From contig OW818668.1 of the NCBI GenBank assembly GCA_942493105.1, forward strand, positions 1,020,001 to 1,052,000: a DNA stretch of 32,000 bases. The letters run 5' to 3'. The DNA is from an uncultured Erysipelotrichaceae bacterium (GTDB lineage Bacteria > Bacillota_I > Bacilli_A > Erysipelotrichales > Erysipelotrichaceae). The translations under genes and the position numbers were made by a program. How positions within the stretch are numbered: the first letter of the stretch is position 1; each line of letters starts with the position of its first letter. The notes beneath the pieces are model-generated. The model did not search any database and was not told the origin of the DNA. It worked only from the letters and a program-made list of their open reading frames with translations. Of this stretch, positions 1 through 32,000 are shown piece by piece.

Positions 1-1
1 C

Positions 2-856
2 ACATATTTTGATATCTATGCCCAGTATTTCGTAAAGACCATCAAAGCGTATCAAGCTCAAGGCATCGATCTATTTGCGGTCACTGTTCAAAACGAACCT
101 TTATATGTACCCAATCATTACCCAGGAATGAGTGTGTCGCCAACCCAACAAGCAGATTTCATCAAATCTGCACTCAAGCCTGCTTTTAATCAAGCGGGAA
201 TCAAAACATTGATTTTAGCCTATGATCATAATTGGGATCGTAAAGATTATCCCTTGGAAGTGTTAAAGAAAGCAGAAGATGAAGTTGATGGGGTAGCTTG
301 GCATGTTTATGGGGGCAGCGTGTTGGCACAGTCCGAAGTTTATCGTGAATATCCAGAAAAAGATGTATATTTTACAGAAGCCTCTGGTGGAGAATGGATC
401 CCGCCTTTTGAGCAAGCTTTCTTATCACAAATCAAAACAGGGATCGATGTGTTTAGAAACTATTCCAGAACCTATGTGTTGTGGAATATGGCACTTGATG
501 AGAACAATGGACCTGTCGTTCCTGGTTTTGGGAATTCAACATGCCGCGGTGTTGTGACCATTAATCAACAAACCAAGGCTTTAACCTATAATCTGGATTA
601 TTATACGTTGGCTCATTTTAGCGATCATCTTCAAAAAGATGCGGTACGGATCGACTCCACCAAAGGTGAAGGAAACTTTAGCTCTGTTGCGTTTCTGAAC
701 CCAGATAAGAGCATCACCGTCGTTCTTTATAACATCAAATCGACCCGCAGAAATGCGTTGGTTCATCTAGGTAATCAAGTCATCGTCATCGACATGCCTG
801 AAAAAGCAGTCGCGACACTTACTTTTCAAACCGAAATCGTAAAAAGTGGAACTTAG
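2..856 (+). CDS. Glycoside hydrolase family 30 (glucosylceramidase-like; plausibly a beta-1,6-glucanase), 5'-truncated by the window edge
   Basis: The frame of ORF 128..856 stays open back to nt 2 (TYFDIYAQYFVKTIKAYQAQGIDLFAVTVQNEPLY...). GH30 hallmarks are present: 'TVQNEP' (acid/base Glu), 'AYDHNWD', 'AWHVYGG' and 'FTEASGG' (nucleophile Glu). Stop TAG at 854-856. Confidence 0.85.
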   Translation, partial: TYFDIYAQYFVKTIKAYQAQGIDLFAVTVQNEPLYVPNHYPGMSVSPTQQADFIKSALKPAFNQAGIKTLILAYDHNWDRKDYPLEVLKKAEDEVDGVAWHVYGGSVLAQSEVYREYPEKDVYFTEASGGEWIPPFEQAFLSQIKTGIDVFRNYSRTYVLWNMALDENNGPVVPGFGNSTCRGVVTINQQTKALTYNLDYYTLAHFSDHLQKDAVRIDSTKGEGNFSSVAFLNPDKSITVVLYNIKSTRRNALVHLGNQVIVIDMPEKAVATLTFQTEIVKSGT

Positions 857-882
857 ATGCTAAAATAAGAAAGTCATAAAGG

Positions 883-1560
883 ATGTTTAAGAAAAATATG
901 AATAAAAAAATCATCGATTTTTGTTGGTTATGTATGGGTGTCACACTGATCTCTTTTGGGATCGCTTTGATGAACAAATCAGGATTAGGACAAACCGCTT
1001 ACTCTGGTTTAGCCAATGTTGTTGGTCAAATCTTCACCATCAAAAACGGAACGGTCCTGATCTACTTTAATATCGCTTTTGTGTTAGGGCAGATCATCTT
1101 GCTTAGGAAGGGTTTTAAAGCACTCCAGTTGCTTCAAGTCGTGGTGTCTTACCTCAATGGGATCATGGTCAATTTCTGGATCTATGACTTCGCATTGACC
1201 TCTGGACTCATTCCTCAGAACTATTTAATGCAATGGGTCTTTTCGATTTTAGGTAACTTATTTATTTCATTTGGGGTAGGGATCGTAATGGCCAGTGCCA
1301 TTATTAAAATGCCGGTAGAAGCATTCGTTGAGATCTTGGCCATTAAGATCAAACAACCTTTTGCGAAACTAAGGACCTTATTGGATATGCTATGTATCAT
1401 CATCGGTGTTGGTTTGATTCTAATGGCACACCTTGATTTCTCTTCTTTACGTGAAGGGACATGGGTATCGATGATACTTCTGGGAAGTTCCATGGGCTTG
1501 ACCTTTCCTTGGGCGAAAAGATTGGTCCTTAAATTTAATATAAAGAAAGAAGAAGTGTAA
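883..1560 (+). CDS. Polytopic membrane protein, YczE/YitT-like (function unknown)
   Basis: 225-aa ORF with about 6 hydrophobic helices. The N-terminal pattern 'GVTLISFGIALMNKSGLGQTAYSGL' resembles the YczE-type family. It lies 26 nt after GH30 and 1 nt before the MFS gene. An alternative ATG exists at 898. Confidence 0.6.
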   Translation: MFKKNMNKKIIDFCWLCMGVTLISFGIALMNKSGLGQTAYSGLANVVGQIFTIKNGTVLIYFNIAFVLGQIILLRKGFKALQLLQVVVSYLNGIMVNFWIYDFALTSGLIPQNYLMQWVFSILGNLFISFGVGIVMASAIIKMPVEAFVEILAIKIKQPFAKLRTLLDMLCIIIGVGLILMAHLDFSSLREGTWVSMILLGSSMGLTFPWAKRLVLKFNIKKEEV

Positions 1561-1561
1561 C

Positions 1562-2752
1562 ATGACAACTATAAAAGACTTATCTAAACGTAAAATCCAA
1601 GCCCAGTTCATGATGATTTTCTTATTTGCCTATGCTGCTTTTGCGGTCAGTAATACACAGATTTTACCCTTTATGACCCAAATAGGGTATACCCCAAGTC
1701 AAAGAGGTTTGATCCTATCAGGTTCAGCTTTAGTGGCCATGATCGGTCAGTTTCTTTTTGGATACCTGTGTGATAAATATAAGACAGTCAAGAAGATGTT
1801 TTATCTGTCAACGATCATCTTTATCGGTTTGGTCTATTGGGCTTATTCTGTCACTCAAGTTGCTTTTTTCTTTCATTTGATTTCAATATCACTCATGTCA
1901 GGATTCTTTAGGATCTTGTTTGGACTCTTGGATTCTTGGACCATAGAAAGAGATCCCATCTTAAGAAAAAACTTCGGAGTCATTCGAGCTTTTGGATCCA
2001 TCGGTTGGATCATAGGTAGTCCGTTGACCGTATGGGCTTTATCCAAAGGGGGTTATGGTGCACTGGGGTTGAATGTTGCGATCTTAAGCATCATTACTTT
2101 ACTCTTGGGATATAAAGTAGGGGATGCGCAAAAAGTAGCCCATCAAGAACCCATTAAGCTCAGTGACGTCAAACAACTTTTAAAGACAAAACAATACATG
2201 GTCTTACTGTTGATTTTAGTTATCGTTAATATTGCGATGGCTGCTGATGCCTATACTGTGGTCGATAAGATGCTGAAACTAAATGGTTCTGCATCAGACA
2301 TCTCTAATAAATGGGTCATCCAAGCCATCAGTGAATTGCCTCTGTTTTTTCTAGGCAGTCTCTTATATAAACGATTTAGTGCGAAATCTTTACTGATGCT
2401 GGGCATCTTTATGTTTGTGGTCCGTTTCTTATTGAGTGCATTTGCGACTTCAGTCAATCAGTTGGTCTTGATTGCTTCTTTACAGTTGTTTACTTTTCCT
2501 TTGGTTTTACTTTCATCCAAGTTACTGGTCGATATGGAAACTCCAGGCCATCTCAAATCAACTGGACAACTTTTAGGTATGGCGGTTTATATGAGTTTAT
2601 CAGCCTTGGTTTCTCCACTCATATCAGGCTTTATGGTCGATTGGGTTGGGACAAACAATACTTTGATTTTCTTTGGTTTATTATGTGTGATTCCATTACT
2701 GTTAAGTCTGTGGTATAAAACCATGCCTGCAGCTTATACCCATCAAAACTAA
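1562..2752 (+). CDS. MFS transporter (LacY-like / MFS_1_like type, 12 TM)
   Basis: 396 aa and strongly hydrophobic with about 12 helices. MFS motif-A-like 'GYLCDKYKTVKK' follows TM2. A central hydrophilic loop 'GDAQKVAHQEPIKLSDVKQLLKTKQ' separates the two halves. Confidence 0.8.
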   Translation: MTTIKDLSKRKIQAQFMMIFLFAYAAFAVSNTQILPFMTQIGYTPSQRGLILSGSALVAMIGQFLFGYLCDKYKTVKKMFYLSTIIFIGLVYWAYSVTQVAFFFHLISISLMSGFFRILFGLLDSWTIERDPILRKNFGVIRAFGSIGWIIGSPLTVWALSKGGYGALGLNVAILSIITLLLGYKVGDAQKVAHQEPIKLSDVKQLLKTKQYMVLLLILVIVNIAMAADAYTVVDKMLKLNGSASDISNKWVIQAISELPLFFLGSLLYKRFSAKSLLMLGIFMFVVRFLLSAFATSVNQLVLIASLQLFTFPLVLLSSKLLVDMETPGHLKSTGQLLGMAVYMSLSALVSPLISGFMVDWVGTNNTLIFFGLLCVIPLLLSLWYKTMPAAYTHQN

Positions 2753-2771
2753 AGCGCTCAATGAGCGCTTT
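2751..2771. terminator. Bidirectional hairpin terminator between the convergent MFS and ROK genes
   Basis: AAAGCGCTCA-A-TGAGCGCTTT is an inverted repeat (the inner bases must open to form a loop). It has A-rich and T-rich flanks and fills the 21-nt gap between the two stop codons. Confidence 0.6.
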
Positions 2772-2773
2772 GT

Positions 2774-3664
2774 TTATTCATAGAGATGATGATATAAAGC
2801 CCCAATCAGATTTGAATCGTTGGCGAAGGCACACCTTACGATCTTTGGTTTACCGATGGGCATATGCGTATATTGGCTAAAGAGCTGATCTATTGCTTTC
2901 TGTATGCTTTCAAGTAACAAGGGTTGAGCAGAGATCCCACCTCCAATAGCGATGACCTGAGTGTCTAAAACAGCTTGTATACCGATTACTCCAATCGCAA
3001 AACTTTTCGCAAACTGATCTAAAACTTTTAAAGCAAGTTCATCTTTTGCGTTAGCCAAATCAAAGAATTGTCTGCCATTCATGGATTTATAAGGCAAGTT
3101 CTTTTCACGTTCATAGACATCAGTTAAACCCATTGAACCACACAGATGAGACCACATGAAAGGCTCTTGTGTTCCCATATCGCGTAAGGAAACAGGCAAC
3201 CATGAAATTTCGCCTGCCGCATAACGATGGCCTCTTAAGAGTTTCCCATCAACGACGACCCCACCGCCTATCGCGGTTCCCAGTACAATGACGACCCCAT
3301 ATTGAACGCCTTGTAGAGAACCTTTCCAAAGCTCAGCCAAAGCAGCACATTTCGCATCATTCTCAATCGATATTTTAACTGGACAGTGCTGAGAAAGCAC
3401 CTCAACCAAAGGATAATCTTCGATGTAATTTAAATAGCCTCCAGTATGCATGATACCTTTGTGGATATCGATTCGTCCAGGTACACTTAAAGCAATTCCG
3501 GTGATATTTTCATATTTTTTATACAATTGAGTCAGGGTATCAATCAAATGTTCACTGTTGTCTAAAGGGGTAGGTACTTCACCTTTTTCGATGATCTGAT
3601 CGGACGTCATCAGCGCATATTTGATCAACGTCCCACCAAGATCTACCACTAAGTATCGATCCAT
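2774..3664 (-). CDS. ROK-family sugar kinase (glucokinase or beta-glucoside kinase type)
   Basis: N-terminal ATP motif 'VVDLGGTLIKYAL'. ROK signature 'VIVLGTAIGGGVVVDGKLLRGHRYAAGEIS'. C-terminal 'IAIGGGIS'. SD AGGAG lies 6 nt upstream of the ATG (3664-3662). The canonical CxCGxxGC zinc motif is replaced by 'HLCGSMGL'. Confidence 0.9.
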   Translation of the reverse strand: MDRYLVVDLGGTLIKYALMTSDQIIEKGEVPTPLDNSEHLIDTLTQLYKKYENITGIALSVPGRIDIHKGIMHTGGYLNYIEDYPLVEVLSQHCPVKISIENDAKCAALAELWKGSLQGVQYGVVIVLGTAIGGGVVVDGKLLRGHRYAAGEISWLPVSLRDMGTQEPFMWSHLCGSMGLTDVYEREKNLPYKSMNGRQFFDLANAKDELALKVLDQFAKSFAIGVIGIQAVLDTQVIAIGGGISAQPLLLESIQKAIDQLFSQYTHMPIGKPKIVRCAFANDSNLIGALYHHLYE

Positions 3665-3697
3665 AAAGGTCTCCTAAGATTTCTCTTTTCTGTACTC

Positions 3698-3703
3698 ATT
3701 ATA
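3698..3703 (-). promoter_or_regulatory. Putative -10 box (TATAAT on the minus strand) for the ROK kinase gene
   Basis: Plus-strand ATTATA at 3698-3703 is TATAAT on the minus strand. It lies about 30 nt upstream of the ROK SD/ATG. The expected -35 position falls inside the palindrome at 3721-3736. Confidence 0.45.
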
Positions 3704-3720
3704 ACTGAAGTGAAAACTTA

Positions 3721-3736
3721 ACGAAAGTGCTTTCGT
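3721..3736. promoter_or_regulatory. Operator-like palindrome, site A (ACGAAAGTGCTTTCGT; extended form TTAACGAAAG-TG-CTTTCGTTAA at 3718-3739)
   Basis: Ten-bp arms are perfect reverse complements around a central TG. It sits in the ROK/LacI divergent intergenic region. Four related copies occur at other promoters in the window. Confidence 0.6.
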
Positions 3737-3761
3737 TAAATAATTATTTTAAGGTTAAATA

Positions 3762-3770
3762 TGTTAAAAT
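3762..3770 (+). promoter_or_regulatory. Putative extended -10 promoter (TGtTAAAAT) for the LacI-family gene
   Basis: TGTTAAAAT at 3762-3770 is followed by SD GAGGA (3783-3787) and ATG 3794. Confidence 0.5.
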
Positions 3771-3793
3771 AGGAACATATTCGAGGACAAAAC

Positions 3794-4789
3794 ATGGTCG
3801 ATATGAAGCAGGTTGCCAAGTTGGCGGGAGTGTCCGTGGCAACCGTATCTAAAACACTCAACAATTATCGCGAAGTCAGTGACGACACAAAAGCGAAGAT
3901 CATGAAGATCGTCGATGAGTTAGGTTATGTACAAAATTCCAGTGCCCGAGCTTTAAGTACGAAACGATCCAATTTGATTGGGATCGTTTATGCTGAGCAT
4001 CTACATATTGGTCTTGAGCACTATTTCTTCTCAGGTGTTTTAGAAGCCTTTAAGAAAGAAGTTGAAAACTTAGGCTATGATGTGGTCTTCATCAATGGCC
4101 GTGATATCGGCTATCTAAAAAAATGCAGAGTCAGAGGTGTCGATGGGGTTTTTGTTGTAACGGCAGATACTTCGGATAAGGGTTTAGCAGATTTGTTTAA
4201 TGCAGACATTCCTTGTGTCACCACTGATACCCCATGGAATAAAATTCCTTTGGTTTATTCAGACAATGTCCAAAGTTCAATCAATGCGGTCAAATACCTG
4301 CATGGTCTCAATCATACCCGAATTGCCCATATCGCAGGACCACAGACATCCATTGCGGCTCGTGAACGTCTTGAGGGGTATCGAGCAGGGATGATCGAAG
4401 AACACTTGCCTTATGATCCAGATATGGTTGCTTATGCCAATGAATATGACAGTATTTCTGGTTATAATGCGATGAAGACTTTGCTTGAACATGCTAATCC
4501 TCCCAGTGCTGTTTATGTCATGTGTGACTTATCGGCAGTAGGGGCGATCAAAGCCATTCGTGATGCCAATATGCGAGCACCAAGAGACATTTCAATCATG
4601 GGTTTTGATGATATTCAATTGGCTTCGCATACGGTTCCGTCACTGACCACACTGAGGCAAGACCGTGCTACGATTGGCCGTACTTTAGCCAAAACACTGA
4701 TTAAACTCATCAATAAAGAAGAGGTCAGCTTGGTAACTAAAATTCCCTGTCAGTTGATTGAACGAGAATCTACTAAAGCAAAAAAATAG
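3794..4789 (+). CDS. LacI/GalR-family transcriptional regulator
   Basis: N-terminal HTH 'MKQVAKLAGVSVATVSKTLNN' plus 'ELGYVQNSSARAL'. Periplasmic-binding-protein-like core with 'IAHIAGP', 'RLEGYR' and 'ISIMGFDD'. Confidence 0.9.
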   Translation: MVDMKQVAKLAGVSVATVSKTLNNYREVSDDTKAKIMKIVDELGYVQNSSARALSTKRSNLIGIVYAEHLHIGLEHYFFSGVLEAFKKEVENLGYDVVFINGRDIGYLKKCRVRGVDGVFVVTADTSDKGLADLFNADIPCVTTDTPWNKIPLVYSDNVQSSINAVKYLHGLNHTRIAHIAGPQTSIAARERLEGYRAGMIEEHLPYDPDMVAYANEYDSISGYNAMKTLLEHANPPSAVYVMCDLSAVGAIKAIRDANMRAPRDISIMGFDDIQLASHTVPSLTTLRQDRATIGRTLAKTLIKLINKEEVSLVTKIPCQLIERESTKAKK

Positions 4790-4808
4790 ACCAAAGCGTC
4801 TATTTTTT
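4782..4808 (+). terminator. Weak A/T-rich hairpin plus T-run after the LacI gene
   Basis: AAAAATAGAC-caaagc-GTCTATTTTT followed by T. It overlaps the TAG stop at 4787-4789. Confidence 0.45.
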
Positions 4809-4819
4809 AATGATTGGGA

Positions 4820-4828
4820 TGATATAAT
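4820..4828 (+). promoter_or_regulatory. Extended -10 promoter (TGaTATAAT) of the GH16-GH3-GH2 operon
   Basis: TGATATAAT at 4820-4828, about 32 nt upstream of ATG 4860. SD AGGAGG lies at 4850-4855. Confidence 0.6.
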
Positions 4829-4835
4829 AGATTTA

Positions 4836-4851
4836 ACGAAAGCGTTTTCAG
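4836..4851. promoter_or_regulatory. Operator-like motif, site B (ACGAAAGCGTTTTCAG)
   Basis: It starts 8 nt after the -10 box, overlapping the expected transcription start. Same core as sites A and C-E. Confidence 0.6.
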
Positions 4852-4859
4852 GAGGAACT

Positions 4860-5576
4860 ATGAAAAAATGGAAACTGGTATTTGAGGAAGACTTTTCTAA
4901 ACAGACCCAATTGGATCTAACCCATTGGACCATCGATGTTGGAGATCATGGAGGAGGCAACAAAGAGTCTCAATACTATACGAAAGGCATGCATAACTTA
5001 AGTTTTGAAGACGGAGCCCTTCATTTTGAAGGCCGCAAAGAAAACTATAAAACACGTGAATATACCTCAGCTAAAATATGGACCAAAGGCAAACTTGATT
5101 GGATGTATGGCCGTTTTGAGATCTGTGCTAAAGTACCAACAGGCACAGGAACTTGGCCTGCCATTTGGACTTTAGGAACAGCTCATCCTGGTGAAAGATG
5201 GCCAGACATGGGTGAAATCGACATCATGGAACATGTTGGAAGAGATCAAGATGAAGTTCATTTTAGTTTGCATTCAAAGCACTATAACCATCGAGCCAAG
5301 CAATATGCGACTTATCATACACAAATTCCTGGTGTTTCAGAAACCTATAAGACCTATGTTTTAGAATGGGATGAAGAAAAACTGAGCTTCTTGGTGGATG
5401 ATCAACAATACGCGACCTTTAAAAAATCGGATTATCCAGATTCATGGCCATTTAATCGCCCACACTATTTGATTTTGAACCTCGCTTTGGGCGGAGGATG
5501 GGGAGGTCCTATCGATGATACATGTCTGCCTCAACGTTTATCGATCAAAAGTATCCGAATCTATCAAGAGGATTGA
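4860..5576 (+). CDS. GH16 endo-beta-1,3-glucanase (laminarinase), cytoplasmic (no signal peptide)
   Basis: Catalytic motif 'GEIDIMEHVG' (ExDxxE) plus 'WPAIWTLG' and 'NLALGGGWGG'. Start chosen at ATG 4860, 4 nt after the AGGAGG box at 4850-4855. The longer ORF from 4758 would read through the terminator, promoter and operator. Confidence 0.9.
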   Translation: MKKWKLVFEEDFSKQTQLDLTHWTIDVGDHGGGNKESQYYTKGMHNLSFEDGALHFEGRKENYKTREYTSAKIWTKGKLDWMYGRFEICAKVPTGTGTWPAIWTLGTAHPGERWPDMGEIDIMEHVGRDQDEVHFSLHSKHYNHRAKQYATYHTQIPGVSETYKTYVLEWDEEKLSFLVDDQQYATFKKSDYPDSWPFNRPHYLILNLALGGGWGGPIDDTCLPQRLSIKSIRIYQED

Positions 5577-5579
5577 TTC

Positions 5580-7775
5580 ATGGACATAAAGAAAATAGTT
5601 GAAAAGATGACCCTTGAAGAAAAACTGATGATGCTGGGAGGCAAAGATGGTTGGCACTTTTATGGGGTTGAAAGATTAGGAATCCATGATGTTAGAGTTT
5701 GTGATGGACCGCATGGCGTTAGAGTTCATACCGAAAAATCCGAAGAATATGATCCAGCCACCAATTTCCCAACAGCGTCTGCTTTAGCTTCTACATTCAA
5801 TGAAGATCTTTTGCGTTTAGCAGGAGAAACGATTGGGCAAGAATGCCGATACTATGGGGTCCAAGTTTTATTAGGTCCTGGTGTCAACGGGAAACGTTCG
5901 CCTTTAGCGGGACGTAATTTTGAATATTATTCAGAGGATCCTTACTTAAGCGGCAAGATGGCCTCGGCTTTCATCAATGGGGTCCAAAGTCAAAAAGTTG
6001 GGACATCTTTAAAGCATTATATTGCCAATGAACAAGAAACAAGCCGTTTATTCATCAGTTCTAAAGTCGATGAAAGAACCCTTCATGAACTCTATTTGAC
6101 ACCTTTTGAGATGGCCATCAAAGAAGCCAATCCTTGGACCATCATGGGTTCATATAACCGAATCAATGGAGTCTATGGCTGTGAGAATGAACATACCCTC
6201 ATGAAGATCCTAAAAGGACAATTGAAGTATGATGGGTTGGTTGTCTCTGATTGGGGTGCTGTCAACGATAAAGTAGAATCTCATAAATATGGTCTAGATA
6301 TTCAAATGCCTGGACCCGTTGAAATCACCGAACGCTTAAGACAAGCTGTTTTATCTAATGAGATCACGATGGATAACTTAAATGATCATGTTGAACGCTG
6401 TTTAAGGCTCAATGAGCGGGTTTTTAAACCAGGTGAAGGTGTTGACCTTGACTTAGAAAAAAACCATAAGATTGCCCAGGAAGTCGCCAGAGAAAGCATT
6501 GTCTTGCTTAAGAATGATAAGTTTTTACCTTTGAAGAAAAATAGTAAAGTTGCCCTCATCGGACGATTTGCGGATGATCAGGTTCGATATAACGGTGGTG
6601 GCAGTTCATGGATGAAGGCATATAAGATTGAAAAGCCAATAGATGCCATTTCATCACGTGCACAAGTTCACTATGCCCCAGCTTATGATCAAGAAAAAAC
6701 AAATGCAAAATTGACTCAAGAAGCACTTAAAGCAGCTTCTATGTCAAAGACCGTTATATTTTTTACAGGGACAACGGCTTCTATGGAAAGCGAAGGTCAT
6801 GATCGCAGTTCCATTCAATTGCCACCACATCATCTTGCCTTGCTTAAGAAAATCCATAAAGTCAATCCCAATATCGTCGTTGTGTTAAATAATGGCGCTG
6901 CGGTTGATTTAAGAGAAGTGGTTCCTTACGCCAAAGCCATCATTGAAGCTTGGCTTTTAGGATCGCCTGCCGGAGAACCGATTGCGGAAATCTTATTTGG
7001 GGAAGTTAACCCTTCTGGTAAGTTATCAGAGACTTTTCCGCTACAACTTGAACATACACCTGCCTATGGAAATTTCCCTGGCTTAAGCGATGAGATCGTG
7101 TATAGCGAAGGATTGTTTACAGGCTATCGTCATTATGATTTTAGAAAAATTGATGTGATGGCACCCTTTGGATTTGGTTTGAGTTATACGACATTTAAGT
7201 TATCACAACCTATTTTAAGTAAAACAGTGATCAATCACGATGAAACCCTTACTATATCGATTGATGTCACCAATACTGGTAAAATGGAAGGCAGTGAAGT
7301 CATACAGCTGTATGTTAAAGATAAATTGTCTTATCTACAAAGACCTGAAAAAGAACTGCGAGGATTTAAGAAAGTTCACTTAAAAGTAGGCGAAACAAAA
7401 ACCGTAACGATGACGTTGAACCAACGTGATTTTGCCTATTATGTGCCTCATTTAAGTCGTTTCGCGGTAGAAACTGGTGAATTTGATTTGATCCTTGCGA
7501 CGTCTGCGAAAGACATCCACTCTATCTCTACCATTCAAGTCAATTCACCTGATAAAGTCAGACCTCATTTGACCTTAGAATATCCCTATACGCAATGGAT
7601 CCGTTATCCTCATGAAAAAAATCAGGTTGAAAAACTGATCAAGATGAGTCGTAAACCTCATTGGTGGGATACAGAACCCCCACTAAGTCGTTGGCTTAAT
7701 CATCTCAAACATGAGTTCAATTGGAGTGAAGAAAAGCTGAATGAAATAAAAGCCATGCTGATGGAGGAAGAATGA
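5580..7775 (+). CDS. GH3 beta-glucosidase (BglX-like, with Fn3-like C-terminal domain), cytoplasmic
   Basis: Motifs 'VCDGPHGVR', 'GRNFEYYSEDPYL', 'KHYIANEQE' and 'LVVSDWGAV' (nucleophile Asp). Fn3-like 'EVIQLYVKD...ELRGFKKVHLKVGETKTVTMTL'. No signal peptide. Confidence 0.92.
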   Translation: MDIKKIVEKMTLEEKLMMLGGKDGWHFYGVERLGIHDVRVCDGPHGVRVHTEKSEEYDPATNFPTASALASTFNEDLLRLAGETIGQECRYYGVQVLLGPGVNGKRSPLAGRNFEYYSEDPYLSGKMASAFINGVQSQKVGTSLKHYIANEQETSRLFISSKVDERTLHELYLTPFEMAIKEANPWTIMGSYNRINGVYGCENEHTLMKILKGQLKYDGLVVSDWGAVNDKVESHKYGLDIQMPGPVEITERLRQAVLSNEITMDNLNDHVERCLRLNERVFKPGEGVDLDLEKNHKIAQEVARESIVLLKNDKFLPLKKNSKVALIGRFADDQVRYNGGGSSWMKAYKIEKPIDAISSRAQVHYAPAYDQEKTNAKLTQEALKAASMSKTVIFFTGTTASMESEGHDRSSIQLPPHHLALLKKIHKVNPNIVVVLNNGAAVDLREVVPYAKAIIEAWLLGSPAGEPIAEILFGEVNPSGKLSETFPLQLEHTPAYGNFPGLSDEIVYSEGLFTGYRHYDFRKIDVMAPFGFGLSYTTFKLSQPILSKTVINHDETLTISIDVTNTGKMEGSEVIQLYVKDKLSYLQRPEKELRGFKKVHLKVGETKTVTMTLNQRDFAYYVPHLSRFAVETGEFDLILATSAKDIHSISTIQVNSPDKVRPHLTLEYPYTQWIRYPHEKNQVEKLIKMSRKPHWWDTEPPLSRWLNHLKHEFNWSEEKLNEIKAMLMEEE

Positions 7776-10069
7776 ATTATAGAACACTGACCCCTACTTT
7801 TTTACTGTCTTCAACACCATCTTCTAAGAAAATACAGGTTCCGATTCAAAATGGAGAAGTATATCCTTCTTTTGATCAGCAAGCCAATCCTCGCATTGAA
7901 CTCAAAGGCACATGGAAAAAACAACGTGTCAATGATCCAAAGCTCAGTATTCGGATCCGTGATGAATCCACCATCCAAAAACTTAGAAATGAAATCAAAG
8001 GGATCACTTTGTCTACTTTTGATGAATATGGTCTTTTTGAGCATGAATTGCCTGGCGTAGAAAATAAGATCGCACATAAAGCTTTGGCTCATGGGAAAGG
8101 TATGGAAACCTATGAAGCCGGAGTTTGGTATCGAAAAGTCATTACAGTTCATAAAGAAATAAACAAGGTCTATCTGTTTAAAGCATTGGCGATGAGCTAT
8201 ATCTCGGATTTATTTATCAACGATATATATATTGGAACTCATGAAGGTAGTTTCAATGCCTTTTCCTATGATGTATCTAAAGCTTTGATTGATGGAGACA
8301 ATGTCTTTGCGATCAGGGTCCATAACATACCTTGGGGCAGTAGAATTGATGTGATTCCAGCTCAAGAGGGGACCGATTACTTTAACTATACTGGTGTCAT
8401 CCATGATTTCTGGATCGATGTTTTACCAGAAGTATCGATTCGAAGAGTTGACCTTGTTCCTTTAAGTTTAAAACAAACTGAAGTGACGATCATCGCACGA
8501 AACAATACAAACACTGAAGTCACCTTGCCTTTGTCTTTTGAATTATTCTCAACCAAGATCAATTCTAAAAATGTTGGGACAAGCAAATCCAGCGACTTGT
8601 GTGACAAGAAAATCAGGACTCTAGAAAATCAAACGTTGACGATTGGGGCAAACAAATTTGATCTGTTGCGTTTCTTCATCGATACCTCAGACATCAAACC
8701 TTGGGGTTTGCTTGATCCAAATATGGTTGTCTTAAAGACAACTTCACCTTATGAAACCCTTCACCATGAATTTGGGGTCAGAACACTATCGACCTCAACT
8801 CAATCCATTTTACTTAACGGAAAAGCTGTTTTCTTGAATGGAATGGCTCGTCATGAAGAAAACATGCATCGCGGAAGAAGCTTGACCCATGAGGAAATCG
8901 TAGAAGAATGTCTGCGATTAAAAGAACTGAATGTGAATTTTACCCGTACGGCTCATTATCCCAATCATCCTTTAACCTATCGGATTTGTGATCGTTTAGG
9001 GATTGCAGCGATGATGGAAGTTCCTTTGTGGCAACATGAGGATGTTCACTTCAAAACACAGATCAAACGTAAGATCGATCTACAGATGTGGCGTGAAATG
9101 ATCTTTGCCCAAAGAAATCGACCTTCTGTCTTTTTATGGTCGACTCAAAATGAATGCAATGGGAATCTATATCGCCTTGCTTATAATCGTTTATTGGTCA
9201 ATGATTTAAAAAATAACTTCCCGGATGGTCGTTTAACGACGCAATCGGCTGCAGCAGATCGTCCAGGTTACAGTGATCCCAGTATGCGTGTTTTAGATGT
9301 TTTAGGCTACACTTTATACTTTGGGGTATTTCATGGCCAAGAACACGATACTGAACATCCTTACTTGGATCAAGCCTATAGTGGTACCCGAGCTTTCTTA
9401 GAAAATGCACATCGTTTTCATAAAAAACCAGTGTTGGTCAGTGAATATGGGATATGGAGCTCTACAGGTGAACAGGCTCAAATCGACCTTACGATCAATA
9501 ATCTTAGAGCATTTATTGAACTAAGAAACCTTGATTTTAATAACCAAGAAACCAATCATGGATTTGTCAGTGGGATCAATTATTGGACCATCAATGACTG
9601 GTTTTGTAATCATAACCTATGGATTCAATCTATGGGCTTTAAAAACATGGATCGTAGCCCAAAATTGATCGAAAATCGCTTAAAACCATTGTTTAAAAGC
9701 TTGATATCAGCTTCTTTTGAGCCTCAGAAGGATCATAATCTGTTTAAAGGACATTTATATATCACAGGTCCAAAAGCAGTGCTCTATGTCAACAAAAGCG
9801 GTTTCGATGCCTCTAAAATGCCATATTTGGTCATAAGGGCAGATGATCCAATGTTTGATGATGGATTTGATCTCATGATTACCCATAAGAATGGTGAAAA
9901 TAGAATTCTAAGTGTCGAGAAATGTGAAGAGATCATGGTTTTTCATCTGTGGACCATTGAACCTGATTTCCTAAAACAAATGGTAGCGCTTACCTTGTTG
10001 AGCACTTCTGATGAACGTCGTTTACATGTGCGGCAAATCGATTGTTGTACAAGTCTTAAAAAAAGATGA
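7772..10069 (+). CDS. GH2-like glycoside hydrolase (specificity unknown) with extra N- and C-terminal regions
   Basis: ATGA overlap with the upstream GH3. GH2-type sugar-binding domain ('GVWYRKVITV', 'NVFAIRVHN'). TIM-barrel motifs 'NFTRTAHYPNHP', 'FLWSTQNECNG' (acid/base) and 'PVLVSEYGIWS' (nucleophile). No signal peptide. Confidence 0.75.
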   Translation: MNYRTLTPTFLLSSTPSSKKIQVPIQNGEVYPSFDQQANPRIELKGTWKKQRVNDPKLSIRIRDESTIQKLRNEIKGITLSTFDEYGLFEHELPGVENKIAHKALAHGKGMETYEAGVWYRKVITVHKEINKVYLFKALAMSYISDLFINDIYIGTHEGSFNAFSYDVSKALIDGDNVFAIRVHNIPWGSRIDVIPAQEGTDYFNYTGVIHDFWIDVLPEVSIRRVDLVPLSLKQTEVTIIARNNTNTEVTLPLSFELFSTKINSKNVGTSKSSDLCDKKIRTLENQTLTIGANKFDLLRFFIDTSDIKPWGLLDPNMVVLKTTSPYETLHHEFGVRTLSTSTQSILLNGKAVFLNGMARHEENMHRGRSLTHEEIVEECLRLKELNVNFTRTAHYPNHPLTYRICDRLGIAAMMEVPLWQHEDVHFKTQIKRKIDLQMWREMIFAQRNRPSVFLWSTQNECNGNLYRLAYNRLLVNDLKNNFPDGRLTTQSAAADRPGYSDPSMRVLDVLGYTLYFGVFHGQEHDTEHPYLDQAYSGTRAFLENAHRFHKKPVLVSEYGIWSSTGEQAQIDLTINNLRAFIELRNLDFNNQETNHGFVSGINYWTINDWFCNHNLWIQSMGFKNMDRSPKLIENRLKPLFKSLISASFEPQKDHNLFKGHLYITGPKAVLYVNKSGFDASKMPYLVIRADDPMFDDGFDLMITHKNGENRILSVEKCEEIMVFHLWTIEPDFLKQMVALTLLSTSDERRLHVRQIDCCTSLKKR

Positions 10070-10078
10070 ACAAAAGTA

Positions 10079-10094
10079 TTGAAAGCGTTTTCGT
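10079..10094. promoter_or_regulatory. Operator-like motif, site C (TTGAAAGCGTTTTCGT)
   Basis: It lies 10 nt after the GH2-like stop and 45 nt before the SBP start. It overlaps a possible -35 TTGAAA (10079-10084), which sits 17 bp from a possible -10 TAAGAT (10102-10107). Of the five copies it is the closest to the cre consensus. Confidence 0.55.
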
Positions 10095-10138
10095 TTTTTG
10101 TTAAGATGTGTTTAGAATTAATCCATTAGGAGGAAACA

Positions 10139-11746
10139 ATGAAGAAAATTCTATTAGTATTGGTAGCGTTAGCATTCATTGGCTCTACATTAACTGGATG
10201 TTCAAGTTATAAGGCACTCGACAAGAAAATTGCCGGCGAGATCACCATTATGTTGTGGTCAGGCGACGGCGTTTATGCTGAGGACATTGGCCATAAGAAC
10301 TTGACACCGGCTGATTTAAAGGGTCAAAACAACGCTGCAGTCTATGCAGTTGCGAAAGCTTTCAATGAAGTTTATCCGAATGTTAAAGTAAATGTATTTG
10401 CCAAGAGCGCAGGACCAAATGATGGCGGCGTATCCTGGACACAAGAATTAGAAAACTTCAAAGCTGAACACGGAAAATATCCTGATGTTTATGCTTCAAC
10501 CGATTTGCCAGGCGATGTTGCCAGAGGCTTCGTTGCTGATTTGTCCGTATTTAAGAATGATCCTTTATACAAATCATTCAATAAATCCGTCATGGCTATG
10601 ATGAACTACTATGGCTTCCAAGCCGGTATCCCACAGTTCCTACAACCTTGGGGCGTTTACATCAATAAAGCTTTGGCTGAAGAATACAACTTAGATGTTC
10701 CAGATCCTGATTGGACCATCGATGAATACACAGATTTCGTTAACTCTGCTGACGGTGTAAATTTCTGGGGCTCGATGGACGTCGAAATGGACTTCATCCG
10801 TACTGGTGTTAAAACATTTGAACAACAGATGTTAAACTATAAAGGCACTGGAGATTTCGTCAACGTTGCTTCTGACGAAGTTAAAGCCTTGCTAGACTAC
10901 GTTCCGGATTGGGCTTCTTCAGCTGTTTATCCACAAAGAGATTTAGGTTTAGTATCCGATGAAGTTTTCAATGCCAACTGGGGTTGGAGCCATAAATTCT
11001 TCTTGGAAAACAAGATCTTGACCAATGCTGGCGATCCTTGGATGATGGGCGACTGTGCCAATCCAACTCCTGGACACTGGGCTGCATGTAAATCCACAGA
11101 CTGGGATATTTACCCACGTCCGTCTACTCCTTATCAGAAGAACACCGTTGGTGTCGTATTGGATCCAATGGCTGTCTATAACCAATGTATGAATGATGGA
11201 AATGTTGCTTGTTCAACAGAAGAAACAGCTCAGATCAAATTGGCTTATACCTTTGCTTCATTCTTCGCTGGTGATACATCTGCTTGGCAGGCTCGCGCCG
11301 ACCAAACCTTCATGGATGGAGAAGCTGAAAAAACATCCTTGAATGATTCCTTACCACTCGTTACCGGAAAAGCCTTTGATGAACAAATGGCCATCTGGTA
11401 TTCCACTCCTACCCATGCTCGTTTCAAAGATGCAGCTGTTATGCCAGGTTGGCATGAAGTTCTGAGAATCTGGGAAGCTGGCCAGTTCTGGGCTATTTCA
11501 GACAAAGCAACCGTTTGGACCTATAATTATGAAGGTGCAAGCCGTCCTATTCTATATGAATGGTTGAATGCTTGGCAGGTTGATATTGCTGGTGCAGTTC
11601 GTACAGATGCCAATTGGCCAAATGAAGTGAAGTCAAGATTAGCGGATTGGAACACACAGTTCAATGCCCGTTACCAAGAATCTTCAAAGAGTTTAGTCAA
11701 AGGCTTAAAAGATTTCTACGGCTTCAAAGACGCAGACTTCAAATAA
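10139..11746 (+). CDS. Extracellular solute-binding lipoprotein of a CUT1-type sugar ABC importer (large LplA/LipO-like type)
   Basis: Strong SD AGGAGG 5 nt upstream. Signal peptide with lipobox 'STLTGC'. 535 aa with SBP-like content ('ITIMLWSG', 'YGFQAGIPQ'). Followed by a strong terminator. Confidence 0.85.
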   Translation: MKKILLVLVALAFIGSTLTGCSSYKALDKKIAGEITIMLWSGDGVYAEDIGHKNLTPADLKGQNNAAVYAVAKAFNEVYPNVKVNVFAKSAGPNDGGVSWTQELENFKAEHGKYPDVYASTDLPGDVARGFVADLSVFKNDPLYKSFNKSVMAMMNYYGFQAGIPQFLQPWGVYINKALAEEYNLDVPDPDWTIDEYTDFVNSADGVNFWGSMDVEMDFIRTGVKTFEQQMLNYKGTGDFVNVASDEVKALLDYVPDWASSAVYPQRDLGLVSDEVFNANWGWSHKFFLENKILTNAGDPWMMGDCANPTPGHWAACKSTDWDIYPRPSTPYQKNTVGVVLDPMAVYNQCMNDGNVACSTEETAQIKLAYTFASFFAGDTSAWQARADQTFMDGEAEKTSLNDSLPLVTGKAFDEQMAIWYSTPTHARFKDAAVMPGWHEVLRIWEAGQFWAISDKATVWTYNYEGASRPILYEWLNAWQVDIAGAVRTDANWPNEVKSRLADWNTQFNARYQESSKSLVKGLKDFYGFKDADFK

Positions 11747-11758
11747 TCATGAGCTAAA

Positions 11759-11784
11759 GGCACCCTAAAAAGGGTGCCTTTTTT
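11759..11784 (+). terminator. Rho-independent terminator after the SBP gene
   Basis: GGCACCCT-aaaa-AGGGTGCC followed by TTTTTT. Confidence 0.8.
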
Positions 11785-11800
11785 AATGGTTTACTTAAAT

Positions 11801-11816
11801 ACGAAACCGCTTTCTT
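11801..11816. promoter_or_regulatory. Operator-like motif, site D (ACGAAACCGCTTTCTT)
   Basis: It abuts the putative -35 of the long operon promoter. It shares the ACGAAA-N-CG-N-TTTC core. Confidence 0.5.
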
Positions 11817-11843
11817 GATTTGTGAGATGAACTTTGGTAAAAT
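11815..11843 (+). promoter_or_regulatory. Putative promoter of the ~15-kb operon (-35 TTGATT, 17-bp spacer, extended -10 TGgTAAAAT)
   Basis: TTGATT at 11815-11820 and TGGTAAAAT at 11835-11843. The ATG at 11853 is only 9 nt after the -10, and no SD is present. Confidence 0.55.
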
Positions 11844-11852
11844 AATGATGAT

Positions 11853-13259
11853 ATGAAATCAAGCGCCATAAATACAAAAATAGTTGTCATCGGCGCAGGG
11901 AGCGCTTCCTTTGGATTAGTGAATTTAGGCGCCATCATACGTCATCCAAAATTAAAAGGAATCCACCTAAGTCTTGTTGATATCAATGAGTCAGGTTTGG
12001 GTTTGATCACTCAGTTGGCTCAACGGTTGAATCGTGAATGGGATGCGCAAATGACCATCACTTCGACTACTGATCGGACTGAAGTTTTATCAGGAGCAGA
12101 TTTTATCATCTTGTCGGTTGCGATCGATCGCGAACAATGTTGGAAACAGGATGTTGATATTGCTTTGAAATATGGCATACATCATTATGGTGAAAATGGT
12201 GGACCGGGTGCTTTGATGCATACTGCTCGTAATGTGGCTTTGATTTTGCCTATACTAAAAGATATAGAGCGATTGTGTCCTCAAGCTATGGTTTTAAATT
12301 TTACCAATCCTGTTCCACGCATCAATATAGCTGCTGCACGCTATACGAAAGTTAAAATGGTTGGGGTCTGTCATCAGATTGATTTTGGATATATGATGAG
12401 TGCTAAAATCCTACAAAGTGAGTTTGGATTTAAGATTCCCAAAGACTATCGCTTTACTTGGGATGGGGGCTGGGATCATTTCGGAAGCATGGTTCAACAG
12501 GCATCAGATCGCTTCGATATCTTAGCTGCAGGTATCAATCACTTTTCTTGGTATTTATCGATCAAAGACAAACAAACAGGTCAGGAACTCTTACCTTTGT
12601 TTAAAGAAAACTTTCTAAACAAATATCCTGAATTTGAACCTTATACCCGTAAGATCCTCAGTGTCTTCAAAGAATTGCCGATAGGTGGAGATTGTCATAT
12701 GTTGGAGTATTTGCCCTTTACCCATAACGATGCAAAGAAGAGTTGGGAACGATATGACATACAAATGTATCCGCTATTGAAAGCTGAAGCGGATCGCCAT
12801 GAAATGTGGAAAGAAATCGAAGAGATGGCCAGTGGCAAAGGCGATATCGATCATTTGCTGCATACCCATACTGAACGCGCTGAACAGATCATGTGTGCAA
12901 TGATGCATGATGAACCAATCATAGACCAAGCTGTGAACATTCCAAATCAAGGTTATATCACCAATCTTCCTGAAGGTGCCATCGTAGAAGTTCCCGCCAC
13001 GATCTCAAAAGAAGGTATAAAAGGCATGGTGGTTGGTCCTTTACCTGATATCGCAGCCCTGTGGTGTAGAAGACAGATTGAGGTCGCTGAAATGTCAGTT
13101 AAAGCCTCTGTGACAGGCGACAAAGCACTCATGCTTCAAGCCTTGTTGATGGATCCTATGATAGATGATATTGACCAAGCAGAAGCATTACTTGATGAAT
13201 ATTTATTGGCCAACGAAAAGTATCTTCCCCAGTTTTTTAAAAAAGGAGAATGGATATGA
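11853..13259 (+). CDS. GH4 family NAD+/Mn2+-dependent glycosidase (LplD / alpha-glycosidase-like; specificity unknown)
   Basis: Rossmann motif 'KIVVIGAGSASFG'. GH4 motifs 'LNFTNPV', 'VGVCHQ' and 'AGINHFSW'. 468 aa. The stop TGA overlaps the next ATG (ATGA at 13256-13259). Confidence 0.88.
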   Translation: MKSSAINTKIVVIGAGSASFGLVNLGAIIRHPKLKGIHLSLVDINESGLGLITQLAQRLNREWDAQMTITSTTDRTEVLSGADFIILSVAIDREQCWKQDVDIALKYGIHHYGENGGPGALMHTARNVALILPILKDIERLCPQAMVLNFTNPVPRINIAAARYTKVKMVGVCHQIDFGYMMSAKILQSEFGFKIPKDYRFTWDGGWDHFGSMVQQASDRFDILAAGINHFSWYLSIKDKQTGQELLPLFKENFLNKYPEFEPYTRKILSVFKELPIGGDCHMLEYLPFTHNDAKKSWERYDIQMYPLLKAEADRHEMWKEIEEMASGKGDIDHLLHTHTERAEQIMCAMMHDEPIIDQAVNIPNQGYITNLPEGAIVEVPATISKEGIKGMVVGPLPDIAALWCRRQIEVAEMSVKASVTGDKALMLQALLMDPMIDDIDQAEALLDEYLLANEKYLPQFFKKGEWI

Positions 13260-16159
13260 AAAGAATACCTGCCCTGTTCTTAACGATGATCTTGATCTTA
13301 AGTGGTCTTTCAGGTTGTCAAAGCAGCTCAAGTGTGAAAACCTACACCGATGCTCAGAAGGAAGAAGCATATGCTTATCTGCTTGAAGGCTTGAATCAAA
13401 GCACGCCTTTTTATGCGGATTATCAAAAAGAATTATCAAAACCAGGGATCCAAGAAGAAACTCAAATCAACACCGAGGCCTTGACGATTGGAGCCTATGG
13501 TTCGGTTGATTTTTCATTTAATCTTGCAAGCGCTTACACCTCTCAATTGCGTTTGGTGTATCAAGTTGCACCAGGCACTTTATTGTCTCCGATCTTATCA
13601 GTCAATATCAATGGAAAGTCACCTTTCGTAGAAGCTTTATCGATCGATGTGGCTTTGAATTGGTTTAGCGATACCTCACATTTTCCTTTGGATTCTTACC
13701 AAGACGAGTCCTTACCTTCACAAACTGTGGATACTTCAGTTAGATTCCTAGATTTCTATGATACTTTACACAGTAGTTCTCAACCTTTGAAGTTTGAATT
13801 TAAAGCAGGTGAGAACACAGTAAGTTTTACCAATGTTTCTTCGAGTCCACTGACGATTTTAAAAGTTAGTTTGATGCCGATCGATGAAAGACCAACTTAT
13901 GCTTCATATTCGGCAGGCTTAACGAAAACATCAAAACCCAATATTTTGGTTGACGCGGTACGTTATGCTTCAAAAAACTCATCGTTTGTTCGTTTGAGCT
14001 CATATGGTTCACCTTCAGTTTCTCCATATTCTGTGAAGACAAAACTATTAAATATCATTGATGGGATGGCTTGGAACAAAGCAGGGCAGTCTGTGTCTTA
14101 TACCGTGAATGTCGAAGAAAGCGGAGCATATGCTTTGGCTCTGCATTATTTAAACGACAAGACAGATTTCCAGGTCTTTAGATCGATTTTGATCGATGGG
14201 GTCATTCCCTTTAAAGAAGCACAAGCCTATGCTTTTGATTATACAGGTGGTGGTACTTGGCGCGTAGAAGTACTGCAAGATAACAATAAGAATCCGTATT
14301 TATTTGAACTATCAAAAGGAACCCATACGATTACGTTTGTGGCTGAATCTGAACCTTTGATTCCAGCCTTGACCACGATGCGTAATCTGATTGCTCATAT
14401 CAATGCCTTTGCATTGGATATACGAAAAATCACAGGAAGAGACATCGATCGTAACCGAACATGGAAATTGACCAATTTCTTACCAGAAACACAGAAGAAT
14501 CTAGAGTCTTATAAAGTTTTGATCAGTCGTTTGGTCAGTGATTTGTCTATTTATGCCAATAACGGGACCGCTTCTTCCGCTTTATCCTATATGATCAAAG
14601 CTTTGGTTAAGATAGATAAGATGCTTGAAAAACCTGATGAATTGCCTTTGTATCTGGATGATCTTTATAGTGCTACCGGTTCTGTTACAGAAATGCTAGG
14701 CAATACATTAACTTCACTTCAAAGTCAAGCCTTGTCTTTAGACAGCTTTGCGTTTTATACCGATAAACAACCGTTGATTGCGGAAGCATCATTTATGGAT
14801 GTTGCCAGTTCGTCGCTGCTTAGTTTCGTCAACTCTTTCACGTCAAAAAAATACATCGCTAAAAAAGATCCAAACGTTTTAAATGTCTGGGTCAATCGTT
14901 CGATTACTTATGTTGATACAATGCAGAAACTGGTCGATCAGACATTTACGGCACAAACTGGGATCAAAGTCAAGATTTCAGTCATGCCTGATGTCAATAA
15001 ACTGATCTTAGCTAATGCAACCAATGAAGCACCAGATGTCGCTTTGGGATTACCTTCTTATATGCCTTATGAATTTGCGATACGTGATGCTTCATATCAG
15101 CTGAGTTCTTTCCCTGACTTTTGGAAGACAGTGGCCAATATGCCAGCTGGATCCATGGTTCCATATGTCCTTAATGAACAAGTCTATGCAATTCCTGAAA
15201 CCTTAGATTTCCATGCGATCATTTATCGTAAAGACATTTTCGAGAATATTGATTTAACGGTACCTGACACTTGGCAAGATGTCATCGATATGTTACCTGA
15301 ACTTCAACGATATGGGATGAACTTCTATCATCTGACGGCAGGCGGAACTGCCTTGAAATGGTATTATCAGACCAGTCCTTTCGTTTATCAGTTTGAAGGT
15401 GAATTGTATGCGGATGATGGTTATAGCTCAAACATCGATTCGCCTGAAACGGTTGCGGGTTTAAAATTCATGACCGATTTGTTTATTAAATATGCGATTC
15501 CTGAACAAGTGGCTTCGTTTTATAACGGATTTAGATTTGGATCTTTACCGGTTGGGATCGCTGATTTTGCGACTTACCTACAAATCAAAAATGCAGCTTC
15601 TGAGCTGACTGGCTTATGGGCACTATCACCATATCCTGGTATTGAAAACAAAGAAGGTAAAATTCTTCGTTGGGACATCGTCAATGGGACTGCAGGCATC
15701 ATCTTTAAGAGTACTAAATTTGCAGACAATAGTTGGGACTTCATGAAGTGGTGGACTTCAACTGAGACTCAGACAGCTTTTGCGTATTCTCTGCAATCGA
15801 CTTATGGACCTGAATATGTCTGGTTATCCAGTAATCTGGAAGCGGTTCAAAATGCTCCGATCGATGCGGCCGATAAACAAGTCATGCTTGAACAATTCAA
15901 ATGGATCAATGATGTGCCTCGCTTACCTGGTGGCTATATGTTAGAACGAGGACTATCCGATATTTGGAACACAACTGTCCTACAAGGGACTCCGATCAGA
16001 GTTGCGATCGATCGTCAGAAGATCACCATCGATCGTGAAATTAAACGTAAGATGATTGAATTTGGATACATCAATGCGGATGGCAGTGCAGCTAAACCTT
16101 ATGTCATAAGAGGTGTCGATTGGATCCAAGCCCAAATCGATTCGGCTAAGGAGGATTGA
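13256..16159 (+). CDS. Giant lipoprotein: N-terminal ~535-aa extension (two CBM-like beta-sandwich segments plus a helical region) fused to a family-1 extracellular solute-binding domain
   Basis: ATG 13256 lies 8 nt after GGAG (ATG 13250 is too close to the SD). Lipobox 'LSGLSGC'. The C-terminal half from about nt 14870 is SBP-like ('LNVWVNRS', '[21 protein letters not shown]', '[15 protein letters not shown]'). The N-terminal half has no obvious family match by eye. Confidence 0.8.
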
Positions 16160-16160
16160 C

Positions 16161-17099
16161 ATGAAACTCTCACAACGCATCAGAAAAGCTTTTGTGGATA
16201 AAGCTGGCGAATCTACATTCATGGATTATATGACGATCTTTTGGATGTTGCTTCCGTATGCTTTGTTGTTCTCTTTGTTTGTTGCGATTCCTGTAGCTTT
16301 AGCCATAGGATTATCCCTGACTTACTTCAATACGATCCAGTTTCCTGAATTCAAAGGTTTCTTAAACTACATTACACTGTTGACTCAAGATGAAGTCTTC
16401 TTAAAATTCGTCTTGCCCAACACATTTAAATATGCCTTGATCATTGGACCAGGAGGTTATTTCCTGTCTTTTATCCTTGCGTGGATGTTGGCTCAAATCA
16501 CACCTAAAATGAGAACCATCATTGCTTTGGCTTTATATACCCCATCTATGGTTGGGGGTGTCTTTATCTCAGTCGTATGGAGAACCTTGTTTTCAGGGGA
16601 TGAGGCAGGCTATATCAATGCCTTACTGATGGAGTGGGGTTGGATCGTACGCCCCATTCAGTTCCTTCAATCGCCTGAATATCTCATGAATATTATGATC
16701 GTAGTAGGTCTTTGGTCAGCGATGGGGATTGGATTCTTGGCGATGTTGGCTGGGATCTTAAACACCAATGAAGAACTCTATGAAGCCGCCTATATCGATG
16801 GGATCAAGAATAAACTTCAAGAAGTCATCTACATCACCATTCCTTCCATGCGCTCACAGATGTTGTTTGGAGCTGTCATGGCGATCGTTGGGGCATTCAA
16901 CAGCGGCTGGATCGGAGTGGCTTTATCAGGTACAAATCCTACCCCTCAATATGCAGGCCAGCTCATCATCAATCATATTGAAGATTACGGCTTTATTCGA
17001 TATGAGATGGGTTATGCGGCTGCGGTATCTGTGGCATTACTGCTGATCATCTGGAGTTTTTCTAAAGTAGCTTACCGTTTATTCGGAGAAAGGGACTGA
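16161..17099 (+). CDS. Sugar ABC transporter permease (MalF/LplB-like), pair 1
   Basis: ATG 16161 lies 6 nt after AAGGAGG. Six TM helices. EAA loop '[23 protein letters not shown]'. Confidence 0.9.
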
Positions 17100-17100
17100 T

Positions 17101-17970
17101 ATGGCTTTCCAAGGTACGAAAATCAATCCTAAGCGATTTGATAAGTCACAGCTCAAGTTCTACATCGTTTTAGTTCCTATGGCTTTATTCATGGTCTTAC
17201 CGGTCATCTATATCGTCAACCAAGCCTTTAAACCTCTTGATGAACTCTTTATGTTTCCTCCTCGTTTCTTTGTCATAAAACCAACCTTTAAGAACTTCAC
17301 AGATCTGTTTAGGACAGCTTCTACGACAGGGGTTCCTATGTCTCGGTATCTGTTTAATTCCATCGTAGTGACCTTGGTTACAGTCTTTGCGAACATCTTG
17401 GTAACTGCTTCAAGTGCTTATGTCTTAAGTAAAAAGAAATTCAAACTCAAAGGCAGACTCTTTGCCTTAAATCAGATTGCCTTGATGTTTGTGCCGATCG
17501 CAGTAGCGATCCCACGCTTCTTGATCATTAAAAATGTTGGATTAAGCGATAATTTCTTAGCACATATCGTTCCTTTATTGGCCATGCCGATTGGGTTATT
17601 TTTAGTTAAACAATTCATGGATGACATACCAGATGCCTTAATAGAAGCTGCTCGATTAGATGGTGCCAATGATTTTCAGATCTTACTTAAGATCGTCATG
17701 CCTTTGGTTAAACCTGCTTTAGCGACTGTTGGGATCTTGACCTTCCAAGTCGTATGGAATGCGACTGAAAGTTCAAGTTTATACATATCCGATGAGACCT
17801 TAAAAACATTTGCCTTTTATCTAAGTACTTTGACCGCTTCTTCAAATACGATCGCAGGGGCAGGGATGTCTGCAGCAGCCGGTTTGATCATGTTCTTGCC
17901 TAATCTTATTATCTTTATGTTGCTGCAATCTAAGGTCATGAATACCATGACTCATTCTGGGATCAAGTAG
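17101..17970 (+). CDS. Sugar ABC transporter permease (MalG/LplC-like), pair 1
   Basis: Starts 1 nt after the upstream stop. EAA loop '[26 protein letters not shown]'. Six TM helices. Confidence 0.9.
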
Positions 17971-17978
17971 GTGCACCT

Positions 17979-20003
17979 ATGAAAAAGACACTTACACTGA
18001 TAAGTTTGATCATCCTATTGATGAGCATGAGTATCAAAGTCAACGCTTCTTCAGCGACTTCTCCAACTCGTACCTTAGACTTCAAATATAACTTAGTATG
18101 GACCCAAGATGCTTATTTACCTCAGTTAACGGTTACCAACCTTGGTTTAAAGAATCCAACTGATGCGATCATGGATCCCAATGATCATCTCTACATTGCT
18201 GATCGTGGTAACAAACGCATCGTGGAGTATGATACGACGACCAATACTTTGGTTAGAGTCATTACTCATCCTGCACTAAAAACCCCTACAGGTATTTTCT
18301 TAACCCAAAGCGGAGATATTTATGTTGCTGATACTACTGCAGAAGCTGTTATTCGATTTGATAAAGACGGCAACTACATCGAACAATTCAATCGTCCTAC
18401 CACGGCCTCTTTCGGCGATACTCCGTATAAACCCGCTAAAGTAGCGGTCGATAATCGAGGCAATCTGTATATCGTTTCAGAAGGCGTTTATAACGGAATC
18501 ATACAGTTATCATCGAGCGGAGAATTCTTAGGCTATTTCTCTTCCAATAAAGTTTCTTTGAATATTCTTCAGATGCTTCAAGATATCTTTTATACCGATG
18601 CTCAAAAAGCCTTATTGACAGGCAGAGTTCCAACGACCTTCTCCAATGTGTTTATGGATGAAGACGGGATCTTATATTCAACCACCATGGGTGGCATGAT
18701 GCATGGCGTTAAAAAACACAATACGGCTGGCCAAGATATGTTGAGCGAACGCTTTATTTGGGGAGCTGATGACTTCTCCGACATAACAGTCGACAAAGAT
18801 GGCATCATTTATGCGACTGCCAAATCGGGTCAGATCTTCGTTTATACCAATGATGGCCAATTCATATTCTTCTTTGGTTCATTCTATGGAGAATCGGATA
18901 TTGCTGGACTCTTTAGTTCATTGGTATCCATTGCGGTAGATTCTAAAGGCCAATTGTGGACGCTTGATTCTGAGAAATCATTCATTCAGTCTTTTAAAGC
19001 TACAGAGTATGCCCAAAGCATATATAAAGCCACCAAGCTGTTTTCTGAAGGAAGATATGATGAAGCTACAGTCATCTGGAATGATGTCTTAAGGCTCAAT
19101 CAAATGTCTGTGGTGGCTCATAACGGTATAGGTGCGAATCTCTTGTATCAGCAACGTTATAAAGAAGCCATGCTTCATTTTAGAGTCGCAGGCAATCGTT
19201 TCAATTACTCGCAAGCTTTTTGGGAAGTACGTAATACTTGGCTACAATCCCAGCTCAGTTTGATTTTAGGTTCATTTGTGGTTGTGTTTGGATCTTTGAG
19301 ATTGACACGCAAAGCTCGTAAAAAATCAAAATTCATCGCAAAAATGAAATCTTACTATAATCAATTCATCCATTATCGATTTGTCTCAGATGTCTTACTG
19401 GTGCTTAAAGTCATGCGTCATCCAATCGATAGTTTCTATGACATCAAAGCTAAGAAGGCAGGATCATTACTGAGCGCAAGCGTGGTCTATATCGGATTCT
19501 TCCTGATCTTTATTTGGTATACCTTAAGCAAAGGATTTATTTATCAATATCTTTTGATTGAAGATATTGATATGACAGCTGTCGTCATTGGTTTCTTCTC
19601 GCTGACCTTATTGTTTGTATTGTGTAATTATCTGGTGTCTTCGATCAATGATGGGGAAGGCGGTTTATTCGATTTGTTTAAGATGATGGCATATAGTTTT
19701 GGACCGATGATGATTGGGTATGTCCTGATCATTGGTTTATCCTATGTCTTTACTGAAAATGAAGCCTTCTTCTTACAAACGATTGAACAGATCGCTGTCA
19801 TTTGGACAGGCATCAATCTGTTTATGGGTATTCAAGAAACGCATAATTATGAAACAAAAGCAGCATTCAAAAGCATCATCATGACGATCTTGTTTATGTT
19901 GTTGATTGCGGTCATCTTAATGATCGTCATCTTGATGACTGAACAAGTCTATATGTTCTTTGAAGCTCTGTTCAAGGAGGCGCTACGTAATGTACTTTCC
20001 TAA
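17979..20003 (+). CDS. Secreted NHL-repeat beta-propeller plus TPR-like segment fused to a C-terminal Yip1-like polytopic membrane domain (function unknown)
   Basis: Signal peptide 'LLMSMSIKVNA/SS'. About six NHL-like blades ('HLYIADRGNKRIVEYD', 'DIYVADTTAEAVIRFDKDG', 'NLYIVSEGVYNGIIQLSSSG', 'GILYSTTMGG', 'GIIYATAKSGQIFVYTNDG', 'QLWTLDSEKSFIQSF'). TPR-like 'ATKLFSEGRYDEATVIWNDVLRLNQ...YQQRYKEAMLHF'. About 6 TM helices follow from about nt 19240, with 'HPIDSFYDIK' typical of Yip1-domain starts. Confidence 0.6.
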   Translation: MKKTLTLISLIILLMSMSIKVNASSATSPTRTLDFKYNLVWTQDAYLPQLTVTNLGLKNPTDAIMDPNDHLYIADRGNKRIVEYDTTTNTLVRVITHPALKTPTGIFLTQSGDIYVADTTAEAVIRFDKDGNYIEQFNRPTTASFGDTPYKPAKVAVDNRGNLYIVSEGVYNGIIQLSSSGEFLGYFSSNKVSLNILQMLQDIFYTDAQKALLTGRVPTTFSNVFMDEDGILYSTTMGGMMHGVKKHNTAGQDMLSERFIWGADDFSDITVDKDGIIYATAKSGQIFVYTNDGQFIFFFGSFYGESDIAGLFSSLVSIAVDSKGQLWTLDSEKSFIQSFKATEYAQSIYKATKLFSEGRYDEATVIWNDVLRLNQMSVVAHNGIGANLLYQQRYKEAMLHFRVAGNRFNYSQAFWEVRNTWLQSQLSLILGSFVVVFGSLRLTRKARKKSKFIAKMKSYYNQFIHYRFVSDVLLVLKVMRHPIDSFYDIKAKKAGSLLSASVVYIGFFLIFIWYTLSKGFIYQYLLIEDIDMTAVVIGFFSLTLLFVLCNYLVSSINDGEGGLFDLFKMMAYSFGPMMIGYVLIIGLSYVFTENEAFFLQTIEQIAVIWTGINLFMGIQETHNYETKAAFKSIIMTILFMLLIAVILMIVILMTEQVYMFFEALFKEALRNVLS

Positions 20004-22353
20004 ATTGAAATTTAAACAGGTCATTCCTGTTGTGTTGGGGGTGGTGATGAGTGTTCAAGCCATATATGCAACCTATATTCCCAATGCACATGATACAAAA
20101 CTGCCTCCGGATACGATTACGTATGAGATCATGGATCCCAGTAGTTTTGAGTTGCTTTATGAGACAACTGACTTTAAATATTACTTTAAAGATGAACGAG
20201 ATGTGATGGCCGTTGTGGATAAACGCAATGGATATACCTGGAAGACAGGTCTAGACATCGCTTTCAACAAGACTTTAGAAGATGCCTGTGATTTGGTTCC
20301 TGATGATCAAAAGATCAACTGTGAGCCTTTAGAAGATCGTTTAAATACAACTTATACGGGTATGGCCAATTCATTGATCACAGTTGAATATTATGATGTA
20401 TCAAAGTCGATCAAACGTATTTCCAGTGCTTCGATCAACAATGTGAAGAGTACTTTAGGCAAAGTCAATAATTCTGACGATCATTATCGTTTGGATGTCA
20501 CTTTCTCAGAGATCCAATTGAATGTAAAAGTTCATCTGTTGTTTGATGAAGATGGCTTTACTTTAGAAATACGCGATGAAGAGATCACAGGTGATGGTCA
20601 ATCTGTTTTAGCTGCAATTCAATTGATGCCTTTCTTTGGGGCATCAGGCGGACAGAAACTATATTGGGATAATGAATTGGGTGACTTTAAGAAAAAAGTC
20701 CCCAATAAGATGATTGAAGGTTATGTCTTGGTTCCGGATGGTCCAGGCGCTTTGATTCGCTTTGAAGACAGAAATGTAGGATTGACAGCATATACTGGGG
20801 ACATCTATGGTAAAGACCCTGGTGAATGTCAATATTTCTACACCAATGAACAAGGCTTCTTTCCTTTCAAGAACCCAACGATGCCGATTTATGGGATCGC
20901 TCACGGAAATCGCCAAGCTGCCTTTATTGCTTTCTCAACCAAAGGCGCACCATATATGACACTTAATGTTTCTCCAGAAGAAGACATTACTTACTATACT
21001 TATGCGTATCCTCGTTTTGAATACAATCTCTTATTTCATCAAGTCTACAATAAACGAGGTGATGGTTACTTCACATTGATGAAAGAAAGACGTCACTATG
21101 ATGTGGGTATGCGTTATGAATTCTTAGCCAATGATACCGATCGACCTGCAGATTATGTCGGGATGGCATTGACTTATCGTGATTATTTACTCAAGAACAA
21201 GTTATTACCAGATCAAACTCAAAATAAAGATGACATCGGCATTCGTTTAGACTTTGTGATGGCGGATGTTAAAAAGAGTATCTTAGGGGTTGAAGATGTT
21301 GTGGTGACCAGAGCATCCGATGTCAAGAAAATTCTAAATCAACTTCATGAAGATGGCGTCTTCAACATCAACAGTGGATTATTAGGTTGGCAATCTGGTG
21401 GTATCACCTCAGGTCATCCTGGAAAAACAGAGTGGTCTAATGCGATTGGCTCAAAGAGTTCCTTTATGGATCTTATCGAAACAGCCACAGCATTAGGTTA
21501 TGATGTTTCGCTGAGCCAAGACTACATCAAGATCCATCGCGATCAAGTCAATTATGAAACCTCTGCTGCTCGACATGTCAACAGTTGGTATTTGGAAACA
21601 CGGATGTGGGGAGAATATCCAGTCACTGAGTTTGGTTTTGCGAAACCAACGAAATCTGCGGCTTGGATCAAATCTCAAAGTACTGCATTGGCTAAACTCA
21701 AGGTCACTTCGTTTACGATCGATGGGATCTCAAGCACTTTGACCAGTGATTATGATGGTGGCTTTACGTCGCTTGAAGAGTCCATTGCGTTATATCAGAA
21801 AGTTCTTTCAGAACTAGATCCAGCCATCAAGATATCGATGAATGGACCCAATGATTATCTATGGAACTATGTTGACCGCTACTTAAGTGCACCTGTCTTT
21901 TCAACTCAGTTCTTGATTGAAACAGATACCGTGCCTTTCTTACAGCTGGTCTTAAACGATACGATGGAAATGTATGCACCGTATTCTAATTTTTCGTTTT
22001 ATACTCAAAAAGATGTCTTAAGGATGATCGATTATAATCTTTATCCTTCCTTTGCGTTATCCCAAGATCCTGCTTATGTCTTAGCTTTGACCAATGCGAA
22101 TAAATTTTATTCTACAGAATTCACAGAATATGAGTTGTTGATCAATACGATCTATGATGAAGTCAATGGTTCACTAAAAGAAGTCATTGGTGATCAATGG
22201 GTCGATCGTGAAGTTTTAGCCAATGGTATCATCCTTAACACTTATGCTTCAGGAAAACAGATCTTGATCAACTATACTCAAGATCCAACGACTTACCAAG
22301 GAAAAACGGTTAGAGCCCTCTCAGCGATGGTTTTCAAGGAGCTTGCCCAATGA
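19990..22353 (+). CDS. N-terminally membrane-anchored or secreted 787-aa protein of unknown function with glycoside-hydrolase-like architecture
   Basis: ATG 19990 lies 9 nt after AAGGAGG and overlaps the upstream gene by 14 nt. Hydrophobic N-terminus 'VIPVVLGVVMSVQAIYA'. No motif I can assign to a named CAZy family. Alternating beta/alpha-like segments and a C-terminal beta-rich tail 'GIILNTYASGKQILINYTQDPTTYQGKTVRALSAMVF'. Confidence 0.5.
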   Translation: MYFPKLKFKQVIPVVLGVVMSVQAIYATYIPNAHDTKLPPDTITYEIMDPSSFELLYETTDFKYYFKDERDVMAVVDKRNGYTWKTGLDIAFNKTLEDACDLVPDDQKINCEPLEDRLNTTYTGMANSLITVEYYDVSKSIKRISSASINNVKSTLGKVNNSDDHYRLDVTFSEIQLNVKVHLLFDEDGFTLEIRDEEITGDGQSVLAAIQLMPFFGASGGQKLYWDNELGDFKKKVPNKMIEGYVLVPDGPGALIRFEDRNVGLTAYTGDIYGKDPGECQYFYTNEQGFFPFKNPTMPIYGIAHGNRQAAFIAFSTKGAPYMTLNVSPEEDITYYTYAYPRFEYNLLFHQVYNKRGDGYFTLMKERRHYDVGMRYEFLANDTDRPADYVGMALTYRDYLLKNKLLPDQTQNKDDIGIRLDFVMADVKKSILGVEDVVVTRASDVKKILNQLHEDGVFNINSGLLGWQSGGITSGHPGKTEWSNAIGSKSSFMDLIETATALGYDVSLSQDYIKIHRDQVNYETSAARHVNSWYLETRMWGEYPVTEFGFAKPTKSAAWIKSQSTALAKLKVTSFTIDGISSTLTSDYDGGFTSLEESIALYQKVLSELDPAIKISMNGPNDYLWNYVDRYLSAPVFSTQFLIETDTVPFLQLVLNDTMEMYAPYSNFSFYTQKDVLRMIDYNLYPSFALSQDPAYVLALTNANKFYSTEFTEYELLINTIYDEVNGSLKEVIGDQWVDREVLANGIILNTYASGKQILINYTQDPTTYQGKTVRALSAMVFKELAQ

Positions 22354-23378
22354 AAATCTTTAAGAAAAAAGATGCGACGATGATTGCTAAACCTAAGAAA
22401 AAGAAAAAAAGTGGTTTTAAAGAAATAAGCAACCGTTCAGGGTATAAGTTCTTCTTGCCTTGGATGATTGGATTCTTGATTTTTACCGCTTTTCCGTTTG
22501 TGTATACGATCTATTTGAGTTTCAATCAAGTTAAGCTCACTGTTTTTGGTTGGCAAGCCACTTTCAACGGAATTGCGAATTATGTTTCAGCACTTCTAAG
22601 AAATCCGGATTATACCCCAGCCTTGATTCAGTTCATCTTAGCGGAAGTGGTCTATGTGCCTGTCATCGTGACCGTGGCCTTGATCCTTGCGATCTTGATG
22701 AATGGCGATTTTAAATTCAGGACTGTATTTAGAGTCATTTATTTCTTGCCGGTCATCGTTATTTCAGGGACCGTCATGACACAGTTGATGAGCAGTGGGA
22801 ATGTCCAATTGGGAAATGTAAGACAAGTCTTTATCTTTCAGATTTTATCTTCATACTCACCAGCTTTAGCGGACATCGTTGTATTCCTATTCAATAACTT
22901 TGCGATCGTCTTATGGTTCTCAGGGATCCCAATCGTCTTATTCCTCAATGGTCTGCAAAAGATCAACACTTCATTATTTGAAGCAGCTCAGATCGATGGG
23001 GCAACCTCATGGCAGATCTTATGGAAAATCACTTTACCGATCATACGACCCATCATCTTGGTTGCGACCATCTTTACGATCGTTCAATTGGGGATGTTTC
23101 CCATCAATCCCGTCTACGGGATGATCCAGACCGCCATCTTCGATACAGTGGCAGGACTTGGGGTCGCATCGGCTTATGCTTGGATCTACTCGCTGACGGT
23201 CATCATCTTACTGGGCATTGCCTTCTTCTTACTGAAAGATCATTCTAAAGATTATCAATATGTGGATGTGGTCAGACTACAAGATATTAAACTTCAAAAA
23301 ATGAGAAAACGCGTTAAACGGCAGCAAGAATGGAATGAATTCTTTAGAAAGAAAGGCGTCAAACATGGAAAAAACTAA
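22350..23378 (+). CDS. Sugar ABC transporter permease (MalF-like), pair 2, with a basic cytoplasmic C-terminal tail
   Basis: ATGA overlap with the upstream gene; SD AAGGAG 8 nt upstream. EAA loop 'EAAQIDGATSWQILWKITLPIIRPI'. Tail 'KLQKMRKRVKRQQEWNEFFRKKGVKHGKN'. Confidence 0.9.
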   Translation: MKIFKKKDATMIAKPKKKKKSGFKEISNRSGYKFFLPWMIGFLIFTAFPFVYTIYLSFNQVKLTVFGWQATFNGIANYVSALLRNPDYTPALIQFILAEVVYVPVIVTVALILAILMNGDFKFRTVFRVIYFLPVIVISGTVMTQLMSSGNVQLGNVRQVFIFQILSSYSPALADIVVFLFNNFAIVLWFSGIPIVLFLNGLQKINTSLFEAAQIDGATSWQILWKITLPIIRPIILVATIFTIVQLGMFPINPVYGMIQTAIFDTVAGLGVASAYAWIYSLTVIILLGIAFFLLKDHSKDYQYVDVVRLQDIKLQKMRKRVKRQQEWNEFFRKKGVKHGKN

Positions 23379-24324
23379 ACGAATCTGGGCTTTAGTCAAA
23401 CGAAAACTGTTGGGTTATAACCTAAGTGACGGCTATCTCTATAAGACAGCTGTCTATATCTTACTGATTGCGATCGCGTATGTTTTCTTGTATCCGCTTT
23501 TACGCATGATTTCATATTCCTTCATGTCGACTCAAGACATCATCAATCCTGAGATCGACTGGATCCCAATCAGTCCAACCTTGACCAATTTAAAAGTTGC
23601 TTGGACCGTTATGAGTATGCCGTGGACTTTATTGAACTCACTGTGGTTTGCGGGAGCTTTAGCATTGGCTCAAACTTTGATTTCAGCCCTAACAGGGTAT
23701 GCGTTTGCCCGTTATGAATTTAAGTTTAAAAGTTTCTGGTTTGGGATGGTATTGATGAGTTTCGTTATTCCAATTCCAGTTGTTTTGATTCCACGTTGGA
23801 TGATGTTTGTCACCACGCAAAATATCTTAGATTTTAAGTTGATTGGAACTGTTATTCCGCAGCTGATGTTGGCGATCGCAGGTCAAGGTGTGTATTCAGC
23901 CATCTTGATCTTGATCTTCTATAACTTCTTTAAGATGATTCCAGTTGTTTTGGATGAAGCGGCTAAGATCGATGGAGCCAGTAATCTACAAGTCTTTTAT
24001 CACATCATCCTAAAGATGTCGGTACCCACCATCATCACCGTCTTTCTGTTTGCCTTTGTTTGGAATTACAATGAAACCTATGTGACGGGAACCTTCTTGC
24101 GTTCTGCCTTAAAAGTCATGCCGATGCAGTTGGGACTCTTTGACTCCATCTTTGAGAAGATGTCTGCCCCGATCCCAAATGCGCCTGGAGGGCAATTTAG
24201 GCTGAATGAATCGTATAAGATGGCCGCAACACTGATCACGATGGCACCTATGATGATCATGTATCTATTCGTTCAAAAACAATTTGTCGAAGGGATTGAA
24301 AAAACAGGGATTACAGGAGAATAA
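23365..24324 (+). CDS. Sugar ABC transporter permease (MalG-like), pair 2
   Basis: EAA loop 'EAAKIDGASNLQVFYHIILKMSVPTI'. Six TM helices. The start is ambiguous (ATG 23365 or 23335); both overlap the upstream gene. Confidence 0.88.
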   Translation: MEKTKRIWALVKRKLLGYNLSDGYLYKTAVYILLIAIAYVFLYPLLRMISYSFMSTQDIINPEIDWIPISPTLTNLKVAWTVMSMPWTLLNSLWFAGALALAQTLISALTGYAFARYEFKFKSFWFGMVLMSFVIPIPVVLIPRWMMFVTTQNILDFKLIGTVIPQLMLAIAGQGVYSAILILIFYNFFKMIPVVLDEAAKIDGASNLQVFYHIILKMSVPTIITVFLFAFVWNYNETYVTGTFLRSALKVMPMQLGLFDSIFEKMSAPIPNAPGGQFRLNESYKMAATLITMAPMMIMYLFVQKQFVEGIEKTGITGE

Positions 24325-24325
24325 A

Positions 24326-25330
24326 TTGGATAAAATCAGAGCCGTTAATTTAGGGGGTTGGTTGGTTTTAGAGCATTGGATGAGGCCTACATTATTTGAA
24401 GGCATCAAAGGCTATGATGAGACTGAGTTCAGTCTGCAAGCCAAGGATCTTAAAAAACAACTCGATGATCATCGAGAAAGCTTCATCGTTGAAGAAGACT
24501 TCAAATGGATCAAAGACCACGGCTTAAACGTGGTCAGAGTTCCTTATCCGTATTGGTTGTTTGGCGATATTGAGCCCTATTATGGCTGTGTCGATAAGTT
24601 AGATCAAATCATGGATTGGGCACATAAATATGATTTAAAAGTACTTTTAGATTTACACACAGCACCTGGTTGTCAAAATGGTTTTGACAATGGAGGTCAG
24701 TTGGGTGTTTTGACTTGGCATACCAAACCTGAAAATCTTGCTTTAACTTTAGAGATCTTAGATAAAGTTGCCTTAAGATATAAGAATCATCCGGCTTTAT
24801 GGGGCATGCAGGTGCTCAATGAACCGCATTGGACCTATGAGATCTCGTTTATGGAAGCCTTCTATGAAGATGCGTATCGTCATCTTAGAGCCATCCTCAA
24901 ACCTGAAACTGAGATCGTTTTTCATGATGCCTTTAGACACAAAGCTTGGAAGTCTTTCTTTGAGAATAAGACCAATGTCATCTTGGATCTTCATCTGTAT
25001 CAAGGCTTCGATGAGAAATTCGCTCAAGCAGGAATAGATAAAAACGTCGTGTATCCTTTAGAACATTACCCCGCAATCCTCAGTGAGATATCATCCTATG
25101 TGCGTTGTATCGTAGGGGAATGGTCACTGGGTCTTAATCCCAAAAACTTTAAAGACGTGGATGACTTTAATAAAACCTGTGGTTTAAGAGCCTTTGGAGC
25201 CACTCAACTCTTAGCCTTTGAGCAGTGTTATGGTTGGGTTTTTTGGAACTATAAAATTGAAGATGTAAACAGTGGCTGGAACTTTAAGAGTCTGGTTGAG
25301 AAAGGGATCTTACCTCATGATTATCGCTAA
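24326..25330 (+). CDS. GH5 exo-beta-1,3-glucanase-like enzyme (fungal Exg1-like subfamily), cytoplasmic
   Basis: Motifs 'RAVNLGGWLVLEHWMRPTLF', 'LLDLHTAPGCQNGFDNGG', 'MQVLNEP' (acid/base) and 'VGEWSLG' (nucleophile). Likely TTG start at 24326, 5 nt after AGGAGA and 1 nt after the permease stop. The track ORF start at 24284 is also a TTG and lacks an SD. Confidence 0.88.
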   Translation: MDKIRAVNLGGWLVLEHWMRPTLFEGIKGYDETEFSLQAKDLKKQLDDHRESFIVEEDFKWIKDHGLNVVRVPYPYWLFGDIEPYYGCVDKLDQIMDWAHKYDLKVLLDLHTAPGCQNGFDNGGQLGVLTWHTKPENLALTLEILDKVALRYKNHPALWGMQVLNEPHWTYEISFMEAFYEDAYRHLRAILKPETEIVFHDAFRHKAWKSFFENKTNVILDLHLYQGFDEKFAQAGIDKNVVYPLEHYPAILSEISSYVRCIVGEWSLGLNPKNFKDVDDFNKTCGLRAFGATQLLAFEQCYGWVFWNYKIEDVNSGWNFKSLVEKGILPHDYR

Positions 25331-27107
25331 GAGAGTGTTACTTGTCTTATTATTATCGCTGAGTTTGATGTCATGTAAGAAGACCCCTGAAATCGTCCTA
25401 ACTCCTCTTGAAGAAAAATTAGCTTCCATGACTTTAGATGAAAAACTAGGTCAAATGATCCAAGCTGAACGCAATGCGGTCAATACAGCCATCATCAATC
25501 AGCTCAATCTGGGCTCTATTTTAAGTGGAGGAGGATCTCATCCAAGTCCCAATACCGTAGATGCTTGGTTAGCTCTAACCACCAAGATGAACAATGCCTC
25601 TAAAAACGGTTCAGCAGGCTTACCTTTGCTTTATGGCGTGGATGCAGTCCATGGCCATAATAATGTGGAGGGTTTGGTTTTGTTTCCCCACAACAGTGCT
25701 TTAGGGGCGACCCATGATGAGAATTTACTTGAAAGAATAGGTCAAGCCGTTGGGGTTCAGTTAAGAGCGACCGGGATTGCGTGGAATTTTGCGCCATGTT
25801 TGGCTGTTGTTCAAGATATTCGTTGGGGAAGAGCCTATGAAGGTTTCTCAGAAGAACCCAATTTGGTGGCTTCTTTAGGAGCTGCCTACATCAAAGGACT
25901 TCAATCCGAAGGCATCATGGCCACTGCGAAACATTATCTTGCGGATGGCGGAACCGATTTTGACAGTTCTAAAAACAGTTATCCAATCGATCAAGGCAAT
26001 GTGTCTTTGACAGAAGCAGAAGTCAGAGCACTACACCTTATTCCTTATATAAAAGCCATTCAAGAAGGCAACGTTAAAAGCATCATGGTTTCCTTTAGTT
26101 CCATCAACAATCAAAAGATGCATGGATCAAAATATTGGATCACCACGGTTTTAAAAGAAGAACTCGAGTTTGATGGGATCGTCATCTCCGATTGGGAAGC
26201 CATTCATCAATTACCCGGTTCTTTGATTTATCAAGTTTCTTCCGCCATCAATGCGGGCGTGGATATGCTGATGGAACCCTATCAATATAAAGAAGTCCTT
26301 GCGGTCATGAAAAGAGCTGTTGAGAATGGAACCATCAAGATGGAAAGAATCGATGATGCGGTCATGCGTATTCTTAAAGTCAAAGATGATCTTAAGTTGT
26401 CCACAGGTTTAGCAAGTGCCTCCATCGACATGGAAGGAGATAAAGCATTGGCTCGAGAAGCCGTTGCGAAGTCTCAAGTCTTACTTAAAAATGATGGCGT
26501 CTTGCCTTTAGCGAAGAACACCGATATATTACTCATTGGTCCTGGTATCGATAATGTTGGTTATCAAGCAGGGGGTTGGTCCTTCTCTTGGCAAGGTGAA
26601 AAAGACAATACCCATTTTCCCAACGCAACGACGCTTTTAGAAGCATTCACAGCGATTGCACAAGCCAATGGGGCTCGTGTTTATACCCAACTTAAAGATG
26701 CTTCTAAAGCCGATGTGGTGGTACTGGTATTGACAGAAGATCCCTATGCGGAAGGCGTAGGCGATACGAAGACCTTGAGTTTGACTTCTGGTTTAGCCCA
26801 TCCTGATAATGCAGATGCGATCAGACAGGCAAAACTCATCAAGAAACCCGTTATCACATTATTGATGAGTGGAAGACCTTTGATCGTAGCAGATGAACTA
26901 GAACATTGGGATGCGTTTGTGATGAGTTGGTTGTTTGGAACCGAAGCACAAGGGGTAACCGATGTGTTGTATGGCGATGTGAATTTCAGCGGAACTCTAA
27001 GTTTTACATGGCCAAAGATCCCTGAAGCCAATACGACATCTTCAATGAATCCAGATCGTAAACCTGATGATATCCAATTTGAGATCGGATCAGGATTGAC
27101 ATACTAA
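25317..27107 (+). CDS. GH3 exo-beta-glucanase / beta-glucosidase lipoprotein (plant ExoI / ExoP-like), surface exposed
   Basis: Lipobox 'LSLMSC' when started at ATG 25317. Motifs 'LDEKLGQMIQAER', 'LYGVDAVHGHNN', 'DIRWGRAYEGFSEEP', 'KHYLADGGT' and 'IVISDWEAI' (nucleophile Asp). Confidence 0.9.
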   Translation: MIIAKRVLLVLLLSLSLMSCKKTPEIVLTPLEEKLASMTLDEKLGQMIQAERNAVNTAIINQLNLGSILSGGGSHPSPNTVDAWLALTTKMNNASKNGSAGLPLLYGVDAVHGHNNVEGLVLFPHNSALGATHDENLLERIGQAVGVQLRATGIAWNFAPCLAVVQDIRWGRAYEGFSEEPNLVASLGAAYIKGLQSEGIMATAKHYLADGGTDFDSSKNSYPIDQGNVSLTEAEVRALHLIPYIKAIQEGNVKSIMVSFSSINNQKMHGSKYWITTVLKEELEFDGIVISDWEAIHQLPGSLIYQVSSAINAGVDMLMEPYQYKEVLAVMKRAVENGTIKMERIDDAVMRILKVKDDLKLSTGLASASIDMEGDKALAREAVAKSQVLLKNDGVLPLAKNTDILLIGPGIDNVGYQAGGWSFSWQGEKDNTHFPNATTLLEAFTAIAQANGARVYTQLKDASKADVVVLVLTEDPYAEGVGDTKTLSLTSGLAHPDNADAIRQAKLIKKPVITLLMSGRPLIVADELEHWDAFVMSWLFGTEAQGVTDVLYGDVNFSGTLSFTWPKIPEANTTSSMNPDRKPDDIQFEIGSGLTY

Positions 27108-27126
27108 AAAGCGCTTTGCGCTTTTT
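27106..27126. terminator. Bidirectional terminator between the convergent GH3 lipoprotein and GH16 lipoprotein genes
   Basis: AAAAAGCGC-ttt-GCGCTTTTT with A-run and T-run flanks on both strands. Confidence 0.7.
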
Positions 27127-27146
27127 TTGACTTTATGGTTAGGATA

Positions 27147-28037
27147 CTACTTCTTAGTTGCCAAGATGGCTGGCATTTGAGGACTTTGGTATACACGGAT
27201 GTAATCGACCTGCATGGTTTGTGGCCAACCTGTTTCTGCAATCCCTTGAGCTCCGCCCCAATCTCCTCCAACGGCCGTATTGACGATCAAGAAGAATTTG
27301 CGGTCAAAGGGCCATGCTTTGGAAGTCGGACAATTCAAATAAAGTCCAGGTGCGAAGCGATACATGAACTTACCGTCGATGTAGAATCTGATCTGATCCG
27401 GTAACCACTCTACAGTATAAAGATGAAAGGCATCCCCATCTTTGATCGTTGTATCAAAGCCTTGCTGAGTGCCTTTTTTATGGTTATAGGAAGCGGTATG
27501 AACCGTGCCGTAGACTCGATCAGGGGCATATCCTACATATTCTACGATGTCGATTTCACCTGAATTAGGCCAAGTGCCATAGGCAGATGAACTTGTCGGC
27601 ATCATCCATACGGCAGCCCAAGAACCTTTATTTTCTGGCATTTTCGCATAGACATCGATCTTGCCGTATAAGAAGTCTGCTTTATTGCGGGTGATCATGC
27701 GCGATGAGGTATAGTTCTTGCCTTCAAAGGTTTCTTTGCGGATCTCGATGTTCAATAAGCCGTCTTTGACAGTCGAATTAAGGCCGTTGGTGTAGTATTG
27801 AAGTTCATTATTGCCCCAACCGTTGCCGCCGATTTCATAGGTCCAATTGTCTAAGTTGACTTGTGTCCCATCAAACTCTTCAGCCCATACCAAATCATAG
27901 GTCAAACTGTTGAGATCATAGGTATAACCCATGGCTTTACAGGCCGTGGTTGAAGGTTCAGGCTCTTCTTTTTTGATACAGCTGCTGAGTGAGGAGATCG
28001 CAATGATCCCAATCAATAGGGTCTTTAGTGTTTTCAT
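27147..28037 (-). CDS. GH16 endo-beta-1,3-glucanase (laminarinase) lipoprotein, surface exposed
   Basis: Lipobox 'SLSSC'. Catalytic motif 'GEIDIVEYVG' plus 'WAAVWMM' and 'NTAVGGDWGG'. 296 aa. Confidence 0.9.
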   Translation of the reverse strand: MKTLKTLLIGIIAISSLSSCIKKEEPEPSTTACKAMGYTYDLNSLTYDLVWAEEFDGTQVNLDNWTYEIGGNGWGNNELQYYTNGLNSTVKDGLLNIEIRKETFEGKNYTSSRMITRNKADFLYGKIDVYAKMPENKGSWAAVWMMPTSSSAYGTWPNSGEIDIVEYVGYAPDRVYGTVHTASYNHKKGTQQGFDTTIKDGDAFHLYTVEWLPDQIRFYIDGKFMYRFAPGLYLNCPTSKAWPFDRKFFLIVNTAVGGDWGGAQGIAETGWPQTMQVDYIRVYQSPQMPAILATKK

Positions 28038-28044
28038 TGCCTAA

Positions 28045-28053
28045 ATTATATCA
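28045..28053 (-). promoter_or_regulatory. Extended -10 promoter (TGaTATAAT on the minus strand) for the GH16 lipoprotein gene; the ATG is only 7 nt downstream
   Basis: Plus-strand ATTATATCA at 28045-28053 is TGATATAAT on the minus strand. Seven nt (TTAGGCA) separate it from ATG 28037. Confidence 0.55.
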
Positions 28054-28066
28054 TTTTTACAGATTT

Positions 28067-28082
28067 ACGAAAGCGTTTTTGG
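28067..28082. promoter_or_regulatory. Operator-like motif, site E (ACGAAAGCGTTTTTGG), shared by divergent promoters
   Basis: It lies at the -35 position of the minus-strand promoter. It also directly abuts the extended -10 of the plus-strand GH1 promoter. Confidence 0.6.
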
Positions 28083-28088
28083 TAAAAT
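28080..28088 (+). promoter_or_regulatory. Extended -10 promoter (TGgTAAAAT) for the GH1 gene
   Basis: TGGTAAAAT at 28080-28088, identical to the -10 element at 11835-11843. SD AAAGGAG at 28102-28108 and ATG at 28115. Confidence 0.55.
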
Positions 28089-28096
28089 GAACTTGA

Positions 28097-29535
<1,439 letters not shown>

Positions 29536-29536
<1 letters not shown>

Positions 29537-30051
29537 TGCGCAAGATCATTTTTAGTTCAGCCATGAGTATTGATGGTTTCATCGCTGATCTGGATGATGG
29601 CTATGCATGGATACAAGGGGATGGCCATCATGAGTTGGACACGCCTAATAAGTGGGATTATGCCGCTTTCTTATCAACGGTTGATACCGTTGTGATGGGA
29701 AGACGTTGTTATGAGCTGAATCAACACAAAGATTTTATCGATCAAAAAGTGTTGGTTGCCTCTCATCAAGATCTCCATGATCCTTCAGTCACCTTTATTA
29801 AAGATCCTGTTGAAGTGTTGACTTCGCTTAAACAAACACCAGGTAAAAATATCTTTTTGTATGGAGGTGCTCAACTCTTTCAAAGCATCCTTCAATCAGG
29901 TTTGATCGATGAGATGATCATAGGGATTATCCCTGTCTTATTGAAAGATGGGATTCGTTTATTTGAACACAGTGCCGATCTTAAGTGGACTTTAAAAGAA
30001 ACCATGATCGATGATGGTGTTGTGATCTTGAGCTATCAGCGCAGAAACTGA
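29536..30051 (+). CDS. Dihydrofolate-reductase-family / RibD C-terminal-domain protein (YwjB-like)
   Basis: Motifs 'MRKIIFSSAMSIDGFIA', 'VDTVVMGRRCYE' and 'IFLYGGAQLFQSILQSGLIDEMII'. The ATG at 29536 overlaps the GH1 stop (TGATG). Position 29533 in the track is a TTG. Confidence 0.7.
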
Positions 30052-30080
30052 CCGTAAGCCAATGCTTACGGTTTTCTTTT
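30051..30080 (+). terminator. Rho-independent terminator
   Basis: ACCGTAAGC-caat-GCTTACGGT followed by TTTCTTTT. Confidence 0.8.
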
Positions 30081-30108
30081 AACTGAAATGAGTTGAATAG
30101 CGTATAAT
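30079..30108 (+). promoter_or_regulatory. Putative promoter (-35 TTAACT, 18-bp spacer, -10 TATAAT) giving a leaderless transcript
   Basis: TATAAT at 30103-30108. The ATG at 30115 is 6 nt downstream. No SD-like sequence lies in between. Confidence 0.55.
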
Positions 30109-30114
30109 GTTCAC

Positions 30115-31314
30115 ATGAACAAAACCATTACCTTAAAAAAAGGAGAAGGCAGAGTCCTGGCCGCCAAAGGCGCCTGGGTCTTTGATAACGAAATTGAATC
30201 CCAAGAAGAAGGCATCCAAAATGGTGAAATCGTCACGATTTTGGCACACAACGGCTTTCCATTAGGTCAAGGTTTCATCAATGCCAACTCTAAGATTAGA
30301 ATTCGTTTACTGACACGTGATGTCACCAAAGACGTCGATGAGGCTTTTATTCGATCTCAAGTTAAAAGAGCCTATGACTATCGCAAAGATCTCATGGATC
30401 TATCAAGTTGCCGTTTGATATTTGGAGAAGCTGATTTCTTACCTGGATTTATCGTTGATAAATTTGCGGGAGTATTGGTCGTCCAATCTTTAGCGTTAGG
30501 TATTGATCCTTTTAAGCTGATCATCGTTGATGAGTTGATCCAACTTTTAAAAGCTGATGGGATCACAGTGAGTGGTGTCTATGAAAGATCAGATGCGAAA
30601 GTCAGAGAACACGAAGGTCTGCAGAAAATCAAAGGTTTCATCTCAGAACCTTTTGATTCCCAAGTTGAAATCGTAGAGAATGGCGTTAAATTTATGGTCG
30701 ATGTCAAAGATGGCCAAAAGACAGGGTTTTTCTTAGATCAGAAATTCAATCGTGCCGCGATCCATAAACTCGTCAAAGGCAAAGAAGTCTTGGATTGTTT
30801 TACGCATACCGGTTCATTTGGCTTGAATGCGGCAGTCCATGGGGCAACGCATGTCACAGCCATTGACATTTCTCAATCTGCCATCGATCAGGCGATCGTT
30901 AATGCAAAACTCAATGCTGTTGAAGATAAAATGACCTTCTTGGTTGAAGATGTCTTTGATGCTTTGCCGATCATGGTCCAAAAACAAGTCAAGTTTGATG
31001 TGGTTGTTTTAGATCCACCATCCTTCGCAAAAAGCAGAGATGCTTTGAAGAATGCTTTAAAAGGTTACCGCGACATCAATACCCAAGCCATAAAGTTAGT
31101 TAAGGATCAAGGCTACTTGGTGACTGCATCCTGCACAAGTTTTGTTACACCGGACTTATTCAAAGAAACGATCGAAAAAGCATCAAAAGATGCCCATCGT
31201 CGAATCCGTCTTGTTGAATCTCGCTTCCAAAGTTTTGATCACCCTGTTTTATGGGGCGATGAGAATACACCTTATCTTAAATTCTATATCTTCCAAGTCA
31301 TCGATGAACAATAA
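30115..31314 (+). CDS. Class I SAM-dependent rRNA (cytosine-C5) methyltransferase, RlmI/YwbD-like (PUA plus MTase)
   Basis: N-terminal PUA-like 'ITLKKGEGRVLAAKGAWVFDNEI'. 'KTGFFLDQK'. SAM motif 'VLDCFTHTGSFGLNAA'. 'VVLDPPSFAKS' and the catalytic Cys region 'LVTASCTS'. Confidence 0.8.
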   Translation: MNKTITLKKGEGRVLAAKGAWVFDNEIESQEEGIQNGEIVTILAHNGFPLGQGFINANSKIRIRLLTRDVTKDVDEAFIRSQVKRAYDYRKDLMDLSSCRLIFGEADFLPGFIVDKFAGVLVVQSLALGIDPFKLIIVDELIQLLKADGITVSGVYERSDAKVREHEGLQKIKGFISEPFDSQVEIVENGVKFMVDVKDGQKTGFFLDQKFNRAAIHKLVKGKEVLDCFTHTGSFGLNAAVHGATHVTAIDISQSAIDQAIVNAKLNAVEDKMTFLVEDVFDALPIMVQKQVKFDVVVLDPPSFAKSRDALKNALKGYRDINTQAIKLVKDQGYLVTASCTSFVTPDLFKETIEKASKDAHRRIRLVESRFQSFDHPVLWGDENTPYLKFYIFQVIDEQ

Positions 31315-31317
31315 AGC

Positions 31318-31342
31318 AAGCGTGTCAAACACACGCTTTTTT
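31318..31342 (+). terminator. Rho-independent terminator
   Basis: AAGCGTGT-caaac-ACACGCTT followed by TTTT. Confidence 0.8.
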
Positions 31343-31344
31343 AA

Positions 31345-31352
31345 TGTATAAT
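31345..31352 (+). promoter_or_regulatory. Extended -10 promoter (TGTATAAT)
   Basis: TGTATAAT at 31345-31352. SD GAGGA at 31362-31366 and ATG at 31371. Confidence 0.5.
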
Positions 31353-31370
31353 AAAGTTAGTGAGGACAAT

Positions 31371-32000
31371 ATGAACTTAAAATCTAAAGAGGTCAAACAC
31401 GCACTGATCTATATTGGACTTAGTTTCGTCGCCATCATGATCATCATGAATCAAGCGTCGATCTTAAATGCACTCAAACTGATGTTTTCAGTTGTTTCGC
31501 CTTTTATATTGGGTTTAGCGATTGCTTTTGTCTTCAATGCACCGATGCGTAATATTGAGAAAAGAATCTTTGGTTTAACCCCTTTTACAAACAAACTGCC
31601 AAGTTCGGTAAAAAGAGTTGTATCTTATCTATTAACGTTGATCTTGATCACATCTGTTTTGGGAGCTTTTGTTATCTCAGTCGTACCTGCTTTGACCGCA
31701 ACCATCATCGACTTTATCAATGCGGTTCCGCAAGCCATTACCGATCTTCAGAATTGGATTGCTGATCAAGTCACCTTAGAAACACAAGTTGGATTATGGT
31801 TGACATCGATCAATTTTGATTTTGAAGTCGTTAAACAAAACATCATTTTGTTTGCTCAAAGCAGTGTTCAAAGTTGGTTGGATTCCTCATTCAATATCGT
31901 ATCCGGCGTCTTCAGTGCTTTTATTTCTCTATCCATCGCCTTTGTCTTTTCAATCTATGTTTTATTGAGTAAAGAACGTTTGGGCAATCAAATTAAAATG
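31371..32000 (+). CDS. AI-2E family transporter (PerM/UPF0118-like membrane protein), 3'-truncated by the window edge
   Basis: This ORF is absent from the track because it has no stop. ATG 31371 stays open to nt 32000 (MNLKSKEVKHALIYIGLSFVAIMIIMNQ...SPFILGLAIAFVFNAPMRNIEKRIFG...). Multi-TM profile with 'PFILGLAIAFV.N.P', typical of the family. Confidence 0.75.
   Translation, partial: MNLKSKEVKHALIYIGLSFVAIMIIMNQASILNALKLMFSVVSPFILGLAIAFVFNAPMRNIEKRIFGLTPFTNKLPSSVKRVVSYLLTLILITSVLGAFVISVVPALTATIIDFINAVPQAITDLQNWIADQVTLETQVGLWLTSINFDFEVVKQNIILFAQSSVQSWLDSSFNIVSGVFSAFISLSIAFVFSIYVLLSKERLGNQIKM

Follow-up and report, generated by a model that had tools for sequence, protein, structure and literature searches.

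A widely conserved, apparently undescribed ABC glycan import module with two candidate extracellular accessory proteins from an uncultured Erysipelotrichaceae bacterium

Described here is a gene module from an uncultured Erysipelotrichaceae bacterium that is reasonably likely to encode a modular ABC system for glycan import, equipped with two extracellular accessory proteins of its own and in this organism serving laminarin uptake. It lies in a stretch of DNA 32,000 nucleotides in length, referred to as the window. The transport core, located at positions 13256-24324 of the plus strand, consists of seven tightly coupled genes encoding, in order, a giant binding protein, a permease pair, an NHL/Yip1 protein, a DUF5696 protein, and another permease pair. 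Judging the substrate from the families of the neighboring enzymes, the region would be the transport core of a β-1,3-glucan (laminarin-type) utilization operon. The module is widely conserved yet apparently undescribed. The original prediction, made from the sequence, knew of no functional description, and none was found for DUF5696 or for the arrangement of the module in the searchable literature.

In the standard picture, a type-I ABC sugar importer is composed of a binding protein, two membrane subunits, and two ATPases. The known systems nearest to the module are carbohydrate ABC importers of the CUT1 family (TC 3.A.1.1) in Bacillota that use a shared MsmX/MsmK-type ATPase, MalEFG-type systems being an example.

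Results

Organization of the operon

The features referred to throughout are as follows.

3794-4789, plus strand: LacI-family regulator for this locus (domain scan)
10139-11746, plus strand: second solute-binding lipoprotein, 535 residues, lipobox LTGC; eighth gene of the module
11759-11784, plus strand: intrinsic-terminator-like hairpin, GGCACCC-TAAAAA-GGGTGCC followed by T6, 3' of the second binding-protein gene (sequence reading)
11815-11843, plus strand: promoter-like site, TTGATT, 17 nt, TAAAAT, with an upstream TG, preceding the GH4-to-GH3 operon (consensus scan)
11853-13259, plus strand: GH4 enzyme, cytoplasmic (Pfam Glyco_hydro_4, Glyco_hydro_4C)
13256-16159, plus strand: giant solute-binding lipoprotein, 967 residues (Pfam, AF2 model, lipobox)
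16161-17099, plus strand: permease B, MalF/GlcT-like, six membrane helices, EAA loop at nt 16782 (Pfam/NCBIfam)
17101-17970, plus strand: permease C, MalG/UgpE-like, six membrane helices, EAA loop at nt 17644 (Pfam/NCBIfam)
17979-20003, plus strand: NHL/TPR/Yip1 membrane protein, 674 residues (Pfam NHL and Yip1, PDB matches, hydropathy)
19990-22353, plus strand: DUF5696 protein, 787 residues, predicted GH129/GH101-like fold (Pfam PF18952, AF2, Foldseek)
22350-23378, plus strand: permease F, divergent MalF/UgpA-like, EAA loop at nt 22980 (Pfam/NCBIfam)
23365-24324, plus strand: permease G, MalG/UgpE-like, EAA loop at nt 23956 (Pfam/NCBIfam)
24326-25330, plus strand: GH5-like enzyme lacking a signal peptide (Pfam Cellulase)
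25317-27107, plus strand: GH3 lipoprotein, surface β-glucosidase type, lipobox LMSC (Pfam)
27106-27126, plus strand: terminator-like hairpin closing the operon
27147-28037, minus strand: GH16 lipoprotein, laminarinase-type endo-glucanase (Pfam Glyco_hydro_16, lipobox)

The operon is tightly coupled and forms a single terminator-bounded unit. At 13256 the start codon of the giant binding-protein gene shares an ATGA with the stop codon of GH4, gaps of 1 nt occur at 16160 and 17100, and a gap of 8 nt precedes 17979. There are 14-nt overlaps at 19990-20003 and 23365-23378 and a second ATGA overlap at 22350; Shine-Dalgarno-like motifs (AAGGAGG/AGGAG) lie upstream of 16161 and 19990. All of the coordinates and junctions originally claimed for the seven-gene core hold upon re-reading of the sequence. 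Beyond it, the likely TTG start of the GH5-like gene at 24326 falls 1 nt past the stop codon of permease G, and the likely start of the GH3 gene at 25317 produces a 14-nt overlap with GH5. The promoter-like site at 11815-11843 is a consensus match only, and such sites are no commoner in the region than in shuffled sequence.

Whereas the couplings of the proposed seven-gene unit stand, the module itself contains eight genes. The second binding-protein gene at 10139-11746 must be counted because it is situated directly upstream of the giant binding-protein gene in all 55 of the genome loci that reach that far. In the window the two are separated by the GH4 gene, a lineage-specific insertion observed at that position only in loci L001, L003, L006, L008, and L070.

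Gram-positive PULs are defined by the clustering of a polysaccharide-degrading enzyme, a transporter, and a transcriptional regulator. Pfam domains in the window include two GH16 and two GH3 enzymes and one each of GH30, GH5, GH1, GH2, and GH4, in addition to the ABC genes, LacI, and ROK. With enzymes, transporter, and regulator together, the window is by its predicted domains a Gram-positive PUL. GH16 is the commonest neighbor of the module in other genomes and follows permease G in most loci of the β-glucan clade.

Binding proteins, permeases, and the ATPase

Lipoboxes are present in both binding proteins. In the giant protein, the Pfam model SBP_bac_8 covers only residues 564-846 of 967. 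Its AF2 model (pLDDT 89.3, pTM 0.83) predicts two β-sandwiches with high confidence, delineated by residues ∼69-207 and ∼230-364, followed by a helical bundle (∼366-529) and a MalE-like binding domain (∼542-935). The latter matches oligosaccharide-binding proteins, fold included. Among 38 homologues, 19 display a CBM_35 match, 21 a Golvesin_C match, and one a CBM_6 match; the protein encoded in the window reached no Pfam CBM model, neither CBM_35 nor Golvesin_C. The N-terminal region is almost confined to proteins of 920-1070 residues, and 1249 representative clusters (50% identity) contain it at E ≤ 1e-3. The 535-residue protein gave no match in the Pfam scan; in the PDB it has a distant one, to family-1 binding proteins (22hh_A, E 9e-11). 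On the basis of these domains and lipoboxes, both are assigned as extracellular family-1 solute-binding lipoproteins of the CUT1 type.

Each of the four permeases contains six hydrophobic helices by hydropathy, and the four EAA loops quoted in the original prediction were all found, at the positions listed above. The BPD_transp_1 model scores above threshold for permeases B, C, and G. Permease F falls below it (20.1 bits versus a cut-off of 26.4), but despite this it resembles the MalF/UgpA/GlcT models of NCBIfam. The MalF-like and MalG-like subunits with EAA loops expected of a CUT1 system are thus recognizable in sequence, and the two pairs are anciently diverged CUT1-type heterodimers.

A search of all six frames of the window revealed neither Walker-A nor LSGGQ motifs, as had been claimed from its open reading frames, and thus no ABC ATPase is encoded in cis. 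In related loci an ABC ATPase reading frame occurs within 10 kb in only 2 of 80. This near-absence fits the earlier suggestion of an MsmX-type shared subunit, and it is plausible that a shared ATPase is encoded outside the window.

The NHL/TPR/Yip1 protein

The 674-residue protein begins with a signal peptide and contains about six membrane helices as judged by hydropathy. An NHL β-propeller extends from residue ∼40 to ∼340 (Pfam E 1e-15) and has PDB matches to the PknD and Pizza NHL propellers. It is followed by a TPR-like segment (∼341-415), a membrane helix, and the Yip1 domain (∼477-650). The match to Yip1 (PF04893) spans residues 477-646 with a score of 49.1 bits against a cut-off of 28.6. 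With the domain above threshold and about five membrane helices, the protein is classified from its sequence as a Yip1 family member. In many other loci NHL and Yip1 are encoded by separate genes.

Among the solved propellers closest to this one is the sensor domain that the kinase PknD exposes outside the cell, and LacI genes recur beside the module in other genomes. Conceivably, then, the propeller/TPR ectodomain could sense a glycan and signal through Yip1 to the transporter or to transcription. Such a role is very improbable, however. The cytoplasmic portion amounts to only about 50 residues and lacks an output domain, the LacI regulators already cover cytoplasmic sugar sensing, and the DUF5696 protein would be left unexplained.

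The DUF5696 protein

The match of the 787-residue protein to DUF5696 (PF18952) covers model positions 4-611 of 612 with a score of 481 bits (cut-off 25.6), and it was the sole Pfam match at E ≤ 10. One N-terminal hydrophobic helix serves as the anchor. In the AF2 model (pLDDT 89.7, pTM 0.90), this helix is followed by a β-sandwich, a (β/α)8 barrel, and a C-terminal β-sandwich. The best Foldseek matches are to the GH129 structures 5opq and 5wzr (E 4e-29 to 1e-22, target TM-score ∼0.72), with 8rzk also among the top matches and GH101, GH36, and GH31 next. Amino acid identity to the GH129/GH101 structures is only 11-13%, and neither phmmer nor a 66-sequence profile retrieved anything relevant from all PDB chains. 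The "GH-like" label first given to the protein is right at the level of the fold, with GH129 and GH101 being the closest solved structures. The predicted three-domain sandwich/barrel/sandwich architecture is shared with GH101 and with the GH129 enzymes NagBb α-N-acetylgalactosaminidase and ZgGH129 3,6-anhydro-D-galactosidase. Unlike these enzymes, DUF5696 shows no pair of strictly conserved carboxylates at the strand ends where one would be expected, is membrane-anchored, and is always encoded beside ABC permeases.

The carboxylates expected of a retaining enzyme of the GH129, GH101, or GH-D type would lie near D511 and D587 and are not conserved. Indeed, these two candidate catalytic residues show conservation of less than 90% even among 66 close homologues (the β-glucan clade) and are missing in several distant members. 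Acidic positions conserved family-wide are D250, [DE]421, and [DE]681; from the predicted secondary structure, [DE]421 is inside strand 418-423 and D250 is in a loop of the N-domain. Most of the residues conserved across the family follow predicted barrel strands (T440, G466, G471, Y623, N667), and by this secondary-structure logic the conserved residues may form a pocket. Family-wide invariant residues are mostly glycines, prolines, or aromatics, and the β-glucan clade displays many invariant polar and aromatic residues. A weak CBM_4_9-like insert occurs in one long variant. Given that the canonical carboxylates are not conserved, even in the β-glucan clade, an enzymatic role is uncertain and catalysis doubtful. 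We lean toward binding or non-canonical chemistry rather than standard catalysis.

Conservation of the module

The synteny surveys covered 171 DUF5696 genes, with 80 species genomes and a divergent metagenome set; only loci with sufficient flanking DNA were counted. Both large surveys were anchored on DUF5696, whereas individual look-ups started from giant binding proteins; the NHL/Yip1 proteins covered are those that occur in this context. The gene order recurs across the 171 genes wherever the contig reaches far enough. In the genome set, Yip1 is upstream of DUF5696 in 75 of 76 loci and NHL in 65 of 66, two permeases follow in 73 of 73, and the giant binding protein with two permeases precedes in 55 of 55. 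The corresponding values for the divergent metagenome set are 61/66 (Yip1), 58/60 (NHL), and 65/66 (two permeases downstream). Nine distant giant binding proteins (24-35% identity) all reside within the same module.

That the two proteins are passengers, that is, unrelated insertions between transporters, can for practical purposes be dismissed. Chance adjacency is ruled out by an order kept, as far as the contigs extend, over the 171 DUF5696 genes in many Bacillota and Mycoplasmatota families and in Treponema. On this point the original prediction was correct: NHL/Yip1 and DUF5696 are co-inherited with ABC permeases over distant lineages, down to ∼20% identity. It had also placed them between two permease pairs, but they do not form a bridge between equals. 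The giant binding protein and the first pair are absent from 13 of 47 divergent metagenome loci in which the core is still present; the expected co-occurrence with ABC permeases is seen across lineages, whereas four permeases plus a giant binding protein are not a constant. The invariant unit is NHL/Yip1 - DUF5696 - PermF - PermG, and the gene that comes directly after DUF5696 is always PermF. The 13 loci thus indicate that the two proteins belong to the downstream PermF/PermG transporter.

In the 80 species genomes, the order spans Erysipelotrichaceae, Lachnospiraceae, Acholeplasma, Haloplasma, and Treponema. Hosts of the module include gut and rumen Lachnospiraceae (Roseburia, Acetatifactor), digester Bacillota, termite Treponema, and wall-less Mycoplasmatota (Acholeplasma, Izemoplasma, Haloplasma). 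Its presence in wall-less lineages favors a membrane role and speaks against one tied to peptidoglycan. The original prediction framed the module as a monoderm system, but it is not restricted to monoderms, as loci from Treponema, Halanaerobiales, and Limnochordia show. All domains of the module proteins are under purifying selection.

The neighboring glycoside hydrolases vary by clade, with GH16, GH30, and GH3 here and GH43, GH53, GH172, and GH38 elsewhere; versions of the module at 20-35% identity adjoin GH43, GH53, and GH172 genes. The module is accordingly not specific for β-glucan, and the changing families follow the pattern expected of a substrate-adaptable import cassette.

These observations bear on a further explanation, namely that the proteins are pathway partners that form no complex. 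The locus would then encode two independent CUT1 importers, DUF5696 would be a true anchored glycosidase with non-canonical catalytic residues that trims oligosaccharides ahead of their uptake, NHL/Yip1 would be a free surface glycan binder, and the order would be kept by co-regulation alone. The predicted glycosidase-like three-domain fold is in keeping with this, as are the invariant polar and aromatic residues of the β-glucan clade and the family-wide acidic D250, [DE]421, and [DE]681. Gram-positive glycan loci often mix surface enzymes with ABC importers, and co-regulation could hold genes adjacent. Enzymes that are simply co-regulated, however, tend to be rearranged or replaced from one locus to the next when the substrate differs, whereas the same two proteins remain beside PermF/PermG to ∼20% identity while the recognizable glycoside hydrolases all change. 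In addition, a polytopic Yip1 domain would be an unusual means of anchoring a protein that only binds glycan, and the canonical catalytic pair is not conserved. We regard the explanation as a serious contender but a rather doubtful one.

Discussion

In the import system that we favor, the surface lipoprotein enzymes GH16 and GH3 would cut the polysaccharide, and the CBM35-like domains of the giant binding protein would keep the polymer, or long pieces of it, close to the membrane. The MalE-like domain of the same protein and the 535-residue binding protein would bring oligosaccharides to the two translocators, both driven by a shared MsmX/MalK-type ATPase encoded elsewhere. Cytoplasmic GH1, GH3, GH16, GH2, GH4, and GH5 enzymes and the ROK kinase would complete the degradation. 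NHL/Yip1 and DUF5696 would be accessory components dedicated to the transporter formed by PermF and PermG. The Yip1 membrane domain may dock on or organize the translocator, with YknW of YknWXYZ as the model. The propeller and the glycosidase-like pocket of DUF5696, whether enzyme or non-catalytic binding scaffold, would bind and possibly trim the incoming oligosaccharide such that it is handed to the transporter rather than diffusing away.

A bolder version can be put forward only tentatively. The two proteins might be integral subunits of an ABC sugar importer that represents a new class. They would form a membrane-anchored extracellular vestibule on PermF/PermG, to which the full module would add the CBM-bearing giant binding protein and the second translocator, and this vestibule would capture glycan chains and feed them processively to the transporter as a counterpart of SusCD. 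DUF5696 would then be a glycosidase fold taken over for substrate handling, as a non-catalytic or non-canonical subunit.

YknW, the Yip1-family protein of the Bacillus YknWXYZ system, has been reported to modulate assembly of its ABC transporter complex (PMC4887032). As in the module, a polytopic Yip1-domain membrane protein is encoded with ABC transporter genes. The partner of YknW, in contrast, is a MacB-type exporter with a membrane-fusion protein, whereas that of the module is a type-I sugar importer, and the Yip1 domain of the module is usually fused to, or placed after, a large extracellular NHL propeller with TPR. No MacB-type exporter with a membrane-fusion protein was encountered beside the module Yip1, the neighbors of which are CUT1 permeases and binding proteins. 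The analogy is a loose one, given that the exporter belongs to a different ABC class. In another reading, for which the YknW precedent speaks, NHL/TPR/Yip1 and DUF5696 would be biogenesis or anchoring factors, akin to chaperones or scaffolds, that insert, stabilize, or position PermF/PermG or the binding proteins without touching substrate. TPRs and β-propellers commonly mediate contacts between proteins, PermF-type subunits diverge to an unusual degree (sub-threshold in Pfam here and weak or absent elsewhere), and the preponderance of Gly, Pro, and aromatics among the family-wide invariant residues of DUF5696 would suit such a function. It is nevertheless unlikely. The ∼790-residue glycosidase-like ectodomain, its clade-specific polar residues, and the occasional CBM-like insert point to carbohydrate contact, and in their divergence from one substrate clade to another the propeller and DUF5696 resemble the binding proteins.

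Like other CUT1 importers, the module employs lipoprotein family-1 binding proteins and MalF/MalG-like heterodimers with EAA loops, and its operon encodes no ATPase. It differs in that a single conserved cassette combines two binding proteins with two pairs of permeases. The giant binding protein carries ∼530 extra N-terminal residues, comprising the two putatively CBM35-like sandwiches and the helical bundle, and the two extra conserved membrane-anchored proteins are without counterpart in described CUT1 systems.

The Sus-like systems of Bacteroidota and the Gram-positive PULs of Lachnospiraceae are substrate-specific loci. The module resembles both in that one locus encodes a surface endo-glycanase and surface glycan-binding modules along with a regulator and a transporter of its own, and in that the cassette is re-used for different glycans. 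In contrast to Sus-like systems, transport relies on ABC importers without a SusC/SusD pair; neither SusC-like TonB-dependent transporter nor SusD-like lipoprotein domains were detected in the scanned proteins of the window. The resemblance would be functional at most. The Gram-positive PULs that are described have, to our knowledge, one binding protein and two permeases but no Yip1 or DUF5696 component. The Sphingomonas alginate importer AlgM1M2SS, with its binding proteins AlgQ1 and AlgQ2, handles large glycan fragments. It is likewise an ABC importer with two binding proteins specialized for such substrates, but it has a single permease pair, an ATPase in cis, no CBM-bearing binding protein, and no Yip1 or DUF5696 partners.

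To the standard importer set the module adds two extracellular proteins, both membrane-anchored and obligatorily co-inherited, and a binding protein that is fused to putative CBM-like domains. This suggests additional components in the sugar importers of many bacteria from the gut and the environment. The family is a large one, with about 1250 representative clusters at 50% identity for the N-terminal region of the giant binding protein alone. Its modularity provides natural experiments in the form of the same core beside different glycoside hydrolases and of half modules devoid of the giant binding protein. If the accessory proteins act in capture or hand-over, this would explain how bacteria lacking SusCD limit the loss of oligosaccharides at their surface. 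DUF5696 would also gain a function, as would bacterial Yip1 domains other than that of YknW, and glycan use would be better predicted from genomes.

Gene organization of the module

The original prediction described seven abutting or overlapping genes, and these were recovered exactly by ORF listing and translation.

Genes of the transporter core, from the ORF listing and translation
13256-16159, giant binding protein, 967 aa
16161-17099, permease B (first permease pair)
17101-17970, permease C (first permease pair)
17979-20003, NHL/Yip1 protein, 674 aa
19990-22353, DUF5696 protein, 787 aa
22350-23378, permease F (second permease pair)
23365-24324, permease G (second permease pair)

The junctions are likewise as claimed, with ATGA at 13256 and 22350, 14-nt overlaps at 19990 and 23365, and gaps of 1, 1, and 8 nt. 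Motifs resembling a Shine-Dalgarno sequence precede 16161 and 19990. Downstream of permease G, a GH5 gene probably starts with the TTG at 24326, 1 nt past the permease stop, and the likely start of the following GH3 lipoprotein gene, at 25317, overlaps its upstream neighbor by 14 nt. An identical 14-nt start/stop overlap is found at three junctions of the operon (19990, 23365, and 25317). The absence of an ABC ATPase had also been noted; indeed, Walker-A and LSGGQ motifs are missing from every frame of the window.

Since hairpin terminators are convincing by eye only at 11759-11784 and 27106-27126, one transcript probably extends from ~11850, at the GH4 gene, to 27107. In a promoter/terminator scan, the counts within the operon were not above those for shuffled sequence. 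The strong hairpin at 11759-11784 closes the gene for a second binding protein, referred to as binding protein 2, within the intergenic region 11747-11852, and is followed by a promoter-like site with an extended -10 element at 11815-11843. Given this arrangement, the binding protein 2 gene may be transcribed apart from, or attenuated relative to, the downstream 11-gene operon. Separate transcription or attenuation is common for highly expressed binding-protein genes.

Domain identities and flanking enzymes

In Pfam and NCBIfam searches, the SBP_bac_8 match in the giant binding protein was confined to its C-terminal part, and the 674-aa protein displayed NHL and Yip1 matches with weak TPR signals. 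The 787-aa protein belongs to DUF5696 (Pfam PF18952, 481 bits). Permeases B, C, and G score above the Pfam threshold for BPD_transp_1; permease F lies under it and is similar to the MalF/UgpA models (Pfam/NCBIfam). Each pair is composed of one MalF-like and one MalG-like subunit. An identity of only 24-26% between the pairs rules out the recent duplication of one transporter, and because of it the pairs are regarded here as ancient paralogues. Binding protein 2 (10139-11746, 535 aa), a lipoprotein without a Pfam match, is a distant family-1 binding protein.

One flank of the module encodes GH30, an MFS transporter, a ROK kinase, LacI, GH16, GH3, GH2, and GH4, and the other encodes GH5, GH3, GH16, and GH1. 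Judged by sequence, these genes constitute a putative β-glucan degradation set. Apart from the NHL/Yip1 and DUF5696 proteins, only four proteins are predicted to be exported, all of them lipoproteins: the two binding proteins, the downstream GH3, and a minus-strand GH16. Such a set would fit a scheme of endo-cleavage at the surface followed by import and cytoplasmic finishing.

The GH4 gene (11853-13259) is an insertion that separates the genes for binding protein 2 and the giant binding protein, and its best match is an α-galactosidase subfamily model. GH4 is an NAD-dependent family and an odd partner in a β-glucan locus; the insertion is limited to a few Erysipelotrichaceae loci (L001, L003, L006, L008, and L070). 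Both the module of the window (883-1560, adjoining the MFS transporter and GH30 genes) and an unrelated distant module (L084, 241-930) have a gene for a DUF6198 membrane protein nearby, a proximity that may be coincidental.

Conservation of the gene order

A profile scan in which each species was represented by a single genome yielded at least 573 DUF5696 relatives, and the loci of the best 80 were compared. They belong to the Erysipelotrichaceae (best 93% identity), Acholeplasma, Haloplasmataceae, Izemoplasmatales, Lachnospiraceae, Oscillospiraceae, Christensenella, Vallitaleaceae, Defluviitaleaceae, Halanaerobiales, and Treponema. The complete order of binding protein 2, giant binding protein, B, C, NHL/Yip1, DUF5696, F, and G occurs in 53 of these best 80 loci. 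The remaining 27 contain sub-runs of that order, nearly all clipped by contig ends, and no violation of the order was observed among the 80. Neighbors were counted with uniform HMM labeling, the denominators being the loci with enough flanking room. Directly upstream of DUF5696, Yip1 is present in 75 of 76 loci and the propeller in 65 of 66. Two permeases follow DUF5696 in every case (73/73), and the giant binding protein and two permeases precede it in all 55. Just two of the 80 loci have an ABC ATPase ORF of any kind within 10 kb.

Full modules in Treponema and the Halanaerobiales rule out a strictly monoderm adaptation. The presence of the module in wall-less lineages rules out a peptidoglycan-linked role and, because of it, the function of the module is placed at the membrane rather than in the wall.

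In many loci of the β-glucan clade, including those of Lachnospiraceae and Acholeplasma, GH16 is followed by a conserved protein of ~1040-1090 aa (L018, 15413-18541; L032, 16803-19988). It is absent from the window, and one copy shows a weak GH94-superfamily match (E 6e-6); by sequence it may be a β-1,3-glucan phosphorylase. In a Treponema locus (L067, 14219-20009), a β-glucan-clade module is followed by two GH38 α-mannosidase-like genes in the place occupied by GH16 elsewhere, which suggests that the substrate was switched within a closely related cassette.

Divergent modules and half modules

Nine giant binding proteins with identities of 24-35% were looked up individually, and all nine reside in the same module. 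Their neighbors are GH43, GH53, GH172/DUF4185, or no glycoside hydrolase. In these loci binding protein 2 is as a rule located after permease G, separate adjacent genes for NHL and Yip1 are frequent, and one contig carries two tandem modules. Complete or partial modules lie side by side in L083 (~51-7578 and 10001-21270), L126, and L156. Such paired modules on some contigs suggest duplication and divergence of whole cassettes.

A metagenome scan seeded with four distant DUF5696 sequences provided 80 further loci with 28-54% identity to the seed. In this divergent set, Yip1 lies upstream in 61 of 66 loci, NHL in 58 of 60, and two permeases lie downstream in 65 of 66. The giant binding protein and first pair precede DUF5696 in only 32 of 47 loci; two of the 47 have the giant binding protein without the first pair, and 13 are "half modules" consisting of NHL/Yip1, DUF5696, F, and G with an ordinary binding protein (among them L118, L125, L131, L134, L140, L142, L143, L155, and L158). 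Several of these fall within Limnochordia or among unclassified Bacillota MAGs. The binding proteins of the half modules carry leaders of the signal-peptidase-I type and lack a lipobox, and the accompanying DUF5696 proteins fit the Pfam model better than does the copy in the window. Because the half modules lack the giant binding protein and first pair, the invariant core is NHL/Yip1, DUF5696, PermF, and PermG. Thus the predicted co-occurrence of the two proteins with an importer held in both sets as regards the adjacent ABC permeases, and failed for the giant binding protein and first pair in part of the divergent set.

Predicted structures of the DUF5696 and giant binding proteins

The model of the DUF5696 protein is confident (pLDDT 89.7, pTM 0.90; 66-sequence alignment). 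Its predicted layout comprises an N-terminal membrane helix, a large β-sandwich, a (β/α)8 barrel, and a C-terminal β-sandwich. Neither phmmer nor the 66-sequence profile, run against every PDB chain, revealed similarity to any solved protein, and a permissive Pfam search (E≤10) provided no functional lead; only the comparison of folds was informative. A Foldseek search against the PDB placed GH129 first (ZgGH129, 5opq/8rzk; NagBb, 5wzr), with E-values down to 4e-29 and a target TM-score of ~0.72, followed by GH101, GH36, and GH31.

Residues conserved in 16 sequences from across the family are Gly 244, Pro 249, Asp 250, Gly 251, Gly 253, Tyr 273, Pro 299, Gly 302, Tyr 389, Ala 393, Asp/Glu 421, Thr 440, Gly 466, Gly 471, Tyr 623, Pro 649, Phe 650, Asn 667, Leu 677, Asp/Glu 681, and Asn 761. 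Catalytic residues were judged by conservation and secondary structure rather than by structural superposition. The carboxylates at ~Asp 511 and ~Asp 587, which we take to mark the strand-end region of the nucleophile and acid/base in GH-D/GH129-type enzymes, are conserved at below 90% even inside the β-glucan clade, and this argues against a canonical retaining glycosidase. The earlier description of the protein as GH-like is borne out at the level of its fold. The majority of the conserved polar residues come after predicted barrel strands, where the ligand sites of TIM barrels are situated, and so the model points to a likely conserved pocket.

Two Izemoplasmatales/Tenericutes loci, L066 and L076, encode long DUF5696 variants of ~956-962 aa. 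Another of similar length, P0064, has ~170 extra residues with a weak CBM_4_9 match (21.6 bits, below threshold). One 90%-identity protein cluster (L125, 9980-12733) mixes 918-aa DUF5696 proteins with sugar permeases of 306-319 aa, which may reflect a DUF5696-permease fusion, a read-through product, or an artefact of the clustering.

The giant binding protein (pLDDT 89.3, pTM 0.83) is predicted to fold into two β-sandwiches (~69-207 and ~230-364), a long-helix bundle (~366-529), and a MalE-like domain similar to oligosaccharide-binding proteins, CbpB and the sophoro-oligosaccharide binding protein among them. CBM_35 was detected in 19 of 38 homologues, Golvesin_C in 21, and CBM_6 in one; all three were below detection in the window's own protein. 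The fold search with the full model returned binding-protein matches only and was uninformative on the N-terminal domains. In a word-indexed search the N-terminal region alone gave 15 matches, mostly partial, and reliance was placed on the full-length query and an exhaustive representative search. The latter, with residues 31-530, produced 1249 representative clusters at E≤1e-3, of which 996 remained at E≤1e-10. Because almost every one consists of a 920-1070-aa protein aligned at the same N-terminal position, the region defines a sizeable family of such giant proteins.

A proposed modular import system

The suggestion that the NHL/Yip1 and DUF5696 proteins are not passengers is upheld by the conserved synteny, which rules out the passenger hypothesis: every recognizable glycoside hydrolase around them is exchanged between loci, and their place by PermF and PermG is fixed. 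Given this position, the occurrence of NHL and Yip1 both fused and split, and the persistence of the core where the giant binding protein and first pair are absent, the two proteins probably act with the downstream transporter independently of the glycan imported. Gene content, folds, anchors, and co-inheritance are observed features of the module. The main rival reading is that these are co-regulated surface proteins only, forming no complex; a chaperone-like role or a sensor role is less likely. In the predicted topology, the entire DUF5696 body lies outside the membrane, as do the propeller and the TPR region. YknW is, to our knowledge, the only bacterial Yip1 protein studied. As it modulates how an ABC transporter complex is assembled (PMC4887032), the most economical guess, by analogy, is that the Yip1 domain docks on or organizes the transporter.

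The favored reading is a modular import system in which NHL/Yip1 and DUF5696 serve as dedicated extracellular accessories of F/G. The polymer would be cut by surface enzymes and kept at the surface by the CBM-bearing binding protein. Two translocators, driven by a shared ATPase, would be supplied by the two binding proteins, and at the F/G translocator the incoming oligosaccharide would be bound, and possibly modified, by NHL/Yip1 and DUF5696. Here we infer the physical association, the contact with substrate, the pairing of binding proteins with permease pairs, and the identity of the substrate, which would be a β-1,3-glucan in view of GH16, GH30, GH3, and the ~1050-aa neighbor found elsewhere with its weak GH94-superfamily match.

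In the searchable literature, outside of which most subscription journals lie, so that absence is not proof, no paper was found that mentions DUF5696/PF18952 or that links Yip1 to ABC systems for sugars or to polysaccharide utilization loci, and nothing relevant was found on binding proteins with CBM35 or with Yip1 and NHL. Within that scope, the original statement that no functional description was known stands. The one comparable Gram-positive study, on a Blautia producta β-glucan locus, concerns a conventional one-binding-protein transporter, unlike the module in the window. The system is of a known kind, a CUT1 ABC importer in a Gram-positive glycan locus, with a conserved architecture that appears to be undescribed.

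Follow-up and report, generated by a model that had tools for sequence, protein, structure and literature searches.

Gram-positive ABC sugar importers are usually pictured as an ATPase and two permeases served by a single SBP. Within the Yip1 family, YknW has been described as an accessory component that modulates the assembly of the YknXYZ ABC transporter (PMC4887032, PMC4338810), and in bacteriocin clusters, too, Yip1 proteins are repeatedly encoded next to ABC transporters (PMC10707071). Beyond YknW and the Yip1 proteins of bacteriocin clusters, our literature searches with domain names, accessions, laminarin/GH16 and Lachnospiraceae transport retrieved nothing on proteins of the NHL-TPR-Yip1 family, and a full-text search for DUF5696 returned no papers. 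Here we describe a gene for such an NHL/Yip1 protein in the window, the whole stretch of 32,000 nucleotides analysed from an uncultured Erysipelotrichaceae bacterium. The data favor, with a probability of about 0.55, the view that the NHL/Yip1 protein is not a catalyst but serves, as a dedicated accessory or scaffold subunit, in a conserved multi-component machine for CUT1-type ABC import.

The NHL/Yip1 gene occupies positions 17979..20003 of the plus strand, starts with ATG and encodes 674 aa; judging from more than 1000 full-length homologues, it is a real gene. In the encoded protein (AlphaFold model with a mean pLDDT of 82.7), a signal peptide precedes a six-bladed NHL propeller; two TPR-like helix pairs and a single TM helix come next, and a basic loop connects this helix to a Yip1 domain of five helices. 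The cleavable signal peptide proposed in an earlier note made from the DNA letters was supported by hydropathy, by a model helix at aa 2-16 and by the alignment of 23 homologues, in which A23 was invariant and S24 almost so. This peptide (aa 1-23, 17979..18047, plus strand) reads MKKTLTLISLIILLMSMSIKVNA and is followed by SS, with cleavage predicted at VNA/SS. The extracytoplasmic propeller comprises aa 24-342 (18048..19004, plus strand), including conserved N-terminal strands with a TQDAYLP motif. Its assignment as a six-repeat NHL domain, also made in that note, agrees with three significant stretches of Pfam NHL PF01436 (E=1.4e-15, 56.9 bits vs a gathering score of 20), with six modelled four-stranded blades between aa ~30 and 341 (pLDDT about 80-94 across blades), and with Foldseek matches to the NHL propellers of TRIM71, TRIM2, Thin, Brat and Pizza6 at E values of 1e-15 to 1e-12 and TM-scores on the target of 0.75-0.8. 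Furthermore, a family profile searched against the PDB retrieved the PknD sensor (1rwi, E=1.9e-26) together with TRIM and Brat NHL domains. Between blades 3 and 4, a helical insert specific to the family (aa 190-218, 18546..18632, plus strand; model helices 196-204 and 207-212, pLDDT 55-65) was kept across all branches, and its pattern was also observed in the Paenibacillus and Butyrivibrio paralogues.

The propeller gave other matches that bear on a possible catalytic role. The Pfam SGL model (PF08450) scored above its cut-off (29.3 vs 26.3 bits), with a partial alignment that covered model positions 145-225 of 246 (81 positions), and weak matches to Vgb_lyase, SSL_N, MRJP and Phytase-like models were detected. 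Public databases usually name members of the family 'YIP1 family protein', and other names in use are 'sugar lactone lactonase YvrE', 'streptogramin lyase' and 'SMP-30/gluconolactonase/LRE family protein'. The SGL match, the weak matches and the lactonase and lyase annotations would fit an extracellular enzyme, that is, a lactonase, lyase or strictosidine-synthase-like propeller (SGL/SMP-30, Vgb lyase or PAL type) that would convert the substrate or an oxidised sugar before import. On the other hand, these partial matches are explained by blades common to the beta-propeller clan, and the best structural matches were non-enzymatic NHL domains. The residues invariant in every branch are those of the structural motif common to NHL repeats, D-x-x-N-x-R, with an Asp in each blade; a conserved His/Glu metal triad was not found across branches, and the paralogues of Paenibacillus and Butyrivibrio have lost H247. 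We therefore consider an enzymatic propeller very improbable. Among the public names, 'PknD', or a PknD-like kinase, was rejected as a misannotation since the protein has no kinase domain, and 'Nuclease PIN' and 'DNA-binding YncE' were likewise rejected, as no domain supports them.

The propeller is followed by two TPR-like helix pairs (aa 343-406, 19005..19196, plus strand) with model helices at 343-356, 360-373, 378-390 and 394-404. The TPR-like linker of the earlier note held at the level of the family and of the model but not for this single sequence in Pfam: the family profile matched consensus-TPR structures over aa 355-408 (E about 1e-17 to 1e-23) and precomputed TPR Pfam matches are present on many homologues, whereas the sequence alone remained below threshold (TPR_2, E=0.015, 15.8 bits vs 27; TPR_1, 14.2 vs 27.8 bits). 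A single long helix then spans aa 407-445 (19197..19313, plus strand; model helix 407-447), in which an outer juxtamembrane segment (YSQAFWEVRN) leads into TM1, running from outside to inside at aa 422-442, nt about 19242, according to hydropathy and the model. The basic cytoplasmic loop (aa 446-493, 19314..19457, plus strand) ends in an HPxDxFY motif. It contains RLTRKARKKSKFIAKMK, and the 14 K/R vs 3 D/E residues counted in aa 444-493 bear out its earlier description as highly basic. The Yip1 five-helix membrane bundle (aa 494-652, 19458..19934, plus strand) was identified by Pfam PF04893 (E=7.8e-13, 49.1 bits vs a gathering score of 28.6), with nearly the whole model covered (positions 2-171 of 173, aa 477-646), and by model helices at 497-516, 532-556, 563-588, 593-622 and 626-673. 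These five helices and TM1 account for the about six TM helices from nt ~19240 that had been read from the sequence. A conserved C-terminal helix with an ExxRNV motif (alignment, model and conservation), predicted outside, and the stop codon complete the gene (19935..20003, plus strand), whose 3′ end overlaps the start of the next gene.

According to hydropathy with the positive-inside rule and to the AlphaFold helices, the predicted topology is one in which the propeller and the TPR pairs are outside, TM1 runs inward, the loop is cytoplasmic and the C-terminal helix, after the Yip1 bundle, is outside again. This prediction is in line with the proposal that the propeller lies on the outer face of the membrane, tethered to a Yip1 domain. 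In Butyrivibrio, a natural split within the basic loop generates separate NHL-TPR-TM1 and Yip1 genes, and the NHL/Yip1 protein therefore appears to be made of two cooperating modules. Conservation, as scored from the alignment, is concentrated on the extracytoplasmic parts, with a peak in the juxtamembrane segment (0.78) followed by blade 3 (0.76) and the outer loop 517-531 (0.74), and it was lowest in TM1 (0.43) and low also in the cytoplasmic loop (0.49).

The predicted topology resembles that of a transmembrane sensor or regulator, with an ectodomain, a single TM helix and a cytoplasmic segment, in which the propeller would detect a ligand and signal through TM1 and Yip1 to gate the permeases or the ATPase, or to reach regulators. 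Such a role, suggested in the earlier note, would be consistent with the PknD sensor propeller being the closest natural solved relative by profile, and with the two-component systems encoded beside some Paenibacillus and Butyrivibrio modules. Against it, Pfam and NCBIfam scans of the protein revealed no output domain, be it a kinase, HAMP, GGDEF or another, and TM1 and the cytoplasmic loop are the least conserved segments. Moreover, a LacI-type regulator already serves the window locus, and the tight coupling of the gene is with DUF5696, not with a regulator. A sensor function is thus disfavored, and we judge it improbable.

Analysis of the neighboring genes revealed a co-linear module of seven genes in the order giant lipoprotein SBP (~970-1005 aa), two permeases, NHL/Yip1, DUF5696 and two permeases. 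In the window these are, all on the plus strand, the 969-aa SBP (13250..16159; Pfam, lipoprotein signal and synteny), permease pair A/B with type I ABC importer TMDs (16161..17970), the NHL/Yip1 gene, the DUF5696 gene (19990..22353) and permease pair C/D (22350..24324), both pairs being assigned by Pfam, EAA motif and synteny. A synteny set of 80 loci from Erysipelotrichaceae, Lachnospiraceae, Clostridiaceae, Acholeplasmataceae, Haloplasmataceae and Izemoplasmatales showed the module to be almost constant around close orthologues (permB in 72/72 loci, DUF5696 in 71/71, permA in 69/69, SBP969 in 57/57, permC in 67/68 and permD in 66/66). All loci examined had the NHL/Yip1 gene directly between two permease pairs, in agreement with the link to ABC permeases put forward from the sequence. 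The same seven genes in the same order were found in Paenibacillus, Cohnella, Ruminiclostridium and Butyrivibrio at 27-31% identity (21-52% component by component), accompanied there by one or more MalK-type ATPase genes and by different CAZymes or none. A MalK/UgpC-type ATPase gene adjoins the module in Paenibacillaceae and Ruminiclostridium, GH43 adjoins it in Butyrivibrio, and in Paenibacillaceae no CAZymes flank it. Two-component systems adjoin some of the Paenibacillus and Butyrivibrio modules.

The four permeases (BPD_transp_1) all keep the EAA-x2-DG coupling motif, and they should therefore form two genuine translocons. A recent tandem duplication of one pair was considered and rejected, since permA matched permC only at E=3e-5 and cross-branch orthologues are 45-52% identical; by these sequence comparisons the two pairs are anciently diverged. 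In one locus (L085) permC and permD are fused into one 864-aa protein. The giant SBP carries an SBP_bac_8 domain at aa 564-846, after an N-terminal extension of ~520 aa for which no match was obtained, either in Pfam or when the first 514 aa of the protein were searched against PDB sequences, and it is orthologous over its full length in distant branches.

The tightest partner of the NHL/Yip1 gene is the translationally coupled DUF5696 gene, absent from the earlier note. It encodes a signal-anchored protein of 787 aa (Pfam DUF5696, E=6e-144) whose fold resembles that of GH129/GH101 glycosidases. An AAGGAGG Shine-Dalgarno sequence precedes the ATG of the gene, at 19990, which lies within a 14-nt overlap with the NHL/Yip1 stop. 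This stop/start overlap was kept in all 29 scorable loci, which argues for coupled synthesis of the two proteins. PDB sequence searches with DUF5696 gave nothing useful, and the relationship emerged by fold comparison, in which the model (pTM 0.81) matched ZgGH129 (5opq) at E=3.7e-28 with a TM-score on the target of 0.70. At the canonical beta4/beta6 positions of DUF5696 no invariant acid was found across distant paralogues. NCBIfam contained no specific family for the NHL/Yip1 protein, for DUF5696 or for a second lipoprotein of the locus, of 535 aa.

In the window, GH16, GH30, GH3, GH5 and GH1 genes are located around the module, and the LacI-type regulator belongs to the same locus. The 535-aa lipoprotein (10139..11746, plus strand), with an LTGC lipobox, is a second, divergent SBP: it matched PDB 22hh, 'extracellular solute-binding protein family 1' (E=8.8e-11), and its orthologues have weak SBP Pfam matches, although no Pfam domain was detected on the protein itself. 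By synteny it is part of the beta-glucan-type locus, being present in 54/54 loci. A hairpin scan located a terminator-like hairpin at 27106..27126 (plus strand), downstream of the module and after the gene of a GH3 lipoprotein. No other intergenic hairpin past the module was convincing as a terminator, which suggests one long transcription unit. A promoter scan of the window yielded sites no more frequently than in shuffled sequence, and an Rfam scan of the window gave no matches.

This setting raises the possibility that the NHL/Yip1 protein is a surface glycan-binding protein, a Gram-positive analogue of Bacteroidetes SGBPs, whose propeller, alone or with the TPR pairs, would hold beta-glucan chains or oligosaccharides at the membrane for GH16/GH3, DUF5696 and the SBPs, with Yip1 as a mere anchor. 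The predicted extracellular location of the propeller would be adequate for this function, and close orthologues (at least 43% identity) are all found in GH16/GH30/GH3 loci, GH16 being present in 42/46 of them. Tachylectin (PF14517), a lectin propeller, gave a near-threshold match over aa 216-287 only (28.5 bits vs a gathering score of 29.8, E=1.6e-6), which is also precomputed on close homologues. This sub-threshold match and the partial SGL match may, at the sequence level, leave room for lectin or enzyme readings. It has to be noted that the strong conservation of the propeller surface fits conserved small-ligand or glycan binding equally. However, the propeller is equally conserved where the module adjoins GH43 or no CAZyme, its identity to distant branches (30-32%) matching that of the rest of the protein, and the CAZyme-free modules of Paenibacillaceae weaken a beta-glucan-specific role. 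In addition, a highly conserved five-helix bundle far exceeds the needs of any anchor, two SBPs are present in the locus already (the giant one with its ~520-aa extension), and for the solved NHL propellers that were recovered the ligands are RNA or protein where any are known. Taken together, we regard a surface glycan-binding role of the protein as rather doubtful.

The sugar-operon setting of the earlier note thus held for the close orthologues and not for the distant modules, which lie beside GH43 or lack CAZymes. Because the same seven genes recur with different CAZymes or none, the role of the NHL/Yip1 protein appears to travel with the transporter and not with beta-glucan; judged by gene context, the primary association is with the seven-gene transporter module, not with beta-glucan or a sugar operon as such. 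Given this association, a structural or assembly role that does not depend on the substrate is more likely than the laminarin-specific glycan-chain holder of the earlier note.

For the accessory subunit that we favor, by analogy with YknW in YknWXYZ, the Yip1 bundle would pack sideways in the membrane against one or both permease heterodimers, and the propeller, TPR pairs, juxtamembrane helix and C-terminal helix would build an extracellular platform. This platform would hold DUF5696 over the translocons, possibly together with the ~520-aa extension of the giant SBP, so that the SBP domains and both permease pairs would directly receive substrate captured or processed outside. In the window, the machine would import beta-1,3/1,6-glucan (laminarin-type) oligosaccharides made by lipoprotein GH16 and GH3 enzymes and finished intracellularly by GH16, GH3, GH1 and others, with the ATPase encoded elsewhere. 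We infer the complex itself from gene context; operon adjacency and translational coupling do not by themselves prove it. More tentatively, as a possibility that we place clearly below even odds, the module and a MalK-type ATPase could constitute an unrecognised class of ABC import supercomplex, in which NHL-TPR-Yip1 bridges the two permease heterodimers and holds DUF5696 and the giant SBP. If so, it would be a two-translocon machine for capture, processing and import, a functional analogue of the Sus-like systems of Bacteroidota, and the Yip1 fold would be a general membrane adaptor for ABC transporters, both importers and exporters.

The NHL/Yip1 gene marks a conserved, ancient module of four permeases, a ~1000-aa SBP, DUF5696 and a propeller-TPR-Yip1 protein that is spread over Bacillota, in gut Lachnospiraceae, rumen Butyrivibrio, soil Paenibacillus, Acholeplasmataceae, Haloplasmataceae and Izemoplasmatales. 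The domain combination had been thought uncharacterised, and indeed no characterised member was found, but it is not rare: a search with the C-terminal half alone found, in ~1000 50%-identity cluster representatives with the same architecture, proteins of 665-700 aa in which the match begins near residue 345, and relatives are encoded in the genomes of at least 227 species. An accessory role, if real, would provide a testable function for bacterial Yip1 domains, hitherto based largely on YknW, a working context for DUF5696, and a hint of the way in which extracellular glycan capture and uptake are organised in some Firmicutes. The hypothesis is directly testable because cultured strains carry the module in its Paenibacillus and Butyrivibrio versions.

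Comparison with known systems places each part of the NHL/Yip1 protein in a different context. TRIM-NHL proteins, Brat and Thin share the six-bladed NHL fold and were the top Foldseek matches (E 1e-15 to 1e-13), but they are eukaryotic cytoplasmic RNA or protein binders with 15-18% identity and are functionally unlinked. PknD, a Ser/Thr kinase of M. tuberculosis, also carries a TM-tethered six-bladed NHL propeller outside the membrane, and Pizza6, one of the designer proteins derived from it, matched our propeller with a TM-score of about 0.8; instead of the cytoplasmic kinase of PknD, the NHL/Yip1 protein has the TPR pairs and the Yip1 bundle, plus the helical insert between blades 3 and 4. 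Eukaryotic Yip1/Yif1 (YIPF) proteins have in common with it PF04893, five TM helices, a cytoplasmic N-terminal side and a C-terminus on the opposite side, whereas they act in ER-Golgi trafficking with Rab GTPases, a setting with no bacterial counterpart here. YknW of Bacillus subtilis and B. amyloliquefaciens, the fourth component of YknWXYZ, is, like our protein, a Yip1 multi-pass protein from an ABC transporter operon, and it reportedly acts on complex assembly and is not itself a transporter; however, it is a bare Yip1 domain, in contrast to the roughly 400-aa propeller-TPR ectodomain described here, and its partners are a MacB-type exporter and a membrane-fusion protein instead of type I importer permeases, SBPs and DUF5696. 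Finally, the permeases and SBP domains of the module are of the same class as those of CUT1 importers such as MalEFGK2 and UgpABCE. A canonical CUT1 importer works with a single permease pair and a single SBP of about 400-450 aa and lacks an accessory membrane subunit; in the module, by contrast, there are two permease pairs and a larger SBP (about 970-1005 aa), to which a GH129-like protein and the NHL-TPR-Yip1 protein are added.

The open reading frame at 17979..20003 (+) encodes a 674-aa protein starting with ATG, exactly as delimited in the earlier note, and the domains proposed there were recovered when the Pfam and structural searches were run. It genuinely belongs to both Pfam families, NHL and Yip1, with 56.9 bits for PF01436 (gathering score 20) and 49.1 bits for PF04893 (gathering score 28.6), the latter match covering aa 477-646 and 171 of the 173 model positions. 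The suggested signal peptide with a VNA/SS end corresponds to a hydrophobic N-terminus; across 23 diverse homologues, A23 never varies and S24 hardly does. Regarding the TPR-like linker, the family profile matched consensus-TPR structures at aa 355-408, and TPR Pfam matches were found in many homologues; against the single sequence, TPR Pfam models were sub-threshold.

An AlphaFold model obtained with a 23-sequence input (mean pLDDT 82.7, pTM 0.67) contained the six blades that had been proposed for the propeller, each four-stranded (aa ~30-341), and an inserted helical segment where blades 3 and 4 meet (aa 196-212). The propeller is followed by four TPR-like helices (aa 343-404), a single long helix in which a juxtamembrane segment runs into TM1 (aa 407-447), short cytoplasmic helices between TM1 and the Yip1 bundle, and the bundle itself, with five long helices, the fifth of which protrudes ~20 residues past the membrane. 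The loop at residues 444-493 contains 14 K/R and is assigned to the cytoplasm by the positive-inside rule, so that the propeller, TPR, outer loops and C-terminal helix are placed outside. This predicted topology agrees with the N-in/C-out orientation of Yip1 domains in general. Altogether, these data establish the architecture and predicted topology of the NHL/Yip1 protein.

Foldseek comparison of the model with the PDB retrieved the NHL propellers of TRIM71, TRIM2, Thin, Brat and Pizza6 (E 1e-15 to 1e-12, TM-score on target 0.75-0.8), and the top natural match by sequence profile in the PDB was 1rwi (E=1.9e-26), the extracellular propeller that serves M. tuberculosis PknD as its sensor. Such a PknD-like ectodomain would suit a sensor or gating function, which we consider improbable given the absence of an output domain and the poor conservation of the cytoplasmic loop; a PknD-type kinase identity was rejected on the former ground. 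That the protein is an enzyme, as a match to SGL might suggest, is very improbable, since this match spans only part of the SGL model and no set of catalytic residues was seen to be conserved.

The fusion in NHL/Yip1 is no isolated case. By a word-indexed search, 1008 homologues were identified (E<=1e-5), with ~675 aa for nearly all among the matches listed, and an exhaustive HMMER search with the C-terminal half only (TPR, TM1 and Yip1) yielded 986 50%-identity cluster representatives (E<=1e-10). Nearly all of the HMMER matches listed had 665-700 aa, with the alignment beginning near residue 345; since the C-terminal half thus retrieved full-length proteins, the three-part architecture is essentially fixed. 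Relatives are encoded in at least 227 species-representative genomes, from Erysipelotrichaceae, Clostridiaceae, Acholeplasmataceae, Haloplasmataceae, Izemoplasmatales, Lachnospiraceae (Herbinix, Anaerotaenia, Roseburia, Eubacterium and Acetatifactor) and others; the window shows 95% protein-level identity to an Erysipelotrichaceae MAG. The names that homologues bear in public records either say little or are wrong ('YIP1 family protein', 'integral membrane protein', 'nuclease PIN', 'PknD', 'sugar lactone lactonase YvrE').

The window carries a locus for the utilisation of beta-glucan. Encoded in it are, in order, GH30 (1-856 (+), truncated by the window start, the frame being open 5' of the listed ATG at 128), DUF6198, an MFS transporter, ROK (-), LacI, GH16, GH3, GH2, the 535-aa lipoprotein X535, GH4, a giant lipoprotein solute-binding protein (SBP) of 969 aa, two permeases (permA and permB), NHL/Yip1, DUF5696, two more permeases (permC and permD), GH5, a GH3 lipoprotein, a GH16 lipoprotein (-) and GH1. 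X535 is a divergent family-1 SBP (PDB 22hh, E=8.8e-11), with weak SBP Pfam matches in its orthologues. The genes from SBP to GH3 lipoprotein abut or overlap, and the sole convincing terminator (27106-27126) lies 3' of the latter. All four permeases retain the EAA-x2-DG coupling motif, and no ABC ATPase gene is encoded in the window. The GH16 at 27147-28037 (-) and the GH3 at 25317-27107 (+) are extracellular, since they carry lipoprotein signal peptides (…SLSSC and …SLMSC), and the remaining GH16 and GH3, as well as GH2, GH4, GH5 and GH1, are without signal peptide. This sequence pattern fits trimming outside the cell followed by intracellular breakdown of imported oligosaccharides. The GH4 gene (11853-13259 (+)) sits between both SBP genes only in the Erysipelotrichaceae loci nearest the window (e.g. 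L001, L003, L004, L006, L007, L014 and L015); in other branches X535 is followed directly by the giant SBP. Downstream of the sugar locus (29533-31314 (+)), a 172-aa RibD_C/DHFR-like reductase and a 399-aa RlmI-like protein (PUA plus SAM-dependent methyltransferase) are encoded by housekeeping genes unrelated to it. No Rfam families were found in the whole window.

Neighbour conservation was determined by searching 80 related loci with the window proteins (tblastn); loci with enough flanking sequence were counted as scorable. X535 was present in 54/54 scorable loci, the giant SBP in 57/57, permA in 69/69, permB in 72/72, DUF5696 in 71/71, permC in 67/68 and permD in 66/66, and a GH16 gene was found somewhere in the locus in 42 of 46. 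The core is invariant and co-linear across these loci, and the NHL/Yip1 stop overlapped the DUF5696 start by 8-53 nt in all 29 scorable cases. These results show that the NHL/Yip1 gene is a fixed member of a seven-gene ABC importer module (giant SBP, permA, permB, NHL/Yip1, DUF5696, permC, permD), and that it is coupled to DUF5696. In the giant SBP (13250-16159 (+)) the SBP domain does not begin until around aa 520-560, and the first ~520 aa had no match in Pfam families or PDB sequences; this extension is kept (aligned from aa 84) in SBPs of ~970-1005 aa from every module branch. The permease pairs (16161-17970 and 22350-24324 (+)) place four EAA-motif permeases within one operon. In the window, permA and permC show hardly any similarity to each other (E=3e-5), so that both pairs are ancient partners and a recent duplication was ruled out. 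In one beta-glucan-type locus (L085, 12906-15500), permC and permD are fused into one 864-aa protein, and the DUF5696 protein has 967 aa, ~170 aa above the usual length.

The seven genes recur, with their order preserved, in Paenibacillus cellulosilyticus, P. protaetiae, P. konkukensis, P. hemerocallicola, Cohnella thermotolerans, Butyrivibrio fibrisolvens and Ruminiclostridium hungatei (L083), the latter with two MalK-type ATPase genes ahead of the module. Identities in these distant branches were 28-33% for the giant SBP (in an alignment of ~890 aa that takes in the N-terminal extension), 45-52% for permA, 44-48% for permB, 27-29% for NHL/Yip1, 24% for DUF5696, 32-37% for permC and ~31% for permD. 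In Butyrivibrio the module has GH43 as a neighbour, together with genes for a histidine kinase/response regulator pair. On pNP243 of B. fibrisolvens (L082, 13923-16018), NHL-TPR-TM1 (498 aa) and Yip1 (206 aa) are annotated as separate genes with a 22-nt overlap, the break lying within the cytoplasmic loop; further Butyrivibrio records (P0284, P0285) also contain NHL-only proteins of 498-503 aa, and the split looks natural rather than a sequencing error. Paenibacillaceae carry one MalK/UgpC-type ATPase gene 5' of the module, whose flanks contain LLM/luciferase-type oxidoreductases, extra SBPs, and either a nitroreductase or a two-component system of the OmpR type; in P. cellulosilyticus, C. thermotolerans and P. 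protaetiae (L081, L084, L087) these flanks include several such flavin oxidoreductases, extra SBPs of ~460 aa, and a nitroreductase or NADPH oxidoreductase. No CAZymes were found in the Paenibacillaceae module flanks, and the substrate of this branch may not be a polysaccharide. The module is thus shown to be independent of any single CAZyme set. Branches devoid of CAZymes weaken the case for a glycan-binding ectodomain, an unlikely reading to which the location of the ectodomain, the GH16 context and a near-threshold Tachylectin Pfam match nevertheless point.

The translational partner DUF5696 (PF18952; 19990-22353 (+)) truly starts at the ATG at 19990, 3' of an AAGGAGG Shine-Dalgarno, overlapping the NHL/Yip1 stop by 14 nt. 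No literature on DUF5696 was found, and PDB sequence searches gave no match. In its model (pTM 0.81), a signal anchor at the N-terminus is followed by a beta-sandwich, a (beta/alpha)8 barrel and a second beta-sandwich at the C-terminus, with a fold matching GH129 (ZgGH129 5opq, E=3.7e-28, TM-score 0.70; NagBb, E=2e-20) and then GH101, GH36 and GH31. Among 26 sequences including distant paralogues, only E133, D250 and D426 were invariant acids and D89, D388 and D421 nearly so, with no obvious conservation of the canonical catalytic acids across distant paralogues. The model predicts a signal-anchored, extracellular protein that may represent either a new GH family or a derivative without catalytic activity.

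Within the beta-glucan clade, conservation of NHL/Yip1 (mean majority fraction per column) was highest in the outer juxtamembrane helix (YSQAFWEVRN, 0.78), followed by blade 3 (0.76), the outer loop 517-531 (EDxD, 0.74), the N-terminal strands (0.72), TM3 (0.70), the TPR and C-terminal helix (0.68 each), the cytoplasmic loop (0.49) and TM1 (0.43). Across branches, the propeller and TPR (30-32% identity) were conserved no less well than the Yip1 bundle (23%). The residues that never vary among branches belong to the generic NHL motif, to a small number of TPR positions, and to HPxDxF, N550, SxxxGxG, E595 and HxY in Yip1.

We infer, with a probability of roughly 0.55, that the NHL/Yip1 protein has no catalytic role and serves as an accessory or scaffold subunit. 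Its Yip1 bundle would dock onto the permeases, and propeller, TPR, juxtamembrane helix and C-terminal helix would form an outer platform carrying DUF5696 and perhaps also the giant SBP extension. A precedent for an accessory role is YknW, which belongs to the Yip1 family and is reported to modulate how the YknXYZ ABC transporter assembles (PMC4887032, PMC4338810), and Yip1 genes recurrently adjoin ABC transporter genes in bacteriocin clusters (PMC10707071). However, these Yip1 partners are exporters, whereas those of NHL/Yip1 are type I importers. The NHL/Yip1 gene family is already in databases, uncharacterised, and its identity as an SGL enzyme or tachylectin was not demonstrable. What appears new, within the literature searchable, is that it is an invariant part of a module with four permeases, a giant SBP and DUF5696. 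Among known systems, YknW is the closest in mode of working, although NHL/Yip1 differs from it in belonging to another transporter class and in bearing a large ectodomain.

Follow-up and report, generated by a model that had tools for sequence, protein, structure and literature searches.

The window, a 32,000-nucleotide stretch of DNA from an uncultured Erysipelotrichaceae bacterium (GCA_942493105.1 OW818668.1:1020001-1052000), holds a gene for a 787-residue protein that an earlier note had singled out as membrane anchored and glycoside hydrolase (GH)-like. The features discussed here are as follows, with positions counted from the window's first letter.

10139..11746, + strand: small solute-binding lipoprotein, 535 aa (lipobox LTGC; conserved in the module)
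13250..16159, + strand: giant lipoprotein solute-binding protein (SBP), 969 aa (C-terminal part SBP_bac_8; in every complete module)
16113..17970, + strand: first ABC permease pair (16113-17099 and 17101-17970; BPD_transp_1, UgpA/E- and MalF/G-like)
17979..20003, + strand: NHL-Yip1 protein, 674 aa (Pfam NHL and Yip1; TM scan)
19990..22353, + strand: DUF5696 gene, 787 aa plus stop (ORF, PF18952 at 481 bits, RBS)
20017..20070, + strand: N-terminal hydrophobic helix, residues 10-27 (hydropathy scan; AF2 helix 8-23)
20137..21144, + strand: N-terminal beta-sandwich, residues ~50-385 (AF2 secondary structure; family invariants)
21145..22185, + strand: junction helix ADYVGMA..YR.YL and (beta/alpha)8 barrel, residues ~386-732 (AF2, HMMER, hhalign, column statistics)
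22186..22350, + strand: C-terminal beta-sandwich, residues 733-787 (AF2 strands 737-783; invariants Y752, N761, Y762)
22350..24324, + strand: second ABC permease pair (22350-23378 and 23335-24324), downstream of DUF5696
24284-25330, + strand: GH5-like protein, apparently cytoplasmic (Pfam; N-terminus)
25272-27107, + strand: GH3 (Pfam; lipobox if started at an internal Met)
27106..27126, + strand: intrinsic terminator, the only convincing one in 9.5-28.5 kb
27147..28037, - strand: lipoprotein GH16 laminarinase (Pfam GH16; lipobox LSSC)

The 787-aa ORF proposed in the earlier note was confirmed by its ATG, by a ribosome-binding site (AAGGAGG at 19975-19981, 8 nt 5' of the ATG), and by homologues; the longest ORF begins at a TTG at 19960. 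The gene is real and not a chance ORF, since searches gave 540 homologues (E <= 1e-3) and 4516 sequence clusters (50% identity). The note had expected a DUF match in Pfam, and PF18952 (DUF5696) matched with 481.3 bits against a curated gathering cut-off of 25.6 (E 6e-144), residues 159-778 covering model positions 4-611 of 612. DUF5696 was the sole Pfam placement, and no GH model in Pfam or NCBIfam matched. Our literature search found no paper mentioning the DUF5696 family.

Hydropathy scanning revealed only one hydrophobic segment in the protein (residues 10-30), and VIPVVLGVVMSVQAIYA falls within AlphaFold2 (AF2) helix 8-23, consistent with the single N-terminal membrane anchor described earlier. 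This helix (residues 10-27) may remain as a signal anchor or be cleaved off as a signal peptide (AIYA/T). Two cysteines, C100 and C111, borne on a helical insert of the N-terminal domain (residues 93-126), covary perfectly: 87 sequences have the two together, and 104 have neither. The single hydrophobic helix and these covarying cysteines support an extracytoplasmic protein, tethered by one N-terminal helix on the outside of the cytoplasmic membrane.

The DUF5696 gene lies in a module of fixed order: small SBP, giant SBP, permease pair A, NHL-TPR-Yip1 membrane protein, DUF5696, and permease pair B. The complete module was present in 53/53 complete orthologous loci and in 10/10 distant paralogues (down to ~22% identity); the NHL-Yip1 gene was directly upstream of DUF5696 in 69/69 loci and a permease pair downstream in 73/73. 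The window has the same arrangement, with NHL-Yip1 5' of DUF5696, a permease pair 3', and the giant SBP and the other permease pair upstream. Here the DUF5696 start overlaps the stop of the NHL-Yip1 gene by 14 nt, and the first gene of the downstream permease pair overlaps the DUF5696 stop by 4 nt. Across the window and seven closer paralogue loci, the NHL-Yip1/DUF5696 overlap is 8-17 nt, while the two genes are separated by 17-24 nt in L103 and L104, two distant paralogue loci. The NHL-Yip1 protein consists of a signal peptide, an NHL beta-propeller resembling the PknD sensor propeller, a TPR-like region, and a multi-pass Yip1 membrane domain. The small SBP had no Pfam match and matched PDB entry 22hh ("solute-binding protein family 1," E 9e-11); the first ~520 residues of the giant SBP matched nothing in Pfam or PDB.

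The neighbors of the module vary from locus to locus: GH16, GH30, PF10091 with GH94, a BNR sialidase with GH84, Peptidase_M60, or none. These enzyme classes (laminarinase, beta-1,6- or beta-1,2-glucan enzymes, sialidase, and M60 peptidase) suggest that the DUF5696 module is tied to no single substrate. Its carriers include wall-less Acholeplasma, Izemoplasma, and Haloplasma, walled Firmicutes, and diderm Treponema. Lipoprotein SBPs and MalF/G-like permeases, both found around DUF5696, are standard parts of CUT1 importers in Gram-positive bacteria, which combine an SBP and two permeases with a shared ATPase (MsmK/MalK) that is usually encoded elsewhere; in one relative, MalK lies directly upstream. 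Our literature search found, and we know of, no CUT1 system in which two permease pairs, a ~1000-aa SBP, an NHL-Yip1 protein, and a GH-like protein are fixed together. By gene order, DUF5696 belongs obligately to a conserved module of eight genes, a previously undescribed dual ABC import system.

In the window, the module carries the GH5-like and GH3 genes (24284..27107) as its substrate-specific cargo. The terminator at 27106..27126 closes the long operon that holds the DUF5696 gene. On the opposite strand, the GH16 lipoprotein (27147..28037) matches laminarinase 3iln in the PDB (E 1e-73), which makes it the evident enzyme for endo-cleavage outside the cell. A regulator, transporters, and matching GHs lie together, as in a Gram-positive polysaccharide utilization locus for beta-1,3/1,6-glucan; the inventory comprises LacI, ROK, two GH16, GH30, two GH3, GH1, a GH5-like protein, and two ABC systems. 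This copy of the module is dedicated to beta-1,3/1,6-glucan (laminarin).

What kind of protein does this module carry? In the AF2 model (pLDDT 87.9, pTM 0.89), a (beta/alpha)8 barrel is flanked by one beta-sandwich on its N-terminal side and another on its C-terminal side, the three-domain fold of GH129 and GH129-like enzymes. Barrel strands include IGIRLDFV 418-423, VFNINS 460-465, DVSLSQD 505-511, SFTID 574-578, and KISMN 614-618, and the C-terminal tail folds as a six-strand beta-sandwich (737-783). The peptides quoted in the earlier note are all present, each on the structural element guessed for it, and the N-terminal third is beta-rich in the model as stated there. The guess of a barrel followed by a C-terminal sandwich was right, since profile-profile alignment (hhalign) to relatives of DagB gave a probability of 97.8% (E 8e-13, 596 columns). 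A GH129-type fold, one of several that had been suggested, was the best Foldseek match in the PDB: DagB (5opq) had an E value of 2e-29 and a TM of 0.71, and NagBb (5wzn) had an E value of 4e-26 and a TM of 0.73 (target-normalized values; 0.71-0.74 for DagB/NagBb). A broad DUF5696 family profile (HMMER) also matched DagB and NagBb by sequence over the barrel region (E ~1e-5). This kinship was detected only by the broad profile and hhalign, at 12-16% identity; phmmer and the ortholog profile gave no match at all in the PDB, which places the similarity below family level. The DUF5696 ectodomain is remotely homologous to the GH129/GH129-like glycosidases.

DagB (ZGAL_3152) is a "GH129-like" exo-alpha-1,3-(3,6-anhydro)-D-galactosidase of Zobellia galactanivorans (PDB 5opq, 8rzk; PMC5698469) with a distorted N-terminal beta-sandwich, a TIM barrel, and a C-terminal Ig-like domain. 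It shares the motifs ADYVxMAK.Y, VxPxxxG, xPxP(L/F)(F/L), and xNF with DUF5696. However, it is a soluble periplasmic enzyme of a carrageenan locus, whereas DUF5696 is membrane tethered and encoded in an ABC transporter operon, and no conserved acids of DUF5696 correspond to its essential residues D486, E517, and E531. NagBb, the GH129 alpha-N-acetylgalactosaminidase of Bifidobacterium bifidum, matches DUF5696 in fold and, locally, in sequence, with GWQxGG..GHP aligned to DGWAQPGYDNGHP at barrel strands 2-3 (E 4e-5). It differs in that phmmer finds no family-level similarity, the nucleophile-equivalent column is variable, and Glu478 has no equivalent in DUF5696; it acts on the alpha-GalNAc of mucin, a context unrelated to this locus. 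GH101 (EngBF 2zxq, SpGH101 5a55) and clan GH-D (GH36, GH31) share the beta-sandwich plus (beta/alpha)8 architecture and formed the next Foldseek tier (E 1e-16 to 1e-11, TM 0.34-0.47), but there is no sequence signal and their catalytic motifs are absent from DUF5696. Clan GH-D (GH27/GH31/GH36) enzymes have a nucleophile Asp on strand 4 (KxD or WxDM) and an acid/base Asp on strand 6. Here the likeness is structural only (E 1e-13 to 1e-11) and the KxD motif is missing; D646 lies in the loop after strand 6 but is lost in distant family members.

The earlier note proposed looking for a conserved acidic catalytic pair across homologues. None was found at the catalytic positions of the relatives, and no barrel carboxylate pair is invariant across 108 diverse DUF5696 family members. 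The mapping of DagB D486/E517/E531 rests on strand topology and on a profile alignment in which only residues 371-519 are placed with confidence. The hhalign column for the nucleophile Asp (NagBb D435, DagB D486) is, in a low-confidence region, G579, with D578 (nt 21721-21723) adjoining. G579 is invariant in 191 orthologues, and position 578 varies (E59 D51 S23 G21 T14 A13); the acid is kept in ~60% of orthologues and 66% of paralogues, 32/93 paralogues being without it. The GH129 nucleophile, an Asp with which barrel strand 4 ends, is therefore not conserved among the 191 orthologues and 93 paralogues. The window protein has D578, and its whole Erysipelotrichaceae clade has D or E. For the acid/base Glu (NagBb E478; DagB E517, E531), no conserved acid was found at the ends of strands 5/6, where the register is uncertain by several residues. 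Strand 5 ends in an invariant P620-N621; positions 618, 622, 626, and 633 are variable, with 622 drifting among D/N/Q/E/A even inside the window protein's own clade. D426 and D646 (nt 21925-21927, in the loop after strand 6) are missing from the most distant family members.

Family-wide conservation instead marks PDGxG (249-253, an invariant loop of the N-terminal domain), Y389/G391/A393/Y396, G466, G471, N621/Y623, P649, N667 (invariant; nt 21988-21990), D/E681, Y752, and N761-Y762, several of which lie in the flanking sandwiches outside the barrel. Among orthologues, the top face of the barrel is strongly conserved (D426, H529, N621, Y623, W625, Q640, D646, Y665, N667), a pattern that would also fit an active site built from relocated residues. 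The acid/base positions of NagBb and DagB are known to differ (PMC5698469); therefore, a third solution is conceivable in DUF5696. Catalysis by the window protein, which retains Asp578, is possible.

These data partly support the earlier interpretation of a surface enzyme or glycan-binding pseudo-enzyme: the pseudo-enzyme alternative is favored, and an enzyme acting specifically on the beta-glucan polymer of this locus is not supported, given the lack of a conserved acidic pair, the presence of the same cassette beside enzymes for other substrates, and the GH16 laminarinase. DUF5696 could still come to define a new GH family. We consider it rather unlikely that the protein is a true surface hydrolase or transglycosylase of glycans, founding a GH family related to GH129. 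In the clade of the window protein, such an enzyme would have Asp/Glu578, where strand 4 ends, as nucleophile and Asp646 or Asp622 as acid/base, and would shorten laminarin or its oligosaccharides beside the transporter until they can be imported. Its fold and distant homology do point to retaining glycosidases, D578, D622, and D646 are all in the window protein, and the conserved top face and D/E578 throughout its clade agree with catalysis. Ortholog-specific invariants (H529, W533, N616, F668-F670) differ in paralogues, like specificity subsites, and a CBM4_9-like region is inserted in some relatives. However, even close relatives differ in whether position 578 is D or E, and it is S/G/T/A in 81/191 orthologues with intact modules; position 622 drifts, and neither D646 nor D426 is universal. 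All four families (GH129, GH101, GH31, GH36) consist of alpha-glycosidases, yet this is a beta-glucan locus that already has extracellular GH16 and GH3, and the family also accompanies loci for unrelated substrates.

The obligatory adjacency to NHL-Yip1 and permeases whatever the substrate, together with invariants that cluster in the N-domain loop, the junction helix, and the C-terminal sandwich and not in a carboxylate pair, would also suit a purely structural or assembly subunit that has no glycan contact and is a scaffold joining NHL-Yip1, both permease pairs, and the giant SBP in one complex. We regard this as quite improbable: the divergence of paralogues, to 22-30% identity, follows the type of substrate, top-face residues are kept within a substrate group and differ between groups as on a ligand-contacting surface, and some relatives carry the CBM-like insertion. 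An invariant module and PDGxG/N667 core across different cargo enzymes could likewise reflect action on something common to all modules, such as partner-protein maturation or a lipid-linked or envelope component. This is extremely improbable, as wall-less, walled, and diderm (Treponema) carriers share no envelope polymer and positive evidence is lacking.

We give an even chance to DUF5696 being an extracytoplasmic, non-catalytic or non-canonical, glycan-handling accessory subunit of the dual ABC importer and not a depolymerase. This accessory role is favored because there is no conserved catalytic pair and the gene is always inside one sugar-import cassette. DUF5696 would descend from a glycosidase ancestor in which the classical catalytic pair was no longer required, and would sit at the membrane next to NHL-Yip1 and the two ABC translocators. 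The former active-site face of the barrel probably binds chains or oligosaccharides released by the lipoprotein GH16/GH3, which would then be presented to the two binding proteins and permease pairs. The invariant N-domain loop, junction helix, and C-terminal sandwich may dock it to its invariant partners, in a complex that we infer only from gene order and gene overlap. Residual or non-canonical cleavage is possible in some clades, including that of the window protein (acid at 578), but not as the conserved function. SusE/F-type surface glycan-binding proteins of Sus-like systems in Bacteroidota are likewise non-catalytic, glycan-specific surface accessories, fixed beside a transporter and diverging with substrate. 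The likeness is one of function only, since fold, TonB-dependent SusC/D transporter, and envelope are unrelated, and we claim no homology. The DUF5696 protein is more likely to be a built-in accessory of the transporter than a free-standing new enzyme.

In the ORF listing, the longest form of the gene under study (19960-22353, + strand) opens with TTG, and an ATG at 19990 yields the 787-aa product reported in the earlier note, all of whose quoted peptides were found in the translation. The motif AAGGAGG lies 8 nt 5' of this ATG, which overlaps the stop codon of the upstream gene by 14 nt. A closely matching copy of the gene (93% identity) is present on a MAG contig. A hydropathy scan revealed one hydrophobic segment only (residues 10-30), as the earlier note had read by eye. 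Its expectation of a DUF hit was also borne out: Pfam returned DUF5696 (PF18952; E 6e-144, residues 159-778) as the sole family. No weak GH match appeared in a lenient Pfam scan of the protein (E up to 10), and an NCBIfam scan gave no match. The family is large, with 540 homologues at E<=1e-3 in a word-indexed database and 4516 clusters at 50% identity in an exhaustive search, 2462 of these at E<=1e-30. Literature searches for DUF5696/PF18952, for Yip1/NHL/ABC/GH16/laminarin, and for ZgGH129 retrieved no description of the family or its module. The family is already catalogued in Pfam as a DUF, and we regard the protein as a GH129-like one taken into an unusual dual ABC import module as a fixed component.

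What fold does the protein adopt? An AlphaFold2 model built from a 40-sequence alignment (pLDDT 87.9, pTM 0.89) predicted the following elements, and the barrel strands picked out by eye in the earlier note coincide with predicted barrel strands 1-5.

Residues 8-23: N-terminal helix
Residues ~50-385: N-terminal beta-sandwich, with a helical insert at 93-126
Residues 389-402: conserved junction helix
Residues ~418-732: (beta/alpha)8 barrel
Residues 737-783: C-terminal beta-sandwich of six strands

Foldseek searches of the PDB with this model returned glycosidases, with the GH129-like 3,6-anhydro-D-galactosidase DagB as the top match.

DagB (5opq): E 2e-29, TM-score 0.71
NagBb (5wzn), GH129 alpha-N-acetylgalactosaminidase: E 4e-26, TM-score 0.73
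GH101: E ~1e-16
GH36 and GH31: E 1e-13 to 1e-11, TM-score 0.34-0.47

PDB sequence searches with the single protein and with an ortholog-only profile gave nothing useful; GH129 was reached only with a mixed profile (68 orthologues and paralogues), which matched DagB and NagBb at E ~1e-5. That match covers the junction helix (ADYVGMA..YR.YL versus DYVDMAKVYQ) and barrel strands 2-3 (GWQxGG..GHP versus DGWAQPGYDNGHP). A 185-aa DagB fragment found no matches in the protein database; DagB relatives taken from marine metagenome contigs were aligned and used for hhalign. The DUF5696 family matched these relatives with 97.8% probability (E 8e-13, 596 columns). Because this match spans all three domains and holds under changed alignment parameters, we conclude that the DUF5696 protein is remotely homologous to GH129-type glycosidases (12-16% identity). 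It has the GH129 fold but falls outside GH129 in sequence similarity and catalytic residues.

Is the DUF5696 protein itself an enzyme? The essential residues of DagB are D486, E517, and E531 of the barrel plus D202, contributed by the partner monomer's N-domain, and the nucleophile is the only one that DagB has in common with NagBb (PMC5698469). From alignment and topology, we inferred where these residues fall on the window protein. In hhalign, the DagB nucleophile aligns on G579, next to D578 at the end of strand 4 (SFTIDGIS), and counting from the anchor Pro553 also leads to 578/579. Among 191 orthologues, G579 is invariant and position 578 is mainly E (59), D (51), S (23), G (21), T (14), or A (13); orthologues without an acid at 578 are still located in intact modules. 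Within the Erysipelotrichaceae clade of the window, position 578 is always acidic, yet D and E interchange between close relatives. Acids are absent from both 578 and 579 in 32 of 93 paralogues.

By hhalign, E517 falls in a gap ahead of strand 5 and E531 on N626, a low-confidence stretch since a strict posterior cut keeps residues 371-519 only. A sub-profile of the second barrel half (residues 540-735) gave no GH129 match in the PDB, so the catalytic-residue mapping there is tentative. Topology would put the counterparts of E517 and E531 where strands 5 and 6 end; there the family has invariant P620-N621 and variable residues at 618, 619, 622, and 633. We rejected D622 as a conserved acid/base, as it is D in the nearest relatives only and N, Q, E, or A elsewhere.

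Invariant acids among the orthologues are D250, D421, D426, D505, D646, D675, and D681. In a 108-member set that includes the most distant relatives, two acids alone are retained: D250, part of the N-domain PDGxG loop, and D/E681, probably a bottom-face residue of the barrel given its place at the end of helix 7. We rejected D426 plus D646 as a universal relocated pair, as the most distant members of this set have lost both, and no universal barrel carboxylate pair exists across it. Family-wide invariants are P249-D250-G251-x-G253, Y389/G391/A393/Y396, G466, G471, N621/Y623, P649, N667, D/E681, Y752, and N761-Y762, several of which fall in the flanking sandwiches. Presumed top-face residues of the barrel are conserved inside a substrate group and differ between groups.

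With respect to location, the C100/C111 pair of the N-domain insert shows perfect covariation: 87 orthologues have both cysteines and 104 have neither. This covariation fits a disulfide and an extracytoplasmic location. The N-terminal helix may serve as a signal anchor or be cleaved off as a signal peptide (AIYA/T).

The window is a beta-glucan locus. It carries an MFS transporter, ROK, and LacI; GH16, GH3, GH2, and GH4; two ABC systems; and a GH5-like protein, a second GH3, a second GH16, and GH1. A GH30 gene runs past the left edge; we ruled out a pseudogene, as no stop interrupts its frame up to the window end. The second GH16, a lipoprotein, matches laminarinase 3iln at E 1e-73. The second GH3 (25272-27107, + strand) starts with GTG in its longest form, and a start at an internal Met yields MIIAKRVLLVLLLSLSLMSC, which contains a lipobox; from this sequence, the product is probably a surface lipoprotein beta-glucosidase. 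The sole good terminator in 9.5-28.5 kb comes after the second GH3, which places the DUF5696 gene inside a long operon. A promoter scan found 41 sites, fewer than the 50.2 expected from shuffled sequence, and was set aside. Three other products of the module in the window are as follows.

10139-11746, + strand: small SBP lipoprotein, 535 aa, a divergent family-1 SBP (PDB 22hh, E 9e-11)
13250-16159, + strand: giant lipoprotein SBP, 969 aa, with an SBP_bac_8 domain in its C-terminal part only
17979-20003, + strand: NHL-Yip1, 674 aa, with a signal peptide, a six-bladed NHL beta-propeller, a TPR-like stretch, and a Yip1 multi-pass membrane domain

The NHL propeller resembles the PknD sensor (E 6e-15). 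The first ~520 residues of the giant SBP have no Pfam match and no PDB sequence match; its homologues in other modules have 960-1190 aa. The small SBP has no Pfam match. With this 535-aa lipoprotein read as an SBP, the module has two SBPs and four permeases without an ATPase gene. The first permease of the second pair (22350-23378, + strand) has an unusually basic N-terminal tail (KPKKKKKSGFKE) before its first TM helix.

Gene order did not vary among the 80 genome loci with orthologues: small SBP, giant SBP, permease, permease, NHL-Yip1, DUF5696, permease, permease. Counting only loci with a long enough contig, NHL-Yip1 lies directly upstream of DUF5696 in 69/69, a permease pair follows it in 73/73, and the full eight-gene set is present in 53/53. 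These loci come from Erysipelotrichaceae, Acholeplasma, Haloplasmataceae, Izemoplasmatales, Lachnospiraceae, Roseburia, Christensenella, Halanaerobiales, and Treponema; the module also occurs in Paenibacillus. Lachnospiraceae and Roseburia are from gut, and Acholeplasma, Izemoplasma, and Haloplasma are wall-less. The window's GH4 gene (11853-13259, + strand), located between the two SBP genes, is shared only by close relatives (6 of 80 loci) and seems to have been inserted into the module in this clade alone. Three termite-gut Treponema MAGs (L063, L067, L069) carry the whole Firmicute-type module in diderm spirochaetes, which argues for horizontal transfer and for function in a periplasmic setting. 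In Acholeplasma laidlawii PG-8A, a cluster described as "two permeases, GH16, GH3 but no SBP" adjoins an ABC cluster with an SBP, according to a paper on GH94/149/161 (PMC6484121); together they may represent the eight-gene module, split into two in that description.

The cassette was also found around all ten DUF5696 paralogues that we looked up (22-30% identity, the most distant retrievable ones included), with different neighboring genes.

L081: BNR sialidase and GH84
L082, L083: PF10091 (GH144-like) and GH94 sophorose-type phosphorylase
L086: GH16
L087/L088: GH30 and CBM4_9 protein
L105 (Paenibacillus thiaminolyticus, JARLKG010000029.1): M60-like peptidase (Peptidase_M60) downstream, MalK-type ATPase directly upstream of the giant SBP

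The last locus suggests a glycoprotein- or mucin-directed version with its own ATPase. No obvious glycan-active gene was found among the neighbors at L103 and L104. A gap of 17-24 nt separates the NHL-Yip1 and DUF5696 genes at these two distant loci; in the window and at the seven closer paralogue loci, the two genes share 8-17 nt. In distant modules, DUF5696, NHL-Yip1, and the giant SBP have diverged similarly (median ~45% identity), and the first permease pair remains at 61-69%. One Haloplasmataceae contig (JARDZP010000008.1) holds two complete modules side by side (L019, L088), each with its own DUF5696 paralogue; one has GH16/GH3-type neighbors and the other two GH30 genes and a CBM4_9-rich protein. 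Some orthologues, among them P0105, P0124, P0042, and P0044 (Izemoplasmatales/Tenericutes, 950-967 aa) and P0133 (1053 aa), are longer by an inserted or added stretch of ~170-260 residues that lies N-terminally, ahead of the DUF5696 profile; in P0133 this stretch has a weak, below-threshold match to CBM_4_9 (E 5e-4).

DUF5696 membership, the GH129-like fold, an extracytoplasmic tether, and obligate membership in the module are secure. The function we infer, at roughly even probability, is that of a glycosidase-derived, largely non-catalytic glycan-handling subunit working with NHL-Yip1 beside two ABC translocators. Several observations speak against a classical glycosidase that cuts laminarin: the family is tied to the transporter cassette and not to any one substrate, its canonical catalytic positions are unconstrained, no universal carboxylate pair exists, and each locus brings its own extracellular enzymes. 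These four points, together with the top-face pattern and the CBM-like inserts, led us to propose the glycan-handling subunit. That DUF5696 proteins are true but non-canonical glycoside hydrolases is rather unlikely. A pure scaffold is less probable again, given that the top face of the barrel is conserved per substrate group and some relatives carry CBM-like inserts, both of which point to contact with glycans more than to a purely structural role. We regard it as very improbable that the protein acts on a common substrate other than the cargo.

It is possible, albeit doubtful, that DUF5696 and NHL-Yip1 are signature subunits of an undescribed class of multi-component glycan capture-and-import machine, found in monoderms and, by acquisition, in some Treponema, with all parts in one complex. 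Such a machine would combine a pair of ABC translocators, two binding proteins (one of them CBM-bearing and ~1000 residues long), a beta-propeller/Yip1 protein as membrane platform, and the glycosidase-derived pseudo-enzyme. It would be a Gram-positive functional counterpart of Sus-like systems, possibly capable of long-oligosaccharide uptake.

Gram-positive sugar uptake is usually drawn as one binding protein and two permeases. To our knowledge, two proteins of this module, one a glycosidase look-alike, have no place in any transporter model. The family comprises about 4,500 sequence clusters, and the eight-gene module was fixed at all 90 loci examined, as far as contigs reach. The module is widespread, and it is testable. 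If DUF5696 is catalytic, it would found a new, GH129-related GH family whose catalytic residues have been relocated. If the module is one machine, it would represent a common, unrecognized uptake route for beta-glucan and host glycan, and DUF5696 would be its ready genomic marker.
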